Assembly (NCBI GenBank): GCA_963704885.1
Contig: CAVPIB010000007.1
Location: forward strand, 201,975-265,974
Source: an uncultured Actinomycetes bacterium
GTDB lineage: Bacteria; Actinomycetota; UBA4738; HRBIN12
Length of the DNA: 64,000 nucleotides
Direction of reading: 5' to 3'
Shown here: one piece after another, positions 1 through 64,000 of the stretch
Layout: the number at the start of each line of letters is the position of its first letter
Position numbering within the stretch: position 1 is the first letter of the stretch
Made by a program: the position numbers and the translations under genes
The notes under the pieces: generated by a model
The model's database searches: none
The model's input: the letters and a program-made list of their open reading frames with translations, nothing else
Told to the model about the DNA's origin: nothing

Positions 1-486
1 TCCCCAAAGAGCGCCGATCGCCCAGCCGTCGGTTCCCATCTCACCCGTGTATTCGAGCTGCGTGCCGCTGCCGTCGTCGACCTCCGTCAGGACGAACCGC
101 TCGGTCACGGACGGAACGGGGCCGCGGACCAGCCGGAACCCGATGCGCTCGGGGCGGTCGAACGAAACCGTCTCGACCGTGACCGCCGTCAGCCCGCCGG
201 CCTTCGTGCGATGCGCGGCAAGCACCAGATCCGCGCCGGCGTCTAGGACCTCGACCTTCTCCCGTAGCGCTCGAGGCGGGTTCTTCGATAGATAGGGAAC
301 GGCGACGAGGTCGAAGACCGTCTCTCTCGGCGCTCCGATCTTCACGACCTGGGGCCCGAGCGGGCGGGTCCGTCGTCCGAGGCCCGTATCGAGCGTGAGC
401 CTGCCTGTGGCAACGAGCACGAAGGTCACTCCGGCGGCGATCACCGCCAGGACGCCCAACAGGACGAGCGCGATGACCCAGCTCAT
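1..486 (-). CDS. SRPBCC (polyketide cyclase/dehydrase-like) family protein with an N-terminal TM helix; partial, 3' end lies outside the window
   Basis: Manual translation of the minus strand from the ATG at 486 gives MSWVIALVLLGVLAVIAAGVTFVLVATGRLTLDTGLGRRTRPLGPQVVKIGAPRETVFDLV..., open to the window edge. A GAGGGG Shine-Dalgarno lies 6 nt upstream. Not in the ORF track because no stop codon falls inside the window. Confidence 0.5.
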   Translation of the reverse strand, partial: MSWVIALVLLGVLAVIAAGVTFVLVATGRLTLDTGLGRRTRPLGPQVVKIGAPRETVFDLVAVPYLSKNPPRALREKVEVLDAGADLVLAAHRTKAGGLTAVTVETVSFDRPERIGFRLVRGPVPSVTERFVLTEVDDGSGTQLEYTGEMGTDGWAIGALWG

Positions 487-785
487 CGGCCCCTCACGAT
501 GAACCAGATCCACAAGGGGACCGTGAGCAGCTGGAGCTTCTGTGCCCAACAGGTGTCACGCCACCAGGCCCGGAGCCCAGGCTCCCGCTCGGAAGTCGAG
601 CACGACGAGGAACGGCGATCGTCGCGCGCCCGCGTTGCTCGGTCAGGTTCTTCGAGAGTCATGAGTTCAGCCTAAGGGACGCCGGGAGGTCGCCCGGATC
701 TCCCACGTGATCACCATGCCCGGTTGATCGGATGATGAAGGGAATCATCGCTGCCTTCGCTGCGTCTTGTTGATGGAGGAGGCAG

Positions 786-1313
786 ATGGGTACCGAACAC
801 GACGCATTCCTGCGAGCCACGATGGGTTGTATGGACCTGGTCTACAACATCGCCAGGCGCATGGTCTTCTCGGCCGAGGATGCTGAGGACCTGGTGCAGG
901 AGACCTATCTGGCGGCCTTCCGCGCCTGGGAGGACGAGCGCCGTCCGGACAAGGTGGAGCCGTGGATGGCGACGATCTGCCTGAATCTAGGGCGGTCTCT
1001 CTATCGGCGGCGTGCTCGTCGGCCCCAGGAGGTGCCCCTGGAAGCTCGCCTGCTGGTGTTGCCCGACCAGGCCGACCCGGAGCGCGAGGCGCTGGCGTCG
1101 CTCGATCGCGACGCGCTGCACAGAGCGATGTGGCAGCTCCCCGAGGAGCAGTGCACCGCGCTCACCCTGGTGGACCTCGGAGGTCTCAGCACGGCCGAGG
1201 CCGCGTCGGTGATGGCGACGCCCCGGGGAACCGTGCTCTCGCGCCTGCACCGAGGGCGCCGGGCCCTCGCGCTGCTATTGGCTGACGAAGTACCTGACCG
1301 GGAGGTGACGTGA
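786..1313 (+). CDS. ECF (sigma-70 family, group IV) RNA polymerase sigma factor
   Basis: 175 aa. Region 2 motif DAEDLVQETYLAAFRAW and region 4 HTH LSTAEAASVMATPRGTVLSRLHRGRRAL. GGAGG Shine-Dalgarno upstream of the ATG. Confidence 0.9.
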   Translation: MGTEHDAFLRATMGCMDLVYNIARRMVFSAEDAEDLVQETYLAAFRAWEDERRPDKVEPWMATICLNLGRSLYRRRARRPQEVPLEARLLVLPDQADPEREALASLDRDALHRAMWQLPEEQCTALTLVDLGGLSTAEAASVMATPRGTVLSRLHRGRRALALLLADEVPDREVT

Positions 1314-1636
1314 TGAGCCGAGACCGATCCGACACCGAGGTCGACATCCGGCGTGCGCACGACCCTGACGTGAACGCCTCGGTCTACGTGGCAGGAGAAC
1401 TGTCCCGCCGTGTCGCTCGATGGTTCGAGCATCATCTCCTCGAGTGCGACGACTGCTGGCGAGAGGTCTGGCTCGCTCGAAGAGGCCGGTTCGTCGCCGA
1501 GCACGCCCGCGAGCTCGCGCCCGCCTCGCTGAGGGACGCGGTGCGTGGAGCGATCCAGCTCTCGTCCGTAGCCTCCGAGGGAACGGGCCGTCGACGCTGG
1601 GCCTGGTTCCGTAGGCGCCCGACGGGACGAGGATGA
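1310..1636 (+). CDS. zinc-finger anti-sigma factor (RsrA/ChrR-like), translationally coupled to the sigma factor
   Basis: 108 aa. HxxxCxxC motif (HHLLECDDC). GTGATGA overlap with the stop of the ECF sigma gene. Confidence 0.7.
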   Translation: MMSRDRSDTEVDIRRAHDPDVNASVYVAGELSRRVARWFEHHLLECDDCWREVWLARRGRFVAEHARELAPASLRDAVRGAIQLSSVASEGTGRRRWAWFRRRPTGRG

Positions 1637-2025
1637 CCCCGCCGGACGGCACCATGGGGATCGGATCGAGCGACGCGGTCGGCCACCAGATCGACGGTGG
1701 TCGCCCTCCGGTGATCGCCGGTCTCCTCGGCGGGGCGATCGGGGCGGTGTGCTGCATAGGTCCAGCCGTAGGGGTGGCCATCGGGGCGAGCTCAGGGTCC
1801 TTCCTGATAGGGCTGAGCCGGTATCGTCCGGCGACGTTCGCTCTGGGGGCGGTGTTCGCCGCAGGAGCGGTGTGGCTCCAACTCCGCAGGCGCAGGGCCT
1901 CGTGTCCGACGCCTCAGTCGTTCCGAGTGCTCAGGAGTCGCTGGATCGACGTTTCCTTACTGGCGTTCGTGCTGACCTATGCGATCGGCCGGTTCGTGGT
2001 GCCGCCGCTCATCGAGCGTCTGTGA
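1633..2025 (+). CDS. MerT-like three-TM membrane protein (mercuric/heavy-metal transport protein homolog)
   Basis: 130 aa. TM1 carries a vicinal Cys pair (GAIGAVCCIGPAVGVAIG) and is followed by SRYRP, which together closely resemble MerT TM1 (SACCLGPLVLIALG...EPYRP). ATGA overlap with the anti-sigma gene. Confidence 0.5.
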   Translation: MTPPDGTMGIGSSDAVGHQIDGGRPPVIAGLLGGAIGAVCCIGPAVGVAIGASSGSFLIGLSRYRPATFALGAVFAAGAVWLQLRRRRASCPTPQSFRVLRSRWIDVSLLAFVLTYAIGRFVVPPLIERL

Positions 2026-2246
2026 AACTCCGAGGCCGAGCGATCTCTTCGCCTTGGTTCCGCTACTTGGAGGTGACCGCGACTGCCATCGGTCGGGCAA
2101 CAGCAGGGCATAGGGCAACAGCAGGGCATAGAAGGACGAGCGCTATGGCGGCGGCTGCGACCAGCGAGCCCCGCGCAGCAGGCGATGATCGGCGCCATCG
2201 AACATGAGATCGCTGCGTCCTCGCGGGCTGCTCAGCAGCATGCAGG

Positions 2247-3377
2247 TCAGCCGGTGATTGCGACGCCGAGCAGACTACCGATGCCGTAGGTGAGCCCGGC
2301 GGCGGCGAGCCCGAGCACCGCCTGACGGAGCCCCGAACGCCATGGGCCCCGGCCGGTCACGAGGGTGATGGCCGCCCCGGTTCCGAACAGGGCGAGGCTC
2401 GCCAGGGAGAGGCTGGTGAGCACCGCGGTGGCCCCGCTCGTGAATAGGAACGGGATCACGGGGATGATGGCGCCGAGGGCGAAGAGGACGAACGAGGCAG
2501 TGGCGGCTTCCCACGGGGAACCGCCCAGCTCGTCGGGGTCGATGCCGAGCTCCTCCCGTGCCAGGGTGTCGAGCGCCGTGTCGTGGTCGGCCATGACCCG
2601 GGCCGCCAACTGGCGGGCCTGGGCCTCGGGCAGCCCCTTGGCCTGGTAGATCAGGGCGAGCTCCTCTTCCTCCTCCTCGGGGAACTCCTCGATCTCGCGA
2701 GCTTCGATGTCGATCTGGCGTTGGTACAGCTCGCGGGAGGATTGCACCGAGAGCCATTCGCCGAGGGCCATGGACGACGCCCCGGCGAGGAGGCCGGCGA
2801 ACCCGGCGATCAGCACCGCCTGGTTCGAGATGTCGGCGCCGGCCACACCCATCACCAGAGCGAGGTTCGACACGAGCCCGTCGTTGGCGCCCAGCACGGC
2901 GGCACGTAGCGCGTTGCCGCCGATCGTCCGGTGGCGTCCCTCGAGCCTTGCCAACGCACCGCCCTCGACGCCGCCGTTACCGCTCGTGAGCGTGCGCAAC
3001 AGTCGGGCGTGAGACCGTTCGTCGGCAGGCATCGAGGTGCCGTCGGTCTCGGGCTGGTCGTCGTACATGAACTGGCCCGTCTGCTCCTCCCTCGCCAACG
3101 TGGACGCCAGCACGCCCGGTCCGAGCCGGCGCGCGGACCAGGCCAGGATGCGGGCGCGTCGGGTCGGCGTCCGGGGCGGAACCGGTTGGCCTGCGGCGCG
3201 GATCTTGTCCTCCCAGAACGAGGCGTGTCGTTCTTCCGTGGCCGCGAGGCGCTCGTACAGCTCGGCCAGCTGCGGCTGGTCCTCGAGCTCGGCCAGCGCC
3301 CGGTACTGGAACGCCCCGTCGGTCTCTTCCTGGATGTTCTCGCGGTAGCGGGCGATGTCGTCGCGATCCGCCTTCAT
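2247..3377 (-). CDS. VIT1/CCC1-family Fe/Mn transporter with N-terminal ferritin-like (rubrerythrin/Er) domain
   Basis: ERHASFWEDK ferritin-like segment, then GANDGLVSNLALVMGVAGA, the VIT1 signature. Start assigned to the internal Met (MKADRDD) at 3377, which has an AGGAAC Shine-Dalgarno; the ORF track extends to 3503. Confidence 0.85.
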   Translation of the reverse strand: MKADRDDIARYRENIQEETDGAFQYRALAELEDQPQLAELYERLAATEERHASFWEDKIRAAGQPVPPRTPTRRARILAWSARRLGPGVLASTLAREEQTGQFMYDDQPETDGTSMPADERSHARLLRTLTSGNGGVEGGALARLEGRHRTIGGNALRAAVLGANDGLVSNLALVMGVAGADISNQAVLIAGFAGLLAGASSMALGEWLSVQSSRELYQRQIDIEAREIEEFPEEEEEELALIYQAKGLPEAQARQLAARVMADHDTALDTLAREELGIDPDELGGSPWEAATASFVLFALGAIIPVIPFLFTSGATAVLTSLSLASLALFGTGAAITLVTGRGPWRSGLRQAVLGLAAAGLTYGIGSLLGVAITG

Positions 3378-4015
3378 CCCGTCGGTTCCTTCCTTCTGGT
3401 CGGGCGCCGGGCGGGTTGGGCCTGCCCGAACCCTCTTTCGAGGAGTCCCAAGCCCTCTTCCACCGTCGTGCGGGGGTCCGAGGCGCCGCCGGATCCCACC
3501 CACAGGCGCATCGCAGCGCGCAGCGCCCCGAGTGCGGCCCCGGCCACGACGCGAGGTCGTGGATCGAGGTCGGCGTCCACACCGAGACGTGTGGCGACCT
3601 CGCGGGCTATGGCGTCCTCGTAGGCCGCTTGCAGTTCGAGGCTCCTCGCCAACACCGAGGGCTCCGTGGAGACGATCCGGGCGCGAACCGATCCCTCGGC
3701 GGGGTCGGCCGCGACCTCACCCACCATCGCCAACACCGCGCGGCGGACAGGTGCGGTGACCGGCTCGTCGGGTGGACCGGCTGCGAGCGCGTCGCGGATC
3801 GCCGCGAGGCGGCGCTCGTGGTCGGCTAGGGCCGCGTCCTCCTTCGTCGCGAAGTATCGGAAGAACGTGCGCGGTGAGACGTCGGCGGCCGCCGCGATCT
3901 CGTCGACCGTCGTCTCGCGGAAGCCGCGCTCGGCGAACAGACGGAGCGCGGCGGACGCGATCGCCTTGCGCGTTCGGAGCTTCTTCCGCTCCCGCAAGCC
4001 CTGCTCCGCGACCAT
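3374..4015 (-). CDS. TetR/AcrR family transcriptional regulator
   Basis: N-terminal HTH RKKLRTRKAIASAALRLFAERGFRETTVDEIAAAADVSPRTFFRYF. Divergent to the MmpL gene. Confidence 0.9.
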   Translation of the reverse strand: MVAEQGLRERKKLRTRKAIASAALRLFAERGFRETTVDEIAAAADVSPRTFFRYFATKEDAALADHERRLAAIRDALAAGPPDEPVTAPVRRAVLAMVGEVAADPAEGSVRARIVSTEPSVLARSLELQAAYEDAIAREVATRLGVDADLDPRPRVVAGAALGALRAAMRLWVGSGGASDPRTTVEEGLGLLERGFGQAQPARRPTRRKEPTG

Positions 4016-4063
4016 GTGTCAAGCCTAGCAGTGAGTGGCGTCCAGTGTCAGATGGCGGAGGTT

Positions 4064-4084
4064 GTCAAATGACAGAAGCTGTCA
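4064..4084. promoter_or_regulatory. candidate TetR operator: overlapping palindromes GTCAaaTGAC and TGACAGaagCTGTCA in the TetR-MmpL intergenic region
   Basis: Perfect 6-3-6 inverted repeat read directly from the sequence, positioned between the divergent TetR start (4015) and the MmpL start (4100/4136). Confidence 0.45.
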
Positions 4085-4099
4085 GTATGCTGATCCCAA

Positions 4100-6346
4100 G
4101 TGACCCGAGTGGCCGCGAGAAGAAGGGAGCGCCACATGTCGTTGTCAGGGGCCCTTTACCGCCTGGGGCGAGGGTCGGTGCGTCGGCGTCGGCTCGTCGT
4201 GGCCGTCTGGATAGTGTCGGCGGTGGGGATGCTGCTTACCGGGCGTGCCCTGGGCGCGAGCTCGGTGGACGACTTCCGGGTGCCCGGGACTGAATCCCAG
4301 CAGGCGCTTGACCTGTTGAGGGAGCGGTTCCCCGCGGCCTCCGGCACCGAGGCCACCGTGGTGTTCCATATAGCCACGGGCACGGCACGCGACGCCCAGA
4401 ACGTCGTGCTGATCGGCGAGACGCTCAGCCAGGTCGCGCGACTTCCGCACGTGCTTGGTGTGGAGAGCCCCGTGGCCGACTCCACCCCATCGGGTCGGGC
4501 GGGTGTGTCCGCAGACGGGACGATCGCCTTCGCGACGGTCCACTACGACTCCGACGCGTCGGCACTCGGTATCCGGGCCGTCGATGCGCTCGAGGAGGCC
4601 GTTGGCCCGGCTCGCGAAGCCGGGATGCAGACGGAGCTCGGTGGCGCGCTGCTGCAATCGGTCGACCGGGCGGAACCGAAATCCTCAGAGCTGTTCGGCT
4701 TGGTGGCCGCGGTGCTGGTGTTGCTGCTGGCGTTCGGGTCAGTGGTCGCGATGGGGCTGCCGATCGGCACCGCGATCCTCGGCCTGCTCACCGGCATGTC
4801 GGTCGTGAAGCTCGTGAGCCTGTTCGTCGACATGCCCACTGTGGCGCCGACGCTCGCGACGATGATCGGGTTGGGCGTGGGGATCGACTACGCCCTGTTC
4901 ATCGTCACACGACACCGCGAGTACCTCCATGCAGGACTCACGGTCGAGGAGGCCGCCGGTCGCGCGATCGCGACCTCGGGCCAGGCGGTCGTGGTCGCCG
5001 GTGCCACCGTTGTGATCGCGATCTTGGGCCTATGGATCTCGGGGATCCCGTTCGTCGGCCTCCTCGGAACCGCATCGGCGATCGTCGTGACCGTGGCGGT
5101 GCTCGCCGCCATCACGGCGCTGCCCGCGCTGCTCGGGTTCGCCGGGCAGGCGATCGATCGTCTCCGCGTCCCGCGGTTCGGCCGTCGGTCCTCCAACGCC
5201 GAAGCGTCGCCGGGTTGGCGGCGGTTCGGTCGCCACGTGGTCGACCAACCTTGGCGTCACCTGGCGCTCAGCCTCGCGATCCTCGGCGCGCTGGCGGTTC
5301 CCCTGTTCTCGATGCGGCTAGGCCAGGTGGACGCGGGGACGGCCTCGGCCGAGACTACCCAGCGCCGCGCCTTCGACCTCATGACGCAGGGCTTCGGACC
5401 GGGCTTCAACGGTCCACTGCTGTTGACCGTCGAGGGCGCCGACGCGGCAACCCTGGGATCGATCGGCGTTGCTGTGGCTGCCGACCCCGACGTCGTCGCG
5501 GTGAAGCCGCCGATGGCGAGCCCCGACGGAACGACCGCCGTCATCACCGTCGTCCCGGGGTCCTCGCCGCAGAGCGAGGCAACTACCGAGTTGGTGTCGC
5601 GCCTCCGCGATCAGGTGCTGCCCGGCGTCGTCGAGGGAACCGACGCGCAGGTCTTCGTCGGCGGCCAGACCGCCACCTATGTCGACCTGGCGGCGAAGGT
5701 CGGTGACGCCCTTCCGCTGTTCATCGGCGCGGTCGTGCTGCTTTCGTTCGTGTTGCTGACCGTGGTCTTCCGCTCGATCCTCGTGCCGCTCAAGGCCGCC
5801 CTGATGAACCTGCTGTCGATCGGCGCCGCATACGGCGTGGTCGTCGCTATCTTCCAGTGGGGGTGGGGCAAAGGTCTCGTCGGCCTCGAGGAGACGGTCC
5901 CGATCGTCTCGTTCGTGCCGATGATGATGTTCGCGATCCTGTTCGGCCTCTCGATGGACTACGAGGTGTTCCTGCTCTCGCGGATCCGCGAGGAGTACGT
6001 GCAACGGCGCGACAACGCGGAGAGCATCGTGACCGGGTTGGCATCGACAGCGAGGGTTATCACCTCGGCCGCCCTCATCATGATCGCCGTGTTCCTCTCC
6101 TTCCTGTTGAACGACGACCCGACCGTGAAGATGGTGGGCATCGGACTGGCGACCGCGGTGGCCGTGGATGCCACGATCGTCAGGATGATCTTGGTGCCCT
6201 CGACGATGGCGTTGCTCGGTGACGCGAACTGGTGGCTGCCCCGGTGGCTCGACCGCCTGCTACCGAGGATCGACATCGAGGGCGAGGCCGGACTTCCTCT
6301 TGGAAGCGAGGCACGGGTAACCGGAGCTACAGTCGAGGTCGTTTGA
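4100..6346 (+). CDS. MMPL-family (RND superfamily) membrane transporter
   Basis: 748 aa, about 12 TM helices with two periplasmic loops, MmpL-type N-terminus. The likelier start is the ATG at 4136 (AAGGGAG Shine-Dalgarno); a GTG at 4100 is also open. Confidence 0.9.
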   Translation: MTRVAARRRERHMSLSGALYRLGRGSVRRRRLVVAVWIVSAVGMLLTGRALGASSVDDFRVPGTESQQALDLLRERFPAASGTEATVVFHIATGTARDAQNVVLIGETLSQVARLPHVLGVESPVADSTPSGRAGVSADGTIAFATVHYDSDASALGIRAVDALEEAVGPAREAGMQTELGGALLQSVDRAEPKSSELFGLVAAVLVLLLAFGSVVAMGLPIGTAILGLLTGMSVVKLVSLFVDMPTVAPTLATMIGLGVGIDYALFIVTRHREYLHAGLTVEEAAGRAIATSGQAVVVAGATVVIAILGLWISGIPFVGLLGTASAIVVTVAVLAAITALPALLGFAGQAIDRLRVPRFGRRSSNAEASPGWRRFGRHVVDQPWRHLALSLAILGALAVPLFSMRLGQVDAGTASAETTQRRAFDLMTQGFGPGFNGPLLLTVEGADAATLGSIGVAVAADPDVVAVKPPMASPDGTTAVITVVPGSSPQSEATTELVSRLRDQVLPGVVEGTDAQVFVGGQTATYVDLAAKVGDALPLFIGAVVLLSFVLLTVVFRSILVPLKAALMNLLSIGAAYGVVVAIFQWGWGKGLVGLEETVPIVSFVPMMMFAILFGLSMDYEVFLLSRIREEYVQRRDNAESIVTGLASTARVITSAALIMIAVFLSFLLNDDPTVKMVGIGLATAVAVDATIVRMILVPSTMALLGDANWWLPRWLDRLLPRIDIEGEAGLPLGSEARVTGATVEVV

Positions 6347-6372
6347 CCTCTCGGCGTGAGGAGGTATGAGGG

Positions 6373-6777
6373 ATGGACCGACGGAACCGGGTGTTATGGA
6401 TCATCCAATGGGTGTTCGGTGTCATATTCATCTTGGTTGGCGTGATGCACTTCATCGTTCCGGACGGCCTTCCTGGACCGATGAGCTGGATGTACGACCT
6501 CAGCGATCCTCTCCACACGGTGGCCGGCATCGCGGAGATCCTCGGAGGACTCGGTCTGATCCTGCCGGGGCTCACCAAGATCAGCCCCGGACTGACCGTG
6601 TTCGCTGCCGTCGGCTTGATCTTCGTGATGGTGGGAGCCGCAGCCTGGCACCTGTCGCGCGGCGAGGTGCAAAACGTCGTGCAGAACCTGATCATCGCCG
6701 GCGCCCTGGCCTACCTGGCGTACGGCAGGTGGAAGCTGAGCCCGCTTCCGGCCAAGGGGGCGGGCAACGTCGCCTAG
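6373..6777 (+). CDS. DoxX-like small membrane protein
   Basis: 134 aa, 4 TM helices, WVFGVIFILVGVMHF...GIAEILGGLGLILPG pattern typical of the DoxX family. GAGGAGG Shine-Dalgarno. Confidence 0.5.
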   Translation: MDRRNRVLWIIQWVFGVIFILVGVMHFIVPDGLPGPMSWMYDLSDPLHTVAGIAEILGGLGLILPGLTKISPGLTVFAAVGLIFVMVGAAAWHLSRGEVQNVVQNLIIAGALAYLAYGRWKLSPLPAKGAGNVA

Positions 6778-6802
6778 CGCTCAGCGGAGGGATGCGGCCG
6801 CG

Positions 6803-7207
6803 TCAGACGAGCTTCTCGACGGCGAGCTTGCCGTACTTGTGCCTGGCGTGCGCCCCGTGGCGGACGAGGATCTCGTCGGCGGCCGTGGTGAGTTCCTGGG
6901 TGGGGGCGTGCACGGCCAGCAGAGTGGCCCCCGCTTCGGCGGCTGACAGGTACTCGGCCTCGCGTTGACCCTCTTCGGAGGGGAGCTGCCGGAGCACCCG
7001 CCCCACCGGGCCGAGGCCCTCGGCGATGCCGCGCGAGAGACGAACCGCCTCGTCGCCGGTCAGCACCTCGAGCTCGTCGAACCCCTCGTCGCGCAGCTCC
7101 GAGGCGGCGGCGTCGGCTTCGGCTCGCGCATGGAACCACGCTACGACGTACCCCGTGGGGTACGGTCGCCCAGCCAGCTTCCCAGGGAACGAGCTCTCGT
7201 CGGTCAT
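6803..7207 (-). CDS. hypothetical protein (135 aa)
   Basis: Internal Met start MTDESSFPGKLAGRPYPTGYVVAWFHARAE...; the upstream part of the ORF is Arg-rich junk. Lies downstream of the USP gene. Confidence 0.4.
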   Translation of the reverse strand: MTDESSFPGKLAGRPYPTGYVVAWFHARAEADAAASELRDEGFDELEVLTGDEAVRLSRGIAEGLGPVGRVLRQLPSEEGQREAEYLSAAEAGATLLAVHAPTQELTTAADEILVRHGAHARHKYGKLAVEKLV

Positions 7208-7296
7208 GGCAGCATCATATGGCCTCGTCCTCCGCCGTCGCCAGCCTGCCGCCCGAGGCGTCCGTGGCGAGAACCGATGAAGCAGGAGATAGGTGA

Positions 7297-8142
7297 CTAC
7301 GGGAGCCGTCGGCCGACCAGCGTGGCGCGCGCGTGCCTGGCCACGCGGTCGCTCACTGATCCCAGGAGCGTCCGACTCACCGGACCGAGACCTCTCGAGC
7401 CGACGACCACCAGGTCGGCCTCCCCGGACTCCGCCTCCTGGAGGAGAGAGGCTGCCGGCGTTCCGACGACCACCGTAGGCTCCGCCTGGAACCCGGTCGA
7501 TGACAGACGCTCGGCGGCGTGCTCGGCGACGCCCCACGTGAGCTCCTTCAGCTTGCGCAGGAGTTCCGGGTTGGGCGACAGGGTTCCCCCGAACGGGTTG
7601 AGGACCGAAGCCGGCGTCGGCACCTCCTCGACGCAGAGGATCTTGAGGACGGCGCGCGCGGGATCGGCGAACGCTACCAGCGTCTCCACGGCGAACTTCG
7701 CGTCGTCGGAGCCATCCACACCCACCAGGATCGGTGCGGGCACCCGGCTACCGGGTGGCTCGTGTGCCACCAGGACCGAGCTGGGCGCCGAATGGAGGAC
7801 ACGCATGCTGACGCTGCCGAGGAGTAGCCGACCGAGCCACCTCGTGCTCCCGGCGCCGACGGCTGTGAGGTCGTATCCGTCCTGCTCGACGATGCGCAGG
7901 ATCTCCATCGCGGGGTGTCCTCGTTCGACCCGTGTCGCCACCTCGAACCCGGCATCAGCAAGGATCCTCGCGCCCAGTCCGGCGATCTCCTCCGTGGCGG
8001 AGCCGTCGGCTGCACCCGAACGGACGGGGGCGTCGATCGAGACGACCGTCACCTCGGTGCGCGTCGGATCGGCGATCTTCGCGATGATCTGACCGGCGGC
8101 ATCGGCGGACGGTGACCCATCGGTGGCCCAGAGGATCCTCAT
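7297..8142 (-). CDS. tandem-domain universal stress protein (2x UspA)
   Basis: Two USP domains (MRILWATDGS...VLVAHE and ILVGVDGSDDA...DLVVVGSRGLG..GSVS). GGAAGGAG Shine-Dalgarno before the start at 8142. Confidence 0.85.
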   Translation of the reverse strand: MRILWATDGSPSADAAGQIIAKIADPTRTEVTVVSIDAPVRSGAADGSATEEIAGLGARILADAGFEVATRVERGHPAMEILRIVEQDGYDLTAVGAGSTRWLGRLLLGSVSMRVLHSAPSSVLVAHEPPGSRVPAPILVGVDGSDDAKFAVETLVAFADPARAVLKILCVEEVPTPASVLNPFGGTLSPNPELLRKLKELTWGVAEHAAERLSSTGFQAEPTVVVGTPAASLLQEAESGEADLVVVGSRGLGPVSRTLLGSVSDRVARHARATLVGRRLP

Positions 8143-8344
8143 CACCTGCAGCTCCTTCCGTCTTGTCCATAGTGACACTACGTAACGGCATCCAAGCAGG
8201 CCCGTGACGTTCAGCTCGTTATGGGAAGGCCATCCGGTCCCGTCCTCGCTAGCGGCTCCTAGGCGCCTCTGGAACTACGCGGTTCCGAGGACCCTCTGGC
8301 CGATCTCCTGATCGAGCTGTCGGGTCCTCGGGCTGCGAAGCGCC

Positions 8345-8887
8345 TCAGACGAGACCAAGGAGACGCCAGACAGCGATGCCGATCGTCACGAGGATGAGGA
8401 TCCCGATCGCGTCGAGGGGCGCGCCGATACGGAAGATCTCGCGGACCGAGTACATCTTCGTCGAGTAGGCGAGCATCGTGGGCGGCGTCCCGATCACGAG
8501 GGCGAAGTCGATCGAGGAAGCGATCGCCACGACCACGACTAGGAGGACGGGATCCACGCCGATCACCGCCGCCAAGGGGATCGCCAGCGGGATCATCATC
8601 GCAGCCGAGGCCGTGTTCGACGCGACGGCTGTTAGCAGCAGCGTCACCACAGCCATCACGGTCACGGCGAGCGGTGCAGGAACATCGGCGAGCCCACCGA
8701 GGCGCGTGGCCAGCCAATCGGCCGTTCCCGATCTGACCAGGAACACGCCGAGTGCGAGGCCGCCCCCGAAGATGATCAATACCGTCCAAGAGATCCGGCC
8801 GAGATCGGACGGGATCACCTTGCCGAGGACCGCCAGGACGACGACGCCGCCGATGGCGACGATCCCCGTATCGAGGCCGGTCGACAC
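8345..8887 (-). pseudogene. C-terminal 180-aa fragment of a DASS/ArsB-NhaD superfamily anion permease (truncated)
   Basis: Carries the conserved GTPPTMLAY...IGAPLD permease C-terminal motifs but lacks the N-terminal half. The TM-like segment LVIVAALWVCV appears upstream only in another frame. Confidence 0.55.
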
Positions 8888-9083
8888 ACACCCATAGGGC
8901 GGCGACGATCACGAGCTTCTGCGTCGACGTCACCGAGCAAGGTTGGTCGAGGGCATCCGCGGGCGCCTGCGGCCGTCCGCCCCGTCGCCGCAGAGGCGTG
9001 TGACCTCCCCACGGGCGCCGCTCTCGCCCGAGACTGTCGGGGCTTGGGTTAGGTTGGTTCGTCTCGATCGAGGGGTGGGGCGG

Positions 9084-10121
9084 TTGACGGAGGGCTTCGG
9101 GTTGTGGCACTGGATCGCGATCTTCCTCGTCTCGGCGGCAGCCCTCGTCTGGGCTGGCATCACGCTGGCGCGGGCCGGCGACGAGATCGCAACTCGGACC
9201 GGACTCGGCGGCCTTGTCGTCGGCATGTTCCTCATGGCAGTAGCCACTTCCTTGCCGGAGATCGTGACCGACGTGAGCGCGGCTATCGCTCACGCGCCGG
9301 ACCTCGCCGTCGGTGACCTCTTTGGGAGCAACATGGCGAACATGGCGATCTTGGCGGTCATCGACCTGATCGCGCAGCGGAAGGTCTGGCCTTCCGTGGA
9401 ACTCGGGCACGCGCGTGTCGCTTCCGTCGCGATCGCCCTGACGACGCTCGCCGTCCTCGGGATCGTCACACCGGTAGGGGTCTCGATCGGCTGGGTGGGC
9501 CTCGACACGATCGGGATCGTCGCGGCCTACCTGCTCGCGGTGGCGTGGGTGCGGCGAACCCGGACCCACGCTCCAGCAAGCAGGATCGATCTGGGGGAGC
9601 TGCCGGTTGCCACAGGGTGGACCCGATCGTCGCGCGCGCCCCGGCTGTTCCGAAGCGCCGCGGCGAGGTTCGGGCTGGCGGCCGCCGTCGTATTCGTGAC
9701 CGGCCCGTTCGTGGCGATCGCGGGGAAGGGGATCGCCGATACCTCCGGTCTCGGTCAGACGTTCGTGGGGGTGGCGATGCTCGCGGTCGCGACGTCCCTC
9801 CCGGAACTCGTGGCCTCCGTGGCCGCGGTGCGGATCGGGGCGTTCGACTTGGCGGTCGGGAACTTGTTCGGGAGCAACGCGATCAACATGGCGATGCTCG
9901 TGGTCGTCGACGTGGCCTTCGCGCGCGGGCCCCTGTTGTCGGCCGTGACGGGTTCCGGCGTGGTCGTTGCGGGCGTCGGGGCCATCTTGCTCATGTCGAT
10001 CGCCCTGGCGGCGGTCGTGCACGGTCAGGAGACCCGTATCAAGCGGCTCGAGCCCGATGCCGTCGTCCTGTTGCTTGCCTACATCGGCGCGCTGGCGGCG
10101 GTCGCAGCCGCCGCCATGTAG
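9084..10121 (+). CDS. CaCA family Na+/Ca2+ (cation/Ca2+) antiporter, YrbG-like
   Basis: Two alpha-repeats with GDLFGSN / GNLFGSN and ATSLPE motifs. Start is uncertain (TTG 9084 or GTG 9075); the ORF track extends to 8943. Confidence 0.8.
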   Translation: MTEGFGLWHWIAIFLVSAAALVWAGITLARAGDEIATRTGLGGLVVGMFLMAVATSLPEIVTDVSAAIAHAPDLAVGDLFGSNMANMAILAVIDLIAQRKVWPSVELGHARVASVAIALTTLAVLGIVTPVGVSIGWVGLDTIGIVAAYLLAVAWVRRTRTHAPASRIDLGELPVATGWTRSSRAPRLFRSAAARFGLAAAVVFVTGPFVAIAGKGIADTSGLGQTFVGVAMLAVATSLPELVASVAAVRIGAFDLAVGNLFGSNAINMAMLVVVDVAFARGPLLSAVTGSGVVVAGVGAILLMSIALAAVVHGQETRIKRLEPDAVVLLLAYIGALAAVAAAAM

Positions 10122-10223
10122 CAGGGACGAGCACCACCCGGCTCGGGGGGAGCGGGTCTTTCGGCCGGGCGAGACGCGGGATGACGGCGCCTAGGGTTGC
10201 TTCCAGGGCTGATGGGAGGTGCG

Positions 10224-11047
10224 GTGAAGATCTGTGTTCCCAGGGAGCGTGCTGCGGGTGAGCGGCGCGTTGCTCTGACGCCGCAGGGCGCCTCCGCCCT
10301 CGTCGTGCGCGGCTTCTCCGTGCTCGTCGAGCAGGGGCCGGGCTCGGAGCCGGCTTCACCGACGACGGATATGTGACGTCGGGCGCGTACGTCGTACCGG
10401 GTGCAGCGTCTGCATCTGCCGTCGACATCGTGCTGCGAGTGGGGCCCCCGCGACCCGAGGAGCTCGACCCGATCCCTCCGGGGACCGTCCTCGTCGGCTT
10501 CCTGGCTCTGTTCACCGACGGACCGCTTGTCCGACGCGTGGTCGAGCGGAGCTTGACCGCGCTCGCCCTCGAGGCGATGCCACGGAAGATGCTGGCCCAG
10601 AGTCTCGACGCCCTTTCCTCGCAGGCGAGCGCAGCGGGCAACGCGGCCGCCGTCTCGGCCGCGCGTGCATCTGGGCGGATCGTCCCGATGCTCACCACCG
10701 CTGCCGGCACGGTGCGGCCCGTGAAGGTGCTAGTTCGTCTCGGCCTACGACATCCGTCCGGAAACCAGGTTGAGATCGAGAGCCTCGGAGCCCGATTCGT
10801 CGAAGCGTCGGAGGCGGAGCGATCGGACCTTCCCGACGGCGCCGAGGAGGTCACGGGCTGGATGGTTCGCAGTCGATCACCACGGCCCACTGCCAGAACT
10901 CGAACCCCTCCGTCAACGGGCGACCCCCGATCCGGTCGAGCCAACCTACCCGAGCCCTCACGGCGGTCTCCGCGCCGGGGTGTACCCCTTCCAGGGGCCA
11001 CTCGCCTCATCCGTGGCGGGGCGGACGGCCGAGGGCGCTGCGGTTAG
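10224..11047 (+). pseudogene. pntA: pntA-like NAD(P) transhydrogenase alpha / alanine dehydrogenase-PNT domain gene, frameshifted and internally deleted
   Basis: The N-terminus VKICVPRERAAGERRVALTPQGASALVVRGFSVLVEQG stops at 10376. The protein continues in another frame (AGAGLGAGFTDDGYVTSGAYVV...DIVLRVGPP...EAMPRKMLAQSLDALSSQASAAG) after a shift within a GGGG run near 10340. The NAD-binding GxGxxG segment is missing and the C-terminal third is absent. Confidence 0.7.
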
Positions 11048-11066
11048 TTCCGTCTAACCTAGCTCT

Positions 11067-11681
11067 ATGACGACGACACAGACGCTCGGGATCATCGCCG
11101 CCCTGTGGGTGCTGATCGGTGTGACCGCCTCGATCGTGATGGGTCGGCGCGGACACAGCTCGTTCACCTGGCTGCTCCTCGGAGCGCTGCTCGGACCGCT
11201 GGTGATCCCCCTGGGACTGAGTGCCGTCAGGGCCGAGCGACGGGACCCCGGGACGCGGTCCAGGATCCTGCGCGAGGGCACGGCGCGTACCGGGACCGTG
11301 GATCTGCTCGTTGGGATCGACGGGTCGGTGCAGTCCGCCGCCGCGCTCCGTGCCGTGCTCAGCCTTTTCGCGGATCGCATCGGCCGCCTCACGCTTGCGA
11401 GCGTCATCGACTACGACAGCGCCATCTCGTCCCGGCCCTGGGATTCCGAGCGGCTGGCCGCGGAGCAACTCGGAAGTCTCGCGGCCACCGTGGAGGGCGC
11501 CCGGCCTACCACGATGGTGCTGGTGGGGCAGCCTTCTGCCGCGCTCGCGAAGCACGCGGCGGAGGACGGCTATGAACTGATCGTGGTCGGGCGTCGAGGC
11601 CACGGAGCGAGCAAGGCCCTGATCGGCAGCACGGCGATGCGTCTCGGGCACGGGGATGGTGCCCCGGTCCTCATCGTCTGA
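11067..11681 (+). CDS. membrane-anchored universal stress protein (N-terminal TM helix + UspA domain)
   Basis: 204 aa; TM helix plus MGRRGH motif, then the USP domain LLVGIDGS...LIVVGRRGHGASKALIGSTA. Confidence 0.8.
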   Translation: MTTTQTLGIIAALWVLIGVTASIVMGRRGHSSFTWLLLGALLGPLVIPLGLSAVRAERRDPGTRSRILREGTARTGTVDLLVGIDGSVQSAAALRAVLSLFADRIGRLTLASVIDYDSAISSRPWDSERLAAEQLGSLAATVEGARPTTMVLVGQPSAALAKHAAEDGYELIVVGRRGHGASKALIGSTAMRLGHGDGAPVLIV

Positions 11682-11695
11682 TCGCAGAGAGGGGG

Positions 11696-12307
11696 ATGAC
11701 CATGAACAGCACGCAGGTCGGGATCCTCATCGTGGCCGCATGGGTGTCGGTGGGCCTGGTCATCGGGCTCGTGATGGGCCGACGTGGACACAACACGCTC
11801 ACATGGATGATCTTGGGTGTGGTGCTCGGTCCCTTGACCGTTCCCCTGACGTGGCGAGCGGTCCGCGACGAACGAACGTCGAGGTCCCACGAGCTGTCAC
11901 AGGGCTCGCCCGGACCCGGAACCGCCGACGTGCTCGTCGGGATCGACGGCTCCGCTCAGTCCGAAGCCGCGCTCCGAACCGTCGTCGCACTCCTGGGCGG
12001 CCGGCTGGGCCGTCTCACATTGGCGGGCGTCGTCGACTTCGACAGCGTGGGATCAACGCCGCCGTGGGACAACGAGGCTCAGGTCCTTGAGGTCCTGGAG
12101 CGTCTACGAGGCTCCCTGCCGGACCTGAGCCCCGGGACCACGGTTCTCGGCGGGCATCCCGCGACCGCTCTCATGAAGGAAGCCGTGGAGGGTGGTTACG
12201 AGATGCTGGCTATCGGGCGACGGGGCCACGGAGCCGCGAAGGCCCTGATGGGGAGCACCGCGAACCGGCTCGCGCACGGCGCCAACATCCCCGTGCTCAT
12301 CGTCTGA
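11696..12307 (+). CDS. membrane-anchored universal stress protein, tandem paralog of 11067-11681
   Basis: 203 aa, about 55% identical to the upstream paralog, with the same MGRRGH motif, USP domain and VLIV C-terminus. Confidence 0.8.
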   Translation: MTMNSTQVGILIVAAWVSVGLVIGLVMGRRGHNTLTWMILGVVLGPLTVPLTWRAVRDERTSRSHELSQGSPGPGTADVLVGIDGSAQSEAALRTVVALLGGRLGRLTLAGVVDFDSVGSTPPWDNEAQVLEVLERLRGSLPDLSPGTTVLGGHPATALMKEAVEGGYEMLAIGRRGHGAAKALMGSTANRLAHGANIPVLIV

Positions 12308-12323
12308 TCGGGGTGCCCTGCTT

Positions 12324-15200
12324 GTGAGCCTGGCCGGGTCGACGTCGTCGGCCAGCCTGGGGGACAGACGAGTGGCGACACGCGGTCAGGATCGAGGTGA
12401 CTCCCGGCGACCGACATCCGGGCTCACTCCGCATGTGTGCACGGTCGCCGAGATCGCGGCGGAGCTGGCCTGTGATCTGGATCGCGGCCTGACATCCGAC
12501 GAGGCGCTGCGGAGGATCGCGCGTCACGGGCCGAACGAACTCCCGGCCCCGGCCCCCCCTCTCCGCTGGCGCCGGTTCCTCGAGCAGTTCCGCGATCCAC
12601 TGGTGTTGCTGCTGCTTGCGGCCACGGTCATCTCCTTCGCCGTCTGGCTCCTCGAGGGGGCCCACGGCATCCCGGTGGAGGCCCTCGTCATCGTGGGGAT
12701 CGTGGTCTTCAACGCGACCCTGGGCTTCCTGCAGGAGGAACGCGCCGAACGAGCCGTCGCGGCCCTCCGGGTGATGACCGTCCCTACCGCGACCGTGATC
12801 CGTGATGGTGCGCGCTCACGTATCGCATCTCGCGATGTGGTGCCCGGCGACCTGATGCTGATCGAGGAAGGGGATGCCGTCGCCGCCGACGGACGACTGT
12901 TCGAAATCACCTCGCTTCAACTCGCCGAAGCGGCTCTCACGGGCGAGAGCGAGGCGGTCGCGAAGAAGCTCGAGCCTGTCGACATCGATGCCGCTCTCGG
13001 CGACCGCACGAACATGGTGTTCACCGGGACGGTCGCGACGTTCGGGCGCGGTCGGGCGATCGTGACTGGGACCGGTGCGGACACGGAGATCGGGCGGATC
13101 GCCTCGATGCTCGTATCCACCCCCGAACGACAGACGCCCCTGCAGCGCGAGATCGAACGGGTAGGACGCGCGCTCGGGATCGCGGTGCTCGTGGTCGCTG
13201 TGGTCGTCGTCGGCTCGAGCCTGCTCACGAGTGAGATCCGAACGACGGCCGATGTCGTCGAGGTGCTCTTGTTGGGGGTCTCCCTCGCCGTGGCCGCCGT
13301 GCCCGAGGGCCTCGCGGCGGTCCTGACCGTGGTGCTGGCTCTCGGAGTGGAGCGGATGGCGAAGCGGAACGCGATCGTGAAGAAACTGTCGGCGGTCGAG
13401 ACGCTGGGGTCCGCGTCGGTGATCGGGTCGGACAAGACCGGCACGCTGACCAAGAACGAGATGGCGGTCCGAGCGGTGCTGAGCGCGAGCGGAAGATGCG
13501 AGCTATCGGGCGACGGTCGCGTGCGGCCGGATCCGGCTGTGTCGAACGAAGCTCCGTCGGACGACCGAACCCTGCGGGCTGAACTGGCGGCGCTTCTCGC
13601 CGCCGCTGCCACGGCGACGAACGCGGTCGTGGAGGAGGGCAAGGGCGGGCGGGTCATCCACGGCGACCCGACCGAGGCGGCGCTCATCGTCGCCGCCCGG
13701 AGCATCGATGCGCCGATCGAGGATCGTGCGGAACGGGTCGGCGAGGTGCCGTTCTCGTCGGAGCGCAAGCTGATGAGCGTCGTGCACGCCGACCCCCGGG
13801 ACGCCGAGCACATGACGGTGTTCGTGAAGGGCGCGCCCGACGTCTTGTTGGAGCGGTGCACGCACGAGGTCGTCGGCTCGGCTGCCCGTCCGCTGACGGA
13901 GAGGCGCCGGTCGGAGATCGAGTCGAGCGTGGAGCAGATGGCGGCGACCGGTCTCCGAACGATCGGCGTGGCGCGGCGGTCCGTCATGAGGGACTCTTAC
14001 ACCGAGGCGACCGAAGACCTGGAGAGGGACCTCGCGTTCCTCGGCGTCGCCGGGATGAACGATCCGCCGCGGTCGGAGTCGCGCGAAGCGGCCGGGACGG
14101 CGCGTGCCGCCGGGATCAGGGTGATCATGATCACCGGAGACCATCCCGCGACCGCTGCTGCGATCGCGTCCGAGATCGGCATCTCACAGGCCGGCGTCTC
14201 CGCGGCGGCGACGGGACAGGAGCTCGCGCGCCTGGACGACGACGGGTTCCTGGCGGTCGTGCGAAACACGGACGTCTTCGCCCGTGTTTCCCCCGAGCAC
14301 AAGCTGCGGATCGTGGAGAGCCTTGAGCTCGACGGCCACGTGGTGGCGATGACCGGAGACGGGGTGAACGACGCGCCGGCGCTGAAGACGGCCGACATCG
14401 GCATCGCCATGGGGATCACAGGTACGGAGGTGGCGAAGCAGGCGGCGGACGTGATCCTGACGGATGACAACTTCGCCACCATCGTCGCCGCGGTCGAGGA
14501 GGGCCGCACGATCTACTCGAACATCAGGAAGTTCATCCGCTACCTGCTCTCGTCGAACGTAGGTGAGGTCTTCACGGTGTTCTTCGGAGTCGCCCTGGCG
14601 GACGTGATCGGTCTGACCGCCGTGGACGGATCGTTCGTCGCGCCGCTCCTCGCTACTCAGATCCTTTGGATCAACCTGCTCACAGACGCGGCACCCGCGT
14701 TGGCGCTCGGGGTCGACCCGGCCAGCCCAGGGCTGATGGCGCGTCCTCCGAGGTCTTCCAAGGACCGGCTGATCGATGTCGAGATGTGGCTCGGGATCTT
14801 GGTCGTGGGCTCTGCGATGGCCATCGGGACGCTGCTCACGCTGGACCTGGCACTAGTGGGTGGCCTCATCGAAGGGGATCGCTCGCTCGACGAGGCTCGG
14901 ACGATGGCGTTCACCGTTCTCGTCCTGGCGCAACTGTTCAACGTATTCAACTCGCGTTCGGACCGGTCGAGCGCCTTCCGCTCCGGCCCCGTGAACCGAA
15001 GCGTATGGGGCGCGGTCGGCATCTCGGTTGGCCTCCAGGTCCTGGTGGTCTACGTCCCCGGACTCGGTCGGGCGTTCGGCACCGTCGCGATCGGCGCGGC
15101 CGACTGGGGCATCTGCATCGCCATGGCGAGCCTCGTCCTGTGGGCCGATGAGGCGTGGAAGCTGGTGAAGCGCGGCAAGAGCTCGCCACAGGAGTCCTGA
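12324..15200 (+). CDS. P-type ATPase, type II (Ca2+/cation-transporting, SERCA/PMCA-like)
   Basis: TGES, PEGL, DKTGTLT, KGAPD, MITGDHPATA and GDGVNDAPALK motifs. The true start may be a downstream GTG near 12440. Confidence 0.9.
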   Translation: MSLAGSTSSASLGDRRVATRGQDRGDSRRPTSGLTPHVCTVAEIAAELACDLDRGLTSDEALRRIARHGPNELPAPAPPLRWRRFLEQFRDPLVLLLLAATVISFAVWLLEGAHGIPVEALVIVGIVVFNATLGFLQEERAERAVAALRVMTVPTATVIRDGARSRIASRDVVPGDLMLIEEGDAVAADGRLFEITSLQLAEAALTGESEAVAKKLEPVDIDAALGDRTNMVFTGTVATFGRGRAIVTGTGADTEIGRIASMLVSTPERQTPLQREIERVGRALGIAVLVVAVVVVGSSLLTSEIRTTADVVEVLLLGVSLAVAAVPEGLAAVLTVVLALGVERMAKRNAIVKKLSAVETLGSASVIGSDKTGTLTKNEMAVRAVLSASGRCELSGDGRVRPDPAVSNEAPSDDRTLRAELAALLAAAATATNAVVEEGKGGRVIHGDPTEAALIVAARSIDAPIEDRAERVGEVPFSSERKLMSVVHADPRDAEHMTVFVKGAPDVLLERCTHEVVGSAARPLTERRRSEIESSVEQMAATGLRTIGVARRSVMRDSYTEATEDLERDLAFLGVAGMNDPPRSESREAAGTARAAGIRVIMITGDHPATAAAIASEIGISQAGVSAAATGQELARLDDDGFLAVVRNTDVFARVSPEHKLRIVESLELDGHVVAMTGDGVNDAPALKTADIGIAMGITGTEVAKQAADVILTDDNFATIVAAVEEGRTIYSNIRKFIRYLLSSNVGEVFTVFFGVALADVIGLTAVDGSFVAPLLATQILWINLLTDAAPALALGVDPASPGLMARPPRSSKDRLIDVEMWLGILVVGSAMAIGTLLTLDLALVGGLIEGDRSLDEARTMAFTVLVLAQLFNVFNSRSDRSSAFRSGPVNRSVWGAVGISVGLQVLVVYVPGLGRAFGTVAIGAADWGICIAMASLVLWADEAWKLVKRGKSSPQES

Positions 15201-15209
15201 GTTGGGTAC

Positions 15210-15250
15210 CTGGGCCGAACTGCCCTCTGCGGCAGGGACGTTCGGCCCGT
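15210..15250 (+). terminator. GC-rich hairpin GGGCCGAAC-N18-GTTCGGCCC immediately after the P-type ATPase stop
   Basis: 9-bp perfect stem read from the sequence; no U-tract, as is common in high-GC genomes. Confidence 0.4.
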
Positions 15251-15302
15251 CCAGATGTGTGCGAGTAGAGGGCTAGACTCCGTCCAGAAAGGGGGGATCG
15301 GG

Positions 15303-15872
15303 ATGTATGACCTCTCGAACCGCGAGTTCTGGACGGTGGTCCATGGGCTCGTTCTGGGAACGGTCTTCCTGCTCCTGTTCGGCGGGGGGCTCGCGGGATT
15401 ATGGAGTCTTCGCCCCGGGTTCCTGACGACCAAGGGCGTGCAAGAGCGCATGCGCCGTCTCTACGTGGGGATGTGGGCGATGGCGCTCACCGCCTGGGCG
15501 ACGGTGATAACGGGCACGTGGATCGTCTATCCCTGGTACCGCGCTGCGTTGGCGGGCGACGACTACTCCGGCTGCGCCGGGGCGGTCGTGCCGACGTCGG
15601 GCTGCTCCCCACGTGACTTCTTGAAGTCCAACGTCTCGGGCAACACCGAGAGCTGGCATGGCTTCGGGATGGAGTGGAAGGAGCACATCACGTGGGCGGC
15701 GCCGATCCTGGCCACCGCGGCCGCGTTCATCGTTGCCTACTACGGGGCACGTCTGATCCAACGACCCTGGTTGCGGGTGGCAACCCTCGTGATGATCGTG
15801 GGGGCGTTCGGAGCGGCCGTCATCGGCGGCTTCTACGGGGCGTTCCTGAACAAGATCGCGCCGATCGTGTGA
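15303..15872 (+). CDS. hypothetical integral membrane protein (4 TM)
   Basis: MYDLSNREFWTVVHGLVLGTVFLLLFGGG... AAGGGGGG Shine-Dalgarno upstream; the ORF track start at 15255 is less likely. Confidence 0.5.
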   Translation: MYDLSNREFWTVVHGLVLGTVFLLLFGGGLAGLWSLRPGFLTTKGVQERMRRLYVGMWAMALTAWATVITGTWIVYPWYRAALAGDDYSGCAGAVVPTSGCSPRDFLKSNVSGNTESWHGFGMEWKEHITWAAPILATAAAFIVAYYGARLIQRPWLRVATLVMIVGAFGAAVIGGFYGAFLNKIAPIV

Positions 15873-15883
15873 GGTGATATGAG

Positions 15884-16285
15884 ATGGCAACCAAGGAATG
15901 GAGCACGAAGGGCGATCCGATCGTGGATGCGCCCGAATTGGAGCCCCTGAACCTGGAGGCTAAGCCCGACGGGCCGGGGGCGGCGGTGATGCTTTCGGCC
16001 GGCGTAGGGATCTTCATCCTGGGTCTCTTCACGGTCCTGTCTGAGGCCTCCGCCGGGATCCACGACTGGCTCGAGACGCTCGACTTCGACAAGGGTGTCG
16101 GGCCGCTGGCCGGCAAGACGATCCTGGCCTCGGTTGGCTTCTTCGCGAGCTGGCTGATCTTCGGGATCGCCCTCCGCGACAAGGAGGTCAACCTCCCGAA
16201 GTGGTTCTGGTGGAGCCTGGGCCTGGGCGTGCTGGGAGCGATCATGATGTTCCCGCCTGTCTTCACGGCCTTCGCGGCGGAGTAG
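15884..16285 (+). CDS. hypothetical small membrane protein (133 aa, 3 TM)
   Basis: GAGGTG Shine-Dalgarno 7 nt upstream of the ATG; hydrophobic segments. Confidence 0.5.
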   Translation: MATKEWSTKGDPIVDAPELEPLNLEAKPDGPGAAVMLSAGVGIFILGLFTVLSEASAGIHDWLETLDFDKGVGPLAGKTILASVGFFASWLIFGIALRDKEVNLPKWFWWSLGLGVLGAIMMFPPVFTAFAAE

Positions 16286-16290
16286 GTGCG

Positions 16291-16536
16291 GTGAGGAGGA
16301 TCATCGAGGCGACGACGGCCGATCGGGTGGCCGCCCGGGTCGTGGGCCTGGGAGTGGGCCTGATAGCCCTGATGGTGACCTGGCTCGTGGGCAACCGAGT
16401 GGCCGGGCTCATCTGGGCTGCGCCCGTCGGGCCCAAGGTTGCATTCGGGGCTGCGATCGCCGTCGGGGTCGTCGTGGCCGTCATCGCGGGGATCCGGTTG
16501 GATCGCTCTTTGAGGACCAACGCCTCCAAGGAGTAG
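16291..16536 (+). CDS. hypothetical small membrane protein (about 81 aa from a GTG start)
   Basis: VRRIIEATTADRVAARVVGLGVGLIALMVTWLVG... Overlaps the stop of the previous gene; weak Shine-Dalgarno. Confidence 0.3.
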   Translation: MRRIIEATTADRVAARVVGLGVGLIALMVTWLVGNRVAGLIWAAPVGPKVAFGAAIAVGVVVAVIAGIRLDRSLRTNASKE

Positions 16537-16564
16537 CAAGGGAGCAGCACCACCCTGGAACGCA

Positions 16565-16593
16565 GGGTTCGGACCGCAGGTCCGAACCCTGCG
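16565..16593 (+). terminator. perfect 13-bp stem hairpin CAGGGTTCGGACC-GCA-GGTCCGAACCCTG
   Basis: Read directly from the sequence; follows the stop at 16536. Confidence 0.4.
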
Positions 16594-16610
16594 CTAGGCT
16601 CTGCGCCTAG

Positions 16611-16867
16611 ACATCCACGACGCGTACGACCTGGCAGACCGGATCAGCGTGATGCTCCAGGGGAAGCTGGGCGGCACGGTCAAGCAGGAAGACGTGACCG
16701 TGGACGAGGTCCTTGCCATGATCATCATGGGGAAGGCCCGGCGAGCTGACTCCGACCGACATCGCCCAGCTCCACTGAAGCGCTCTCGCCGTGTTGGCCT
16801 GACGCCTCTGGATAGTTTCGGGTTTGGCAAGGATCGCGTTATCGGTCCGCAACCCGCCGCTCGTTAG
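16611..16867 (+). pseudogene. 3'-terminal remnant of an ABC transporter ATP-binding protein gene
   Basis: [43 protein letters not shown] matches the extreme C-terminus of an ABC ATPase. There are no Walker motifs or start codon upstream, and the hairpin sits immediately before it. Confidence 0.45.
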
Positions 16868-16905
16868 CGTCATCGGCGTCCGGTATGTCGAGCTAAGGAG
16901 GATCC

Positions 16906-17265
16906 ATGCGGCGACGGGGGATCACTGTGATCGCGATGTCGGCGGTCTTGACGCTGTTCGGTGGGAGCGCCGCGCTGGCCGCGGTTCCCAGCACCATCTC
17001 GATCGGGTTCAACCAGGAAACCGAGCACTTCCACGGCAAGGTGCGTTCCTCAGATGACGAATGCTCGGCAGGGCGGACCGTGAAGCTCTTCGAGAAGACG
17101 GCCGACGGGCGAACGCTCCAAGGCAAGGCCACCACCAACGCTAACGGCAAGTGGGACATCGAGCTCATGCAGGCTGAGGGCTTCTACTTCGCAGTGACGC
17201 CCAAGCAGAAGGCCATGCACGCCAAGTGCGGGCGAGCGGTCTCGCGCATGGTCGACGTGATGTAG
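16906..17265 (+). CDS. secreted hypothetical protein (signal peptide, 119 aa)
   Basis: MRRRGITVIAMSAVLTLFGGSAALAAVPS signal peptide. Strong AAGGAGG Shine-Dalgarno; local GC dip. Confidence 0.7.
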   Translation: MRRRGITVIAMSAVLTLFGGSAALAAVPSTISIGFNQETEHFHGKVRSSDDECSAGRTVKLFEKTADGRTLQGKATTNANGKWDIELMQAEGFYFAVTPKQKAMHAKCGRAVSRMVDVM

Positions 17266-17282
17266 GGATCTGTCTCACGGAG

Positions 17283-17322
17283 ACGCCGGGCCGCCGCAGC
17301 GGGGCCCGGCGTTCTTCTGTCA
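17283..17322 (+). terminator. rho-independent-like terminator: GCCGGGCC-GCCGCAGC-GGGCCCGGC stem followed by a TTCTTCTGTC T-rich tract
   Basis: Stem and T-rich tail read directly from the sequence after the stop at 17265. Confidence 0.5.
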
Positions 17323-17326
17323 CGGG

Positions 17327-18142
17327 GTGACCGGTCGGACAGCGTCCGTGGAGAACAGCGCCATCGGAGCCCCCGCGTGGTCGAAGCGAGCGAGGAGACC
17401 GATCCGAACCAGGAGTACCGTGGCTCTGGTGTCGCCGCAACGACAGGAGCACGAGGTCTATCTGGAGGTGGCGACGAAGCGCGCCTTCGCCGGGGCGATC
17501 GGTTGGCCGGGGTGGTGTCGGAGCGGTCGTGACGCGGACGCCGCACTCGAGGCGCTGTTGGCGTATGGGTCCCGCTACGCGAATATCGTCCGTGGTCTGC
17601 GGCCTGCATTTCACTCGCCGATCGCCCTTGGGGACCTACGTGTGGTGGAGCGGCTGACCGGCGACGCCACCACCGAGTTCGGTGCGCCCTCCATCGCGCC
17701 ATCCGCCGACGCACGCCCGATGGACGCGAAAGAGTTCGACCGGTCGCTGTCGGTGCTGCGATCGTGCTGGTCGGCCTTCGACCGAGCCGTCGCGACCGCT
17801 CGAGGTGTGGAACTCACGAAGGGTCCGCGTGGCGGGGGTCGTGGGCTAGACGCGATCGTCTCGCACGTGGTCAGCGCGGAAGCTAGCTATGTAGGCAAGC
17901 TAGGTATGAAGCGCCCGAGGGTCGACGCTGACGAGACGGCACACGCTCGCGACGACGTCCGCATGGTGGTCCTTGAGGCCCTGTCGCGCGCGCTGACCGA
18001 TGGGCTTCCCGAGGCCGGGCCTCGCGGCGGGAAGATGTGGACGCCGTCGTACTTCGTTCGCCGAGCCTCGTGGCACGTGACCGATCACCTGTGGGAGATA
18101 CAGGACCGGTCCGGGACCGAAGCGTCAGCCGGTTCCTGCTGA
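17327..18142 (+). CDS. DinB/MDMPI-like (mycothiol maleylpyruvate isomerase N-terminal domain-like) hypothetical protein
   Basis: C-terminal WHVTDHLWEI motif and His-rich metal-binding pattern. The real start is probably an internal GTG near 17420. Confidence 0.4.
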   Translation: MTGRTASVENSAIGAPAWSKRARRPIRTRSTVALVSPQRQEHEVYLEVATKRAFAGAIGWPGWCRSGRDADAALEALLAYGSRYANIVRGLRPAFHSPIALGDLRVVERLTGDATTEFGAPSIAPSADARPMDAKEFDRSLSVLRSCWSAFDRAVATARGVELTKGPRGGGRGLDAIVSHVVSAEASYVGKLGMKRPRVDADETAHARDDVRMVVLEALSRALTDGLPEAGPRGGKMWTPSYFVRRASWHVTDHLWEIQDRSGTEASAGSC

Positions 18143-18844
18143 AGTCGTCGCCCCGCCAACGATCGCTTCGTCCGCGAACGCCACCACCTGATCCATCAGT
18201 CCCGGGTTATCTCTGAACATCCCTGTCCCGTGTCCATCGCCGCTTACGACCACGGGCTCGATCCCAAGCGCATCGGCCAGCTGTCGAGCGTCTGAGTCGT
18301 AGGGTTCATTACCCTCGGCCACCGCCAGCATCACGGGCGTGGTGCGGGGCAGTTCGCCCGCGACCTGGAGCGCATCGAAGGAACTCGCCGGTGCAGAAAG
18401 GCCGACCACAGCGTCCACGGCCAGCTCTCGTGCCATCGCGATGGACAAAGAGCCGCCGAGGGACCCACCGACGAGCACGATCGCCGAGGCGCCGGAGTCG
18501 CGCGCATATCCCACAACTGCCCGCAGATCCTCCTGGCGATCCAGGCCGCTTCCAGTGGAATCTCCGACCCCACGCGCGTCGTAGGCGATCACCCGCCAGC
18601 CGTGATCGGCGAACACTGTGGCCAGATCGTAGAAGCCCTCCTTGGTGCCGGTGGCGCCGTGAGAGAGCACGGCGACCTGTTCGCCGTTCCCGAGCTCGAT
18701 CGCATCGAGCTCGACGCCATCCGTCGTGCTGATCCGGATGCGCGACGCGCCCGTTGGGGGATCGGGCTGGTCGGCCTCGCATGCCGAGAGGACTACTCCG
18801 GCCAGAACCACGACGGTGAGGATAGGAAGGAGGTCTCGCCGCAT
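18125..18844 (-). CDS. alpha/beta hydrolase lipoprotein
   Basis: Lipobox LSAC, HGATG nucleophile-elbow-like motif, GGSLGG, and alpha/beta fold order. Confidence 0.8.
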   Translation of the reverse strand: MRRDLLPILTVVVLAGVVLSACEADQPDPPTGASRIRISTTDGVELDAIELGNGEQVAVLSHGATGTKEGFYDLATVFADHGWRVIAYDARGVGDSTGSGLDRQEDLRAVVGYARDSGASAIVLVGGSLGGSLSIAMARELAVDAVVGLSAPASSFDALQVAGELPRTTPVMLAVAEGNEPYDSDARQLADALGIEPVVVSGDGHGTGMFRDNPGLMDQVVAFADEAIVGGATTSAGTG

Positions 18845-18951
18845 GGTACGACCGACGATAGGACCAGGGGGTGCTCCTGGTGTGGCGTGGGTGTGCTGAT
18901 CCGGTGACGGTCGGGCACCCGTGGCTCCGATGGACGGTGTCGAACTCGGCC

Positions 18952-19398
18952 CTACGCGATCCGGATCTCACCGCGCATGCCGTATGCATAGTGGCCCGGC
19001 AGATGACATCCGAAGATGAGTCCGCCGACCTGTTCGGGGAACGGATAGGTCGTGACGACCGTCTCCCCGGCCGCGATCGAGATCTCCCCGGGCCTCGGCG
19101 TGTGGTGAGCCTCACTCCCGGTCTCGTGGACCTGCTGCATGTACTCGTCGCCTACGACGAATTCGTGGTCGATGGGATCGGCGTTCTCCACCACGAACCG
19201 GATCGTCTGGCCCGGTTCGACGTCGATCTCCTGCGGCTCGAAGAGGGAGAAGTGGATCCGGATCTGGATCGTGCGAGTAGGAGCCGAGGCTGTCGATCGC
19301 TCTAGCCAACCCGACGCGAGCGCCGCGGTGGCTCCGACGAGTAGGAGTGCCAGGATGAGCACACCGATCCCCGCCGTGCGCGTGCCGCTGGTTCTCAT
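18952..19398 (-). CDS. cupredoxin (type 1 blue copper, plastocyanin/azurin-like) secreted protein
   Basis: Internal Met start (MRTSGTRTAGIGVLILALLLVGA signal peptide). Copper ligands H (DPIDHEF) and C..H..M (FGCHLPGHYAYGM). Four-bp overlap with the upstream lipoprotein gene. Confidence 0.8.
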   Translation of the reverse strand: MRTSGTRTAGIGVLILALLLVGATAALASGWLERSTASAPTRTIQIRIHFSLFEPQEIDVEPGQTIRFVVENADPIDHEFVVGDEYMQQVHETGSEAHHTPRPGEISIAAGETVVTTYPFPEQVGGLIFGCHLPGHYAYGMRGEIRIA

Positions 19399-20489
19399 CG
19401 TGCCGTTGCGTGCGACGTGGAACGACGGCTGGTCAAGATCCCCACGCCGCCCAGCACCACCACGGACGCCAGTGCGACCCAAAGGATCGGCCACAGCGAC
19501 GCGTTCGAGATCGGCAGGTGCGATGGTCGCAGCCCCGCCGCCGCCGGGCTCGGCTGGCCGAACCCGCTCGCGTCCACGGCGAGGTCGTGGGTGAGCGTAC
19601 CGGCGGTGGCGTTGACGTTGATCTTGGTCAGCCACATCTGATCGGTGGGCATCCACTTCATGCCGCGATCCGAACGCAGATCGGCGAGCAGCGATGTCGA
19701 AGCGGGCTCGCTCACCTCCTGGATCAAGCCGCGCTGGTCCGGGTCACCGTTGGGACGAACGGCCAAGGGAAGGGTGGCCGGGCGAACGTCGGTCAGCAGG
19801 TAGACGTCGGCCTGAACCAGCTCGGCTTCTTGACGTCCAAGCGCCAAGATCCGCAGAGGGACCCAGGGGTTCGGCGTGGGGATCACCACGTGGACCGGCG
19901 TGCCCTGCCCCTGCTGGACACCTTGCTCGTTCGCGCGGCCCACGTCGAACTTCACTGCCATGAAGATCGGACTGCGTTGCGCGTAGAACTCCAGCACCTC
20001 TGGAGCATCCGGTGGCAGGAAGAAGCCGTGATCGCTCGCCCAGGTCCCCACGGCGACCGCGCCACCCTCCAAGACCGTGATGTCGAGCGCGTCGATCTGA
20101 GTCTCCAGGAGCACCGTCGCGGAGTCGGCGGCTCCGGCTTCCGCCGCCAGGGCGAAGGTCCGTTGTTCAGGAGGTTGTGTCTCGAGGATCAAGCGCTGCA
20201 GGGTCCAGTCGCCGCCTTTGATCACCTTGGTTGGCACGCCAGGCAGGGGAACGATCGACCCGACCTCGGTGGCATCCACGCCCGCGAACTCGAACGAAGT
20301 CACGTAGTGCTCGACCCCCGCGTGGTAGGCGGCGAGGGTCGTGGTGCGGACAAGGTTGACGGTTCCGTTCGGGGTCACCAAGCCTCCACACGCGAGCGCG
20401 CTCGCCGCGGGAACAACTACGGCGAGCGAGACGGTTGCGGCGAAGATGGTCCTGCGGGCGAGGCGGCGATGGGCCTTGCGGTGGGCCAT
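19395..20489 (-). CDS. lipoprotein with C-terminal TM anchor, hypothetical; its 5' end lies in a tandem duplication
   Basis: MAHRKAHRRLARRTIFAATVSLAVVVPAASALACGG (lipobox ALAC) and a C-terminal TM helix LWPILWVALASVVVLGGVGIL. A second in-frame copy of the start and signal peptide lies 183 nt upstream, at 20672. Confidence 0.7.
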   Translation of the reverse strand: MAHRKAHRRLARRTIFAATVSLAVVVPAASALACGGLVTPNGTVNLVRTTTLAAYHAGVEHYVTSFEFAGVDATEVGSIVPLPGVPTKVIKGGDWTLQRLILETQPPEQRTFALAAEAGAADSATVLLETQIDALDITVLEGGAVAVGTWASDHGFFLPPDAPEVLEFYAQRSPIFMAVKFDVGRANEQGVQQGQGTPVHVVIPTPNPWVPLRILALGRQEAELVQADVYLLTDVRPATLPLAVRPNGDPDQRGLIQEVSEPASTSLLADLRSDRGMKWMPTDQMWLTKINVNATAGTLTHDLAVDASGFGQPSPAAAGLRPSHLPISNASLWPILWVALASVVVLGGVGILTSRRSTSHATAR

Positions 20490-20722
20490 GGGGGGCTCCT
20501 CCTTCGCGAGATCGCGGTTGGACGGAAGAACCCGAGCCTCGGTTCCCTCGTTCGGAGTCACCAGGCCTCCACACGCGAGCGCGCTCGCCGCGGGAACGAA
20601 CACGGCGAGCGAGACGGTTGCGGCGAAGATCGTCCTGCGGGCGAGGCGGCGATGAGCCTTGCGGTGGGCCATGGGGCTCCTCCTTCGCGAGATCGCGGTT
20701 GGACGGAAGAACCCGAGCCTCG
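20361..20722. repeat. about 181-bp tandem direct duplication (2 copies, about 95% identical) spanning the Shine-Dalgarno, start codon and signal-peptide coding region of the lipoprotein gene
   Basis: Copy 1 (20361-20540) and copy 2 (20541-20722) each contain GGAGGAGCCCC-ATG-GCCCACCGCAAGGC... on the minus strand. Confidence 0.8.
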
Positions 20723-20729
20723 GTTCCCT

Positions 20730-21836
20730 TTAGGCGGAAGGACCTGCCGGCGCCGGCGCCGCTACGTCCGCCGGGTAGGCGATGCCGGCCCGCTCGGGCC
20801 AGCCGATCGACAGCCGCTCGCCTGGAGCCCGTGGCTCCCGCAGTCGCAGTCGGCAGGATCCGATAGTGGTTGAGGTCAACACGTCGAAGTGCGAGCCGAA
20901 GAACGAACAGGTCTCCACGGAGCCCGTGAGCGCTCCTTCGCCATCGGCTCGGATCTCCAATTCCTCGGGGCGTAGAAGCACTTGCGCTCCGGCTCCGGGT
21001 CGTGCTCCGGCGTCGAGCGCTCTGAACCGTCGTCCTGCCACTTCCACCTCCACGTTGCCCTCACCGGCGGATATGACGGTCGCCGGGAAGAACGAGCCGG
21101 CACCGATGAATCGCGCGGTGAACAACGTCGCGGGCGAACGGTAGATGGTTTGCGGGTCGGCCATCTGTTCCAAGCGGCCCTGGTTCATCACGCCGACAAG
21201 CTGAGAGATGCTTAGGGCCTCGTCCTGGTCATGCGTCACGAACACGAAGGTAGTCCCGAGCTCCTGATGGATCCGGAGCAGCTCCTCTCGGAGCGCGAAC
21301 CGAACGTTGCGGTCGAGCGCGCTGAGCGGCTCGTCCAAGAGCAACACGCGAGGACGGTTGATCAACGCACGCGCGACCGCCACCCGCTGCGCCTGCCCGC
21401 CCGAGAGCTCCGACGGGTAGCGTGCGCCCAATCCCTCCAGTCCTACTAGCTGAAGCATGTCGGCCACGCGCTGCGAACGCTCCGCCGCAGATGGTCGCGA
21501 GTTCTTCGACTGAGTGGTCAAACCGAACCCGACGTTCTCGGTGATCGTCATGTGGGGGAAGAGTGCGTAGTGCTGGAACACCATGTTGAAGGGACGGCGC
21601 TCGGGCGGCCTCCGTGTGATGTCGGTCCCGTCGGTGAGGACCAGCCCACTATCCGGCGACTCCAGCCCAGCGACGATCCGCAGAAGCGTCGTCTTCCCAC
21701 ACCCGCTCGGCCCGAGCAGGCTGAAGAACGAGCCGGCCGGGATATCCAGATCGAGCGCGTGCAGCGCCACCACATCGCCGAACCGCTTCGACACCCCTTC
21801 GATCGAGATAGCGCCCTTAGGGCCGGCGCCCGTCAT
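20730..21836 (-). CDS. potA: ABC transporter ATP-binding protein, spermidine/putrescine importer PotA-like
   Basis: Walker A GPSGCGKTT, LSGGQ signature, Walker B LLLDEPLSALD, and a C-terminal TOBE-like domain. ATGA overlap with the permease gene. Confidence 0.9.
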   Translation of the reverse strand: MTGAGPKGAISIEGVSKRFGDVVALHALDLDIPAGSFFSLLGPSGCGKTTLLRIVAGLESPDSGLVLTDGTDITRRPPERRPFNMVFQHYALFPHMTITENVGFGLTTQSKNSRPSAAERSQRVADMLQLVGLEGLGARYPSELSGGQAQRVAVARALINRPRVLLLDEPLSALDRNVRFALREELLRIHQELGTTFVFVTHDQDEALSISQLVGVMNQGRLEQMADPQTIYRSPATLFTARFIGAGSFFPATVISAGEGNVEVEVAGRRFRALDAGARPGAGAQVLLRPEELEIRADGEGALTGSVETCSFFGSHFDVLTSTTIGSCRLRLREPRAPGERLSIGWPERAGIAYPADVAAPAPAGPSA

Positions 21837-22654
21837 GCCACCCTCGCGAGCGCCTCGGCTTGGGAGCGCAAAGCGGATCGGGACGACCGTCGCCGCTGAA
21901 TGGCGAACGACAACGCAACCGCCACCCATGGCACCACTAATAGGATCGTCGCGACCGCGTTGATGGACGGGTCGATCGTGCGTCGCAGGCGGGACAGAAC
22001 GAAGAGCGGCAGCGTCACCCGCGTCCCGGATGTGAAGTTGGTGATCAGCACCTCGTCGAAGGAGATCGCGAACGCGATCATCATGGCGCCCAGTATCGAA
22101 GGGCCTATCAGAGGGAGCGTGATGCGGCGAAGGACCATCGCTGGACGGGCGCCCAGATCGCGGGCCGCCTGCTCGACGGCCAGGTCGTAGTTCCTCAGTC
22201 GGGCTCCCACGATGAGGATCACGAACGGCGTCGTGACGATCACGTGCCCCGCCACGATCGTGTACATGGACGGGTCGATCGCGAAGGTCTTCAGTGCGGC
22301 GACGAGTGAGATGCCGATGAACAGAGGTGGCAGCATGATGGGCAGTCGCGACCCGCTCTCCAACCATCTGGTGGCCCGATTGATCCGCCGGGTTATCGCG
22401 AACGCGGCTGCGGTACCTACCACCCCCGCAACGACCGCCGTCGCGCTGGCCGCGGTCAAGCTTGTCTTCATGCCAGTGCGGAACTGCTGTTCGCTGAAGA
22501 TCACGCGGAACCATCTGAGCGAGATCCCCTGGGGCGGCCAACTCAGATTCGACCCGGAGTTCAGCCCGTAGAGCACCACCACGATCAGCGGGAGATAGAT
22601 GAAGACGACGAGGATCACGACGACCACCGTGAGTAGACCCGGATGGCGCTTCAT
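21833..22654 (-). CDS. potC: ABC transporter permease, PotC-like
   Basis: 6 TM helices and an EAA-like loop (AARDLGARPAMVLRRITLP). Confidence 0.9.
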   Translation of the reverse strand: MKRHPGLLTVVVVILVVFIYLPLIVVVLYGLNSGSNLSWPPQGISLRWFRVIFSEQQFRTGMKTSLTAASATAVVAGVVGTAAAFAITRRINRATRWLESGSRLPIMLPPLFIGISLVAALKTFAIDPSMYTIVAGHVIVTTPFVILIVGARLRNYDLAVEQAARDLGARPAMVLRRITLPLIGPSILGAMMIAFAISFDEVLITNFTSGTRVTLPLFVLSRLRRTIDPSINAVATILLVVPWVAVALSFAIQRRRSSRSALRSQAEALARVA

Positions 22655-23517
22655 CCGACGTGCCTGGGCAGGAGACCCGCACCGCGCATCGCGAGCCGAA
22701 GCAGGACAACCAGCCCAAGGAACAGGACGAGCATGACGAACGCCATAGCGGCTCCGAGGGGGTAGTTGAGGGCCGTGGTCAGTTGATCGGCGATCAACGT
22801 GCCGAACATAGCGCTCGAGCCGATGCCCCCGAGGAAGACAGGCGTTATGTAATCACCGGCCGAGAGGAAGAACACGAACAGGGTGGCGCCGAACATGGCG
22901 TTTCCGGAGAGGGGCAGAACGATCCGGCGGAGGGTCATCCACCGTGACGCACCTAGGTCTCGCGCCGCGGGCTCCAGCTCAGACGAGATAGAAGACAGGC
23001 TGGAGTAAAGGACCAGCGCGGTGAACGGGAGGAAGAAGTTCACCTCGGCTACGACGACCGCGACCCGGGAGAAGAGCAGTATATGGAGGGGCTTATCGGT
23101 GACGTTCAACGCCTGCAGCAAGGAGTTGAATATGCCGCTCTCGCCCGAGAGCGTGCGCCAGGAGTAGATCAATGCCAGATAGCTTCCCATCAGCGCGATC
23201 ACGATCGCGATGAGGAGGAGCCCCTTGGATCGACGGGCGCGGAACGCCAGGAAGTACGCGAGTTGGTAACCGAATACCACGGAGATGAGGGCCGTTGGGC
23301 CGGCGATCAACAGCGTGTTGAGCGCATACCGTCGGTATAGCTGCGTGGTCAGGACCCTTCGGTAGTTGTCGACCGTCGCGCCGGGCACGATCTCGAGCAG
23401 ATGAACGTGGAAGAACGAGAACGCGAACAGCATCGTGACCGGCACCAGCACGCCGAACAAGAGAAGCGCCCCCAAAGGGGTCGACAGGAGCGCAGCCAGG
23501 CGACGGGAGAGCGGCAA
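22651..23517 (-). CDS. potB: ABC transporter permease, PotB-like
   Basis: EAA loop AARDLGASRWMTLRRIVLP. Four-bp overlap with the downstream permease. Confidence 0.9.
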   Translation of the reverse strand: MPLSRRLAALLSTPLGALLLFGVLVPVTMLFAFSFFHVHLLEIVPGATVDNYRRVLTTQLYRRYALNTLLIAGPTALISVVFGYQLAYFLAFRARRSKGLLLIAIVIALMGSYLALIYSWRTLSGESGIFNSLLQALNVTDKPLHILLFSRVAVVVAEVNFFLPFTALVLYSSLSSISSELEPAARDLGASRWMTLRRIVLPLSGNAMFGATLFVFFLSAGDYITPVFLGGIGSSAMFGTLIADQLTTALNYPLGAAMAFVMLVLFLGLVVLLRLAMRGAGLLPRHVG

Positions 23518-23537
23518 GACCTAGGACGAGGGCCGGT

Positions 23538-24722
23538 TCAGGAGCCCTTGACCTCCTCCCACAACCCGATGACGTCGTCGTACGTGGCGCGGTCTCCGTC
23601 GGGCTCGTGCGGGAATCCTTGGTTGAACGTCAGAGTGTTCGACAGGTAGTTGTCGATGTCATCGTACGGATAGAGAGCAGCGGCTTCCGGAGTCAAGAGC
23701 GGGATCGCCGCGGAAACCCCCGGCCCTTGCAGGAGGCTGCTGTTCGCGTCAGCGTTCACCTCCGGATCCAACAGGTGATTGACGAAGGCGTAGGCGTTCT
23801 GAGGATTGGGTGCCGTCGGAGTGATGAACGCCGAGTCCGCCCAACCGATGGCTCCTTCCGACGGGATCACCGTCTTCGTGGGGATGCCCTCATCGGCGGT
23901 GACCGAATCCATGAAGGCCAACCCGACCACCATGTAGTCCACATCGCCGGCGATCAGCAGGGAGATGGAGTCGCCGATGGTCGGTGCGAGCGCCTTGATC
24001 TGCCCGACTAGGCTCGTCAGGTAGTCCTTGACTTCGCCGTTCAGCTGATCCGTGGTCAGCTCGTCCGGATCGATGCCCACCGCGATGGCCCCGAGCGCGA
24101 CGTTGTTCAGGGCGCTGTCGATGGTGGAGACGCGTCCCTTGTACGCGGGGTCGAGGAGGTCGTGCCAGCTCTTCGGCTCGGGCACCCGATCGGTCCGATA
24201 CGTCACGCCCGAGAAACCCCAGGTCCATGGGGACGCGTTATAGGTGCCATCGTCGTTCTTGAACGGCGCGACCTGGAAGGCGGGCATCAGTCCGGCCAGA
24301 CCCGGAACCTGATCGAGGGTCATCGGGCTGATCAGGCCCAGATCCACGTAGTCCAGGAGCACCACGTTGTCGCCATACGAGATGTCCCACTGATCACCGC
24401 CTGGACCCTTGAGGACCGTGGCCACCTCCTCGGGACCCGCGATGTACTTGACGTTCACCTCGATGTCGTTCTGCTTGAGCCACGGGGTCAGGTCGCCCGC
24501 CGTGTCGTATCCCTCCCACGTGTAGAGGTTGAGCGGTCCTCCCACCGGTGGGAGCGGGCTCGGCGACGGACTTCCCGCCGTGCCGGAGGTGGGGCTCGAC
24601 TCCGAGTCGCCGGACAAGCCGCAGGAGGCGAGGAAGGCGGCGGCGGCCGCCGTTCCGGTGACCCTCAGGAACCGCCTGCGGTCCATCAAGAATCTCAGCT
24701 CACGGTCTTGTGCCTCGCCCAT
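23538..24722 (-). CDS. potD: extracellular solute-binding protein (PotD/PotF-like polyamine-binding), Tat/lipoprotein signal
   Basis: RRRFLRVTGTAAAAAFLASCG signal (Tat-type, with a lipobox). GGAGGGGGAGAG Shine-Dalgarno before the start at 24722. Confidence 0.85.
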   Translation of the reverse strand: MGEAQDRELRFLMDRRRFLRVTGTAAAAAFLASCGLSGDSESSPTSGTAGSPSPSPLPPVGGPLNLYTWEGYDTAGDLTPWLKQNDIEVNVKYIAGPEEVATVLKGPGGDQWDISYGDNVVLLDYVDLGLISPMTLDQVPGLAGLMPAFQVAPFKNDDGTYNASPWTWGFSGVTYRTDRVPEPKSWHDLLDPAYKGRVSTIDSALNNVALGAIAVGIDPDELTTDQLNGEVKDYLTSLVGQIKALAPTIGDSISLLIAGDVDYMVVGLAFMDSVTADEGIPTKTVIPSEGAIGWADSAFITPTAPNPQNAYAFVNHLLDPEVNADANSSLLQGPGVSAAIPLLTPEAAALYPYDDIDNYLSNTLTFNQGFPHEPDGDRATYDDVIGLWEEVKGS

Positions 24723-24825
24723 CTCTCCCCCTCCACGAACTCATCACGGCCACCCTCGGTGGTCAGGTGGCATGATAACCTGCATACCCGCTGTCAAGTC
24801 AACGCCGTTCGGGCCAGGCGACCTC

Positions 24826-26226
24826 CTAAGAAGGCTCCAGGTAGCGGTCTCGCTCCCAGTCCGTCACGTGCTCACGGAAGGCCGCCTCTTCGCGGCGACC
24901 CAGGATCGAATAGGTTTCCACGAACAGCTCGCCGAACACGTCCTTGCAGAAGGCGCTCTGCTCGAAGATGTCGATCGCCGCTGCCAAGGTGCCGGGGATC
25001 CGCTCGAGCGAGTCGTCCTTGTATGCGTCGCCCTCGATCTCCGGCGGCGGCTGGAGCCCTCGGGCGATGCCATCGGCTCCGGAGGCGATGGCGCCCGCGA
25101 GGATGAGGTAAGGGTTGGCATCGGCCGAGGGCGTTCGGATCTCGAGCCGTCGCGCCTCTGGCTCGCCGGGCGGAATCCGCACAGCCGCGGTCCGGTTGTC
25201 GAGGGCCCACGACACGCGATTCGGCGCGAACGTGTAGTCCTTCAGTCGCTTGTAGGCGTTGACCGTTGGGAGGTTGATGGCGGTCGTATCGACCGTGTGC
25301 ATCAGAACGCCGGCGAGGTACGCGTGCATGACCGACTCGTCGGTCGCGAACACGTTTTCCGTGGAGCCCTTGCGACGCAGGCTGTTATGGATGTGGTGGC
25401 CACTGCCTTCCATCCCCGTGAAGGGCATCGGCATGAACGTGGCGCGCAGATCATGTCGTTCTGTGATGAGCTTGACGACGTACTTGAGGACGGCGGCGTT
25501 GTCCGCCGTCTCGATCGGCGACGCGGGCCCCACGTTGATCTCGAACTGCGCGGGCCCGCCCTCCGTCTGGCTGGACTCGATGGGGACTCCGGCCGCGAGC
25601 AGCATCGCCCGGATCTCACCGATGACGGGCTCGTATTCCGCCCCGCGCGTCATCGACCAACAGCGGTGATCGTCGAAGGCGGGACGCCAATCTCGATCGC
25701 AGAGGTAGAACTCGAGCTCGGGAGCGACCCACGCCTCGTAGCCCAGGTCCTCGAGCGACATGACCGATCGTCGAAGGATGCTCCTGGAGTCCAAGGGGTG
25801 CTCCGCGCCGCCTCGCGCAAGGACTGCGTCCATGAGACAGAAGGCGGTGCCCGCGGCCCAGGGTGCCGGACGGAGGGTGGACAGGTCCGGGAACACGTGC
25901 ATGTTCGGGAAGCCGGTGTCGGCGTTGGCGTAAGGGGTCGGAGTGATGTCGCCGAGGATGCTCCATGTGAACGCAGCGTTGGGCATGCTCATCCCGCTTT
26001 CGGCGACATTCAGGAACGCGGCCGTCGGCATCCGACGCCCGACCAAGACGCCCCACGTGTCAGGGAAGCAGCATTCGACAGTATCTATCGTCGAAAGGAA
26101 GCGTTCGGTCTCCGCCAGATCCACGCTGAGAGGCTCCTCCCTGGACGGTGGCCGGAGGATAGCACCCTGCAACGTTGCAGAAGAACCGTCCTGGCGACCC
26201 CTGATATCATCTGGTCTGCTCACCAT
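24826..26226 (-). CDS. glutamine synthetase family protein (type III / gamma-glutamylpolyamine synthetase PuuA-like)
   Basis: N-terminal beta-grasp and catalytic domain with the PAQFEINVGP, MPMPFTGMEGSGHHIHNS and NRTAAVRIP motifs. Start assigned to an internal Met (MVSRPDD); the 85 upstream codons in the track look non-coding. Confidence 0.8.
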   Translation of the reverse strand: MVSRPDDIRGRQDGSSATLQGAILRPPSREEPLSVDLAETERFLSTIDTVECCFPDTWGVLVGRRMPTAAFLNVAESGMSMPNAAFTWSILGDITPTPYANADTGFPNMHVFPDLSTLRPAPWAAGTAFCLMDAVLARGGAEHPLDSRSILRRSVMSLEDLGYEAWVAPELEFYLCDRDWRPAFDDHRCWSMTRGAEYEPVIGEIRAMLLAAGVPIESSQTEGGPAQFEINVGPASPIETADNAAVLKYVVKLITERHDLRATFMPMPFTGMEGSGHHIHNSLRRKGSTENVFATDESVMHAYLAGVLMHTVDTTAINLPTVNAYKRLKDYTFAPNRVSWALDNRTAAVRIPPGEPEARRLEIRTPSADANPYLILAGAIASGADGIARGLQPPPEIEGDAYKDDSLERIPGTLAAAIDIFEQSAFCKDVFGELFVETYSILGRREEAAFREHVTDWERDRYLEPS

Positions 26227-26250
26227 ACATCTAGGCGAGGAGCGGTGAGG

Positions 26251-26997
26251 ATGCAGGGGAACGAGGTCTTCGCCCGCCTCGATGGCCTCACGGGGTTGGT
26301 CACGGGTGCAGGGCGAGGGATCGGGGAGGCCTGCGCGATCGCTCTGGCCGGCCACGGTGCTCAGGTGCTGCTGGCCGATCTGGACGAGAAACGCCTGGTT
26401 GAGGTGGCGGCCAAGATCGAGTCCGACGGCGGCCGCGCGACGACCTGCGTGACCGACGTTCGACAGTGGGCGAGCGTGCAAGCCATGGCCGACAGCTGCA
26501 TCGAAGCGTTCGGCGGCATCGACTTCGCGATAGCCAACGCGGGGGTGGGCAGCTACTCATCGCTCGACACGGGCGATCCAGAGCTTTGGCGCCGTGTCGT
26601 CGAGACCAACCTGCTCGGCGTGCTGCACACGGTCCGTGCCGTCTACCCGCAGATGAAGGAGCGACGAAGCGGACACATAGTCCTGATGGCTTCCATCGCC
26701 GGGCGCCAGACATGGGTGGGTGAGCCCGTCTACATCGCCACGAAGTGGGGTGTCGTGGGGCTCGGGTGGGCCCTGCGGAAGGAAGCCCTGCCGCACAAGG
26801 TGCGCGTGACGATGATCGAGCCCGGCATGGTCGACACACCGCTCCTGCACGAGACCGAGGAGGGGATGAGCGAGCTCGAGCGTTTCGCGGCGCTCGACGT
26901 GAAGGATGTCGCTCGCGCCGTGGTCTTCGCGCTTTCCCAGCCTGAGGGAGTCGCGGTGAGCGAACTGATCATCACGCCCGTCGGTCCCGAGCTCTGA
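26251..26997 (+). CDS. SDR family short-chain dehydrogenase/reductase
   Basis: TGAGRGIG Rossmann motif, NAG, and YIATKWG (YxxxK). GAGGAGCGGTGAGG Shine-Dalgarno. The 822-aa ORF in the track is read-through from upstream non-coding frame. Confidence 0.9.
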   Translation: MQGNEVFARLDGLTGLVTGAGRGIGEACAIALAGHGAQVLLADLDEKRLVEVAAKIESDGGRATTCVTDVRQWASVQAMADSCIEAFGGIDFAIANAGVGSYSSLDTGDPELWRRVVETNLLGVLHTVRAVYPQMKERRSGHIVLMASIAGRQTWVGEPVYIATKWGVVGLGWALRKEALPHKVRVTMIEPGMVDTPLLHETEEGMSELERFAALDVKDVARAVVFALSQPEGVAVSELIITPVGPEL

Positions 26998-27009
26998 CGA
27001 GCCAGCCCG

Positions 27010-28140
27010 ATGACCCGCGCCGGGAATGACACTCGACCTGTGGGTCCGAAGGTGGAGCTGGCTGGAGTCGTTGGGAGACCGATCGAGGAGGTGGCGACGC
27101 CGGCGCTCGTACTGGACCTAGCCGCCGCCCGTCGCAACATCGCCGCCATGGCCGAACGGATGGCGGCGCTCCCGGCCGGCCTGCGACCTCACATCAAGGT
27201 GCACAAATGCGCGGAGCTGGCGCGGATGCAGATCGCAGCGGGGGCTCTCGGCGTCACCGCCGCGACCGTGTCGGAGGCCGTGGCGATGGTGGATGCTGGC
27301 GTCACCGACGTGCTGGTCGCGAACCAGGTCGTATCTCCAGTATCGGTCGCCCGGCTGCTGGACGCGGCGGGCCGAGCCCGCGTGCTGGTGGCGATCGACG
27401 ACCGGCGCAACCTGGAGATGCTTGGCCTCGCCGCGATCGGGGCGGGGGTCGAGCTGGGAGTGCTGATCGAGCTCGACGTCGGACTCGGACGCGGGGGCGT
27501 TCGGTCGGTGGATGAAGTCGTGCGTCTTGCCGGGCTCGCGACCGAGACGCCAGGCGTGATCTTCGACGGACTCATGGGGTACGAAGGCCATTGTGCCAGC
27601 GAACCCGATCCGAAGATCCGGACCGAGGCGGCCACGCGAAGCATGGAGCTGCTGGCGTCCGCGGCCGATCGCTGTCGTGACGCTCGGCTCGTGGTTTCAA
27701 CCGTTTCAGCAGGAGCCACGGGGACGTTCGAGATCACGGCCAACGCCCGCGCCGTCACCGAGGTGCAAGCTGGTTCCTACGTCGTGATGGATCGCTTCCA
27801 TGAGGCGCTCGTCTCTGGGTTCGAGACCGCCCTGACCGTCATGGCCACCGTGACCGGGCGTCACGACGATCTGCTCGTGCTCGACGCCGGCCGCAAGTCG
27901 ATCGATGTCAGCCTGCGTCCGCTCCAACCCTCGGATCCGCGTGCCACGCTCGCATTCATCCATGAGGAACACGTGGGAATCCGCTACGAGGGACCGGCTC
28001 CGGGGTCCGTGGGTGATCGCGTGAGCTTCGTACCGGGATACGCTCCCACGACGGTCAACCTGTTCGGTGCCTACCACGTCGTCGAGGACGGCTACGTCGT
28101 AGACGTATGGCCGGTGCTAGCGCGACACGGGGCTCCGTGA
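27010..28140 (+). CDS. alanine racemase N-terminal domain protein (DSD1 / D-threonine aldolase-like PLP enzyme)
   Basis: PLP-Lys motif PHIKVHKC, TIM-barrel order, and a C-terminal beta domain ending HVVEDGYVVDVW. Confidence 0.85.
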   Translation: MTRAGNDTRPVGPKVELAGVVGRPIEEVATPALVLDLAAARRNIAAMAERMAALPAGLRPHIKVHKCAELARMQIAAGALGVTAATVSEAVAMVDAGVTDVLVANQVVSPVSVARLLDAAGRARVLVAIDDRRNLEMLGLAAIGAGVELGVLIELDVGLGRGGVRSVDEVVRLAGLATETPGVIFDGLMGYEGHCASEPDPKIRTEAATRSMELLASAADRCRDARLVVSTVSAGATGTFEITANARAVTEVQAGSYVVMDRFHEALVSGFETALTVMATVTGRHDDLLVLDAGRKSIDVSLRPLQPSDPRATLAFIHEEHVGIRYEGPAPGSVGDRVSFVPGYAPTTVNLFGAYHVVEDGYVVDVWPVLARHGAP

Positions 28141-29808
28141 AGGCGGGGTGGTTCTCCGCCGAGCTCGAGGGCGCCGACCTGACGCAGCTCCGATGGGGTG
28201 GACTCGAGATCGCTTCGTCGATCCAGGTGACCGTGAGAGATGAGCGGTGGGGCACGCTCCGGCCGGCGTTAGTGACCGCCGAGGTGAGCGAGGACGCCGA
28301 TCGGTTCTCGGTGAGTCTCGAGGCGACACACGGCGACGACGTCTTGGCGTGGACCGGAACCATCCACGCCTCCGCCGACGGAACACTTGGATTCGACGTG
28401 AACGCGATCGCCAAGCGTGAGTTCGTGTACCGCCGGATGGGGATCTGCGTCCAGCATCCCTGGGCGTCGCATGTTGGCGCGCGGTACGAAGCCTCCGGCG
28501 TCGGCACTGCCGCGACCGGCACCTTCCCCTCGGATATCGCGCCCCAACCTTTGGTCGACGGACACCTCGCTCCCTTCGTACCCGCGTTCAAGGAACTCTC
28601 GATCCGGTTCCCCACGGGTGTTGACGCGGGCTACGTCTTCGAAGGTGAGGACGATGGGTTCGAGCTCGAGGACCAACGCAACTGGACCGACGCCTCGTTC
28701 AAGACCTATCCGACGCCGCTGAAACGGTCGCTCCCGAGGCGGCTCCAGCCGGCGATCGGTGGACCCAGAGGTTACGGCTCACCGTCAGAGGACCCGCTCC
28801 GGGGTCGGCGGCCACCGATGGGCCGGTAACGATCGAGATCGGCTCCCCAACGGGCGGCCACATGCCGTCGATCGGCGTAACGGCACGCGCCGGACCTGTC
28901 GATCCGGGCGCGCTCCGCAGGCTGCAGCCCGCTCATCTGCGCGTAACGGTAGAACCACCTGATCGTGATCGGGTCGTGCGGCGAGCCACTTCCCTCGCGA
29001 GGGAGATCGGCGTTCCGCTGGAGCTCGTTCTCCTGTTCGATGACGAACCCGAAGGGGCGGACCTGCTCGGCAAGGCCCTCGAGGACGCCCCCCTCGCCCG
29101 GGTCCTCGCTCTACGCCGAGACGGCGTCACGACCGACGGGCGTTTCGTTGCTAGGGCGCGGCCCGATCTTCCTTCGAACGGAGCGGGGTTCTTCGGTGGC
29201 ACAGCCTCGCACTTCTCGGAGCTGAATCGCTTGAGGCCTTCGCCCGATGGGATGGACGGGGTCGCGCTGGCGATGTCTCCACAGGCGCACACGATAGATG
29301 AGCGATCGATGGTGGAAACGCTCGAGATTCAAGGGCAGATCGTGAGGCAGGTGAGCGGTTTCTCCCGTGGCCTGCCCGTTGCGGTCTCGCCGGTGACCCT
29401 GGCCGCCCGTGAACCTCCCCATGAGCAGGTTCCGATCGACCACCGCGTGGGCTCCTCGTTCGGCGCTGCTTGGACCGCGGGCTCGGTGGCGAACCTGCGG
29501 CCGCTGGCGTCTCGTCCGTGACGCTGCACGAGGCCGTCGATCGCACGTACTTGGGCTCTGCTCAACTCAGCCGCGTCTTCAGCGAGCTCGCAGCGAGGCG
29601 CGGTTCCACGCTGCACGAGGTCTCATCGTCCGAGCCACGACGGGCCCTGGCGATCGCCGCAACCGGCGCACCTGTAATGCTCGTCAACCTGACGCCGGAG
29701 TCGTGCGAGGTCAGGCTCCGAGGCGTCGTGTCGGGGAGCGGACCCTCGCGCCCTACGAGGTGGCGGCGCTCGACCTGTCCCCGTGATAGTGGGGATTCAT
29801 CGACATGA
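28137..29808 (+). pseudogene. hypothetical gene spread over three successive -1 frames (28107-28829, 28862-29521, 29470-29808): probably a single frameshifted gene of about 550 aa
   Basis: Three same-strand ORFs with no intergenic space and consistent codon bias; the frame shifts 0 to 2 to 1. No family could be assigned. Confidence 0.35.
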
Positions 29809-30477
29809 CGTGCTCGAGCATCCGCAGGCGGGCAAGCTCGCCGTCCCCGGAGGCGATCGCGTCGCGGATGCGTGTGTGCTGGTCCAGTTCCCAGTGTGCG
29901 TATCCCTCGGCGGTCTGATAGAGCTGCGGGCCAAGCTCGAAGGCCAACCTGAAGAACGGGCGGACGATGCTCGATAGGACCCGGTTCTTCGCGGCATCGG
30001 CAACCAGCAGGTGGAACTGCGAGGCCTCGACTATGGGCCGCTTCAACTCATCCGAGCGAGCGCGGTGTGGGTCCAGCACGTCCTGCATGGCGGTCGGGTC
30101 CGGATTCGTCCGGCGATCCGCAGCCAGGCGTGACAGCTCGGCCTCGATGAATCGCCGAGCCTCGAGGATCTCCGGTGTGATCACCTTCGGCTCGGCGTTC
30201 GTCTCGTCTTTCGAGATCGGCGGATGCTCCGCCACGAACACGCCCTGGCCGTGCCGGATCTCGATGACGCCGATCATGGCCAGTCCGTTCAACGCTTCGC
30301 GGACCGTCGATCGGACCGCACCCCAGTCGTTGCGTGAGCTCGCGTTCGGCCGGCAGGCGAGTGCCCGGAGAGAGGTCTTTGACGGCGTCTAGGATCTGCT
30401 GCGCGACCGTCTCGGCCAGCTTCTTGCGTGGAGCCTGGTTTGATCTGTAAGGCGGGGATCTCGTAGTTCACGGCCAT
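29753..30477 (-). pseudogene. GntR family (FadR/FCD C-terminal domain) transcriptional regulator, HTH disrupted by at least two frameshifts
   Basis: The N-terminus MAVNYEIP, then APRKKLAETVAQQILDAVKDLSPGTRLPAERELTQRLG, then AVRSTVREALNGLAMIGVIEIRHGQGVFV are in three different frames; one shift falls at a GGGG run. The FCD domain (29753-30292) is in a single frame. Confidence 0.6.
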
Positions 30478-30479
30478 CG

Positions 30480-30999
30480 AGTCTAGCCCGTTGCCCTGCT
30501 CGGTCCCAGGACGCGCCCGCTCGATGAACTCGGTCTGGGCGCCATCGGGATCGGACACGTAGGCGCCCTTCCCTCCCGCGTAGGCGCCAGGTCCATGTCG
30601 ATAGGCTCCGCGGTGCGCGAACGCACGCCGGCAGCCCGCAGCTTGGCCAAGGTGATCGTCAGATCGTCCACCAGGAGCGAGAGGTGTGACCGTCCCGGCT
30701 CGTTCTCTGCACCCGTCGGAAGGGAAGTCCCGACGGGACGCCGGTACTGCATCAGGTCGACGGAGGTGCCCCCAGGGATCTTCGGCTCAGCCCATTCGAT
30801 CTTGGTTCGGTCCAAAGCGGCCGACCTGTCGATCTGGTCCCACTCGATGGCGCCGCGCCCAACCACTTCCAGGCCCAGGAGATAGCCAGAAGGTGAGCGA
30901 ACGCTCGATGTCGCTCACCGTGGCGCCGAAGTGATCGACGCCCGTGACCCCACCCGCCATCGACCTGCCTCCTGACCCGTGACGCCGGTGACGTCTCAA
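30480..30999 (-). pseudogene. VOC (glyoxalase/bleomycin-resistance/dioxygenase) family gene, frameshifted
   Basis: N-terminal MAGGVTGVDHFGATVSDIERSLTFW, middle RSHLSLLVDDLTITLAKLRAAGV and C-terminal SDPDGAQTEFIE lie in three frames. There is no stop codon before the GntR coding start. Confidence 0.5.
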
Positions 31000-31022
31000 C
31001 AGAGCGGATGACCTGCTGAACT

Positions 31023-31998
31023 GTGAACGATGCTACCATGCGCCACATCGGTAAGACCGAGGCGCCGTCGCGCGCGGCAGCCTTCGAGCTTCTGGTGCTG
31101 ATCCGCCGCTTCGAAGAGGCGGCGAGACGCCTTTCTCTTTCCGCTTCGCTTCCGGGGGCTGTGCATCTCGCGACGGGGCGTGAGGCGGTGAGCGTTGGGG
31201 TCGGCTCGGGGATCGAACCTACGGACTGGGTAGCTTGTGCCTATCGGGGTCACGGACACGCTCTGACAGCCGGAGTGACTCCGCGCGCCCTCATGGCGGA
31301 GCTACTCGGTCGAGAGACCGGCATCTACGGTGGCCGTGCGGGATCGATGAACATCGTGGATCGCGAGCACCGATTGCTCGGTTCGATCGGGATGATCGGC
31401 GGAAGCATCGCTGGCGCAACGGGGGCCGGACTGTCGCTTCGCGGCGCGGGCGCGGCCGCGATCGCGATCTTCGGTGACGGGGCGGTGGATCAGGCGTACT
31501 TCCTCGAATGCCTCAATCTCAGCAGCGGTGCTGTCCCTCCCGGTTCTGTTCGTGTGCGAGAACGATCTGTACAGCGAGTGCACCCGCACCGATGTCGTCA
31601 CCGGAGGCTCCGTCGCCGATCGCGCCAGGGCCATCGAAGTCGTCGCCGAGGTGGTGGACGGCATGGACGTGCGAGAAGTCGAAGCCGGGTAGCGAGCTCG
31701 CGCTCGAGGAGGTTCGGCGGGGTACCGGGCCCCGGTTCGTGGAGGCGAGACCTATCGGTTCGTGCCGCGCAGCCGAGCGATCCCGTTGCCTGCCAGCCTC
31801 CGACGAGGTCGAGCGATGGAAGGCGCGCGATCAGATCGATCAGGAGCGCGTCCGCCTGCTCGCCGAGGGCGCGGATGCAGGCGAGCTGGAATTGGCTGGC
31901 GCGATCGATCGATGAGCAGGTCAAGGCCGCGATCGCGGCCGCGTTCGAGGATCCGATCCCGGAGTGGGGTAACTCCTGGACGGAGAGTTCGTCTGAGC
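31023..31998 (+). pseudogene. 2-oxoacid (pyruvate/acetoin/branched-chain) dehydrogenase E1 component alpha subunit, TPP-dependent, with at least 3 frameshifts
   Basis: YRGHGHALTAGV and GDGAVDQAYFLECLNLS in one frame, LPVLFVCENDLYSE..VREVEAG in a second, and GTGPRFVEARP / ETYRF / DEVERWKARDQIDQ switching between frames again. Confidence 0.75.
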
Positions 31999-32007
31999 GC
32001 CGGATCG

Positions 32008-32955
32008 ATGTGGATCAGGGATGCCCTTCACGCCGCCCTCGCGGACGAGTTGTCCGCGGACGCGTCCGTAATCTTGTTGCGCGAAGACATCGGCATGGCC
32101 GGCGGCGTCTTCGCCGTCACGAGCGGTCTCATAGAGCGGTTCGGCCCGGAGCGGGTGATCGATGCGCCGATCTCCGAGCTGGCTCTGACCGGGGCAGGGA
32201 ACGGCGCGCCGTGACCGGGTCGCGTCCGGTGGTGGAGATCATGTTCGGCGACTTCGTGGCGCTGGCGATGCGGTACACTCCTGGAACAGGCCGCGAAGTA
32301 TGCGTTCGTCTCGAACGGGCAGGGCGGCGTACCGATAGTTGTCCGATGCGCCGTCGGAGGCGGGGCGCGCATCGAGGAGATGAACTCGCAGGTCCCTGCG
32401 TCGTGGTTCATGGGGCGTTCCAGGCCTGAAGATCATAGCTTCGAGCGATGCGGCGTCTGCCTACGTTCTGTTGCGGGCGTCGATCCGCGATGACAACTAG
32501 GTCGTCTTCATGGAGCGCGAGATGCTCTATTCGGAGAAGGGTTGGAGTTGGAACGACGAGCCGAATGCCGATCGAGCGCGCCGCGATCGATCGCGACGGG
32601 ACGGACGTCACCATCGTCACAGCCATGCGATGGACACTTGATGCCGTCGAGGCGGCCGGGCGGCTGAGCGCTCGAGAACGGGATCGAGGCGGCCGTGAAT
32701 CGAGTCTCCGATTCCTTCGTCCTCTCGACATCGGGACGATCATGTCCTCGCTGTCGATCGCCGAACCGCGCGATGGTCGTGGAAGAGGGGCCGAAGACCG
32801 GAGGATCGACGAGTGAGGTCGTCGCTTCGATCGACGAGACCGCCTCGGGGTGAGCTGGAGGACCTCTGGCGCCTGACGTCGCCTGACCTGCCGACACCAT
32901 TCAGCGCGCCGTTGGAGGACGACTTCCTGCCGCGGGTTGACGCGGTCGTCGGATC
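32008..32955 (+). pseudogene. 2-oxoacid dehydrogenase E1 component beta subunit, with at least 3 frameshifts
   Basis: MWIRDALHAALADELSADASVILLREDIGMAGGVFAVTSGLIERFGPERVIDAPISE, then RPVVEIMFGDF, QAAKYAFVSNGQGGVPIVVRCAVGGGA, PIERAAIDRDGTDVTIVTAM, MVVEEGPKTGGSTSEVVASIDE and RVDAVVGSIL in alternating frames. Confidence 0.75.
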
Positions 32956-32977
32956 GATCCTGAGCACGCCTGACCGG

Positions 32978-33960
32978 TCAGCGGCGAGCCGCGATCGCCT
33001 CTTCGGCGGCCGCCGACGCGGCGCCGGCCGTCAGGCCGTGCGTTTCGGCGACGTAGTCGTTGGTGCGAACGAGCAGAACTCGTCTCGCACGCCCACGCGG
33101 CCGCACGGGCGCCCCGACCCCTTCGCGCGCGAGCACCTCCGACACGCAAGAGAACGATCCGCCGATGGTCGAGTGGATCTCGGCCGTCACCAGCGCGCCC
33201 GTCTCGTGCGCGAGCGCGAGCAGCGCTGCGCCGTCGAACGGCTTGATGGTGGACATCTTCGACGCGGCGGCCGATACGCCCTGGTCTGCAAGCGCCGTCG
33301 CGGCATCGAGCGAGCGACGCACCATCACGCCGCTGGTGACGATACCCACGTCGGTCCCCTCGTGCAGGATCTGCCCCTCACCGATCCATGAACGTGTGGC
33401 TTCCCTCTCCACGTATGGCGTCTCGCGGCCGAGCGGCTCGCGCAGGTGCACCGGACCCTCGAAGTAAACGAGCGCGTGCGTTGCCTCGGCCGTCTCGGCG
33501 TTGTCGCACGGGTCGATCACGGTCATGTTCGGCAGCGCTCGCATGTGCGCCAGGTCGTAGAATTCCTGGTGCGTCGGGCCGAACGTCGGGTGGATTTCCG
33601 GAAGCGCGGCCACTATCTCACGTTCGCACGGTTCAGCGCACATTGGATGGCTATGAAGTCGAGAGCTCGGCGCGTGGCGAACACGGCGAACGTGGTGGCG
33701 ACCGGTGTGAACCCTGCCTTCCACAGACCCACCGCCACGCTGATCAGGTTCTCCTCGGCCATGCCGACGTTGATGAACCGATCCGGGAACGCCTGGGCGA
33801 ACGGGTGTAGTCCCGTGACGCCGGCGACGTCGGCGGAGAGCGTGACCACGTCTGGCCGGCGTTCGCCGATCTCCAGGATCGCGTGACCGAACGGGCCGGA
33901 CTTCGCCAAGACGACCGGGTCGACCGGTGGATGGCCCAGTGCCGGCAGCGTGTCGCTCAC
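32978..33960 (-). pseudogene. tktB: split transketolase C-terminal subunit (TktB-like), frameshifted
   Basis: The N-terminal part FPDRFINVGMAEENLISVAVGLWKAGFTPVATTFAVFATRRALDFI (frame of 33613-34014) and the C-terminal part PTHQEFYDLAHMRALPNMTVIDPCD...TIKPFD (frame of 32978-34060) are in different frames. GTGA overlap with the tktA stop. Confidence 0.7.
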
Positions 33961-34800
33961 GTGGGTAGACTTCCAGCTGGCGCGTGACCGCGTCCCACTC
34001 GTCGTCGTCCACACGGACGAAGTGATTGCGTTCGCGCTCCATGATCAAGCGGAACGCCACATCCGAGCGTGGTGCGACAGACCACGGCCTTCGGTCGACC
34101 GGTCACCTCACGCGCCCGATCGAACGCGCCCAGCAGCGCCGCGATGTCGTTGCCGTCGACCTCGTCCACCCACCAGCCGAACGCGCGCCACTTCTCAGCG
34201 TGCGGCTCGATCTCCAGGACCAGGTCGCCATCGGCCTGAACGCGATTGACGTCGAATTCGTTCACCAGGTTGTCAAGGCCTTGCGCCGCGGCGAACATCG
34301 CCGACTCCCAGGTGGAGCCCTCCTGGACCTCTCCGTCGGACATGAAGTTGAAGACGCGCGCCGGGTGGCCCTTCAGGCGGAGCCCGATCGCCAGGCCCGC
34401 CGCCACACCAAGGCCGTGCGCGAGTGAGCCGCCCGTCATTTCGATTGAACGGAGGGTGCCCCTCGTACGTGGACATGATGAGCGTGGTGCCGTCGGCACC
34501 GTAGGTGTCAAGATCCTCGCCCCCCAAGTGGCCTGCCTCCGCGAGTGCGGCCCACAGTCCGATGGAGTAGTGGCCCGCCGAGTAGATCAGGCGATCGATA
34601 TCGGGAGAGCGGTCGACCGGGTCGTAGCGCATCTCAGATAGGAGTAGGACGGCGAGGATGTCGGCCACGTCCAGTCCCTGACCCACGTATCCCTCACCTT
34701 TGCCGGCGGACATCCGCACGACGTTCTTGCGTATCTGCTTTGCTCGGGTACGGAGCTCGTCTATGGACGCGCCAGTTGATCTTCGCTTCGGTTGCAGATG
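33957..34800 (-). pseudogene. tktA: split transketolase N-terminal subunit (TktA-like, TPP-binding), with at least 2 frameshifts
   Basis: KQIRKNVVRMSAGKGEGYVGQGLDVADILAVLL...SAGHYSIGLWAALAE in one frame and GSLAHGLGVAAGLAIG...MSDGEVQEGSTWE...AFGWWVDEVDGNDI in another. No clean start codon in any frame. Confidence 0.65.
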
Positions 34801-34903
34801 CCCTCCTAGTCAGAAGGTGAGCAGATAACCTGCTGACTCTCAGTATACGATGGCTGGAGATCGGGGTCGACCGGGCCGGGACGCCCGGCCGTAGGCTTAG
34901 CCC

Positions 34904-35785
34904 GTGATCGTGCACCTGGTGGACGGGACGTACGAGCTGTTCCGCTACCACTTCGGGGTGCCGTCACACGTGACCGACGACGGCCGCGAGGTCGCCGCCA
35001 CGCGAGGGGTGCTCGGCTCCATGCTCTCCATGCTCGAGGGCGGTGCTACCCACGTGGGTATCGCCACCGATCACGTCATCGAGTCGTTCCGCAACGCGTT
35101 GCTCGAGAGCTACAAGACGGGCGAGGGCGTCGATCCCGTGCTCCGCTCGCAGTTCGAGCTGCTCGAAGACACGCTGAGGGCAGTCGGGTTCTGCGTGTGG
35201 CCGATGGAGGACTACGAGGCCGACGACGCACTCGGTTCGGCCGCGGCAGTGGCCGCTGCCGACATAAGGGTCGAGCGGGTGATCATCTGCACGCCCGACA
35301 AGGATCTGGGCCAGTGCGTCAGCGCCGACGGGCGGGTCGTGCAGTTCGACCGGCGGAAGGAGTCGCTGACCGACTTCGCCGGCGTCGTCGCGAAGTTCGG
35401 AGTGGAGCCTGAGAGCATCCCGGACTATCTGGCTCTGGTCGGCGACACGGCCGATGGGATCCCCGGCGTGCCCGGCTGGGGGGCGAAGACCTCGGCCACG
35501 GTGCTGGCCCGCTACCGGCATCTGGAAGACATCCCGCTACAGGCGGGCCTCTGGGACATCTCCGTGCGGGGGAGGGCGAACCTGCTGCGAACGCTGGCCG
35601 ATCGGTTCGAGGACGCGTTCCTCTACCGGCGGCTGGCGACGATCGACACGAACGCGCCGACGATCAGTGACGTCGAGGAGCTCGAGTGGACGGGTCCGGC
35701 CGAGGGCTTCGAGGAGTCGCTGAGGGCGATCGACGCCGATGGGTCCATCGCGCGCATCATGAGGCTCACCGACACGCGCGGTTGA
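34904..35785 (+). CDS. 5'-3' exonuclease (Pol I-type 5' nuclease / flap endonuclease domain protein)
   Basis: MIVHLVDGTYELFRYHFG..., EADDALGS, and an H3TH region GDTADGIPGVPGWGAKTSATVL. Intact 293 aa. Confidence 0.85.
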   Translation: MIVHLVDGTYELFRYHFGVPSHVTDDGREVAATRGVLGSMLSMLEGGATHVGIATDHVIESFRNALLESYKTGEGVDPVLRSQFELLEDTLRAVGFCVWPMEDYEADDALGSAAAVAAADIRVERVIICTPDKDLGQCVSADGRVVQFDRRKESLTDFAGVVAKFGVEPESIPDYLALVGDTADGIPGVPGWGAKTSATVLARYRHLEDIPLQAGLWDISVRGRANLLRTLADRFEDAFLYRRLATIDTNAPTISDVEELEWTGPAEGFEESLRAIDADGSIARIMRLTDTRG

Positions 35786-35873
35786 GCGATCGTCCTCCCG
35801 GGTCGGCGACGCTGTTTCCGACCGGGGGCCACGTCACGCTAGGCTCTTTGCCTTCGCCGGAGGGAGCCGAGAC

Positions 35874-36986
35874 ATGCCGACACGCCACACGCCATACCAC
35901 CAGCGGTTCATGGAGCTCGGGGCTGAGATGGGGGACCGGATCGGGTTCGACGCGGCGGTCGTGTTCTCATCGACCGAGAAGGAGCACCTGGCCACGCGCG
36001 AAGGCGTGGGGCTGTACGACGTCTACTACCAGGGGCCCATCGACATCAAAGGGCCGGACGCGCAGGCGCTCCTGGACCATGTGCTGGCGCGTGACGTGCC
36101 GCGGCGGTTGGCCACCGACGGTCAGGTGCTCTACTCCTCGGTCTGTAGCGCGGAGGGCGGGATGATCGACGACCTCACCGCTTACCGACTGGGACCTGAG
36201 CACTACTGGCTGATCGCCACGCCGGCCCGCGCCGAGATCGTCGGACTCACGTGACCGAGCACGCACGCGATCGCCGCGCCTTCGTGACCAACTGCATCTC
36301 GGGCACTGCGTATCTGTCCGTGCAGGGCCCGGGTTCGCGCGAGCTGCTCGCGCCGCTCGCGGAGGCGGATCTGTCGACCGACCGGCTCCCCTACTTCAGG
36401 TGTGTTCGAACCGTGGTCGCCGACGTGCCCACCCTCGTGTCGCGCACGGGCTACTCGGGCGAGCTGGGGTACGAGCTCTACTACCCGCGCGACTACGCGC
36501 TCCACATGTGGGACACGCTCACGAACGCCGGCGCCACGCCGTGCGGGCTGGGGGCGCTGCGCAGCGTTCGCATGGAGAAGAAGTACCCGCTCTACGGCCT
36601 GGACGTTAGCGAGACCACGTCGCCGCTGGAGGCGGGTCTGGGATGGGCGGTCGACCTGGATGGGTCGGACTTCATGGGACGCGACGCGCTGATGCGTCAG
36701 CGCGATGAGGGGATCGCACGGCTCCTCACGGGGATCGAGTTCCCCGACCTGTCGTTCGTCCCGTCCGCTGGGGACGCCGTGGCGACCGCCGACGGCGAGC
36801 CGCTCGGCACGCTCACGTCCGCGGACCGCGGCTGGTTCCTGGGCAAGGCGCTGGCGATGGGCTATCTGCCGTTCGACCTCGCCCGGTTCCACCGTCACGG
36901 TGACCTCGGCCGACGGCACCCGGGGCGAGGGCGTGACTTCGGATCGACCGTTCTACGACCCGGACGGAACGCGCGTCCGCGCTTAG
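35874..36986 (+). pseudogene. gcvT: glycine cleavage system T protein / aminomethyltransferase family gene split over three frames (35874-36254, 36251-about 36900, 36705-36986)
   Basis: YDVYYQGPIDIKGPDA (N), LSVQGPGSRELL..VSRTGYSGELGYELYYP..LRSVRMEKKYPLYGLD..EAGLGW (middle) and MGYLPFDLA..VTVTSADGTRGEGVTSDRPFYDPDGTRVRA (C) in frames shifted by 1 nt each. Confidence 0.7.
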
Positions 36987-36997
36987 GGTGCCTGGCG

Positions 36998-37688
36998 ATG
37001 AGCGCATGGAATGTTCTCGGCAGGCGCGCCCTGGTGACGGGCGGCAACCGTGGCATCGGCCTGGAGGTCGTGCGGCTCTTGGGTCCGCATTGGCTTGGAG
37101 GTCTTCCTAGGCTCGCGCGATCCGGACGCGGGGGCGACCGCCGCCTCGGCGCTCGGATCGCCGGGTGTCACACCGGTTCGCATCGACGTAGCCGACCCCT
37201 CGAGCGTGATGGCCGCTCACGATTCACTGGCGCCGGCCGGTATCGACGTGCTGGTCAACAACGCCGCGGTCAACCCACGAGGTCGGGTGACGCCGGAGGA
37301 GGCCGACCGGGCTTGGCAGGTGAACACGCTGGGGTGTTGGCGCGTGACACAGGCGTTCCTGACGCCGATGCGTGAGCACGGCTGGGGCCGGATCGTGAAC
37401 GTCTCTTCCGAGGTGGCCGCGAACGCGCATGAGCAGCGGGGTGGGGGCATCTACGCCGCGACGAAGATCGCTCTGAACGTCATGACTCGCGCGCTCGCAG
37501 AAGATCTAGAAGGGACCGGGATCTTGGTGAACGCGATCAGTCCGGGGTGGTGCCGATCGGACATGGGTGGGGCGAGTGCACCGCGATCGGTCGAGCAGGG
37601 TGCTGCGAGCATCGTCTGGGGTGTGACGCTCCTCGACGACGGTCCGTCCGGAGGCTACTTCCAGGACGGCGAACCGTTCGCCTGGTAG
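36998..37688 (+). pseudogene. SDR family oxidoreductase with a frameshift near 37080
   Basis: MSAWNVLGRRALVTGGNRGIGLEVVRLL in one frame; VFLGSRDPDAG...VLVNNAAVN...YAATKIALN...PGW in the next. The near-duplicate segments IGLEVV and IGLEVF flank the shift. Confidence 0.65.
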
Positions 37689-37784
37689 CGGCGAGCGCGA
37701 ACCTTGTCGATATCCGCCGGGGCCCTTCGTCGTAGAGGGTGACGGTCCCGCGCCGGGACCCGCGAACCGCAAGGAGGGGATGGC

Positions 37785-38099
37785 ATGGCGAAGTACCTGC
37801 TGCTCTACGGAGGCGGCCAGATGCCCGAAGGTGAGGCAGCTCAGGCCCAGGTCATGGCGGCTTGGGAGGCGTGGTTCACGGAGCTCGGCCCGGCGGTCGC
37901 CGACCCCGGTAACCCGTTCACGCCCGCCGCGAAGAAGATCGCGAGCGACGGCGCCGTGGGTGACACCCACCCCACAGCAAGTGGCTACTCGATCGTCGAG
38001 GCGGACTCGCTCGACATCGCGGCCAAGCTCGCCGCCGGATGCCCGGTCCTGCAGGGCGGTGCCGACATCACCGTCTTCGAGACCTTCAACGTGATGTAG
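37785..38099 (+). CDS. YciI-like (DGPF/YCII-related domain) small protein
   Basis: 104 aa beginning MAKYLLLYGGG; the size and N-terminal pattern are typical of the YCII-related family. AAGGAGGGGA Shine-Dalgarno. Confidence 0.55.
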   Translation: MAKYLLLYGGGQMPEGEAAQAQVMAAWEAWFTELGPAVADPGNPFTPAAKKIASDGAVGDTHPTASGYSIVEADSLDIAAKLAAGCPVLQGGADITVFETFNVM

Positions 38100-38153
38100 G
38101 AACCTCCACGGGTATGTGAGCGCGGCGGCGTCCTCGCCGCCGCGTTCGCGTAT

Positions 38154-38567
38154 CTAGGCGCGGTCGAGGACGATCACCGGGATCGTTCGATGCCCGGCGG
38201 TCTTCTCCTCGTACTCGCCGAACTGTGGGAACTTCGCCACCTGCCGAGCGTAGAGTTCGTCGCGTTCTGGCCCCTCGCGGAGGATCTTCGCGTTCACGGG
38301 GACGCTTTCGATTCCCAGCTCGATCGTGGCGTGTGCATCGGCCTCCAGGTTGAGGAACCAGTGCGGGTGCGCGACGTGGCCGCCCTTCGACGCGAAGATG
38401 ACCCACTGTTCGCCATCGGGCAGGTACATCAATGGACACACGTGCTCGCCTCCGGTGCGGCGTCCTGTTGAGTGCAACAGAAGGAGAGGCGCCCCTTCGA
38501 ACGTGCCGCCGACGCGACCCTCGTTCGATCGGAACTCCTCGATGACGTTCGTGTTCCAGTCGCTCAC
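38154..38567 (-). CDS. nitroreductase-family deazaflavin (F420)-dependent oxidoreductase (Ddn/DUF385-like)
   Basis: RRTGGEHVCPLMYL...HPHWFLNLEADAHATIE split-barrel motif pattern, 137 aa. Confidence 0.8.
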   Translation of the reverse strand: MSDWNTNVIEEFRSNEGRVGGTFEGAPLLLLHSTGRRTGGEHVCPLMYLPDGEQWVIFASKGGHVAHPHWFLNLEADAHATIELGIESVPVNAKILREGPERDELYARQVAKFPQFGEYEEKTAGHRTIPVIVLDRA

Positions 38568-38640
38568 GCGTACTCCTTTTCAAGGTGTCGCGGGTGGAAC
38601 CTGACGGAGCCGAGAAGCATTCCCGAACGACCGGCCCTCT

Positions 38641-39864
38641 TCAGCTGCTTCCCGTGACCTTGGCACGAGGTCGCTCGAAGCGTCCGAAGATGGCGATCAT
38701 GCCGAGGAGGATCATTCCCGGGACGAACAACCATGGTGCGCGTTCCGCCCACCATCGTGCCGTGCTGTCCGTCTCGTGGCCGAATCCGAGCGGCCAGAGC
38801 AGGAGCACGGCAAGCAGGTAGGCGGTCATGTGCCAAAGGAACAGTGTCATGATCACGCCGTTCACGGCGATCGTGAACGTCCACGGCCGCCGGCGTTGGA
38901 GCCATCTAGAGAGCCGGGGCCGAAGCAGCATCACCGCGCCGATCGACCACACGCCGCCGAGCATGAAGCAGACCGTGGGTGGGTAGGCGTTCGACACGGC
39001 CTCGATGTCCGTGCCGAGCAGGCTCTTCGGGTAGGTGCCGATCCCTGGGAACCAGGAGTAACGGATGTCGCCGAACAGCTTCCACAGGGGAGGGTTCGTC
39101 AGAAGGATCAAGCCCGAGAGGCCCGCGACGACCATCGCCCAGAACGCCCTGCGGGGCCATCGCGTCATGCTCTCATCGCCGTAAGCGTGTCCTAGCTGAT
39201 GTGGGAACAGCAGGACGAACGCCACGTTTGCCCAGCGAGCGAGGGGATGTCCGCCCATGAACCCGATCGCATCCGTGAGGAACGCTCCTGCGACCATCGC
39301 CGCCGGGACCCAGAGCCCGAAACGTCGGTGCAGGGCGATCGTCCACGGCGAGATGCAGACGACCACGACGTAGACGGCCAGGAACCAGAGGGGGCCGAAC
39401 GGGATCGTCGCGCCCGGCGGGAGCATTCCGCGCAGCAGTCTGGTGTCTCCCCAAAGAGGCGGTCCCGCGGTGGCGCCTATGTCGGCTAGGTGCAGCGCGA
39501 TCTGTACGACGGCCCATACACCCAGGAACACGAGCGACGGGCGCAGGAGCCGTGCGAGACGGTCACGGACGAACGCGCCGGTCGACTTGCCTCGCTCCTG
39601 ATAGGAATCGAACGCTACGAGGTTAGAGAAGCCACCCACGAAGAAGAAGATCGGCATCACCTGGAGGAACCAGGTCGCCAGCCAGAGCCACGACGTGAGG
39701 CCGATCGCACTGGTCGATCGGATGAACCCGTGATCCCAAGCGATCATCGCGATCGTCCAGTGGCCGACCACGACACACAGGATGCTCACTGCACGCAGGA
39801 AGTCGACATAGCGATCCCGCGTTGCGGGGGTCCGATCGGCCAGCTCGCCGATGCTCGCCGTCAT
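38641..39864 (-). CDS. acyltransferase family 3 (OafA/NolL-like membrane O-acyltransferase)
   Basis: 407 aa with about 10 TM helices, an N-terminal RYVDFLRAVSILCVVVGHW motif and FFFVGGFS. Confidence 0.85.
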   Translation of the reverse strand: MTASIGELADRTPATRDRYVDFLRAVSILCVVVGHWTIAMIAWDHGFIRSTSAIGLTSWLWLATWFLQVMPIFFFVGGFSNLVAFDSYQERGKSTGAFVRDRLARLLRPSLVFLGVWAVVQIALHLADIGATAGPPLWGDTRLLRGMLPPGATIPFGPLWFLAVYVVVVCISPWTIALHRRFGLWVPAAMVAGAFLTDAIGFMGGHPLARWANVAFVLLFPHQLGHAYGDESMTRWPRRAFWAMVVAGLSGLILLTNPPLWKLFGDIRYSWFPGIGTYPKSLLGTDIEAVSNAYPPTVCFMLGGVWSIGAVMLLRPRLSRWLQRRRPWTFTIAVNGVIMTLFLWHMTAYLLAVLLLWPLGFGHETDSTARWWAERAPWLFVPGMILLGMIAIFGRFERPRAKVTGSS

Positions 39865-39873
39865 GGGTCAAGT

Positions 39874-40560
39874 TCACGCGTCTCGGCGCGTCAGGTCAAG
39901 GGGCGAGGGCCATCGACCGTGGGAGAGCGTGTGTGCGTATGCGACGAGCGCGACGGCCACCAGGATGTGCCAGATCGCATGCCACTGGAACAAGCTCTCG
40001 GGCCGGCAGAGCGGCGAGCCCGTCTGGCCCAACAGATATGCGACTCCACCCAGCGCGATCGCGGCCAGACCAACCTTGCGGGCGAGGGCTCCACGCCGGA
40101 GACCCTCGGACCGGCGGGTTCGGCGATCGCCGGAGAGCGTCGTGACCTCGCCTAGGACCGCGCCCGCGGCCAAGGTGCCTGCGAACGGATCCGACGCGCC
40201 GTTGATGGCGGCAAGGCCCAGTCCGATGGCGACGAGACCGATCGCGTAGCCACCCGCCTGTATGCCTGGACGCCACCCAAGGATGTGTCCGAACGCGCGG
40301 ACCGCGATGAAGAGCAGGACGGCCATGATCGCGGCGTCGTGCGCCCACTGCGCCCAAGAGGGATCGGGACCGTGAAGCGCGAAGCTCCCAACGCCGTTCG
40401 CGGCCACCGCGAGCGCGAGCACCAGCAGGGCGGTGCGCGTCGTGCCTTCGCGCCGGAACGCGAAGATCAGGATGCAGCCGGCGGCGACCAGGAACGCCAT
40501 GCTAGATAGGGCGTTCGTGGGTTGGTGGAGGAAGCCCGAGACGATGAGTTCGCAGTCCAT
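39874..40560 (-). CDS. hypothetical polytopic membrane protein (ceramidase-like/hydrolase-like 7-TM, conserved His)
   Basis: 228 aa with 6-7 TM helices and a C-terminal WHAIWHILVAVALVAYAH motif. Confidence 0.45.
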   Translation of the reverse strand: MDCELIVSGFLHQPTNALSSMAFLVAAGCILIFAFRREGTTRTALLVLALAVAANGVGSFALHGPDPSWAQWAHDAAIMAVLLFIAVRAFGHILGWRPGIQAGGYAIGLVAIGLGLAAINGASDPFAGTLAAGAVLGEVTTLSGDRRTRRSEGLRRGALARKVGLAAIALGGVAYLLGQTGSPLCRPESLFQWHAIWHILVAVALVAYAHTLSHGRWPSPLDLTRRDA

Positions 40561-40673
40561 GGCCGTTCAGTCATCATCGCACCCCGAGCGCCGTGGCTAT
40601 CACTCGATCCCTCGCCAAGGATGGCTGGTTTCCCTGATGCTTTGGTCGACCCGACCTGTCAGACTCCCGACCG

Positions 40674-42065
40674 ATGGAGGGGCCGGCGCCAAGCGCGCCC
40701 GCTCGGTCGAGTGCCCTCGATCTAGCCTCCGCAACGCCCGCTACGCGGAACCGCTACGTCGACCTGATCCGTGTCGTCTCGATCGGGGTCGTCGTTCTGG
40801 GTCATTGGACGATGGCCGTCCTGGGTTACTCCGACGGCTCGTTTACAGGTAAGAACCTCCTGGAGATCGCACCCGGGTTGCAGATCCTCACCTGGATCTT
40901 CCAGGTGATGCCGCTCTTCTTCATAGTGGGAGGCTTCTCGAACGCGGCCTCGTGGGTATCGGCATCATCTCGCGGCGAGTCGTACGGTGACTGGCTTCGC
41001 GCCCGGTCGACCCGGTTGCTCAGGCCTTCGCTCTGGTTCGTTGGCTTCTGGACGTTGTTCCCGGTGGCCGCCGTCGCGTCAGGGCTGCTGTCGTCAGGCG
41101 TCGCCAGGGTCGGAGGGGGCGAGGTGGCTCTCCCGACGTGGTTCCTCGGCGTGTACCTGCTCGCGATCCCCGCGGTGCCCCCGCTGCTGGCTGCGCACCG
41201 CAGGTTCGGGGCTCGCGTCCTGATCCCGCTCGCAGGGGGAGCGCTCCTGGTCGACTCGCTTCGGTTCGGGCTCGACGTGACCGCTCTGGGGGTGGCGAAC
41301 TTCGCGTTCGTATGGCTCGCGATGCTCGAGCTCGGGTTCCTGTGGAAGGACGGGGTCCTGCGTCGACCCCCATGGCTCCCGTGGGCCATGGCCGGGGGCG
41401 GGCTCGCTTCGCTCGGGTTGCTGGTCGGTTTCTTCGATTACCCGGTGTCGATGATCGGGCTCACACACGGCATCCGGTCGAACACGCTTCCACCGTCTTC
41501 GGCCCTGCTCGCGCTCGGCGTGTGGCAGTGCGGCGCGATGTTGCTCTTCGAGCACGCGGCCAACCGATGGCTAGCGAAGACGCGTCCGTGGGCGGCGGTG
41601 ATCGTCGCGAACTCCATGGTGATGACCTTCTACCTGTGGAACATGACCGCGGTCGTCCTGGCTGCGGTCATCTTGTTCCCGACGGGGCTGGCACCGCAGC
41701 CGAACCAACTCAGCACGCCATGGTGGTGGCTGCGTCCGGCATGGATCGTCGCCTGCGCGATCTGCCTGGTGCCGTTCCTGCTGGCGTTCCGGTGGGCTGA
41801 GCGACCGGTTGGGGCAAAGGGGCGATATCCCAGTGGTGCCGCGGGTGTGGCGCTCGCCCTGGTGGGAACGGCGGCGGCCGCCGCAGGGTTCACGATCCTG
41901 ACGACCCAGGCCTTCCCGGTACCCGGCGAGGTCGTGTTGATGCCATCGATCGGCGTCGCCTGCGTCGTGCTGGGCGCCGTGCTGCTGAAGGTGGATCCGA
42001 TCGCCCCTCTACGCGCGGAGCGACGAGCGAGTCACTCCGGCGGCGCCTCTTCCTCCGTCTCTTGA
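40674..42065 (+). CDS. acyltransferase family 3 paralog
   Basis: RNRYVDLIRVVSIGVVVLGHWTMAV...MPLFFIVGGFSN, the same motifs as the 38641-39864 gene; 463 aa (the start may be a later codon). Confidence 0.85.
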   Translation: MEGPAPSAPARSSALDLASATPATRNRYVDLIRVVSIGVVVLGHWTMAVLGYSDGSFTGKNLLEIAPGLQILTWIFQVMPLFFIVGGFSNAASWVSASSRGESYGDWLRARSTRLLRPSLWFVGFWTLFPVAAVASGLLSSGVARVGGGEVALPTWFLGVYLLAIPAVPPLLAAHRRFGARVLIPLAGGALLVDSLRFGLDVTALGVANFAFVWLAMLELGFLWKDGVLRRPPWLPWAMAGGGLASLGLLVGFFDYPVSMIGLTHGIRSNTLPPSSALLALGVWQCGAMLLFEHAANRWLAKTRPWAAVIVANSMVMTFYLWNMTAVVLAAVILFPTGLAPQPNQLSTPWWWLRPAWIVACAICLVPFLLAFRWAERPVGAKGRYPSGAAGVALALVGTAAAAAGFTILTTQAFPVPGEVVLMPSIGVACVVLGAVLLKVDPIAPLRAERRASHSGGASSSVS

Positions 42066-42310
42066 TCAGGGGCGCCGGCGAGCTTGGCCTCTAGGGCCTG
42101 GATCTCCTCGACGAGTTGGTCCGCTTCGGCGCCCGCGGGATCGCCTCCGCTCCGCTCTCTGACGATCAGATATCCGAGCTTCTCGGCGAGGCCGTCCGCC
42201 TTCTTGCGGGTCTGCGAGTGCTCGACCTTGCCTTGAACCTGTGCCGTTCCCTTCTTAGCTTCCTCAGCGACCTTGCCGGCCGCTGCCTTCGCCTTGTCGA
42301 GCAGGCCCAT
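42032..42310 (-). CDS. small Lys/Ala/Glu-rich hypothetical protein (92 aa), CsbD-like flavour
   Basis: MGLLDKAKAAAGKVAEEAKKGTAQVQGKVEHSQ... from an internal Met. Confidence 0.4.
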   Translation of the reverse strand: MGLLDKAKAAAGKVAEEAKKGTAQVQGKVEHSQTRKKADGLAEKLGYLIVRERSGGDPAGAEADQLVEEIQALEAKLAGAPDQETEEEAPPE

Positions 42311-42353
42311 AGATCCATCTCCCTTCGGTCGAAACCCTACGTGCTCCGGTCTT

Positions 42354-42887
42354 CTAGAGGTATCGAGCGGTCGACATCGCCAGGACGGCGAGGAGGAGCA
42401 GACCAAGGCTCAGCCGGGCCAACTTCTTGAGACGGTCCTGGATCGCTCCGATCTCGGCGGCAACCTCGGGCGACGGCGGGCCGCCCGACTCCGCGACCTG
42501 ACGTCCGAGGCCCAGGAGCCGCATCACGTTCGGGCGGGTGCCGAAGGCGCCGATCGCAAGTGCTGTGATCGAGGCGATCATGCCCACCGTCATGGTCGCT
42601 CCGAACGACGAGGTGACCCAGTCGACCAAGGTCCCGTTCAGGTGCCAGTCGCGCCAGTAGAGGAACAGGCCGCCCACCACTGAGGTGAGTCCGAGGGCGA
42701 TGATCCGGTCGACCAGGCGCCGTTTGCCCAGCAGCTCCGCCATGAAGGGAGCCCCGGCGGGCGCTATGGCGGCCACGCTGGGCTGAACGTAGACCACTAA
42801 CAGGAAGACCGATCCGACCCAAAGGACTCCGGCCAGGATGTGCACGATCCTGAACACGACCATGTACGGGGCGATCGCGAGCGTCAC
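42354..42887 (-). CDS. hypothetical 4-TM membrane protein
   Basis: 177 aa of hydrophobic helices: MTLAIAPYMVVFRIVHILAGVLWVGSVFLLVV... Confidence 0.55.
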   Translation of the reverse strand: MTLAIAPYMVVFRIVHILAGVLWVGSVFLLVVYVQPSVAAIAPAGAPFMAELLGKRRLVDRIIALGLTSVVGGLFLYWRDWHLNGTLVDWVTSSFGATMTVGMIASITALAIGAFGTRPNVMRLLGLGRQVAESGGPPSPEVAAEIGAIQDRLKKLARLSLGLLLLAVLAMSTARYL

Positions 42888-42943
42888 GTACTCACTCCGG
42901 CCGGAATCCTTCTCACTTCGGCGCTATCCGTCGATGGCGCGTG

Positions 42944-43228
42944 CTACTTCGCCATGATCTTGCGGACCTCGTCCCCTTCGAAGGCGCGCATCGTCTGCGA
43001 GCGTACGTTCCCCAGGGACGAGACCTTGGCCAGGAACGCGACGGCGGTCTCGTCGTTGGCGAACTCGGTGATCGCCACCAGATCGCACTGACCCATCGTC
43101 CAGTAGACCTGGAGCGAGCCCCCCATATCGGCGGCGAGCTTCTGCGCGGCCTCCGCACGATCAACGGACTGGGCGGCGCTCTTGGCCCCCTCGTCGGTCC
43201 AGTTCAGCAGGCTGACGTACTTCGACAT
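42944..43228 (-). CDS. GYD domain protein
   Basis: WTMGQCDLVAITEFANDETAVAFLAKVSSLGNVRSQT matches the GYD family pattern; 94 aa. Confidence 0.75.
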   Translation of the reverse strand: MSKYVSLLNWTDEGAKSAAQSVDRAEAAQKLAADMGGSLQVYWTMGQCDLVAITEFANDETAVAFLAKVSSLGNVRSQTMRAFEGDEVRKIMAK

Positions 43229-43299
43229 GCCGACCTCCCTTCCTCGGTCGAACCCATCCTAGGACAGTCGGCGAACGCGTGCCCAGGGGCGACCGGCCC

Positions 43300-46200
43300 C
43301 TAACCGCCCAGCATCCTGAACGGCTCTGGTGTGTACTCGCCGAGTACGCGGACCCACTCCTGGCTGAGCAGGTCCCGGATCACCGGATCGTCCTTCGATA
43401 GCCAGGACAGGTGTCGCAGGCCATGCTCGATCACCTGGATCACGTCTATCCGCGCGGGCGCGCCGTGCGAGCTTCCACGTGCCAGCTCTGCACGCTCGAC
43501 GTCGTCCTCGGTCCAACCGACCGCGGTCTCCGGCACGACCGCCAGATAGGTGAGCACGACGCGGTCGCCCTCGGTTCGCCACGATGTTGAGTGAACGGCG
43601 ATCGGCTCGAGCCCGCGGGACGCGAGCTGCGCCAGAACCACATCGCCCGGCTGCCCGTCCGCGGTGCTCGCCACGCGAAGCGGGTGATCCTGGCCGGCCG
43701 CTCGCAACCAATGGAGCGCGGATCCGCGGAGCAGCACGGGGAAGACCTCGACGATGCCGTCCCCTCGGCCGCGTTGGGCCAGATGCTCGATCGTGCGGAT
43801 GCTGGCCTGAGCGGATGCGGCCTCGGGCGGCATCGTCTCCAGAGCTGTAGCCATACCGGCGATCACCCGGTCCGTCGTTCGTGAACTCCCGGCCAGGAAC
43901 GACGCGAACGCTTCCGCGCTGAAGAGCACGACCCTGGTCTCCGGGTCGGCCTCAGCCCGCCAGGGGGGATCTACTCCGGCGAGCGTCTCGACGCCGAACA
44001 CCTCACCCGGCCCGACGCGGGCGATCAACGCCTCGCCTTCCAGCAGCCGAACGAGGCCGGCGTCCACGCTGATGACGACCTGACCGGTATCGACCGGCCC
44101 ACCGTCGACCAGGTCTCTCGCGTCGCCCTGGTCGGAGACGGCGGTGAGCACCGCGGCGTCCAGATCGGCGAACCACGCGTCCATCGGCGGCGCCAGCAGC
44201 GAAGCGACCGCGGGACGCGCGATGTAGCTGGCGCGGGTCTCATCGTCGGGAGCGGTTGCGGCGATCGCGCGGGCGATCTCGGCGGCCCGCGCGCGCGCGG
44301 CGGCGGCGGCCGTCATGTGTCCGTGGGTGGAGAGCGCGTCCGCCTGGAGGGCGGACGCGCGCCACTGCAGCATCCGGTCGCCGCGGCGTGCCGCCGCGGC
44401 GACCACCCCCCGGGCCACTTCTTCGACATCCCCGCCTTCGCGGGCATCGGCCAGAGCCCTACCGTAGACAGCCCAGTCGGCCAGACCCAGCGCGTCGTCC
44501 CCGGCTCCCTCGGCCAGGTGCTCGGCCGCCGTCCTGATCGAGTTCGGATCGCCGTGCTCTTCGGCGCCGAGAAGCTCGATCCACGAGTTCCAAACGACAT
44601 CGAGCTCGACGCCCCCCGCTTCTCGCAGACCCTCCGCGAAGAGATCGGCGGCCTTCGCGGGGTCGCCATCCATCAACGCGAACCAGCCCTCCCAGGCGAA
44701 CGAGCGCGGCCTGTAGAACGATCCGCCGAGTGATGCGGAGATCTCCTCACACGTATCCAGGTCCGCGTGCAGCCGGTCGACGGCTCCCAGCTCCGCCCAC
44801 GCATGCATCCGGACGGAGCGCTGGGCCAGGTCCATCCGGGGCGTGCGCATGTCGGCGGCCAGTTCGATCGCGTGGGTTGGGTCGACGGCGGCCGCCCCCA
44901 GATCGCCGAGGACGAGGTGCGCCATCCCTCGGGACATGGCGAACCCCTCGTCGCGTCGGTTGCCCAGCTCGCGACAACCTTCGATGGACTCGTCGAAGGC
45001 GGCCAGGGCCGCGTGCAGCTCCCCGCGGAGCCAGTGGGCCCAAGCCACCATGTAGAGGTTGTGGAACACCATGGGCCGCTGGCCCAGCGTCCGGAACGCG
45101 CGGTCGGCCTCTAGTCCGTCGGCGAGCGAGCGGGAGAACGGCCCGAGGAAGAACCGCGTCTCGCACAACCCGTGCAGCGACATGGCCTCGCCGAGCGCGT
45201 CCCCGTGCTCGCGCGCGACGCGGATCGCCTCCTGATGGTGGGCGAGCGCCTCGTCGAAGTGCGCGCGACCGAACGCGAGCGTCCCCGCCGTGTAGAGAAG
45301 GTGCGCAACCAGATCGTTGGCGCCCGCCGCGCGCGCGTGCTCGAGGGCGTGAGCCAGCACGCCCTCCCCTTCGTCGTAGCGATCCTCCAGCCACAGCACG
45401 TGCGAGAGCGCCGCGAGCGCCCGCGCCTCGTCGGCCGGCAACCCGGCGCGACCGGCTGCATCGCGCGCGGCCTCGTAGTCGGCTTGCGCCTCCTCGAACC
45501 GACCCAGTTGTTCCCGAACCTCGCCCCGGGACAAAAGCAGGCGGGCCAGCACGTCGTCGGCTCCGACCTGCGATGCGAGCGGGACCGCTCGGTCGTAACG
45601 GTCGATCGCCAGCTCTGCGGCGAACGTCTTGCGCGCTCGGTCGCCGGCGCGCATGAGCGCCGCCAGCAGCGGCTCCCGCAGAGACGCTTCATCGTCGGTC
45701 CGCCCGAGCTCCACGGCCAGGTCGGCAGCGAGCACCAGGTGCTGGGCGGTCGCGTCGGCCAGATCCTCGCCGCCCGCGTGTTCGTTCAGCCACTCGGCCA
45801 CAGCTCGATGCTTGGACATCCGGACGGCTCGCGGGATGCTCGCGTAGGCGACGTCCCGCACCATGACGTGCCAGAAAGCGAGCTCCCTCTCGTTCGCCAT
45901 CGTCGAGGGCGTCGAGGGTCGCACCAGCTCCCTGCGGATCAAGTCGTCGATCATCGAACCGACCTGCGTGGCATCTCGATCCGCGAGCGACGCGAGTACC
46001 CCCGGCCAGAACGTTCGACCGACCACCGCGGCGTCCTGGACGAGCGACTTCACATCCGGTGACAGGGTGTCGAGCCGCGCGGCGACCAACGCCTGAACGG
46101 TCGCCGGCACCGCTGTAGGATCCGCGGCGCTCTCGCCCTCACGAACCGACGCGGCCAGTTGCTCGGCGTAGAGCGGGCTGCCTCCCGCCCGTTCGAGGAC

Positions 46201-47679
46201 GGCCGCGGTCATCTCGGGAGAGGCATCCGGCAGCACGGTCGAGACGAGCGCGGCGACATCCCGGTCGGCCAGTGGCGGCAGGGACAGGACCGTGGAGCGG
46301 CGCGCGCGCGCGAACCACGACGGGTGTCGGTCCTCGACCGCGGGTCTGGCCGTCACGATCACCAGGAGCGGGAGCCCCGCGGTCCGATCGGCGACGTCGG
46401 CCAGGAACCCAACGAGAGCATCGTCGGCCCAGTGCAGGTCCTCGATCACCACGACCGCGGGGCCGTCCGCGGCGAGCGACTCCAGGAAGGTCCGCCATGC
46501 GGAGAACGTCTCCGCGCGATCCATGGCCGCCTCCGCGTCCAGACCGACCAGCGTCGCCAACCGCTCCTGGACCCACGGACGCCGGCCGGGCTCCACGCCG
46601 ATCAACGCCTCCCGCAACTTGGTCTCCACCGCTTCCGGCGCATCGGTGTCCAAGATCCCTCCGTGCGCCTTCACGATCTGGGCGAGGGCCGCGAAACTGC
46701 CCCCGTCGCCGAACGGGAGGCAGCGACCCTGACGCCAGACGGGGCCCGGCGCAGCCTCGGAAGTGGCACGAGCAAGCTCACGGACCAACCGCGACTTGCC
46801 CATCCCCGCGTCCGCCACGATCGTGACGAAGCTAGTGGACGGATCTTCCGCCGCCCGTCGGTAGAGCTGGCTCAGCAGCCCAAGCTCAAGGTCCCGTCCG
46901 ACCAGCGGACCGGCGTCCGAGACGTCCCCGCCAAGGGCGGATGTTCGCTCCCCGATCACCCGCCAGATCGGGACCGGGGCGGCCTTCCCCTTGACCGCCA
47001 CGGGTTCCAGTGCCTCAAGCTCGAAGTCGCCGCGCGCGGCCCCGAACGTGGCCTCCCCGACGACGATCCCCATCTCGGGCGCGACACCCTGCAGCCGCGA
47101 GGCGGTGTTCACCGCGTCGCCGGTGACGTAGCCCTCGCCGGCCTCGGGCCGCGCGTCCATGGCCACCAGAACCTCGCCCGTGTTGATGCCGATCCGCACG
47201 CGCAGGCCGTCGCCGGCCGTCCCGAGCGACCGCAGTATCGCAAGGCCCGCCCGGATCGCACGGTGCGGATCGTCCTCATGAGCGATCGGCGCGCCGAACA
47301 CGGCCATCACGGCGTCCCCCACGAACTTCTCGACGGTGCCGCCCAGCCGCTCGATCTCTCGGCGCAGTAGCTCGTGGTAGGGCTTCAGCAGCGATCGGAC
47401 ATCCTCAGGATCGGCCCCCTCGCTCGATGCGGTGAACCCGACCAGATCGCAGAACAAGATCGTGACGACCTTGCGCTCGTCACCACGCGTCACCGGCTCC
47501 GTATCGGTCAGCCTCGAGCCGCAGCTGCCGCAGAAGCGGTTCCCGTCAGGGTTGGGTGCGCCGCACGAAGGGCAGCCGTCGGCCGAAGGTGGTCGATCCG
47601 TCACGTTCGGGAGCCTAGCGACCGGGGGAGTGGAGCGTGAAGGACTCAGCTCTGGTCGGGGATCACTCCACCGTGGCAA
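43300..47679 (-). CDS. multidomain signalling protein: Zn-ribbon + class III adenylyl/guanylyl cyclase catalytic domain + STAND/AAA ATPase + TPR repeats + about 430-aa unassigned C-terminal region (no LuxR HTH)
   Basis: CPSCGAPNPDGNRFCGSCGSRL; cyclase motifs VTILFCDLVGFTA...FVGDAVMAVFGAP...GINTGEV; P-loop IVADAGMGKSRL; long TPR/helical region. C-terminal segments such as GEVFGVETL and VVISVDAGLVRLLEGE are of unknown fold. 1459 aa, intact. Confidence 0.9.
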   Translation of the reverse strand: MPRWSDPRPELSPSRSTPPVARLPNVTDRPPSADGCPSCGAPNPDGNRFCGSCGSRLTDTEPVTRGDERKVVTILFCDLVGFTASSEGADPEDVRSLLKPYHELLRREIERLGGTVEKFVGDAVMAVFGAPIAHEDDPHRAIRAGLAILRSLGTAGDGLRVRIGINTGEVLVAMDARPEAGEGYVTGDAVNTASRLQGVAPEMGIVVGEATFGAARGDFELEALEPVAVKGKAAPVPIWRVIGERTSALGGDVSDAGPLVGRDLELGLLSQLYRRAAEDPSTSFVTIVADAGMGKSRLVRELARATSEAAPGPVWRQGRCLPFGDGGSFAALAQIVKAHGGILDTDAPEAVETKLREALIGVEPGRRPWVQERLATLVGLDAEAAMDRAETFSAWRTFLESLAADGPAVVVIEDLHWADDALVGFLADVADRTAGLPLLVIVTARPAVEDRHPSWFARARRSTVLSLPPLADRDVAALVSTVLPDASPEMTAAVLERAGGSPLYAEQLAASVREGESAADPTAVPATVQALVAARLDTLSPDVKSLVQDAAVVGRTFWPGVLASLADRDATQVGSMIDDLIRRELVRPSTPSTMANERELAFWHVMVRDVAYASIPRAVRMSKHRAVAEWLNEHAGGEDLADATAQHLVLAADLAVELGRTDDEASLREPLLAALMRAGDRARKTFAAELAIDRYDRAVPLASQVGADDVLARLLLSRGEVREQLGRFEEAQADYEAARDAAGRAGLPADEARALAALSHVLWLEDRYDEGEGVLAHALEHARAAGANDLVAHLLYTAGTLAFGRAHFDEALAHHQEAIRVAREHGDALGEAMSLHGLCETRFFLGPFSRSLADGLEADRAFRTLGQRPMVFHNLYMVAWAHWLRGELHAALAAFDESIEGCRELGNRRDEGFAMSRGMAHLVLGDLGAAAVDPTHAIELAADMRTPRMDLAQRSVRMHAWAELGAVDRLHADLDTCEEISASLGGSFYRPRSFAWEGWFALMDGDPAKAADLFAEGLREAGGVELDVVWNSWIELLGAEEHGDPNSIRTAAEHLAEGAGDDALGLADWAVYGRALADAREGGDVEEVARGVVAAAARRGDRMLQWRASALQADALSTHGHMTAAAAARARAAEIARAIAATAPDDETRASYIARPAVASLLAPPMDAWFADLDAAVLTAVSDQGDARDLVDGGPVDTGQVVISVDAGLVRLLEGEALIARVGPGEVFGVETLAGVDPPWRAEADPETRVVLFSAEAFASFLAGSSRTTDRVIAGMATALETMPPEAASAQASIRTIEHLAQRGRGDGIVEVFPVLLRGSALHWLRAAGQDHPLRVASTADGQPGDVVLAQLASRGLEPIAVHSTSWRTEGDRVVLTYLAVVPETAVGWTEDDVERAELARGSSHGAPARIDVIQVIEHGLRHLSWLSKDDPVIRDLLSQEWVRVLGEYTPEPFRMLGG

Positions 47680-48241
47680 GGGCCTCGATCTGGGCGACCG
47701 TGCGGTCGAGCTCGTCGACCAGGCGGGATCCGAAACCGTCGAGCGAGCGATAGATGCCGACGAGCGTTCGGTAGTACCAGAGGGTCCCGTCCCTCCCGCC
47801 GGTGGATCGTTCGAACATCCCGACGCCTCCCGTGCGCAGATCCATCAGGATCGACCGCGCGTTGTGGACCTTGTCCGCCACCGAGACAAGGAGCGCGTCA
47901 GGTGGCGCGCTCGGCAGGTGCGCCAGGTAGGACTCCTTGCGCTGTCGCCATGGCGGCTTCGGCTCCTCCATCGTGTCGGTGCACGCCTCCACGATCTCGG
48001 CGACTTCTTGCCCGAATCGAACGCGGATGTCCTCGAGCCGCGGAAGTCCACCCTGGTCCTCTACGGCGTCGTGCAGGAGCGCGGCGATGGCTTGGGTTTG
48101 GGTTCCACCCTCTTCGATCACCAGCGACGCGACGCCCAGAAGGTGCGAGACGTAGGGGACCTCGCTCGCCTTCCGCGGCTGTGCTCGGTGGATGTCGGAT
48201 GCGTAGATCAGCGCATCGTCGAAGTCCGATCCGAGCTTCAC
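47663..48241 (-). CDS. HD domain phosphohydrolase
   Basis: HLLGVASLVIEE...ALLHDAVED HD motif. Overlaps by 17 nt, and is co-directional with, the downstream cyclase-ATPase gene. Confidence 0.85.
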   Translation of the reverse strand: MKLGSDFDDALIYASDIHRAQPRKASEVPYVSHLLGVASLVIEEGGTQTQAIAALLHDAVEDQGGLPRLEDIRVRFGQEVAEIVEACTDTMEEPKPPWRQRKESYLAHLPSAPPDALLVSVADKVHNARSILMDLRTGGVGMFERSTGGRDGTLWYYRTLVGIYRSLDGFGSRLVDELDRTVAQIEALATVE

Positions 48242-48257
48242 GACCGCAGACTATCCT

Positions 48258-49406
48258 TTGGCCATGTCGACGTCCGTGCTCGTCCTCGGTGCCGGTTTCG
48301 GCGGACTCGAGCTGTCCACCCGGCTCTCGGAAGGGCTCGGCGACGAGGTCGAGATCACGTTGATCGATCGTGCGGACGCGTTCGTGTTCGGCTTCTCGAA
48401 GTTGGACCTGATGTTCGGCCGACGGATGCCAGAAGCCGTCCGCCTGAGCTACAGCGACATCACGACGCCCCAGGTCAGGTTCCGACAGGAGACCATCAGC
48501 TCGATCGACGCCGATGCACGGCGCGTGGTGACAGATCTCGACACCTACGAGGCCGACATCCTGGTGGTGGCTCTCGGCGCCGACTACGACCTCGCGGCCA
48601 CGCCCGGGCTGGCAGAGGCAGGCAACGAGTTCTACTCGGTACCTGGCGCCGAGATCCTGCGCGGTGTGCTCCCGTCGTTCCGTGAGGGCACGGCGATCGT
48701 GGGCGTGTGCGGAGCCCCGTTCAAATGCCCCCCGGCGCCCAGCGAGGCGGCGCTCCTCCTGGACGAGTTCCTGCGGGAGCGCGGCATCCGCGACGCTGTC
48801 CGGATCCAGGTCGTGATCCCTTTCGGCTCGCCGATCCCGCCGTCGCGCGCCACCTCGGAGGCGATCGTGGCTGTGTTCGCAGAACGAGATATCGAGTTCG
48901 TGCCCGATCGTCTGGTCGTTGCGCTCGACCCGAACACGAAGGAAGCCGTGCTGGACGACGGCAGACGCCTGCCTTACGACCTGTTCCTCGGCATCCCGGT
49001 GCACCGAGCGCCGGGGGTGGTCGTGGACTCGGGTCTCACGGAGAACGGCTGGATCCCCGTGGACCCGTCCACGCTCGCCACACGGTTCCCGGACGTCTAC
49101 GCCGTGGGTGACGTCACCAGCGTCGGCACCCCCAAGGCCGGGGTGTTCGCCGAAGGCGCGGCGCGAGTCGTGGCCGACCGACTGATCGCTCGGATCCGCG
49201 GGGCCGGCGAGGCTCCCGGCTACGACGGCACGGGCTCCTGCTATGTCGAGTTCGGAGGCAAAGAGGTCGCGCGCGTCGACGTCGACTTCTTCTCCACGCC
49301 GGGACACCCGACCGGAACGTTCGTGGCGCCGTCTGCGGAGATGACCGCCGAGAAGGCCGAGTTCGGATCCAGCCGGCTCGCTCGCTGGTTCGGCGGCCGG
49401 CGCTGA
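48258..49406 (+). CDS. FAD-dependent pyridine nucleotide-disulfide oxidoreductase, sulfide:quinone oxidoreductase (SQR)-like
   Basis: GAGFGGLE FAD motif, FKCPPAPSEAA (SQR-type motif), and a second Rossmann motif YAVGDV. Confidence 0.8.
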   Translation: MAMSTSVLVLGAGFGGLELSTRLSEGLGDEVEITLIDRADAFVFGFSKLDLMFGRRMPEAVRLSYSDITTPQVRFRQETISSIDADARRVVTDLDTYEADILVVALGADYDLAATPGLAEAGNEFYSVPGAEILRGVLPSFREGTAIVGVCGAPFKCPPAPSEAALLLDEFLRERGIRDAVRIQVVIPFGSPIPPSRATSEAIVAVFAERDIEFVPDRLVVALDPNTKEAVLDDGRRLPYDLFLGIPVHRAPGVVVDSGLTENGWIPVDPSTLATRFPDVYAVGDVTSVGTPKAGVFAEGAARVVADRLIARIRGAGEAPGYDGTGSCYVEFGGKEVARVDVDFFSTPGHPTGTFVAPSAEMTAEKAEFGSSRLARWFGGRR

Positions 49407-49772
49407 TCACCTCTTGCGGTGGGCTCCGTTCGATGCGAACGCGAAGCCCGCTGGCGAATCGTAGGCGCCGACGAGCTGGGGGAGCTCCACGCGGATCGAT
49501 CGTGTGTCCGGTCGCGAAGGCGGGGCGACATCACCGCCGGTCGAACGACCCAGCCGCTCGAGAGCTAAGCGCCGAAGCTCGGACTCGACGTCGGAGGCCG
49601 CCGGGACCACCGTCTCCGCGAGCCGGCGGCGGAGCCCATGGGTGAGGTCATCGAACGGGTTGCCTGCTGTCGATCGAGCCATGCGGTCCTCCTTGCCGTG
49701 GATCCCCCCGCTTGGCGACAACTCGTCCACGGTAGCGGGTCGGACTCCGTCGCCATAGAGGCTCTCGGTCAT
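49407..49772 (-). CDS. hypothetical protein
   Basis: 121-aa ORF with no recognisable motifs; it may start at the internal MARSTAGNPF. Confidence 0.3.
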   Translation of the reverse strand: MTESLYGDGVRPATVDELSPSGGIHGKEDRMARSTAGNPFDDLTHGLRRRLAETVVPAASDVESELRRLALERLGRSTGGDVAPPSRPDTRSIRVELPQLVGAYDSPAGFAFASNGAHRKR

Positions 49773-49882
49773 TCTTGGCTACGCCCAACGTCGCAGATCT
49801 TCTAGATCGAAAGCCTCAGCGGGACGCCCCTTCCACCGCGTAGCATCGACTCTCGTCGGACCGACCTGGGAGGGAGCTGAGG

Positions 49883-50572
49883 ATGGGTGAGGCGAGCCAG
49901 GCCGGCGACATGGGCGCTTCGGGCATCGCGGTGCCCCGGGCGGAACCTCGCTGGCCCATGGCGGTCGCCGTGCTCGCCGCCATCCTGCTCCAGGTCGGCA
50001 CCCCGCATCGGGGACGCGTTCAGGCTTGGTGGGTCTTCCCGTTGCTGGAGTTCGCGTTGCTGGTGGTCGTCGTCCTGCGCGATCCGGGCCGCATCGACCG
50101 GCGCAGCCGTGCGGCGCGGCGATCCACGATCGTCCTGGTCACCGTGATGACCATCGGCACCATGGCGGGGGTCATCGTGCTGATCTACGACATCCTCGCG
50201 GGTATCAAGGGGATCAACGCTACGGACCTGCTAGGCAGGGGCGCAGCGATCTGGTTCACGAACGTGATCGTCTTCAGCCTTTGGTACTGGGAGCTGGATC
50301 GAGGCGGACCCGCTGAGCGAGCAGCCGACTCGGGGAGGCCGCCGAGCTTCGCGTTCCCCGAGAACGCGATGCCCGAGTTCGCCGAGGAGGGTTGGCGCCC
50401 GAAGTACCCGGACTACCTGTACCTGGCATTCACCAACGCCACGGCGTTCAGTCCTACGGACACCCTTCCGGTGCGAACATGGGCGAAGATGACCATGCTC
50501 CTGCAATCCGTGGTTTCGCTGATCACCGCGATCCTGGTGATCGCGAGGGCGATCAACGTCCTGCCGGGATAG
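49883..50572 (+). CDS. DUF1345 family membrane protein
   Basis: WFTNVIVFSLWYWELDRGGP and C-terminal TMLLQSVVSLITAILVIARAIN are typical of DUF1345; the start codon is uncertain. Confidence 0.65.
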   Translation: MGEASQAGDMGASGIAVPRAEPRWPMAVAVLAAILLQVGTPHRGRVQAWWVFPLLEFALLVVVVLRDPGRIDRRSRAARRSTIVLVTVMTIGTMAGVIVLIYDILAGIKGINATDLLGRGAAIWFTNVIVFSLWYWELDRGGPAERAADSGRPPSFAFPENAMPEFAEEGWRPKYPDYLYLAFTNATAFSPTDTLPVRTWAKMTMLLQSVVSLITAILVIARAINVLPG

Positions 50573-50575
50573 GAC

Positions 50576-51208
50576 ATGGCGGACGAGAAGCGACCGCGAT
50601 GGGAAGCCCTCATCGAGATCGTTGAGGTGACCTTCCTCGCCATCGTGGCGATCGCGACCGCTTGGAGCGGCTATCAGGCGACGCAGTGGGGCGGCCTCCA
50701 GTCGGAGCGTTACGGGCAGGCGTCGAGCACCAGGTTCGCGGCGGATGCGCTCTCCACGCTCGGGGGCCAGGAGCTCGTGGCGGACTCCGCCGTGTTCACC
50801 GCGTGGCTCGAAGCTCATCAGAAGGGCGACGCGGCGCTCGAGGATCTGCTCGTCCGCCGCCTCAGCCCCGAGTTCGCCGAGGCGTTTCAGGAGTGGCTGA
50901 AGACGGATCCCTTCGAGGACCCGTCGGCGCCGCCGGGCCCCGGATACATGCCGGGGTTCACGACCAAGCATCTGGAGGAGGCCAAGGACCTGAACGATCA
51001 GGCGTCGGCGGCGTTCGCCGAGGGCACCGAGGCTCGCGCCACGGCCAACAAGTACGTGCGCGACACGGTCCTGCTGGCTTCGGTCCTGTTCTGTGTGGCC
51101 ATCGCGCAACGCTTCAAGATCCGTGGGGTGCGGATGGGGGCCAACGCCGTCGCGCTCACGCTGCTGATCTACACGCTGACGACGCTCGTCGTGCTTCCGC
51201 GGGCCTGA
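50576..51208 (+). CDS. hypothetical membrane protein (N- and C-terminal TM helices, central soluble domain)
   Basis: 210 aa; AGGACATGG Shine-Dalgarno-like sequence upstream; starts 4 nt after the previous stop. Confidence 0.55.
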   Translation: MADEKRPRWEALIEIVEVTFLAIVAIATAWSGYQATQWGGLQSERYGQASSTRFAADALSTLGGQELVADSAVFTAWLEAHQKGDAALEDLLVRRLSPEFAEAFQEWLKTDPFEDPSAPPGPGYMPGFTTKHLEEAKDLNDQASAAFAEGTEARATANKYVRDTVLLASVLFCVAIAQRFKIRGVRMGANAVALTLLIYTLTTLVVLPRA

Positions 51209-51247
51209 GCGTCCGGGTCGACCGCCGGGTCCGGGGAAGGATCGCCT

Positions 51248-53449
51248 CTAGTCGAGCAGGGCGTCGAACGCCTTCTGAGTGTCGGTCAACCGTTCCGCCA
51301 GCGTCCCGGCGAGCCATCGGTGAAGCGCCGCTGCCAGCTCCGGCTCATCGGCCTCCAACCGCTCGATGGAGGCCCGGCTGAGCCTAAGGACCACGCTCGG
51401 CGTCTCGGCCACGACGTCGGCCGTGCGCGGAACACCCGTGTAGAGGGCGATCTCTCCGACCACCACCCCCGGTCGCACCGAGCGCAGGCGCATCCGCGTC
51501 CCCTCGGGCGTCACCATCTCGACGCTCAGGCGGCCCGACTCCAACACGAACACATCCTCGGGCGGCTCGTCTTGGCGTATCAGCACGGTCCCTTCCGCGA
51601 GCGACACGTGTTCGAGGTATGTCTCAAGACCCGCCGGCATGCCGGCGAGCGACTCGGTAGCGGCGACCCCCGCGAGCCGCTCGGCCTGGGCGTCTTGCAG
51701 CAGGACGTCCTCGCACCGCTGCAGGCCTCGATCCAGATCCGGCTCGAACCGCACGACCCCTTCAGAGGGGACCACGCCGCCGCGGGCCAGCTGCTCGCGC
51801 ACGCGATCCGAGGCCCCCGCTAACACCAGCTCGAACCCGCTCGCCTGGGCGAGGTGGGTCACCTTGACGAAGGACATCACCGCCGAGGCGTCCATGCCCG
51901 TCACCTGTCGCAGGTCCATCAGCAGGAACCGCGGCGCCGTCGTCTCCACCCGCTTGCGGATGCGTTCGAGCAGGCCGCTAGCCGAGCCGAAGAACACGAA
52001 CCCGTGCACCCGCAGGATCTGAACCCGCTCGCCCATCTCGCGCAGGGATGCTCGCTCCGCGGGTGGACGGTCGACGTTGCTGCGGTAGGTGTCCCCGAAC
52101 GCGACCTCGCGCACCAGTTCGATCCGACCGTAGCTGACCGCGAACAAGACGACGGCCATCACCAGGCCGATCACCACGCCGGGCAGGAACCCCTTCGTGA
52201 TGATGCCCGCGAGGATCACCAGGACGACGGCGTACTCGACCTTCGGCAAGCTCCGCCGCTTGTCCCAGACCCACTCGACGATGAAGGCGAGGCCTAAGAA
52301 CACCAGCACGCCGCCGACGATCATCCGCGGGATCAGCTCGATGACCGCCGCGCCGAACACGACGGCGGTGATCGGGACGAGCGAGGCGACGAGCCCGGCG
52401 GTCCGCGTGTTGACGCTCATGCGCTCCGCGAGCGCCGTCAGGCTGAGCGCGTGGTACCCGGGGATCCCACCGAGCGCCCCGGAGATGACGTTGAGGAAAC
52501 CGGCGTCGCGGAGCTCCTGGTTCGTGTCTAGGTCCCGGTGAAGCACGATCTCGGTTCCGCTGATGTTGAACAAGATCGCGATGGACGGCGACGAGCACCG
52601 CGGCGCGATCTCCGTCCACTGTCCGAGCACCGCCGACCAATCGGCGCCCGTGATTGCGCGCAGGGTCCACGGTTGCCACAGCCGCACGGACTCGAACGGC
52701 CCGAGGAGCCATCTCCCCTCCTGCGCGGCGTCGATCGAGGAGCCGGTGACGAGCATGCCGATCACGAACAGGGCGAGCCCGATGCGCGAGCACGATCGGG
52801 ATGACCAGAGGCTTCTTCACCAGCCGGACGGCGAGGAGCAAGATCACGCCGAACGCGAATGCTGGAAGCCAGTGCTTGAGCGTCTCCGAGTTGAGCATCA
52901 GTCCGACCGTGCGCAGGTGCACCTCCACGCCCGAGGCGACATAGAGGCCGCCCTTCAAGAGCAGCCACCCGGTGCCGGCGAGGAAGCCGCCGACGACCGG
53001 GTACGGCACGAACCGGACCAGGTCGCCCAGCCGGAAGGTCCCGAGCGCCGAGAAGACGACACCGCAGAGGATCGTCACGACCAGGGTCGCGGCTATGACG
53101 GTGAGGAATACGTCGGGGGCTTCGTAGTTGCCCAGGGACCCTGCCGTGGCATCCCTCGCGATCGAAGCGGCCTTCGCCGCCGTGGTCGCTGCCACGACCG
53201 CGAGGACGGCCGCCGCCGCGTCCTGCACGCTTCCCACCACCCCCGGCGACCCGCCCTCCAGGCCAAGATCCCCAGCGTCAGTGCGGCAGCCACGAGGTAC
53301 AGGCCGATGCCATCGGCGAGGCGACCGACGAGGAGGCCGCCGAACACGAAGGCGGCGAACGCGATCGCGAGGACCGCCTCGACGACGCCGATGATCACGC
53401 CAGCGGCGAGCGAGGTGAGCATCCCCACGGATCGTCGCTCCTCGGACAA
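51248..53449 (-). pseudogene. SulP family anion transporter with STAS and C-terminal cyclic-nucleotide-binding domain, copy A, with at least 2 frameshifts
   Basis: N-terminus (53093-53449 frame), TM core VVGSVQDAAAAV...VPYPVVGGFLAGTGWLLLKGG (51978-53240 frame), and IGMLVTG...STAS...cNMP domain VFVLESGRLSVEM..GVVVGEIALYTG (51248-52765 frame). Confidence 0.7.
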
Positions 53450-53468
53450 CGGCCTCCCCCTCGCAGTT

Positions 53469-55654
53469 CTAGTCGAAGAGGGCCACGACGGCCCTCTGAG
53501 TGTCGGTCAGCCGTTCCGCCAGCGTCCCGGCGAGCCATCGGTGAAGCGCCGCTGCCAGCTCCGGCTCTTCGGCCTCCATCCGCTCGATGGAGGCCCGGCT
53601 GAGCCTAAGGACCACGCTCGGCGTCTCGGCCACGACGTCGGCCGTGCGCGGGATACCCGTGTAGAGGGCGATCTCTCCGACCACCACGCCCGGGCGCACC
53701 GAGCGCAGGCGCATCGGCGTCCCCTCGGGCGTCACCATCTCGACGCTCAGCCGGCCCGACTCCAGCACGAACACGTCGTCGGGCGGCTCGTCCTGGCGGA
53801 TCAGCACCGTGCCCTTCCGCCAGGGGCATGCGCTCGAGGTATGTCGAAAGACCCGGCGGCATGCCGGCGAGCGCCTCGCTCGACGCCGTCCTTTTCCCCG
53901 AGCCGCTCGGCCGGCGCCCTGGAGCAGAACGTCCTCGCACCGCTGCAGGCCTCGATCGAGATCCGGCTCGAACCGAGACGACCCCTTCAGAGGCCACCAC
54001 GCCGCCGCGGGCCAGCTGCTCGCGCACCCGATCCGAGGCCCCCGCTAACACCAGCTCGAACCCGCTCGCCTGGGCGAGGTGGGTCACCTTGACGAAGGAC
54101 ATCACCGCCGAGGCGTCCACGCCCGTCACCTGCCGCAGGTCCATCAGCAGGAACCGCGGCGCCGCCGTCTCCACCCGTTTGCGGATGCGCTCCAGCAGGC
54201 CGCTCGCCGAGCCGAAGAACACGAACCCGTGCACGCGCAGGATCTGAACCCGCTCGCCCATCTCGCGCAGGGATGCTCGCTCCGCGGGCGGACGGTCGAC
54301 GTTGCTGCGGTAGGTGTCCCCGAACGCGACCTCGCGCACCAGTTCTATCCGGCCGTAGCTGACCGCGAACAAGACGACGGCCATCACCAGGCCGATCACC
54401 ACGCCTGGCAGGAACCCCTTGGTGATGATGCCCGCGAGGATCACCAGGACGACGGCGTACTCGACCCTCGGCAAGCTCCGCCGCTTGTCCCAGACCCACT
54501 CGACGATGAAGGCGAGGCCTAGGAACACGAGCACGCCGCCGACGATCATGCGCGGGATCAGCTCGATGACCGCCGCGCCGAACACGACGGCGGCGAGCGG
54601 GACGAGCGAGGCGACGAGCCCGGCGGTCCGCGTGTTGACGCTCATGCGCTCCGCGAGCGCCGTCAGGCTGAGCGCGTGGTACCCGGGGATCCCACCGAGC
54701 GCGCCGGAGATGACGTTGAGGAAACCGGCGTCGCGGAGCTCCTGGTTCGTGTCGAGGTCCCGGTGCAAGGACGATCTCGGTGCCGCTGACGTTGAACAGG
54801 ACCCCGATCACGGCTACGAACACCACGGTGACGATGCCGGCGGACTTGGCCAAGCACCGCCGACCAGTCGGCGCCGGTGAGGGCGCGGAAGGTCCACGGC
54901 TGCCACAGCCGAGTCGAGTCGAACGGTCCGAGCATCCAACCTCCCCCGAGCGCGCGTCGGTGGTCGAGCCCGTGACGAGCATGCCGATCGCGAACAGCGC
55001 GAGCCCGGCCCCGATGACCACCGGGATCACGAGCGGCCGCTTCAACACCCGGGTCAGGACCAGCAGGATCACGCCGAAGACGACGGCCGGAACCCAGTGG
55101 GCCAGCACGGCGGCGGGCCGTAGGTCGCCGACCGCGCGCAGGGAGACCTGCATGTCCGCCGCGACTCCGATGCCACCCTTCAGGAGCAGCCACCCCGTTC
55201 CCGCCAGGAATCCGCCCACGACCGGGTATGGCACGTACCGGACCAGATTGCCCAGCCGGACCGTCCCCAGCACCAAGAACGTGATGCCCGTCAGGATCGT
55301 CACGACCAGGGTCGCGGCGATGACGGTGAGGAACGCCCGTTGGGGGCTCCCGTAGGCGTCCAGGGCCGTGCTCGTGGCGACGACCGCGAGCACGGCCGCC
55401 GTCGCGTCCTGCACGCTGCCCACCACGCCGCGGTTGCCGGCCCTCCAGGCGAGGATCGCGAGCGTCAGCGCGCCCGCCACCAGGTACAGGCCGATGCCGT
55501 CGGCCAGGAAATACGCGAGGTAGCCGCCGAACACAAGGGCGGCGAACGAGATGACCAGGACCGCCTCGACGGCGCCGATGATCAAGCCGGCGGTGATAGA
55601 GGCGGCCAGCACTCCCCCAGATCGTCGCTGTTCGGACACGGAGCCCCCCGCCAC
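53469..55654 (-). pseudogene. SulP-STAS-cNMP-binding transporter, copy B (tandem paralog), with at least 3 frameshifts
   Basis: Nearly identical segments to copy A at the nucleotide level. N-terminus plus TM in the 53987-55654 frame, middle in the 53605-54768 frame, and cNMP domain in the 53469-53807 frame; an extra out-of-frame piece appears in 54663-55193. Confidence 0.7.
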
Positions 55655-55733
55655 GCCCTGTGCGAGAGAGACCTTATGCCCAGACGGTCGTTCCCGCTAG
55701 AGGGCTGGAGATCTGGATCCATACTGCTGACCG

Positions 55734-56570
55734 ATGCCCAACCTCCTCGCTGGCCTGGCGTCGCTGCTCTGGGGGACCGCCGACTTCCTCGGAGGCGTCG
55801 CGGTCAAGGACTGGAGCGCGCCCAGGTTCGGAGCGTTGACGCAGCTGATCGGCCTGGGGGTCGTGACCATCGCGATCGCGTTCTTCCCGGCCGATCCCAC
55901 CACGACCGATCTCGTGTGGGGCGGTGTCGCCGGCGTGGCGACCGCGACCGGCACCGTCCTGCTCTACCGGAGCTTGGCGATCGGTCCTATGAACGTGGCT
56001 GCCCCCACCGCAGCCGTCATCGGCACGAGCATCCCCGTGATGCTCGGATTGCTCGCCGGCGAACGTCCCAGTGCCGCCGCTCTCTTAGGGGTCGTGCTGG
56101 CGTTGGTCTCGATCGCCCTCGTCGGCTCTCCGCAGGAGGGCACGACCCTGCGTGGAACGCGTCACGTGCTCCTGGTCGCGGCGGGGGCTGGAGTGTCGAT
56201 CGGGGTCGGGACCGCCTGCTTCGCTCAGACCTCTATCTCGTCCGGGGTCTGGCCCTTCGGGATGGCCAAGCTGATCGCGGCCGTCCTCCTCGGGGCGACG
56301 GTGCTCGCAGCGGGGACGGTTCGGGAGCGGGGGCCGCGGCGGGATCTCCGCCTGCCGCTCGCGGTGGGGGTCGCAGACGCCGGGGCGACGATCTCGCTGC
56401 TCCTCGCCCTCCAGCGAGGGTCGCTGGTGCTGGTGGGGGTGTTGGCTGGCCTCTTCCCGGTCGTCACCGTTCTTCTTGCCCGGCTGATCTTGAAGGAGCG
56501 GATCGCTCGGGCCCAGCTCTTGGGTCTCATGTTCGCGCTGGCAGCCGTTGCCCTGATCGCGTCTTCGTGA
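55734..56570 (+). CDS. EamA/DMT superfamily transporter
   Basis: 10 TM helices in two EamA repeats, 278 aa. Confidence 0.8.
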   Translation: MPNLLAGLASLLWGTADFLGGVAVKDWSAPRFGALTQLIGLGVVTIAIAFFPADPTTTDLVWGGVAGVATATGTVLLYRSLAIGPMNVAAPTAAVIGTSIPVMLGLLAGERPSAAALLGVVLALVSIALVGSPQEGTTLRGTRHVLLVAAGAGVSIGVGTACFAQTSISSGVWPFGMAKLIAAVLLGATVLAAGTVRERGPRRDLRLPLAVGVADAGATISLLLALQRGSLVLVGVLAGLFPVVTVLLARLILKERIARAQLLGLMFALAAVALIASS

Positions 56571-56610
56571 GTCGGCTGCTCAGGGTGTTTCGGGATCCGA
56601 ACGTCCGTCG

Positions 56611-56931
56611 CTAGCCGTCGGCTCGGAGCAGGGTGAGCAACATCACGGTGGGCTCTTCGGCCACGAGGGAATGTGGAGCCCCCGTCACCATGTGGACCCA
56701 GGAGCCGGGTCTCATTTCCTGCTCCTGTCCGTCGACCGTGAACCGCATCTTTCCCTCGAGCACCTGCACGATCGCGGCGCGTGACGCCTGATGCTCCGTG
56801 AGTCCTTCGCCGGCATCGAACCCGAACACCGTCACGTCGAGCAACTCGTCGCGATAGATCACCTTCGAGACGACGGCGCCGGCCTGGATCGTTACGGCTC
56901 GTGCCGCGTCGGCTATAGCGGTGTGCGTCAT
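56611..56931 (-). CDS. cupin domain protein
   Basis: Cupin motifs G(X)5HXH-like (EHQASRAA..) and GSWVHMVTGAPHSL; 106 aa. Confidence 0.75.
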   Translation of the reverse strand: MTHTAIADAARAVTIQAGAVVSKVIYRDELLDVTVFGFDAGEGLTEHQASRAAIVQVLEGKMRFTVDGQEQEMRPGSWVHMVTGAPHSLVAEEPTVMLLTLLRADG

Positions 56932-56983
56932 GGTTCCTCCTGCATCACGTCGTGTTCGCCCACTGGCCGCGTCCCGGTCGATG

Positions 56984-58918
56984 CTACGTTCCTGTCAGCG
57001 AGAAGTGCATGTAGTCCTTGATCGAGCGCCAGTCGCCGCCCCAGCTCCAACCGATCGCGGCGAACGATCGCACCACTACGTCGCCCGGATGGATCATGCC
57101 GCGCTGGTTCCGCGAGCGATCGCGGTACGGGGCCGCGGCGCGGCGCAGCACGGTTCCGTCGCCGCGCACGTACGGGTTGTGCAGGGGGTTGATGTCGATG
57201 GCCCAACCGTATGAGTGTTGTGAGAGCGCCCCCTCGTTCTCCGTCGCCGGCCGGCAGTTGAATGCGGCGGTGACGTTTCGGGTGCTGAACCAGTCGATAG
57301 GACGTTGCGGGCGGTACCGAGCCGGGAGCGCTATCCGGAAGATGCGGAAGCGAGCGTCGAAGAGCCGTGCGAACACCGACCGAACGTCGGCGGCGACGCT
57401 CTCGTTCACGACGAGCGGTCCGCGACGCTCCGAGCCGTCGAAACCCCAATAGTCCACGGTGAGGACCCGTAGATCCTCGATCGGCACGGGGCAACCGGCG
57501 TGCCAGTTGCGCCCGACCAGCTGACGGCGGAGCTCGGGTCCGATCACCGAGATGCGTCCCGAGAACCGAGGCGCAGGCTCGGCAACCGAGAGCTTGGTCA
57601 AGGTGCCGAGCGCCGGACCATCCACGGTCAGCTCGTCGCCCCCGGTGATCACCAGCGGACCGGATCCGAGTTCGTGTCCGTCGATCGTGGCGCCAGGCCC
57701 CGACGCTCGCAGCCGGAGCGACGTCAGGCCGCTCGCGACCTCCACGTGGATCAACCCCGGTTCCGGGTACGGCGACGGGCGGAGGCCTCCGTAGTAGAAG
57801 GCCAGGATGCGTGCGGCGGGCCAGCCGCGCAGCGCCTTGCCGTAGGCGCCCCACTGGACCATGCCGACACCGTGGCCCCAGCCTCTGCCGGTGATGACCG
57901 CAGAACCATGCGAGGACCTCGCGTTCATCCACCGCGAGGGGATCGTGACGGGAAGGGCGCCGGGCGGGTAGCGGGCCGGCTCCAGGCACGGCCCCCATGT
58001 GTTCACGGCGGCTCGGAATCCGCTGCCGTCGATCACGTGCGCCAGGCCGCCGCCGTCCGTCACCGTCACGCTCGAGCCGTCTCCGTAGACGCCCGCGATC
58101 CTGCGATCGCCCGGCCACGCGCCGGCGCGCGACAGGAACGTCGCCAGGTCGCGGAAGCCGATCCCGACCTCCCATCGCGAGGTCGGCGACGCTCCATCGT
58201 CGCGCTCGATCACCGGGCGCAGGTAGGGCAGCGGCGCGCTCCCGAACACATCCTCGTTGCCATACGTCCGGCCGTTCGAGGTGGAGGAGTAGACGGTGTC
58301 GGCAGGTCGCCCCTCGAAGAGCAGGACCTGACCCGTGGTGCGTCGGACCGCCGCGTGCCATCTGGCGATCCCCGTCACCGGCTCGACCGGGATGCCGCGG
58401 TAGACCTGGCACGAGGTGGTCGAGCAGATCGGCGTGTCCAGCGTCTCGCCCTGCTGGCCGTTCCACCCCGTGGTGGCCAGAGCGTAGCTGCGAGCGGCGA
58501 TCGCCTGTGCCTCGAGCGCCGCCACCGGCCACGAGGGAGGTACTTCCGCGATGCCCTGCAGGTATGCCTCGAACGGGAGCGTGACGGTGAGCGACAACGT
58601 GCCGTCGTCGGCCAGGCGCACCGCGAGGGTGCCCGGGTACCGGGCCAGGAGCCTCGGCTGCTCGAAGTCCTCACAGCTCGACTGGGCCCAGGGGTAGGCG
58701 CCGCGCACCAGGAACGAGCCCGCGCTCGGCGGCCTGACCCGGATGTTGCCGGTGGCGCCCAGCGGTGGGGGAGCCTCAGACGGCGAGTCGGAGGCATCTG
58801 CTGAGGTCGCCGGCGACGGAGCGGCGGTCCCGGAGGACGACGGCGCCGACGCGGTGCACGCGGTCGACACCAGGAGGATGGCCACGACCGGGAGGGCGAA
58901 CCGGGATGGCGCCACCAC
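56984..58918 (-). CDS. lipoprotein fusing a SpoIID/LytB domain to a C-terminal M15-family (VanY/D-Ala-D-Ala carboxypeptidase-like) peptidase domain
   Basis: Lipobox LLVSTAC. SpoIID motif EAQAIAARSYALATTGW...YSSTSNGRT. M15 motifs SQHSYGWAIDINP and DYMHFS. Confidence 0.85.
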   Translation of the reverse strand: MVAPSRFALPVVAILLVSTACTASAPSSSGTAAPSPATSADASDSPSEAPPPLGATGNIRVRPPSAGSFLVRGAYPWAQSSCEDFEQPRLLARYPGTLAVRLADDGTLSLTVTLPFEAYLQGIAEVPPSWPVAALEAQAIAARSYALATTGWNGQQGETLDTPICSTTSCQVYRGIPVEPVTGIARWHAAVRRTTGQVLLFEGRPADTVYSSTSNGRTYGNEDVFGSAPLPYLRPVIERDDGASPTSRWEVGIGFRDLATFLSRAGAWPGDRRIAGVYGDGSSVTVTDGGGLAHVIDGSGFRAAVNTWGPCLEPARYPPGALPVTIPSRWMNARSSHGSAVITGRGWGHGVGMVQWGAYGKALRGWPAARILAFYYGGLRPSPYPEPGLIHVEVASGLTSLRLRASGPGATIDGHELGSGPLVITGGDELTVDGPALGTLTKLSVAEPAPRFSGRISVIGPELRRQLVGRNWHAGCPVPIEDLRVLTVDYWGFDGSERRGPLVVNESVAADVRSVFARLFDARFRIFRIALPARYRPQRPIDWFSTRNVTAAFNCRPATENEGALSQHSYGWAIDINPLHNPYVRGDGTVLRRAAAPYRDRSRNQRGMIHPGDVVVRSFAAIGWSWGGDWRSIKDYMHFSLTGT

Positions 58919-58974
58919 GCCAGGATACGCCCGACCCCGATCAGCTCTTGCTGCCGCTTGGGCCGCGACTCCCT

Positions 58975-59012
58975 TAGAAAGGGCCGGCCGCTGGAGAAAG
59001 GGCCGGCCGCTG
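58975..59012. repeat. perfect 19-bp tandem direct repeat x2 (AGAAAGGGCCGGCCGCTGG), each with a GGCCGGCC palindrome, immediately 3' of vapC
   Basis: Read directly from the sequence. Confidence 0.6.
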
Positions 59013-59014
59013 GC

Positions 59015-59404
59015 TTATCTGAGCACCCTCATCTCGAGCCCGGGGAGTCCGCCGAAGCCCCGATCGTCCGCCGTGACCAGGATCCGGGCCGTGCTGACGG
59101 CGGTCGCGGCGATGATCAGATCGTGCGCGCCGCGTGGTCGGCCGTCGCGGCGCGTGGCCCCCAGGAGCGCCGCGTGCGACCTCGCGGTATCGAGCGTGTA
59201 GTCCTCCACCTTCAGGGTGTCGAGCACACCCTCGACGAACGTCGCTCGGCGAGCGCGGTGGCGAGACGTCGCCAGCTCCACCCCCACGAGCAGTTCCGCG
59301 ACGGTGACAGCGGCGATCGCGACGTCGTCGTCGTCCGCGATCACTTCATCGAGCCGAGCGCGCGAGCGCTCCGCCGAGATCAGCACGGTCGTATCAAGGA
59401 TCAA
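59015..59404 (-). CDS. vapC: PIN-domain ribonuclease toxin VapC
   Basis: MILDTTVLISAER..., acidic residues D5, E, D...D, and a C-terminal TADDRGF. Confidence 0.85.
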   Translation of the reverse strand: MILDTTVLISAERSRARLDEVIADDDDVAIAAVTVAELLVGVELATSRHRARRATFVEGVLDTLKVEDYTLDTARSHAALLGATRRDGRPRGAHDLIIAATAVSTARILVTADDRGFGGLPGLEMRVLR

Positions 59405-59652
59405 TCGGTCCAGTTGCGCTCCTCGGCGATCGACCCTGCGCGCAGCTCTGCCAGTTGGGTAGACCAGTTGCCGTCCACACGGTGGCTCACCAAGAAGTCC
59501 TTAGCTGCCCGACCCGACGCTGACGCCGCCGGCACGAGGTGCGCGATCGGGTGCCCGCGCCGCACGATCGCGAACGACTCGCCTCGATGCTCGACGGCAT
59601 CTAGAACGTCCGAGAAGCGTCGAGCAGCGGTCGTGGCTGAGATGTCCCTCAT
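59401..59652 (-). CDS. vapB: type II antitoxin VapB (Phd/YefM-like)
   Basis: MRDISATTAARRFSDVLDAVEHRGESFAIVRRGHPIAHLVP. Four-bp overlap with vapC. Confidence 0.75.
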   Translation of the reverse strand: MRDISATTAARRFSDVLDAVEHRGESFAIVRRGHPIAHLVPAASASGRAAKDFLVSHRVDGNWSTQLAELRAGSIAEERNWTD

Positions 59653-59835
59653 AGGAGTCAGATTATCAGAGTGAGGGCTCCCGTCCACGTACCGACCTTA
59701 CCGAGTGGCTCAGACACGGGTTCCTCGATCGACGAGATCGCGACGAGCAGAAGGGCCGGTCCGAAGACCGGCCCTTCGATGCCCATGGGGGACCTGTGCG
59801 AGTCGATCCTCGCGCTGGATCCGCCCGGTGTGACG

Positions 59836-60873
59836 TCAGACCAGCGGCACTACCGCCGTTTCTCCGGGGATGAGAGCGGAGACGACCACGAACACACCGG
59901 AGTCGTTCTCTGCGGCGGCCATCGGCATGGTCAGGCCGGTCGCCGCCTCGGTGCACGTCCACGTGGTCGGGTCGCACGCGTTCACCGTTCCACCCGCCAT
60001 CGCGCTCGGGAGGACCTCGACCGCGAACCAGCTGGCTTCGTCCAGCTCGACGACGTAGGCGGTACCGTCGGCCCCGAACGTGAGGTCGACGATCGACGTG
60101 AACCCGTCGGCGACGACGGTGCACGGTGAACCGACGGCGTCGGGGTCACAGTGCTCATGCCGCGTGCCGGGCTCGATCCGCCAGACGCGAGACTCACCGG
60201 TCGGTGCGGGGAATCCCTTCAGCTCCGTGACGTAGTAGGCGCCGTCGGGACCGATCGCCGCGCTCGTGGCAACCGCCTGCGCCGGGATCTGGTCCGGTAG
60301 GTCGCAGATCTCGGCCAGCTCCGGCGGCGCGTCGGGGCATCCGGCCAGCGTCTTCGCGTTCGCTGTCGACACGAGCTCGTCGGGCAACGTCGCGATCCAG
60401 TTGACCCCACCACGCCTGTTCGCGATGAGCAGCGCGTTGGCGCCCGCGTCGGCGATCAGGGCGCGCTTGGTGCCCAGTGCGGTCACGTCGAAGGGATTCG
60501 AGTCGACCTCGCCCCCATCGGGGTTGACGATCCGCTCGAACTTGCCGAGGCCGGCCAGGAAGCGGGGCGTCCCGTGCACGACCTTGAAGAGCTTCCTGCC
60601 GGCGATGGCCCACATCCAACCGGGCCGTACCGGAGCGATATCCGTGACCCGCGGCAACTCGGCGATGAGCTGCCCCTCGCCGGCCTGAAGCCGAACGATA
60701 CCGGCGCCGCTGTCGGCAGCGAACAGGACGTCCCCCGGCCCGGCCGCCAACCCGAAGACCGGACCCGCGAACTCATACGCCGCGCCCGCCGTCGCGGACG
60801 GGGCGAACCCTGCCGTCACGGCGGCTACCAACAACAGAACGGTCAACATGCGGCCTGACGATCGATGCTTCAT
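59836..60873 (-). CDS. secreted hypothetical protein, probable beta-propeller (ScyD/ScyE-like family)
   Basis: Signal peptide MKHRSSGRMLTVLLLVAAVTAGFAPSATA; repeated Gly/Asp-rich strands; Cys pairs near the C-terminus. Confidence 0.55.
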   Translation of the reverse strand: MKHRSSGRMLTVLLLVAAVTAGFAPSATAGAAYEFAGPVFGLAAGPGDVLFAADSGAGIVRLQAGEGQLIAELPRVTDIAPVRPGWMWAIAGRKLFKVVHGTPRFLAGLGKFERIVNPDGGEVDSNPFDVTALGTKRALIADAGANALLIANRRGGVNWIATLPDELVSTANAKTLAGCPDAPPELAEICDLPDQIPAQAVATSAAIGPDGAYYVTELKGFPAPTGESRVWRIEPGTRHEHCDPDAVGSPCTVVADGFTSIVDLTFGADGTAYVVELDEASWFAVEVLPSAMAGGTVNACDPTTWTCTEAATGLTMPMAAAENDSGVFVVVSALIPGETAVVPLV

Positions 60874-61264
60874 CCGAGCCCCTCCCCTTAGATCCTCGAT
60901 GATGTGCGAACGCTGTGTATCAGCACTGCCTCTGTCGGTCAACCCGCGCAGAACGGACCGGACCCGGTGTGGGTCCGGTCCGTTCGTCTGCTTGTCCCCT
61001 CACGAGCGCTTCGGACTCTTGCGAGGCCTCGTCCGGTAGACCAGCCGGAACCCGTGAGGTCGGTGAGATGGTTGGATTCTGCCGGTCTCCCGGCGAGCGG
61101 GCGAGGTGGTGAGCCCCGGCCCGCGAGGGATGGCTCAGCAGCCACTCACCTCGAGGGTCGCCTGCTGTCTATGCAAGTTGGACCACCTCCTTCCTCTCGT
61201 GCCGCACATCCTGCGGCAGTCCTGGCGGGAAGGCAACAACGAAAGCTGTCGTTATGGTTCGTGT

Positions 61265-62263
61265 ATGAAAGCCGCTGTTCACACCCGGTACGGTCCGCCG
61301 GACGTGGTTCGGATCGCGGAAGTTGAGAAGCCGACGGCCGTGGACCACGAGGTGCTCGTCAAGGTTCACGCGACCACGGTGAATCGGACGGACTGTGGCT
61401 TCCTGGCGGGCAAGCCTTTCATCGTTCGGTTCTTCAGCGGACTCCTCCGGCCGAAGGCCACGGTCCTCGGGTGTGAGTTCGCGGGGGTCGTCGAGGCGGT
61501 CGGCGGAGGTGTCACGTCCTTCGAGGTCGGCGACGAGGTGTTCGGATTCAGCGAGTGGCGGTTCGGTGGTCAGGCCGAGTACCTGACGATGCCCGAAGGC
61601 GACTCGATCGCGACGATGCCGGCGAACGTGACCTACGAGGAGGCCGCTGCCAGCACCGAGGGATCGCACTATGCGCTGTCGTTCATCACGAAGGCCAAGA
61701 TCCGGAGCGGGCAAGACGTGCTCGTCAACGGCGCGACCGGAGCGATCGGCACGGCGGCGGTGCAGCTCCTGAAGCGACTCGGTGCCGTGGTGACCGCGGT
61801 CTGCGGCAGGGAGCACATGGAGATGGTGCGGGGCTTGGGCGCCGATAGGGTGATCGACTACACGGCCGAGGACTTCACGAATGACGAGCAAACGTACGAC
61901 GTGGTCCTGGACGCGGTCGGCAAGAGCTCGTTCGGTCGCTGCAAGCGCCTGTTGAAACCGGGCGGGATCTACCTCTCATCGGACCTGGGTCTCCTTGCCC
62001 AGAACCCGATCCTGGCGCTCGTCACCCGGCTCTCCCGGGGGAAGAAGGTCGTGTTCCCCATCCCGCCGAGGTACGACCAGGCGCGGGTGAACGGCTTCAA
62101 GGCGATGCTCGAGGCGGGGGAGTTCAAGCCGGTCATCGACAGGCGGTACGACCTGGACCAGATCGTCGAGGCCTATAGGTACGTCGAGGCCGGGCAGAAG
62201 GTCGGCAACGTCGTGATCATCGTCGATCCCGATCAGAGGTCAAGCCAGATGCGGAGAGCTTGA
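61265..62263 (+). CDS. zinc-type alcohol dehydrogenase / MDR-family NAD(P)-dependent oxidoreductase
   Basis: MKAAVHTRYGPPDVVRIAEVEKP, GxGxxG-like NGATGAIGTAAVQL, and C-terminal VGNVVI. The upstream part of the track ORF is non-coding. Confidence 0.85.
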   Translation: MKAAVHTRYGPPDVVRIAEVEKPTAVDHEVLVKVHATTVNRTDCGFLAGKPFIVRFFSGLLRPKATVLGCEFAGVVEAVGGGVTSFEVGDEVFGFSEWRFGGQAEYLTMPEGDSIATMPANVTYEEAAASTEGSHYALSFITKAKIRSGQDVLVNGATGAIGTAAVQLLKRLGAVVTAVCGREHMEMVRGLGADRVIDYTAEDFTNDEQTYDVVLDAVGKSSFGRCKRLLKPGGIYLSSDLGLLAQNPILALVTRLSRGKKVVFPIPPRYDQARVNGFKAMLEAGEFKPVIDRRYDLDQIVEAYRYVEAGQKVGNVVIIVDPDQRSSQMRRA

Positions 62264-62266
62264 CCC

Positions 62267-62887
62267 TCAACGGCCACGGATGAAGGCGAACCTCGCACGG
62301 CGCGTCGCGGCCGTCTCGACGTGGATGAACCCGGCCTCCCTCATCATCGGGGCCAGCTTGTCCACGATGTCCTCCCCGTGGGTATGGCCGACCAACGAGA
62401 GGAGATGGCCGAGCGGGGAATGGCTCTCCGTCGCGAGGTCCATCGCCAGGAAACGGCCGCTGGGCTTGAGGACCCGCCGTACCTCCGCGATGCCGGCGCG
62501 TTTGAGGTCATCCGGCAGGTGGTGGAGCATCAGGCTGCTCGTCACCAGGTCGAAGGAATCGTCCGGGAACGGGAGCGCCTCGATAAGGGCCACCTGGAAG
62601 TCGATCCCGAGGCCACCCTTGGCCGACTTCTTCTTGGCGACATCGATCATCTCGGGCGAGGCATCGATGCCGCGCACGTCGCCCGGGGCGACCTTCGCTT
62701 GGAGAACGATCGCGAGCGTTCCGGTGCCGCAACCCACATCGAGCACGTCCTCGCCGGGCGACGGTGCGGCCAGCCGGATGAGTTCGTCTCGCCCGAACGA
62801 GATCTTCCGACTGAACAGGTCGTACATGCGCGCCCGGCGGATGACCATGCCCCTCGTTCCCGGGGTATCGGCGGTCTCGTTATGCAT
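62267..62887 (-). CDS. class I SAM-dependent methyltransferase (Methyltransf_11-like)
   Basis: VLDVGCGTG motif I and LKPSGRFLAMD motif. Start assigned at the Met of MHNETADTPG (62887). Confidence 0.85.
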   Translation of the reverse strand: MHNETADTPGTRGMVIRRARMYDLFSRKISFGRDELIRLAAPSPGEDVLDVGCGTGTLAIVLQAKVAPGDVRGIDASPEMIDVAKKKSAKGGLGIDFQVALIEALPFPDDSFDLVTSSLMLHHLPDDLKRAGIAEVRRVLKPSGRFLAMDLATESHSPLGHLLSLVGHTHGEDIVDKLAPMMREAGFIHVETAATRRARFAFIRGR

Positions 62888-62927
62888 CCTGTGAGCGCCT
62901 CCTTCCTCGAGTCTATTCGAGCGATCA

Positions 62928-63045
62928 TCCGAACGGATCGCGCACGTCGATGGCGTCGAACCGGCGGAAGTCCCGGTCGTGCGTCCAGATGGTGCGGACA
63001 CCGTTCTGGTGCATCAGCGCCACGATGTGCGCATCAGGGACCAGG
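62928..63045 (-). pseudogene. 3' fragment of a PIN-domain (vapC-like) gene
   Basis: DAHIVALMHQNGVRTIWTHDRDFRRFDAIDVRDPFG matches a VapC C-terminus. The upstream frame is junk overlapping the nitroreductase gene, and no N-terminal PIN part is present. Confidence 0.4.
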
Positions 63046-63079
63046 TTCTCGCGCACCGAGGCATCCGTCGATGTTCTAC

Positions 63080-63595
63080 TCACCAACGCTCGCGATGGAC
63101 GACGTCGTCGAACGGACGCCGGTCGGGTTGGACGATCGGTGAGAGCGGGCGACCGGCCGGATAGCCGAACGCGACGAGGCCCACGCAGAAGCGATCCTCG
63201 GGGAGGCTCAGGACCTTCCGGGCGAGCACTTGATCGTCCAGCGCCGCGTGGCAGCTCCCGATGCCGAGATCGGCCGCTGCGAGCATCATGCTCATCGTCG
63301 CCTGACCCATGTCGTAGAAGATCCAGTCGCGCGAGTCCTGGTCGGCGGGGATGGGCGCCACGAGGACGATCGTCGCGGCCGACCCCGCGATGTGCCGCGC
63401 GTAGCGCCACGTCTCGGCGAGCTGTCGGAGGGTCTCACGCTCGGTGCACACAACGAAGTCCCATGGCTGTTCGTTCATCGAGGAGGGCGTACGCCGCGCG
63501 GCCTCCAGGATCCGCTCCAGGTCCTCCAGCGGGATCGGCCGATCCTGGTACTCCCGCACGTTCCGCCTGGCACGGATCGGATCCCACGTCTCCAC
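63080..63595 (-). CDS. nitroreductase family protein
   Basis: RRNVREYQDRPIPLEDLERILEAARRTPSSMNEQPWDFVV, then a core of the NfsB/FRP-like fold; 171 aa. Confidence 0.85.
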   Translation of the reverse strand: METWDPIRARRNVREYQDRPIPLEDLERILEAARRTPSSMNEQPWDFVVCTERETLRQLAETWRYARHIAGSAATIVLVAPIPADQDSRDWIFYDMGQATMSMMLAAADLGIGSCHAALDDQVLARKVLSLPEDRFCVGLVAFGYPAGRPLSPIVQPDRRPFDDVVHRERW

Positions 63596-63641
63596 GGCGC
63601 CACGTTAACCTGGGCCGCTCGCCTCCGCGCGAGCCAGGTCC

Positions 63642-64000
63642 TCAGCGAGGCTGGGTCGCGCCGGGTGTCAACACCTCGAGTCCCAGTGCGGACGCTGCAT
63701 GGGCTTGTCGGACGTCGTAGGTGATCACCGGGCCCACGTCGGGGCGCAGCGAGAGCGCGGTCGCCAGGTGGATCGCATCGAGCGTCCTGAGGTCTTTCGG
63801 ACCGAGGGTCGCCGCTTCACGCAGGATGGCGTCGTCGATCGGGACCAGAGCGATGCCGTCCAGGATCCGCTCGGCGCGCGCCGCCGACCGGCCGGCTCGA
63901 CGGGTGGCGATCACCACCTCGGTCCACGCGATGTGGCTCGAGACGACCTCCGGATCCGTATGGAGGGCCTGGACCAACTCGGCCGTCTCCGGCTCACTTA
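63642..64000 (-). CDS. PIN-domain (VapC-like) protein, partial; N-terminus lies beyond the window end
   Basis: LRTLDAIHLATAL...VITYDVRQAHAASALGLEVLTP C-terminal PIN motifs. The reading frame stays open to position 64000. Confidence 0.65.
   Translation of the reverse strand, partial: SEPETAELVQALHTDPEVVSSHIAWTEVVIATRRAGRSAARAERILDGIALVPIDDAILREAATLGPKDLRTLDAIHLATALSLRPDVGPVITYDVRQAHAASALGLEVLTPGATQPR

What the first reader, a model, noticed from the sequence alone, without database searches (positions are those of the whole stretch)
43300..48241. HD hydrolase plus a 1459-aa Zn-ribbon/cyclase/STAND-ATPase/TPR protein with an unassigned C-terminal module instead of the usual LuxR HTH
The domain order Zn-ribbon, class III nucleotidyl cyclase, P-loop NTPase and TPR resembles the mycobacterial Rv0386/Rv1358/Rv2488c group. 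Those proteins end in a LuxR-type DNA-binding domain. Here the last roughly 430 aa contain no HTH and include segments of unknown fold, for example GEVFGVETL, which is faintly cNMP-binding-like. The gene is translationally linked to an upstream HD-domain phosphohydrolase, which could degrade its nucleotide product, through a 17-nt overlap. The STAND-ATPase-plus-TPR core with an enzymatic domain is also the layout of Avs-type antiviral STAND proteins, and class III cyclases are the signal generators of Pycsar systems. A nucleotide-second-messenger sensor, or a defence-type STAND protein whose output is a cyclic nucleotide, is therefore a testable hypothesis. The window also carries two SulP transporters with C-terminal cNMP-binding domains (51.2-55.7 kb).
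Basis: partly seen in the sequence, partly recalled or inferred. Interest (0 to 1): 0.75.

Follow-up and report, generated by a model that had tools for sequence, protein, structure and literature searches.

The report
Cyclase-STAND protein with Nudix-like tail
A large actinobacterial signalling protein (cAMP-type cyclase, ATP-driven switch, TPR repeats) carries a rare tail: a decayed cyclic-nucleotide-binding domain plus an unnamed Nudix-fold domain that is probably a small-molecule sensor. The proposed phage-defence role and the functional tie to the neighbouring HD gene are not supported.

Summary
The two genes are real and the domain order is confirmed: Zn-ribbon, class III cyclase, AAA_16 STAND NTPase, TPR.

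Three points of the finding change:
- **Start codon.** The true start is the GTG at 47604, giving 1434 aa. A 58-nt spacer, not a 17-nt overlap, separates it from the HD gene.
- **HD protein.** It is a RelH-type small alarmone hydrolase, a (p)ppGpp enzyme family, not a cNMP phosphodiesterase. Its adjacency to the cyclase gene appears only in a near-identical relative.
- **LuxR comparison.** LuxR-less proteins of about 1100-1200 aa are the common form of this family. The window protein aligns colinearly with them to residue ~1163.

The real novelty is the last ~296 aa. They form a CRP-like cyclic-nucleotide-binding (CNB) fold, whose phosphate-binding cassette is canonical in orthologues but degenerate here. 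This is followed by a ~155-aa Nudix-fold domain ("X") that lacks the Nudix box. X is absent from Pfam and NCBIfam and is found mostly in MAGs.

X is usually stand-alone. It recurs as STAND-TPR-CNB-X and is occasionally fused to HTH domains. It most resembles the ligand-sensing Nudix domains of NrtR, AraR and NadQ.

No defence context was found. Verdict: a new variant of a known kind, of moderate interest.

The parts
43300..47604 (-). The cyclase-STAND gene with corrected start (GTG at 47604; 1434 aa plus stop). Residue numbers elsewhere in this report use the 1459-aa maximal-ORF numbering; subtract 25 for the real protein.
   Evidence: ORF. The public copy P0296 is 1434 aa and identical to residues 26-1459. 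L086 has a 1-nt indel between the TTG and the GTG. The gene call in L086 starts 59 nt after the HD stop.
47605..47662 (-). 58-nt non-coding spacer between the HD stop codon and the GTG start. It replaces the supposed 17-nt overlap.
   Evidence: No promoter-like or terminator-like site falls in it. Its RNA fold is not unusual (z = -0.18).
47663..48241 (-). 192-aa HD_4 protein, a RelH-type small alarmone hydrolase (SAH).
   Evidence: PF13328, E 4e-21. TIGR00691 spoT_relA N-terminal region. PDB 7QOE at E 1e-51 and 7QOC at 5e-24, plus Mesh1. 7QOE and 7QOC are RelH SAHs. The HDAVED motif is visible.
47509..47574 (-). N-terminal 4-Cys zinc ribbon (residues 36-57, CPSCG...CGSCG).
   Evidence: PF13240, E 7e-7; sequence.
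46981..47472 (-). Class III nucleotidyl cyclase catalytic domain (residues 70-233). Metal-binding Asp78 and Asp122, Lys118, Asn191 and Arg195 are present. The second specificity position is Tyr184, and is hydrophobic across the family.
   Evidence: PF00211, E 1e-19. PDB alignments to Cya2, CyaB and CyaC. Column composition in 97 sequences.
45700..46908 (-). STAND NTPase module (AAA_16 at residues 258-441, with Walker A GMGKS at 292 and Walker B VVVIEDLHWAD at 409) plus the following helical arm to about residue 660.
   Evidence: PF13191, E 6e-19. Motifs located. TIGR03903 partial match over residues 67-659.
44191..45612 (-). TPR and helical repeat region (residues ~690-1163). This is the C-terminal end of the ordinary family scaffold.
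   Evidence: TPR_12 and other TPR hits. HaaT TPR match at 695-980. LGN/Pins TPR matches. Colinear alignment with P0035 to its last residues.
43825..44157 (-). CRP-like cyclic-nucleotide-binding (CNB) beta-barrel with its C-helix (residues ~1175-1285). The phosphate-binding cassette is degenerate in this lineage (FGVE...PPWRAEA against FGE...PRTA in orthologues), and two short deletions are present.
   Evidence: Model m6eefee2a1d55, pLDDT 86. Foldseek hits to CRP, GlxR and PKA-R. Pfam hit of 16.9 bits, below the cut-off. Alignments.
43303..43767 (-). Domain X (residues ~1305-1459): a Nudix-fold domain without a Nudix box, belonging to an unnamed family. Conserved motifs are E(V/I)xPV, HSTSWR, LTYxAV, ELARG, QVxEHxxRHLxWLxxDD and PEPF.

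Best explanation
The large gene encodes a soluble signalling protein of the widespread actinobacterial family Zn-ribbon / class III cyclase / AAA_16 STAND NTPase / TPR. The neighbouring RelH-type alarmone hydrolase is most likely an unrelated, or only lineage-specifically co-transcribed, neighbour.

**Shown**
- The N-terminal cyclase keeps both metal-binding aspartates, the substrate lysine and the transition-state Asn and Arg.
- The NTPase has intact Walker A and Walker B motifs.
- The scaffold is colinear with ordinary family members up to residue ~1163.
- A rare 296-aa extension follows. It consists of a CRP-like CNB fold and then a Nudix-fold domain (X) that lacks the catalytic Nudix box.

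**Inferred mechanism**
- As in MalT-type STAND proteins, ligand binding to the C-terminal sensor region (TPR plus CNB-X) would release autoinhibition.
- Nucleotide exchange and oligomerisation of the NTPase would follow.
- This would bring the N-terminal cyclase domains together into catalytically competent dimers, giving a burst of cNMP, most likely cAMP.

**Inferred role of the extension**
- X most likely acts as a non-catalytic small-molecule sensor, like the Nudix-like domains of NrtR, AraR and NadQ. Its many invariant Arg and His residues suggest an anionic ligand such as a nucleotide derivative.
- The CNB domain provided product feedback ancestrally, because orthologues have a canonical cassette. 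In this lineage its binding residues have decayed, so it may now serve only as a structural relay between TPR and X.
For: **Domains and catalytic motifs**
- Domain hits.
- Cyclase residues. D78, D122, N191 and R195 are invariant in 97 of 97 sequences, and K118 is Lys in 90 of 97.
- Walker motifs.

**Family size and boundary**
- More than 7800 homologues have E<=1e-10. The best 120 listed are mostly ~1100-1200 aa and none has GerE.
- Alignment with P0035 is colinear to residue 1138 of 1434.

**CNB domain**
- The fold is supported.
- The cassette is canonical (FGE...PRTA) in P0032, P0174, L007, L014, P0164 and P0169. It is degenerate in the window protein, P0030 and P0031.

**Domain X**
- The fold is Nudix. 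The best Foldseek hits are ligand-sensing Nudix regulators: AraR with arabinose, NrtR with ADP-ribose, and NadQ with ATP or NAD.
- No Nudix box residue is conserved.
- X is fused N-terminally to GerE (P0191) and HTH_17 (P0241), which is the sensor-then-output order of one-component regulators.
- The STAND-TPR-CNB-X architecture recurs with and without a cyclase.

**Context**
- The neighbourhood is housekeeping and is syntenic with L086.
- The HD adjacency is not conserved.
Against: - No ligand, activity or oligomeric state has been measured.
- X carries an unusually rich set of invariant polar residues: E, HSTSWR, two Arg, and EHxxRH with two His spaced i and i+4. This set could equally form a metal or catalytic site.
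- X is also fused to enzymes (PIG-L deacetylase and an alpha/beta hydrolase).
- In STAND proteins without an N-terminal effector (P0150, P0166, P0171), CNB-X occupies the position of the output domain of MalT/LAL regulators. This argues that X could be an output rather than a sensor.
- The second substrate-specifying residue of the cyclase is non-canonical (Tyr or another hydrophobic residue), so the product is uncertain.
- The HD gene lies 58 nt upstream on the same strand with no terminator-like site between them. Co-transcription in this organism is therefore not excluded.
Confidence: 0.5

Rival explanations
1. Self-contained second-messenger relay. The TPR region senses the input and the STAND switch activates the cyclase. 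The cNMP product then binds the CNB domain in cis or in trans, and CNB activates X. In this reading X is a new enzyme built on a Nudix scaffold, with a novel active site formed by E22, H74 and E129-H130...H134 (domain numbering).
For: - CNB always directly precedes X in the fused forms, mirroring the CRP order of sensor then output.
- Cyclase-less STAND-CNB-X proteins have no other recognisable output domain.
- The invariant His and Glu constellation includes two His spaced i and i+4 on a helix.
- X is fused to other enzymes in P0199 and P0214.
Against: - The Nudix box is absent.
- The closest structural matches by Foldseek are non-catalytic sensor Nudix domains.
- X-GerE and X-HTH_17 fusions place X in the sensor position.
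- The CNB cassette is degenerate in the window protein itself, so the relay could not run on cNMP here.
Confidence: 0.2
2. Anti-phage STAND system, Avs-like or Pycsar-like, whose output is a cyclic nucleotide.
For: - The layout of enzymatic domain, STAND NTPase and TPR is shared with Avs proteins.
- PADLOC PycC models match the cyclase domain at E 5e-14.
- There is a weak partial Avs1b match.
Against: - The PycC hits cover only the generic class III fold, and the same domain matches ordinary adenylyl cyclases more strongly.
- The Avs1b hit scores 12-16 bits over 88 residues, against an NCBIfam cut-off of 1500.
- No cNMP-activated effector gene and no PADLOC hit occurs among ten neighbouring genes.
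- The neighbourhood is housekeeping and syntenic in a relative.
- The family has thousands of conserved members, with further AAA_16/TPR STAND genes near X in several loci.
- X is absent from phage records. Its only PLSDB hit is an 11.85-Mb record labelled as a plasmid.
Confidence: 0.04
3. The HD (SAH) gene and the cyclase-STAND gene form a functional operon that links (p)ppGpp turnover to cAMP signalling. One version has X sensing an alarmone or its breakdown product.
For: - The genes are on the same strand with a 58-nt spacer and no terminator-like site between them.
- The pair is kept in the close relative L086.
- X has a Nudix fold and an Arg/His-rich conserved surface suited to phosphorylated nucleotides.
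Against: - Adjacency is seen only in a relative that is 96-98% identical at the protein level over the parts compared.
- No HD_4 gene occurs in the 85 loci fetched, including the three with full-architecture orthologues.
- From the HD side, only 1 of 38 loci has any cyclase hit, and it is 2.8 kb away.
- The claimed translational coupling does not exist.
Confidence: 0.1
4. In this particular lineage the CNB-X tail is a decaying remnant with no ligand-dependent role, and the protein works like any ordinary 1100-aa family member.
For: - The CNB phosphate-binding cassette has lost its Glu and its Arg-Thr, and the barrel carries two short deletions, in the window protein, P0030 and P0031.
- The Pfam score is below the cut-off.
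- Other genes in this window carry frameshifts.
Against: - X itself keeps every family-invariant residue in the window protein.
- X is 72-83% identical to the close relatives P0001 and P0002.
- The reading frame is intact over 1434 codons.
- Both domains are modelled with high confidence.
Confidence: 0.1

Closest known systems
Unnamed family of Zn-ribbon / class III cyclase / AAA_16 / TPR proteins of ~1100-1200 aa (labelled by sources as 'class 3 adenylate cyclase/TPR repeat protein'; Actinomycetota and other soil phyla)
   Same: Colinear at 40-54% identity from the zinc ribbon to the end of the TPR region. The same catalytic and Walker motifs are present.
   Different: The window protein has 296 extra C-terminal residues (CNB plus X). 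Among the 120 best hits, Pfam flags a CNB domain only in P0032.
Mycobacterial Mclx proteins Rv0386, Rv1358 and Rv2488c (CHD - AAA/NB-ARC - LuxR HTH)
   Same: N-terminal class III cyclase homology domain followed by a STAND-type ATPase (PMC4452763).
   Different: There is no LuxR/GerE HTH, and the end is CNB plus a Nudix-like domain instead. Per PMC4452763, the CHD-LuxR combination is nearly exclusive to mycobacteria, so it is not the family norm.
MalT / LAL-type STAND regulators (AAA_16 NOD, TPR-like sensor, C-terminal output)
   Same: AAA_16 NTPase plus a TPR sensor arm, with weak MalT hits. Inducer-driven oligomerisation is the presumed working principle; this rests on established knowledge of STAND proteins and was not tested here.
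   Different: The output is an N-terminal cyclase rather than a C-terminal HTH. The C-terminal position is occupied by CNB-X.
Nudix-related ligand-sensing regulators NrtR (ADP-ribose), AraR (L-arabinose) and NadQ (ATP/NAD)
   Different: - There is no detectable sequence similarity.
- X has its own invariant motifs (HSTSWR, EHxxRH, PEPF).
- The window copy has no DNA-binding domain.
- The ligand is unknown.
CRP/FNR-type cyclic-nucleotide-binding domains
   Same: Beta-barrel plus C-helix fold. Orthologues have a canonical FGE...R[TS]A cassette.
   Different: The window copy lacks both hallmark contacts (CRP Glu72 and Arg82-Ser83 equivalents). It is followed by a Nudix-like domain instead of a wHTH.
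RelH-type small alarmone hydrolases (C. glutamicum RelH, L. levettii RelH, Mesh1), compared with the HD neighbour
   Same: A single HD_4 domain of ~190 aa with the HDxxED motif. E 1e-51 to 7QOE across residues 2-185.
   Different: Nothing notable was found. It looks like an ordinary member whose activity is untested.

Membership tests
Mclx / Rv0386-type cyclase-LuxR proteins | N-terminal class III cyclase homology domain | tested here: met
   PF00211, E 1e-19, residues 70-233.
Mclx / Rv0386-type cyclase-LuxR proteins | C-terminal LuxR/GerE helix-turn-helix | tested here: not met
   No GerE or other HTH hit at E<=0.1. The C-terminus is modelled as a CNB fold plus a Nudix fold.
Zn-ribbon / cyclase / AAA_16 / TPR family (~1100-1200 aa) | Colinear full-length homology across all four modules | tested here: met
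   42% identity over 1192 aligned columns with P0035, running to within six residues of its end. More than 7800 hits at E<=1e-10.
Catalytically competent class III nucleotidyl cyclase | Two metal-binding Asp, a substrate Lys, and the transition-state Asn and Arg | tested here: met
   D78, D122, K118, N191 and R195 align with the CyaC, CyaB and Cya2 motifs. They are invariant or nearly so in 97 sequences.
Catalytically competent class III nucleotidyl cyclase | Canonical second specificity residue (Asp or Thr for ATP; Cys, Ser or Gly for GTP) and measured activity | tested here: inconclusive
   The position aligned with CyaC Thr1139 is Tyr184, and is Ile, Met or Phe in relatives. The product cannot be read from sequence, and activity cannot be tested with these tools.
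Pycsar | A PycC cyclase paired with an adjacent cNMP-activated effector gene (TM or TIR) | tested here: not met
   Only generic cyclase-domain similarity to PycC models. No effector and no PADLOC hit among ten neighbouring genes.
Avs (antiviral STAND) | A match to Avs family models and a defence-island context | tested here: not met
   Avs1b scores 12.4 bits against a cut-off of 1500 and 15.7 bits in PADLOC over 88 residues. The neighbourhood is housekeeping and syntenic.
Cyclic-nucleotide-binding (CNB) domain | Eight-stranded beta-barrel with a C-helix | tested here: met
   Model pLDDT 86. Foldseek hits to CRP, GlxR, PKA-R and HCN at E 1e-7 to 1e-5.
Cyclic-nucleotide-binding (CNB) domain | Phosphate-binding cassette with Gly-Glu and Arg-Ser/Thr-Ala | tested here: not met
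   The window protein has FGVE...PPWRAEA where orthologues have FGE...PRTA. The Pfam score is 16.9 bits, below the gathering score of 27.5.
Nudix hydrolase superfamily | Nudix alpha/beta/alpha fold | tested here: met
Nudix hydrolase superfamily | Nudix box GX5EX7REUXEEXGU with catalytic glutamates | tested here: not met
   - The helix at the Nudix-box position reads PGDVVLAQLASRGL.
- No acidic residue is conserved there in 30 or 70 family members.
- hhalign places it opposite the MutT box, but without statistical support.
- None of the 70 members hits PF00293 at E<=10.
NrtR/AraR/NadQ-type Nudix-related regulators | Nudix-like sensor domain followed by a winged-helix DNA-binding domain | tested here: not met
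   The window protein ends about 35 residues after the core, with three short helices. Only a few X members carry GerE or HTH_17. There is no sequence similarity.
NrtR/AraR/NadQ-type Nudix-related regulators | Binding of a small-molecule effector in the Nudix pocket | not testable with these tools
   This needs binding assays or a ligand-bound structure.
Small alarmone hydrolase (RelH/Mesh1), for the HD neighbour | A single RelA/SpoT-type HD_4 domain with the HDxxED motif and close similarity to characterised SAHs | tested here: met
   PF13328, E 4e-21. LLHDAVEDQG motif. 7QOE at E 1e-51 and 7QOC at 5e-24, plus Mesh1. The identities of these PDB entries are confirmed in PMC9293644.
Small alarmone hydrolase (RelH/Mesh1), for the HD neighbour | (pp)pGpp 3'-pyrophosphohydrolase activity | not testable with these tools
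   This needs an enzyme assay.

The most novel reading that the evidence does not exclude
Domain X is a previously unrecognised signalling domain built on a Nudix scaffold. It would be either a receptor for a nucleotide-derived messenger or an enzyme with a new His/Glu active site. It is gated by the preceding CNB domain, which would make STAND-TPR-CNB-X proteins one-polypeptide circuits that both make and respond to a cyclic nucleotide. The ~900 stand-alone X clusters in soil Actinomycetota, Chloroflexota and Dormibacterota would then be free receptors or effectors of the same signal.
Probability: 0.2. Interest if true: 0.6.

Novelty: new variant of a known kind. Interest (0 to 1): 0.42.

Why it matters
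Multidomain cyclase-STAND proteins are very abundant in Actinomycetota, yet their inputs are essentially unknown.

This variant points to a concrete candidate input module. It also defines an unnamed Nudix-fold domain family, with 884 representative clusters at 50% identity. The family has a sharply conserved motif set and tell-tale fusions to CNB, HTH domains and enzymes.

Finding its ligand would add a new small-molecule sensor type to bacterial signalling. It could also show what switches on one branch of these cyclases. A homologue in the cultured Nonomuraea gerenzanensis makes this experimentally approachable.

The correction has practical value too. It removes an attractive but unsupported defence and phosphodiesterase story. 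It also shows how taking the maximal ORF created a false translational coupling.

Tried and rejected
- **Plasmid search.** A megablast of the whole region against plasmids gave no match.
- **Structure searches.**
  - A Foldseek search with the two-domain model returned only CNB hits, so a domain-only model was needed.
  - The afdb50 fold library was unavailable, so no annotated AlphaFold neighbours of X could be retrieved.
- **Sequence searches for X.**
  - A profile of X against PDB sequences found nothing meaningful.
  - Pfam at E<=10 on 70 members showed no family for X.
It did place the X helix opposite the Nudix box.
- **Neighbour clustering.** Clustering ORFs around X in 84 loci found no conserved partner gene. 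The clusters were dominated by spurious overlapping ORFs in high-GC DNA.
- **Intermediate-length X ORFs.** ORFs of 286-693 aa were checked for extra domains. No fused domain turned up, and most are probably stop-to-stop extensions. One (L084) has a partial MTTB match that probably belongs to an upstream gene.
- **Exact look-ups.** The window's own big protein, its HD protein and P0030 were not on record, so the source contig's own gene calls could not be read.
- **Spacer analysis.** The promoter and terminator scan and the RNA fold of the spacer were uninformative.
- **Interpretations considered and rejected.**
  - HD as a cNMP phosphodiesterase.
  - A 17-nt translational overlap.
  - Avs or Pycsar membership.
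  - A hidden HTH in the last 50 residues, which is too short and consists of three small helices after the canonical C-terminal Nudix helix.

Full report
**1. What is at the coordinates**

The minus strand carries an uninterrupted ORF at 43300..47679 (1459 codons from the first TTG). A 192-codon ORF lies at 47663..48241.

Pfam hits on the large ORF:
- Zn_ribbon at 36-57.
- Guanylate_cyc at 70-233, E 1e-19.
- AAA_16 at 258-441, E 6e-19.
- TPR_12 with two matched stretches, the best at 751-824.
- A sub-threshold cNMP_binding hit at 1205-1263 (E 0.006, 16.9 bits against a cut-off of 27.5).
- No HTH of any kind.

The small ORF is PF13328 HD_4, E 4e-21.

**2. The start codon and the supposed overlap**

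The 17-nt overlap exists only if translation starts at the TTG at 47679.
- The public protein collection holds this gene as a 1434-aa product on a 275-kb contig. It is identical to residues 26-1459, so it starts at the in-frame GTG at 47604.
- A syntenic 11-kb contig from a related Actinomycetota MAG (L086) is 96-98% identical at the protein level for these two genes. Its gene call starts 59 nt after the HD stop.
- The DNA alignment shows a 1-nt insertion in L086 between the TTG and the GTG, GAA-CGTG against GAAGCGTG. An indel tolerated there means the stretch is not coding.

The genes are therefore separated by a 58-nt spacer (47605-47662). They share a strand, with no promoter-like or terminator-like site and no unusual RNA structure in the spacer. 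Co-transcription is possible. Translational coupling through an overlap is not.

**3. The HD neighbour**

HD_4 is the hydrolase domain of RelA/SpoT homologues.
- NCBIfam matches only the N-terminal region of spoT_relA.
- The best solved relatives are 7QOE (E 1e-51 over residues 2-185), 7QOC and Mesh1.
- PMC9293644 identifies 7QOC/7QOD and 7QOE as the small alarmone hydrolases RelH of Corynebacterium glutamicum and Leptospira levettii.
- The HDxxED motif is present.

This enzyme family removes the 3'-pyrophosphate of (pp)pGpp. It is not a 3',5'-cNMP phosphodiesterase family.

The adjacency has no comparative support:
- The orthologue P0032 has a glyoxalase gene upstream on the opposite strand.
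- A phmmer scan of six-frame ORFs found no HD_4 homologue in any of the 85 loci held at that point. These include all three full-architecture orthologues, L001, L007 and L014.
- From the HD side, 80 metagenome loci carry 53-63% identical SAH genes. Of the 38 with more than 1.5 kb downstream, only one has any cyclase hit, and it lies 2.8 kb away.

**4. The scaffold and the LuxR comparison**

A full-length search returned more than 7800 proteins at E<=1e-10.
- The 120 best are almost all 1100-1200 aa, with Zn-ribbon, Guanylate_cyc, AAA_16 and TPR domains.
- None carries GerE, and only P0032 carries a flagged CNB domain.
- The window protein aligns colinearly with P0035 (1223 aa, 42% identity). 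The alignment runs from the zinc ribbon to residue 1138 of 1434, which is 1163 in ORF numbering. That point is six residues from the end of P0035.

The CHD-LuxR combination of Rv0386, Rv1358 and Rv2488c is described as nearly exclusive to mycobacteria (PMC4452763). LuxR is therefore not the usual ending for this protein's relatives.

**5. Catalytic competence**

Alignment to Cya2, CyaB and CyaC, with column statistics over 97 sequences, gives:
- Metal-binding Asp78 and Asp122: 97 of 97.
- Lys118: Lys in 90 of 97, Arg in 7.
- Asn191 and Arg195: 97 of 97.
- The position aligned to CyaC Thr1139 is Tyr184, and is Ile, Met or Phe in relatives. This is non-canonical.

The enzyme looks active, but its product (probably cAMP) cannot be read from sequence. 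Walker A (GMGKS, 292) and Walker B (VVVIEDLHWAD, 409) are intact.

**6. The C-terminal extension, part 1: the CNB domain**

A search with residues 1160-1459 found only 29 proteins. Several of them carry PF00027 upstream of a shared, unnamed ~150-aa region.
- AlphaFold2 on that alignment gave pLDDT 86.
- Foldseek against the PDB returned CRP, GlxR, PKA-R, HCN and CNG domains at E 1e-7 to 1e-5.

Residues ~1175-1285 are therefore a CNB fold. The binding residues, however, are not conserved in this lineage:
- Orthologues P0032, P0174, L007 and L014, together with P0164 and P0169, have the canonical cassette FGE[VL]..L...PRTA.
- The window protein and its close relatives P0030 and P0031 read FGVE/LGIE...DPPWRAEA, and have two short deletions in the barrel.

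cNMP binding is thus likely ancestral and doubtful here.

**7. The C-terminal extension, part 2: domain X**

*Family size and distribution*
- A profile search of 1.84 billion representatives found 884 clusters at E<=1e-3, and 116 at E<=1e-30.
- Of the 150 listed, about 85% are 250 aa or shorter and are either stand-alone proteins or fragments.
- In GTDB genomes the relatives are all in MAGs. They are mostly from Actinomycetota, Dormibacterota and Chloroflexota, with a few from other phyla.
- A divergent, unannotated copy exists in cultured Nonomuraea gerenzanensis.

*No known sequence family*
- X has no Pfam, NCBIfam or PDB sequence match.

*Fold*
- A domain-only model built from 70 sequences has pLDDT 90 and pTM 0.83.
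- Foldseek ranks AraR (with arabinose) and NrtR first, followed by NudC and NadQ.

*Conserved residues*
- The helix at the Nudix-box position reads PGDVVLAQLASRGL and shows no conserved acidic residue across the family. hhalign places it opposite MutT's GETPEQAVVRELQEEVG, but without significance.
- The family's invariant residues are instead E22, H74-S-T-S-W-R79, R107, R112, E129-H130, R133-H134, W137, D142, W153 and P162-E-P-F165, in domain numbering.

**8. Architectural grammar of X**

- Cyclase-STAND-TPR-CNB-X: the window protein, P0031, P0032, P0174, L007 and L014.
- STAND NTPase (AAA_22, NACHT or nSTAND hits)-...-CNB-X without a cyclase: P0150, P0166, P0171, L008 and L012. P0161 also ends in CNB-X, but no NTPase domain was detected in it.
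- X-GerE (P0191) and X-HTH_17 (P0241).
- PIG-L-X (P0214) and alpha/beta hydrolase-X (P0199).
- DUF1059 adjacent to X in L003, and matched within three of the 70 aligned members.

No conserved neighbour of the stand-alone genes emerged. Contexts are housekeeping, for example gatCAB, dnaE, recQ, cydAB and a CheW/MCP pair.

X followed by an HTH is the order seen in one-component sensors, and matches the NrtR, AraR and NadQ precedent. CNB followed by X, in the position where LAL regulators carry their output, leaves room for X being an output or an enzyme.

**9. Defence hypothesis**

- PADLOC hits are generic PycC cyclase-domain matches plus a 15.7-bit Avs1b fragment. NCBIfam scores Avs1b at 12.4 bits against a cut-off of 1500.
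- Ten neighbouring genes give no PADLOC hit.
- Their Pfam content is housekeeping: acyltransferases, a pyridine-nucleotide oxidoreductase, DUF1345, SulP transporters, a SpoIID/M15 peptidase, GCV_T and an SDR.
- Gene order is conserved in L086.
- X is absent from phage records.

Defence is not supported.

**10. Most likely mechanism**

The domains, motifs, folds and architectures above are shown. The following steps are inferred.
- As in MalT-type STAND proteins, the C-terminal sensor region (TPR plus CNB-X) keeps the NTPase closed.
- Ligand binding allows nucleotide exchange and oligomerisation.
- This dimerises the N-terminal class III cyclase domains, which require a dimer interface for catalysis, and triggers cNMP synthesis.
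- X is most likely a non-catalytic Nudix-like sensor for an anionic small molecule.
- CNB provided product feedback ancestrally and is degenerate in this lineage.

Confidence is about 0.5. The main rival, at about 0.2, is that X is a CNB-gated enzyme or effector with a new His/Glu site.

**11. Verdict**

The defence and phosphodiesterase interpretations are not supported. The idea of a nucleotide or small-molecule sensor tail is supported in a modified form.

This is a new variant of a known kind of protein. It carries a hitherto unnamed Nudix-fold domain family, and interest is moderate.

Noticed in passing
window 51251-53422 (-) and 53472-55612 (-): The two SulP-STAS-cNMP transporter genes are each split over three reading frames compared with the intact 709-aa and 724-aa orthologues in L086. 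Each has two apparent frameshifts, so they are either pseudogenes or assembly indels in a pair of similar paralogues.
   Followed up: partly
window 36251-37688 (+): A GCV_T ORF matches its Pfam profile only from position 120, and it overlaps an SDR ORF in another frame. This may be a further frameshift or assembly error in this contig.
   Followed up: no
L169 ~4880-5330 (+), i.e. around NZ_LT559118.1 4891492-4891776 (Nonomuraea gerenzanensis): A divergent, unannotated stand-alone copy of domain X occurs in a cultured actinomycete, with the motifs VHSTSWR, LTYAV, IARG and HAVRHLAFL. This gives a tractable host for experiments.
   Followed up: partly
P0191 (GerE at 166-221), P0241 (HTH_17 at 181-227), P0214 (PIG-L-X), P0199 (alpha/beta hydrolase-X): Domain X is occasionally fused to C-terminal DNA-binding domains and to N-terminal enzymes. 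These are useful clues to whether it is a sensor or a catalytic module.
   Followed up: partly
L005 801-6540 and L167 1500-7535: In two metagenome contigs the cyclase-less STAND-CNB-X gene sits next to divergently transcribed chemotaxis genes (CheW in both; MCP and dCache in L005). In L005 the protein is split into three adjacent gene calls (AAA_22/HTH_77, CNB, X), which may reflect frameshifts.
   Followed up: no
L003 5849-6543: A small DUF1059 gene lies immediately upstream of stand-alone X, with a 5-nt gap. Three of the 70 aligned family members also match DUF1059 weakly, which hints at a recurrent pairing.
   Followed up: no
window 48242-48264: The HD gene and the divergently transcribed pyridine-nucleotide-disulphide oxidoreductase gene (start ~48264, +) are separated by only about 20 bp. 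Their promoters must therefore overlap the coding regions, or one of the start codons lies further in.
   Followed up: no

Follow-up and report, generated by a model that had tools for sequence, protein, structure and literature searches.

Two adjacent genes for SulP-type transporters, in a 64,000-nt stretch of DNA from an uncultured Actinomycetes bacterium (hereafter the window), are interrupted by frameshifts, which raises the question of whether both genes have been inactivated, whether their duplication was made by the assembler, or whether the organism carries two functional genes and the frameshifts are errors in the assembled sequence. The genes, copy A and copy B, and the block that they share are laid out as follows.

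53469-55654, minus strand: copy B, the upstream gene of the pair, with a SulP/SLC26 core, a STAS domain and a cNMP-binding domain (Pfam)
51248-53449, minus strand: copy A, the downstream gene of the pair, with the same three parts (Pfam)
53977-54766, minus strand: near-identical block in copy B, comprising the C-terminal part of the TM core and the STAS domain, 95-99% identity per 100 columns
51752-52540, minus strand: the counterpart of this near-identical block in copy A

As originally predicted, the two are direct copies that lie head to tail on the minus strand, with an offset of ~2,221-2,227 nt and a spacer of 19-46 nt, consistent with the 46-nt spacer in a related short-read contig (L001). 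Global alignment gave 87% nucleotide identity overall and 95-99% per 100 columns over columns 1000-1700, with a longest common exact run of 105 nt (52373/54598). Close to the long identical 3' stretches that had been pointed out near 51262 and 53480, the 3' ends share exact runs of 57 nt (51290/53511) and 72 nt (51359/53580). The N-terminal 40% of A and B is only 68-81% identical, and the two are therefore distinct genes.

The Pfam domains Sulfate_transp, STAS and cNMP_binding were all found on ORF fragments of both copies, which bears out the predicted architecture of a SulP transmembrane core followed by STAS and cyclic-nucleotide-binding (CNB) domains. The two C-terminal domains map to the following positions.

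51761-52027, minus strand: STAS domain of copy A (PF01740, 54.8 bits)
53992-54252, minus strand: STAS domain of copy B (PF01740, 51.4 bits)
51356-51607, minus strand: cNMP-binding domain of copy A (PF00027, 70 bits, residues 387-470 of a 505-aa ORF), with the cassette GEIALYTGVPRTA
53577-53807, minus strand: cNMP-binding domain of copy B (PF00027, 64 bits, in ORF 53469-53807), with the cassette GEIALYTGIPRTA

PF01740 scored 50.8-54.8 bits across both copies, on ORF fragments and corrected proteins alike. Once the frames were corrected, Sulfate_transp (PF00916) matched at full length, covering about positions 2-378 of the 380 in the profile, with 88.9 bits for A and 83.5 bits for B (cut-off 23.2). 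A phosphate-binding cassette, GEIALYTG(V/I)PRTA, can be read from the translations of both copies, follows the pattern G-E-x-A-x(6)-R-T-A and is invariant in the alignment examined.

A check proposed with the original prediction, placing the indels against an intact homologue, was carried out by frame-aware alignment and gave four frame-breaking sites in copy A and seven in copy B, 11 in total.

52586-53240, minus strand: indels of copy A, namely -1 at ~53240, +1 at 52784 and a compensated pair (-1 at 52605, +1 at 52586), net zero
54772-54955, minus strand: cluster of three indels in copy B (-1 at 54955, +1 at 54842, +1 at 54772), just 5' of the near-identical block in the direction of the gene
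53814-53973, minus strand: four clustered +1 indels of copy B (53973, 53912, 53884 and 53814), located in the STAS-CNB linker immediately 3' of the block

The frameshifts that had been described are thus present, but the earlier count of three or four frames per copy understated copy B, which consists of eight segments in three frames. Eight of the indels are insertions and three are deletions, mostly single-base insertions outside long homopolymers; a homopolymer origin was considered and dropped after the sequence contexts had been inspected. None of the 11 falls inside the 1,579 nt of near-identical block, which in copy B (53977-54766) is free of indels, and nine of them are found no farther than 200 nt from its edges (P = 4e-4 in a post hoc comparison with indels placed uniformly over the non-block sequence). 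Elsewhere in the window, the housekeeping-type genes for transketolase and gcvT are likewise split within Pfam domains. A GC3 frame plot proved too noisy for a window-wide census of frameshifts, and Pfam checks of candidate ORF pairs were used instead; most of the candidate split pairs turned out to be mere adjacent genes (VIT1/TetR, Usp, ABC permeases).

Intact relatives of the pair are common. The closest comparison is with L001, a contig of a short-read metagenome-assembled genome (MAG).

45479-56483, no strand assigned: stretch collinear with L001, 95.1% nucleotide identity

Over these 11 kb L001 carries both SulP genes intact (709 aa and 724 aa). All 11 coding indels of the comparison lie in the SulP genes of the window, and none was seen in the ~6.2 kb of the seven other genes. 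Intact pairs are also present in L002 and in a 24-kb contig with P0003 and P0121, and among the 134 related Actinomycetota loci of sufficient length most have the tandem pair. The order of A and B, their neighbours and the A-type and B-type N-terminal halves recur in L001, L002, L003, L005 and dozens more loci from short- and long-read assemblies. Copy B has intact orthologues in P0003 (712 aa) and P0002 (709 aa), and after seven frame corrections 685 of 711 residues are identical to P0003 (96.3%); copy A has them in P0001 (724 aa) and P0121 (726 aa), with 691 of 723 residues identical to P0001 after frame correction (95.6%). Judged by this distribution, the pair is evidently ancient and widely conserved in soil Actinomycetota. 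A search for a second assembly of the same strain found none, the best match among genome contigs being at 84% and that among metagenome contigs at 80% amino-acid identity. Exact matches to the flanking proteins were seen on a 1,553-bp Logan contig (run ERR12037370) and on one contig of the 0.2-1 Mb class. The 502-aa fragment of copy A is itself recorded, without a mismatch, from a 275,265-bp contig in NCBI and ENA, and relatives with contigs of this size are MFD MAGs.

The corrected reading frames bear the marks of purifying selection. Compared with L001 over corrected codons, dN/dS was 0.117 for copy A and 0.223 for copy B (0.088 in the central block of B), against 0.132 for the seven flanking genes pooled, and no in-frame stop was found in 1,425 codons. 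When changes were polarised with L002 as the outgroup, copy A had 39 synonymous and 9 nonsynonymous changes on the window branch and 30 and 8 on the L001 branch (Fisher P = 0.79), and copy B had 19 and 12 against 36 and 16 (Fisher P = 0.48), so there is no nonsynonymous excess on the window branch. The intergenic DNA of the window-L001 alignment holds 32 substitutions and seven indels in 488 nt, or ~4.6 substitutions per indel. At this ratio, 11 neutral indels would be accompanied by ~50 neutral substitutions, most of which would be nonsynonymous; they are not seen. The earlier proposal of a duplication followed by inactivation and decay of both copies therefore does not hold up, since the duplication is ancient and the corrected frames are under purifying selection like that on their neighbours and on the branch of the intact orthologues. 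Synonymous divergence was higher in the SulP genes (dS 0.16-0.17) than in the pooled flanks (0.10).

Broken copies of these genes are strongly associated with one source of assemblies. Counting only switches against the intact P0001, frame switches were detected in 21 of 70 SulP copies in MFD MAGs (0.26 per kb) and in 2 of 148 copies in other assemblies (0.007 per kb; Fisher p = 6e-10). This restriction matters, as all-against-all tblastn overcounts within SulP genes (0.30 per kb even in short-read loci) because of frameshifted query ORFs. The flanking genes of the same MFD loci had 0.178 apparent frameshifts per kb, compared with 0.017 elsewhere, and these were patchily distributed, 23 of 55 having a neighbour within 700 nt where 11.6 were expected (P = 0.006). 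MFD-LR MAGs are Nanopore-only assemblies made with Flye and one round of Medaka polishing, and their authors discuss indel errors (PMC12313526). The frequency of apparent frameshifts in MFD-LR loci, SulP genes and flanks alike, is 10-30 times that of the clade's other assemblies, in keeping with known indel errors of Nanopore-only MAGs. The indels of the window differ from this background in their local density, which at 2.5 per kb is ~10 times the MFD average of 0.26 per kb. They also differ from typical Nanopore errors, being mostly non-homopolymer single-base insertions clustered at the edges of a paralogous block; Sereika et al. 2022 put residual indels down to homopolymers.

Taken together, these data argue indirectly for a functional two-gene operon of SLC26/SulP-type paralogues whose 11 indels are long-read consensus errors rather than inactivating mutations, a reading to which we give a probability of roughly 80%. 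The indels are most likely errors of a long-read-only metagenome assembly, probably one from Nanopore reads. Such errors would crowd near the edges of the near-identical block, where polishing could be disturbed by reads that belong to the other copy or to strains present alongside. This account fits the intact pair in L001, L002 and most related loci, the purifying selection and full-length Pfam matches of the stop-free corrected frames, the excess of broken copies in MFD MAGs, the broken transketolase and gcvT genes and the placement of nine of the 11 indels at block edges. It fits less well with the indel types, which are unlike the classic Nanopore signature, with the higher dS of the SulP genes and with the confinement of the indels to these genes, as true pseudogenes would look alike in this respect. 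That confinement, together with the paucity of homopolymers at the indels and the further split genes in the window, favours instead a true double pseudogenisation, in which neither paralogue is active any longer and small indels are eroding both, within a wider decay of the genome; the deposited sequence itself also contains the frameshifts, and a 502-aa fragment is publicly annotated as a gene. We nevertheless consider pseudogenisation unlikely, given that dN/dS (0.12 and 0.22) is set against 0.13 in the flanks without a single nonsense codon, that nonsynonymous counts on the window branch match those of the intact-gene branch, that the substitutions expected to accompany neutral indels are not seen and that broken homologues are ~30 times commoner in Nanopore-only MAGs than in other same-clade assemblies. 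Uniform decay would, moreover, place all 11 indels outside a block that makes up 36% of the sequence with a probability of only 0.007.

A recurrence of the frame switches at similar positions across independent MAGs (~aa 61, 201-237, 360-377, 546, 585-590, 640 and 692) could also be taken to mean that real frameshifts arise at homologous hot spots in many soil Actinomycetota lineages, by parallel inactivation or by reversible on/off switching of one or both transporters; we regard this as very unlikely. If such frameshifts were real, they would be visible in long-read assemblies only, as short-read assemblers collapse variants. The more specific version, recurrent frameshifting at mutational hot spots as contingency-type switching or as programmed frameshifting, appears highly improbable. 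The recurrence is almost confined to Nanopore-only MAGs and absent from the 148 copies in other assemblies, which indicates context-dependent errors; the sites lack the long homopolymers or simple repeats typical of contingency loci; and the positions are HSP boundaries, which are imprecise in the variable linker. To our knowledge, seven shifts in one gene are beyond any recoding mechanism. It is scarcely credible, finally, that there is a single SulP-cNMP gene from which the assembler made a tandem duplicate or a two-strain chimera. A 790-nt block at 95-99% identity with exact runs of up to 105 nt can confuse assemblers, and the Logan k-mer contig of run ERR12037370 ends 72 nt into copy A. 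However, the pair, its halves and its neighbours are the same in independent short- and long-read assemblies, and the 5' part of each copy is closest to its own L001 orthologue. The suspicion that a repeat had been collapsed or expanded is therefore contradicted by copy number and order in independent short-read assemblies, such that the earlier suspicion of an artefact fails for the duplication, which is real, and survives for the indels, which are probably consensus errors.

The uneven identity of the two copies reflects how the pair has evolved. When compared in bins along the gene, paralogues within a genome were 95-100% identical in the 3' bins of the window, L001, L013, L014 and L024, and 65-90% identical in the 5' bins. 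Over the central block, the paralogues of the window are more alike (95-98%) than the window and L001 orthologues are (93-95%), whereas in the 5' bins each window copy is nearest its own L001 orthologue, at 90-97% compared with 67-83% in the cross-comparison. These identity patterns show recurrent gene conversion that homogenises the 3' ~60% of the genes (late TM helices, STAS and CNB) and leaves the 5' ~40% distinct; positions 53977-54766 of copy B form the conversion tract common to A and B. Gene conversion is known to make tandem paralogues evolve in concert, as in tuf genes and rRNA operons. The SulP pair resembles those cases in that, over a defined tract, paralogues are closer within a genome than orthologues between genomes, that tract boundaries are sharp and that several lineages are affected. 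It differs from them in that conversion is limited to the 3' ~60%; the 5' 40%, coding for the initial part of the transport core, is divergent in every lineage compared.

The architecture had been called uncommon, but 1,840 database proteins matched at E <= 1e-10, and the top 120 all had the same three Pfam domains. Like the SLC26/SulP proteins BicA, DauA/YchM, SLC26Dg and Rv1739c, copies A and B have a whole-profile Sulfate_transp core followed by STAS, and at the level of sequence they match the SLC26 structures of prestin (7v73, E = 1e-14), SULTR4;1 (7lhv) and the BicA core (6ki1) as well as the SLC26-type STAS structures 3mgl and 3oir. They depart from SLC26/SulP proteins with STAS in adding a C-terminal cNMP-binding domain and in being encoded by a conserved tandem pair. 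Scores against NCBIfam subfamily models were far below cut-off for BicA (75 against 880 bits), DauA (74-83 against 614) and TIGR00815 sulP (110-115 against 380), placing the proteins outside these characterised subfamilies, and a substrate is therefore not assignable. The CNB domain, at 64-70 bits for PF00027, aligns to those of Pat (4onu), CRP-family proteins, PKA-R, SthK and MloK1. It sits behind the STAS domain of a secondary transporter, however, whereas in the MloK1 and SthK channels, the mycobacterial acetyltransferase Pat and CRP it is joined to a channel pore, an acetyltransferase or a DNA-binding domain, respectively. No experimental study of a SulP-STAS-CNB fusion was found in the searchable literature.

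In each protein, a membrane transport core would be followed by a STAS domain in the cytosol and, at the C-terminus, by a CNB domain whose phosphate-binding cassette is intact. If these proteins behave like SLC26 dimers and CNB-regulated channels, the CNB domain may bind cAMP or cGMP and thereby tune anion transport via STAS; anion transport, its substrate and its regulation by cyclic nucleotides are here predictions from domain homology.

As a case of genome decay the locus carries no weight, since it is most probably not decaying at all. In long-read-only MAGs, tandem paralogues can look like pseudogenes on account of clustered frameshifts, and such cases can be unmasked independently of the reads by combining dN/dS on frame-corrected codons, an outgroup-polarised branch test and a comparison across sequencing technologies. 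Soil Actinomycetota, in turn, conserve an uncharacterised SLC26-STAS-CNB operon of two transporters, in which gene conversion keeps the regulatory 3' part near-identical and the 5' part of the transport core has remained distinct. This operon is a testable candidate for cyclic-nucleotide control of bacterial anion transport.

The two SulP-STAS-cNMP-binding genes lie head-to-tail on the minus strand of the window within 51248-55654, separated by a spacer of ~20-46 nt:

53469-55654, minus strand: copy B, the upstream gene of the pair
51248-53449, minus strand: copy A, the downstream gene of the pair
51752-52540 (copy A) and 53977-54766 (copy B), minus strand: near-identical central block, 95-99% identity per 100 columns

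Self-comparison revealed direct repeats at an offset of 2,221-2,227 nt spanning most of this interval, and in a global alignment the copies shared 87% nucleotide identity, with 66-82% identity per 100 columns in the 5' ~40% and 92-98% identity at the 3' end. Exact shared runs reached 105 nt, with runs of 57 nt and 72 nt near the 3' ends, and ORF fragments of both copies matched the Pfam families Sulfate_transp, STAS and cNMP_binding, confirming the tandem paralogues with identical 3' stretches described in the original prediction. Its view that the architecture is uncommon did not hold: since 1,840 homologues scored E <= 1e-10 in a protein search and the best 120 all had the same three domains, this architecture is common in soil Actinomycetota.

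We gathered 134 related loci from genomes and metagenomes, and the same tandem pair was present in the majority of those of sufficient length to contain both genes. L001, a MAG contig assembled from short reads (ENA ERZ24842091, 'Actinobacteriota_AC_51'), carries both SulP genes intact (709 and 724 aa), and over the divergent 5' part each window copy was most similar to the corresponding L001 orthologue. The duplication is old and real, and on these two grounds we rejected the earlier suggestion of a collapsed or expanded repeat mis-assembly. Within the window, L001 and three further loci (L013, L014 and L024), the paralogues were 95-100% identical over the 3' ~60% and 65-90% identical over the 5' ~40%. 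Across the central block the window paralogues were 95-98% identical to each other vs 93-95% to their L001 orthologues, and the converted tract of L001 and L024 runs to the 3' end. These patterns mark gene conversion that has recurred and whose 5' boundary is conserved.

The window was collinear with L001 over 11 kb (45479-56483, 95.1% identity), and alignment to intact homologues placed four indels in copy A and seven in copy B, bearing out the reported frameshifts:

Copy A, minus strand, by alignment to L001: -1 at ~53240; +1 at 52784; compensated pair, -1 at 52605 and +1 at 52586
Copy B, minus strand, by frame-aware alignment to P0003, its intact orthologue: -1 at 54955; +1 at 54842, 54772, 53973, 53912, 53884 and 53814

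Once frame-corrected, copy A was 95.6% identical to its intact orthologue P0001 and copy B 96.3% identical to P0003, and both gave full-length Pfam matches with scores comparable to those of the intact orthologues. In copy A the compensated pair (52586-52605, minus strand), its two indels separated by 19 nt, changes a conserved peptide within a transmembrane segment from GIVTAVLVAS to EIAPRCSSPS; the altered peptide is present in a 502-aa 'gene' (P0122), a copy A fragment in the public annotation of the source contig.

These breaks had been read as inactivation of both copies. True pseudogenisation would fit the observations that the indels are mostly single-base insertions outside homopolymers and that they are limited to the two SulP genes within the comparable 11 kb, the other seven genes having no frame-breaking indels. 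However, dN/dS relative to L001, computed on nucleotide-aligned, frame-corrected codons, was 0.117 for copy A and 0.223 for copy B (0.088 in its central block) vs 0.132 for the seven neighbour genes pooled, and no in-frame stops occurred in the 1,425 corrected codons. Codon changes in copy A, polarised with L002 as outgroup, numbered 39 synonymous and 9 nonsynonymous on the window branch vs 30 and 8 on the intact L001 branch; for copy B the counts were 19 and 12 vs 36 and 16, with no difference between branches for either copy. Since intergenic DNA in the window-L001 alignment carried ~4.6 substitutions per indel, 11 neutral indels would predict tens of extra, mostly nonsynonymous substitutions, which were absent from the SulP genes.

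Frame switches relative to P0001 were also found in 21 of 70 SulP copies (0.26 per kb) in Microflora Danica (MFD) MAGs, which are Nanopore-only Flye assemblies polished once with Medaka (PMC12313526), vs 2 of 148 (0.007 per kb) in other assemblies (p = 6e-10). Pseudogenisation of both copies is unlikely, and consensus errors of long-read assembly are the most likely source of the apparent decay. Flanking genes had apparent frameshift rates of 0.178 per kb in MFD MAGs vs 0.017 per kb elsewhere, the MFD events being clustered. Across independent MFD MAGs (L009, L019, L022, L034, L035, L050, L070, L074 and L076), frame switches in SulP-cNMP homologues recurred at similar protein positions (~aa 61, 201-237, 360-377, 546, 585-590, 640 and 692), as read from HSP boundaries that are imprecise in the variable linker; this recurrence fits context-dependent errors. 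Several of these MAGs had switches in just one member of the pair. In the window, none of the 11 indels fell inside the near-identical block and 9 of 11 lay within 200 nt outside its edges, a pattern recognized post hoc. Such a pattern is expected if the pile-up used for polishing is contaminated by reads of the other copy or of co-occurring strains whose conversion tracts differ. The source contig of the window, 275,265 bp in NCBI/ENA, falls in the size class of MFD contigs.

Elsewhere in the window, a transketolase-like gene (32981-34809, minus strand) occupies at least three frames, split inside Pfam domains (Transketolase_N 7-106 and 104-256; Transket_pyr 9-103 and 118-168), and is a further multi-frameshift patch resembling the SulP pair. 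The glycine-cleavage T protein gene gcvT (35763-37372, plus strand) is frameshifted near 36200-36250, with GCV_T profile positions 2-114 and 116-255 falling in successive ORFs; truncation of GCV_T_C at 55/80 suggests an additional break. A GntR/FCD regulator (29756-30388, minus strand) matched the GntR DNA-binding profile at 37-64 only, and its N-terminal part may have been lost or may lie in a different frame.

Downstream of copy A, exact matches to a 210-aa protein (50576-51208, plus strand) and a 229-aa BPSS1818-domain protein (49883-50572, plus strand) were present on a 1,553-bp Logan contig from run ERR12037370 that reaches 72 nt into copy A, from its 3' end, before stopping; the window probably derives from the sample behind this run. 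Window segments 60951-61242 and 63660-63995 were ~90% identical to L002 2538-2827 and to L002 5993-6328, a PIN-domain toxin gene adjoining a PhdYeFM antitoxin gene, respectively. Since both matching stretches lie upstream of the SulP pair in L002, the neighbourhood has been rearranged between relatives.

Most likely, the two genes form an operon and encode secondary anion transporters of the SLC26 type. The CNB domain lies behind the STAS domain and retains an intact phosphate-binding cassette, GEIALYTG(V/I)PRTA; it would probably make transport responsive to cAMP or cGMP levels. Divergence between the 5' halves suggests that the two proteins either have different substrates or form a heterodimer. 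Because scores against the BicA, DauA and sulP subfamily models were far under their cut-offs, no substrate could be assigned. The nearest solved structures were prestin, SULTR4;1 and BicA for the transport core and Pat, CRP, PKA-R and SthK for the CNB domain, and a literature search found no experimental work on SulP-STAS-CNB fusions. Overall, the two genes are ordinary representatives of a widespread, uncharacterised transporter family in a conserved tandem arrangement, and follow-up might be merited only for the pattern of gene conversion and for the fusion to a CNB domain.
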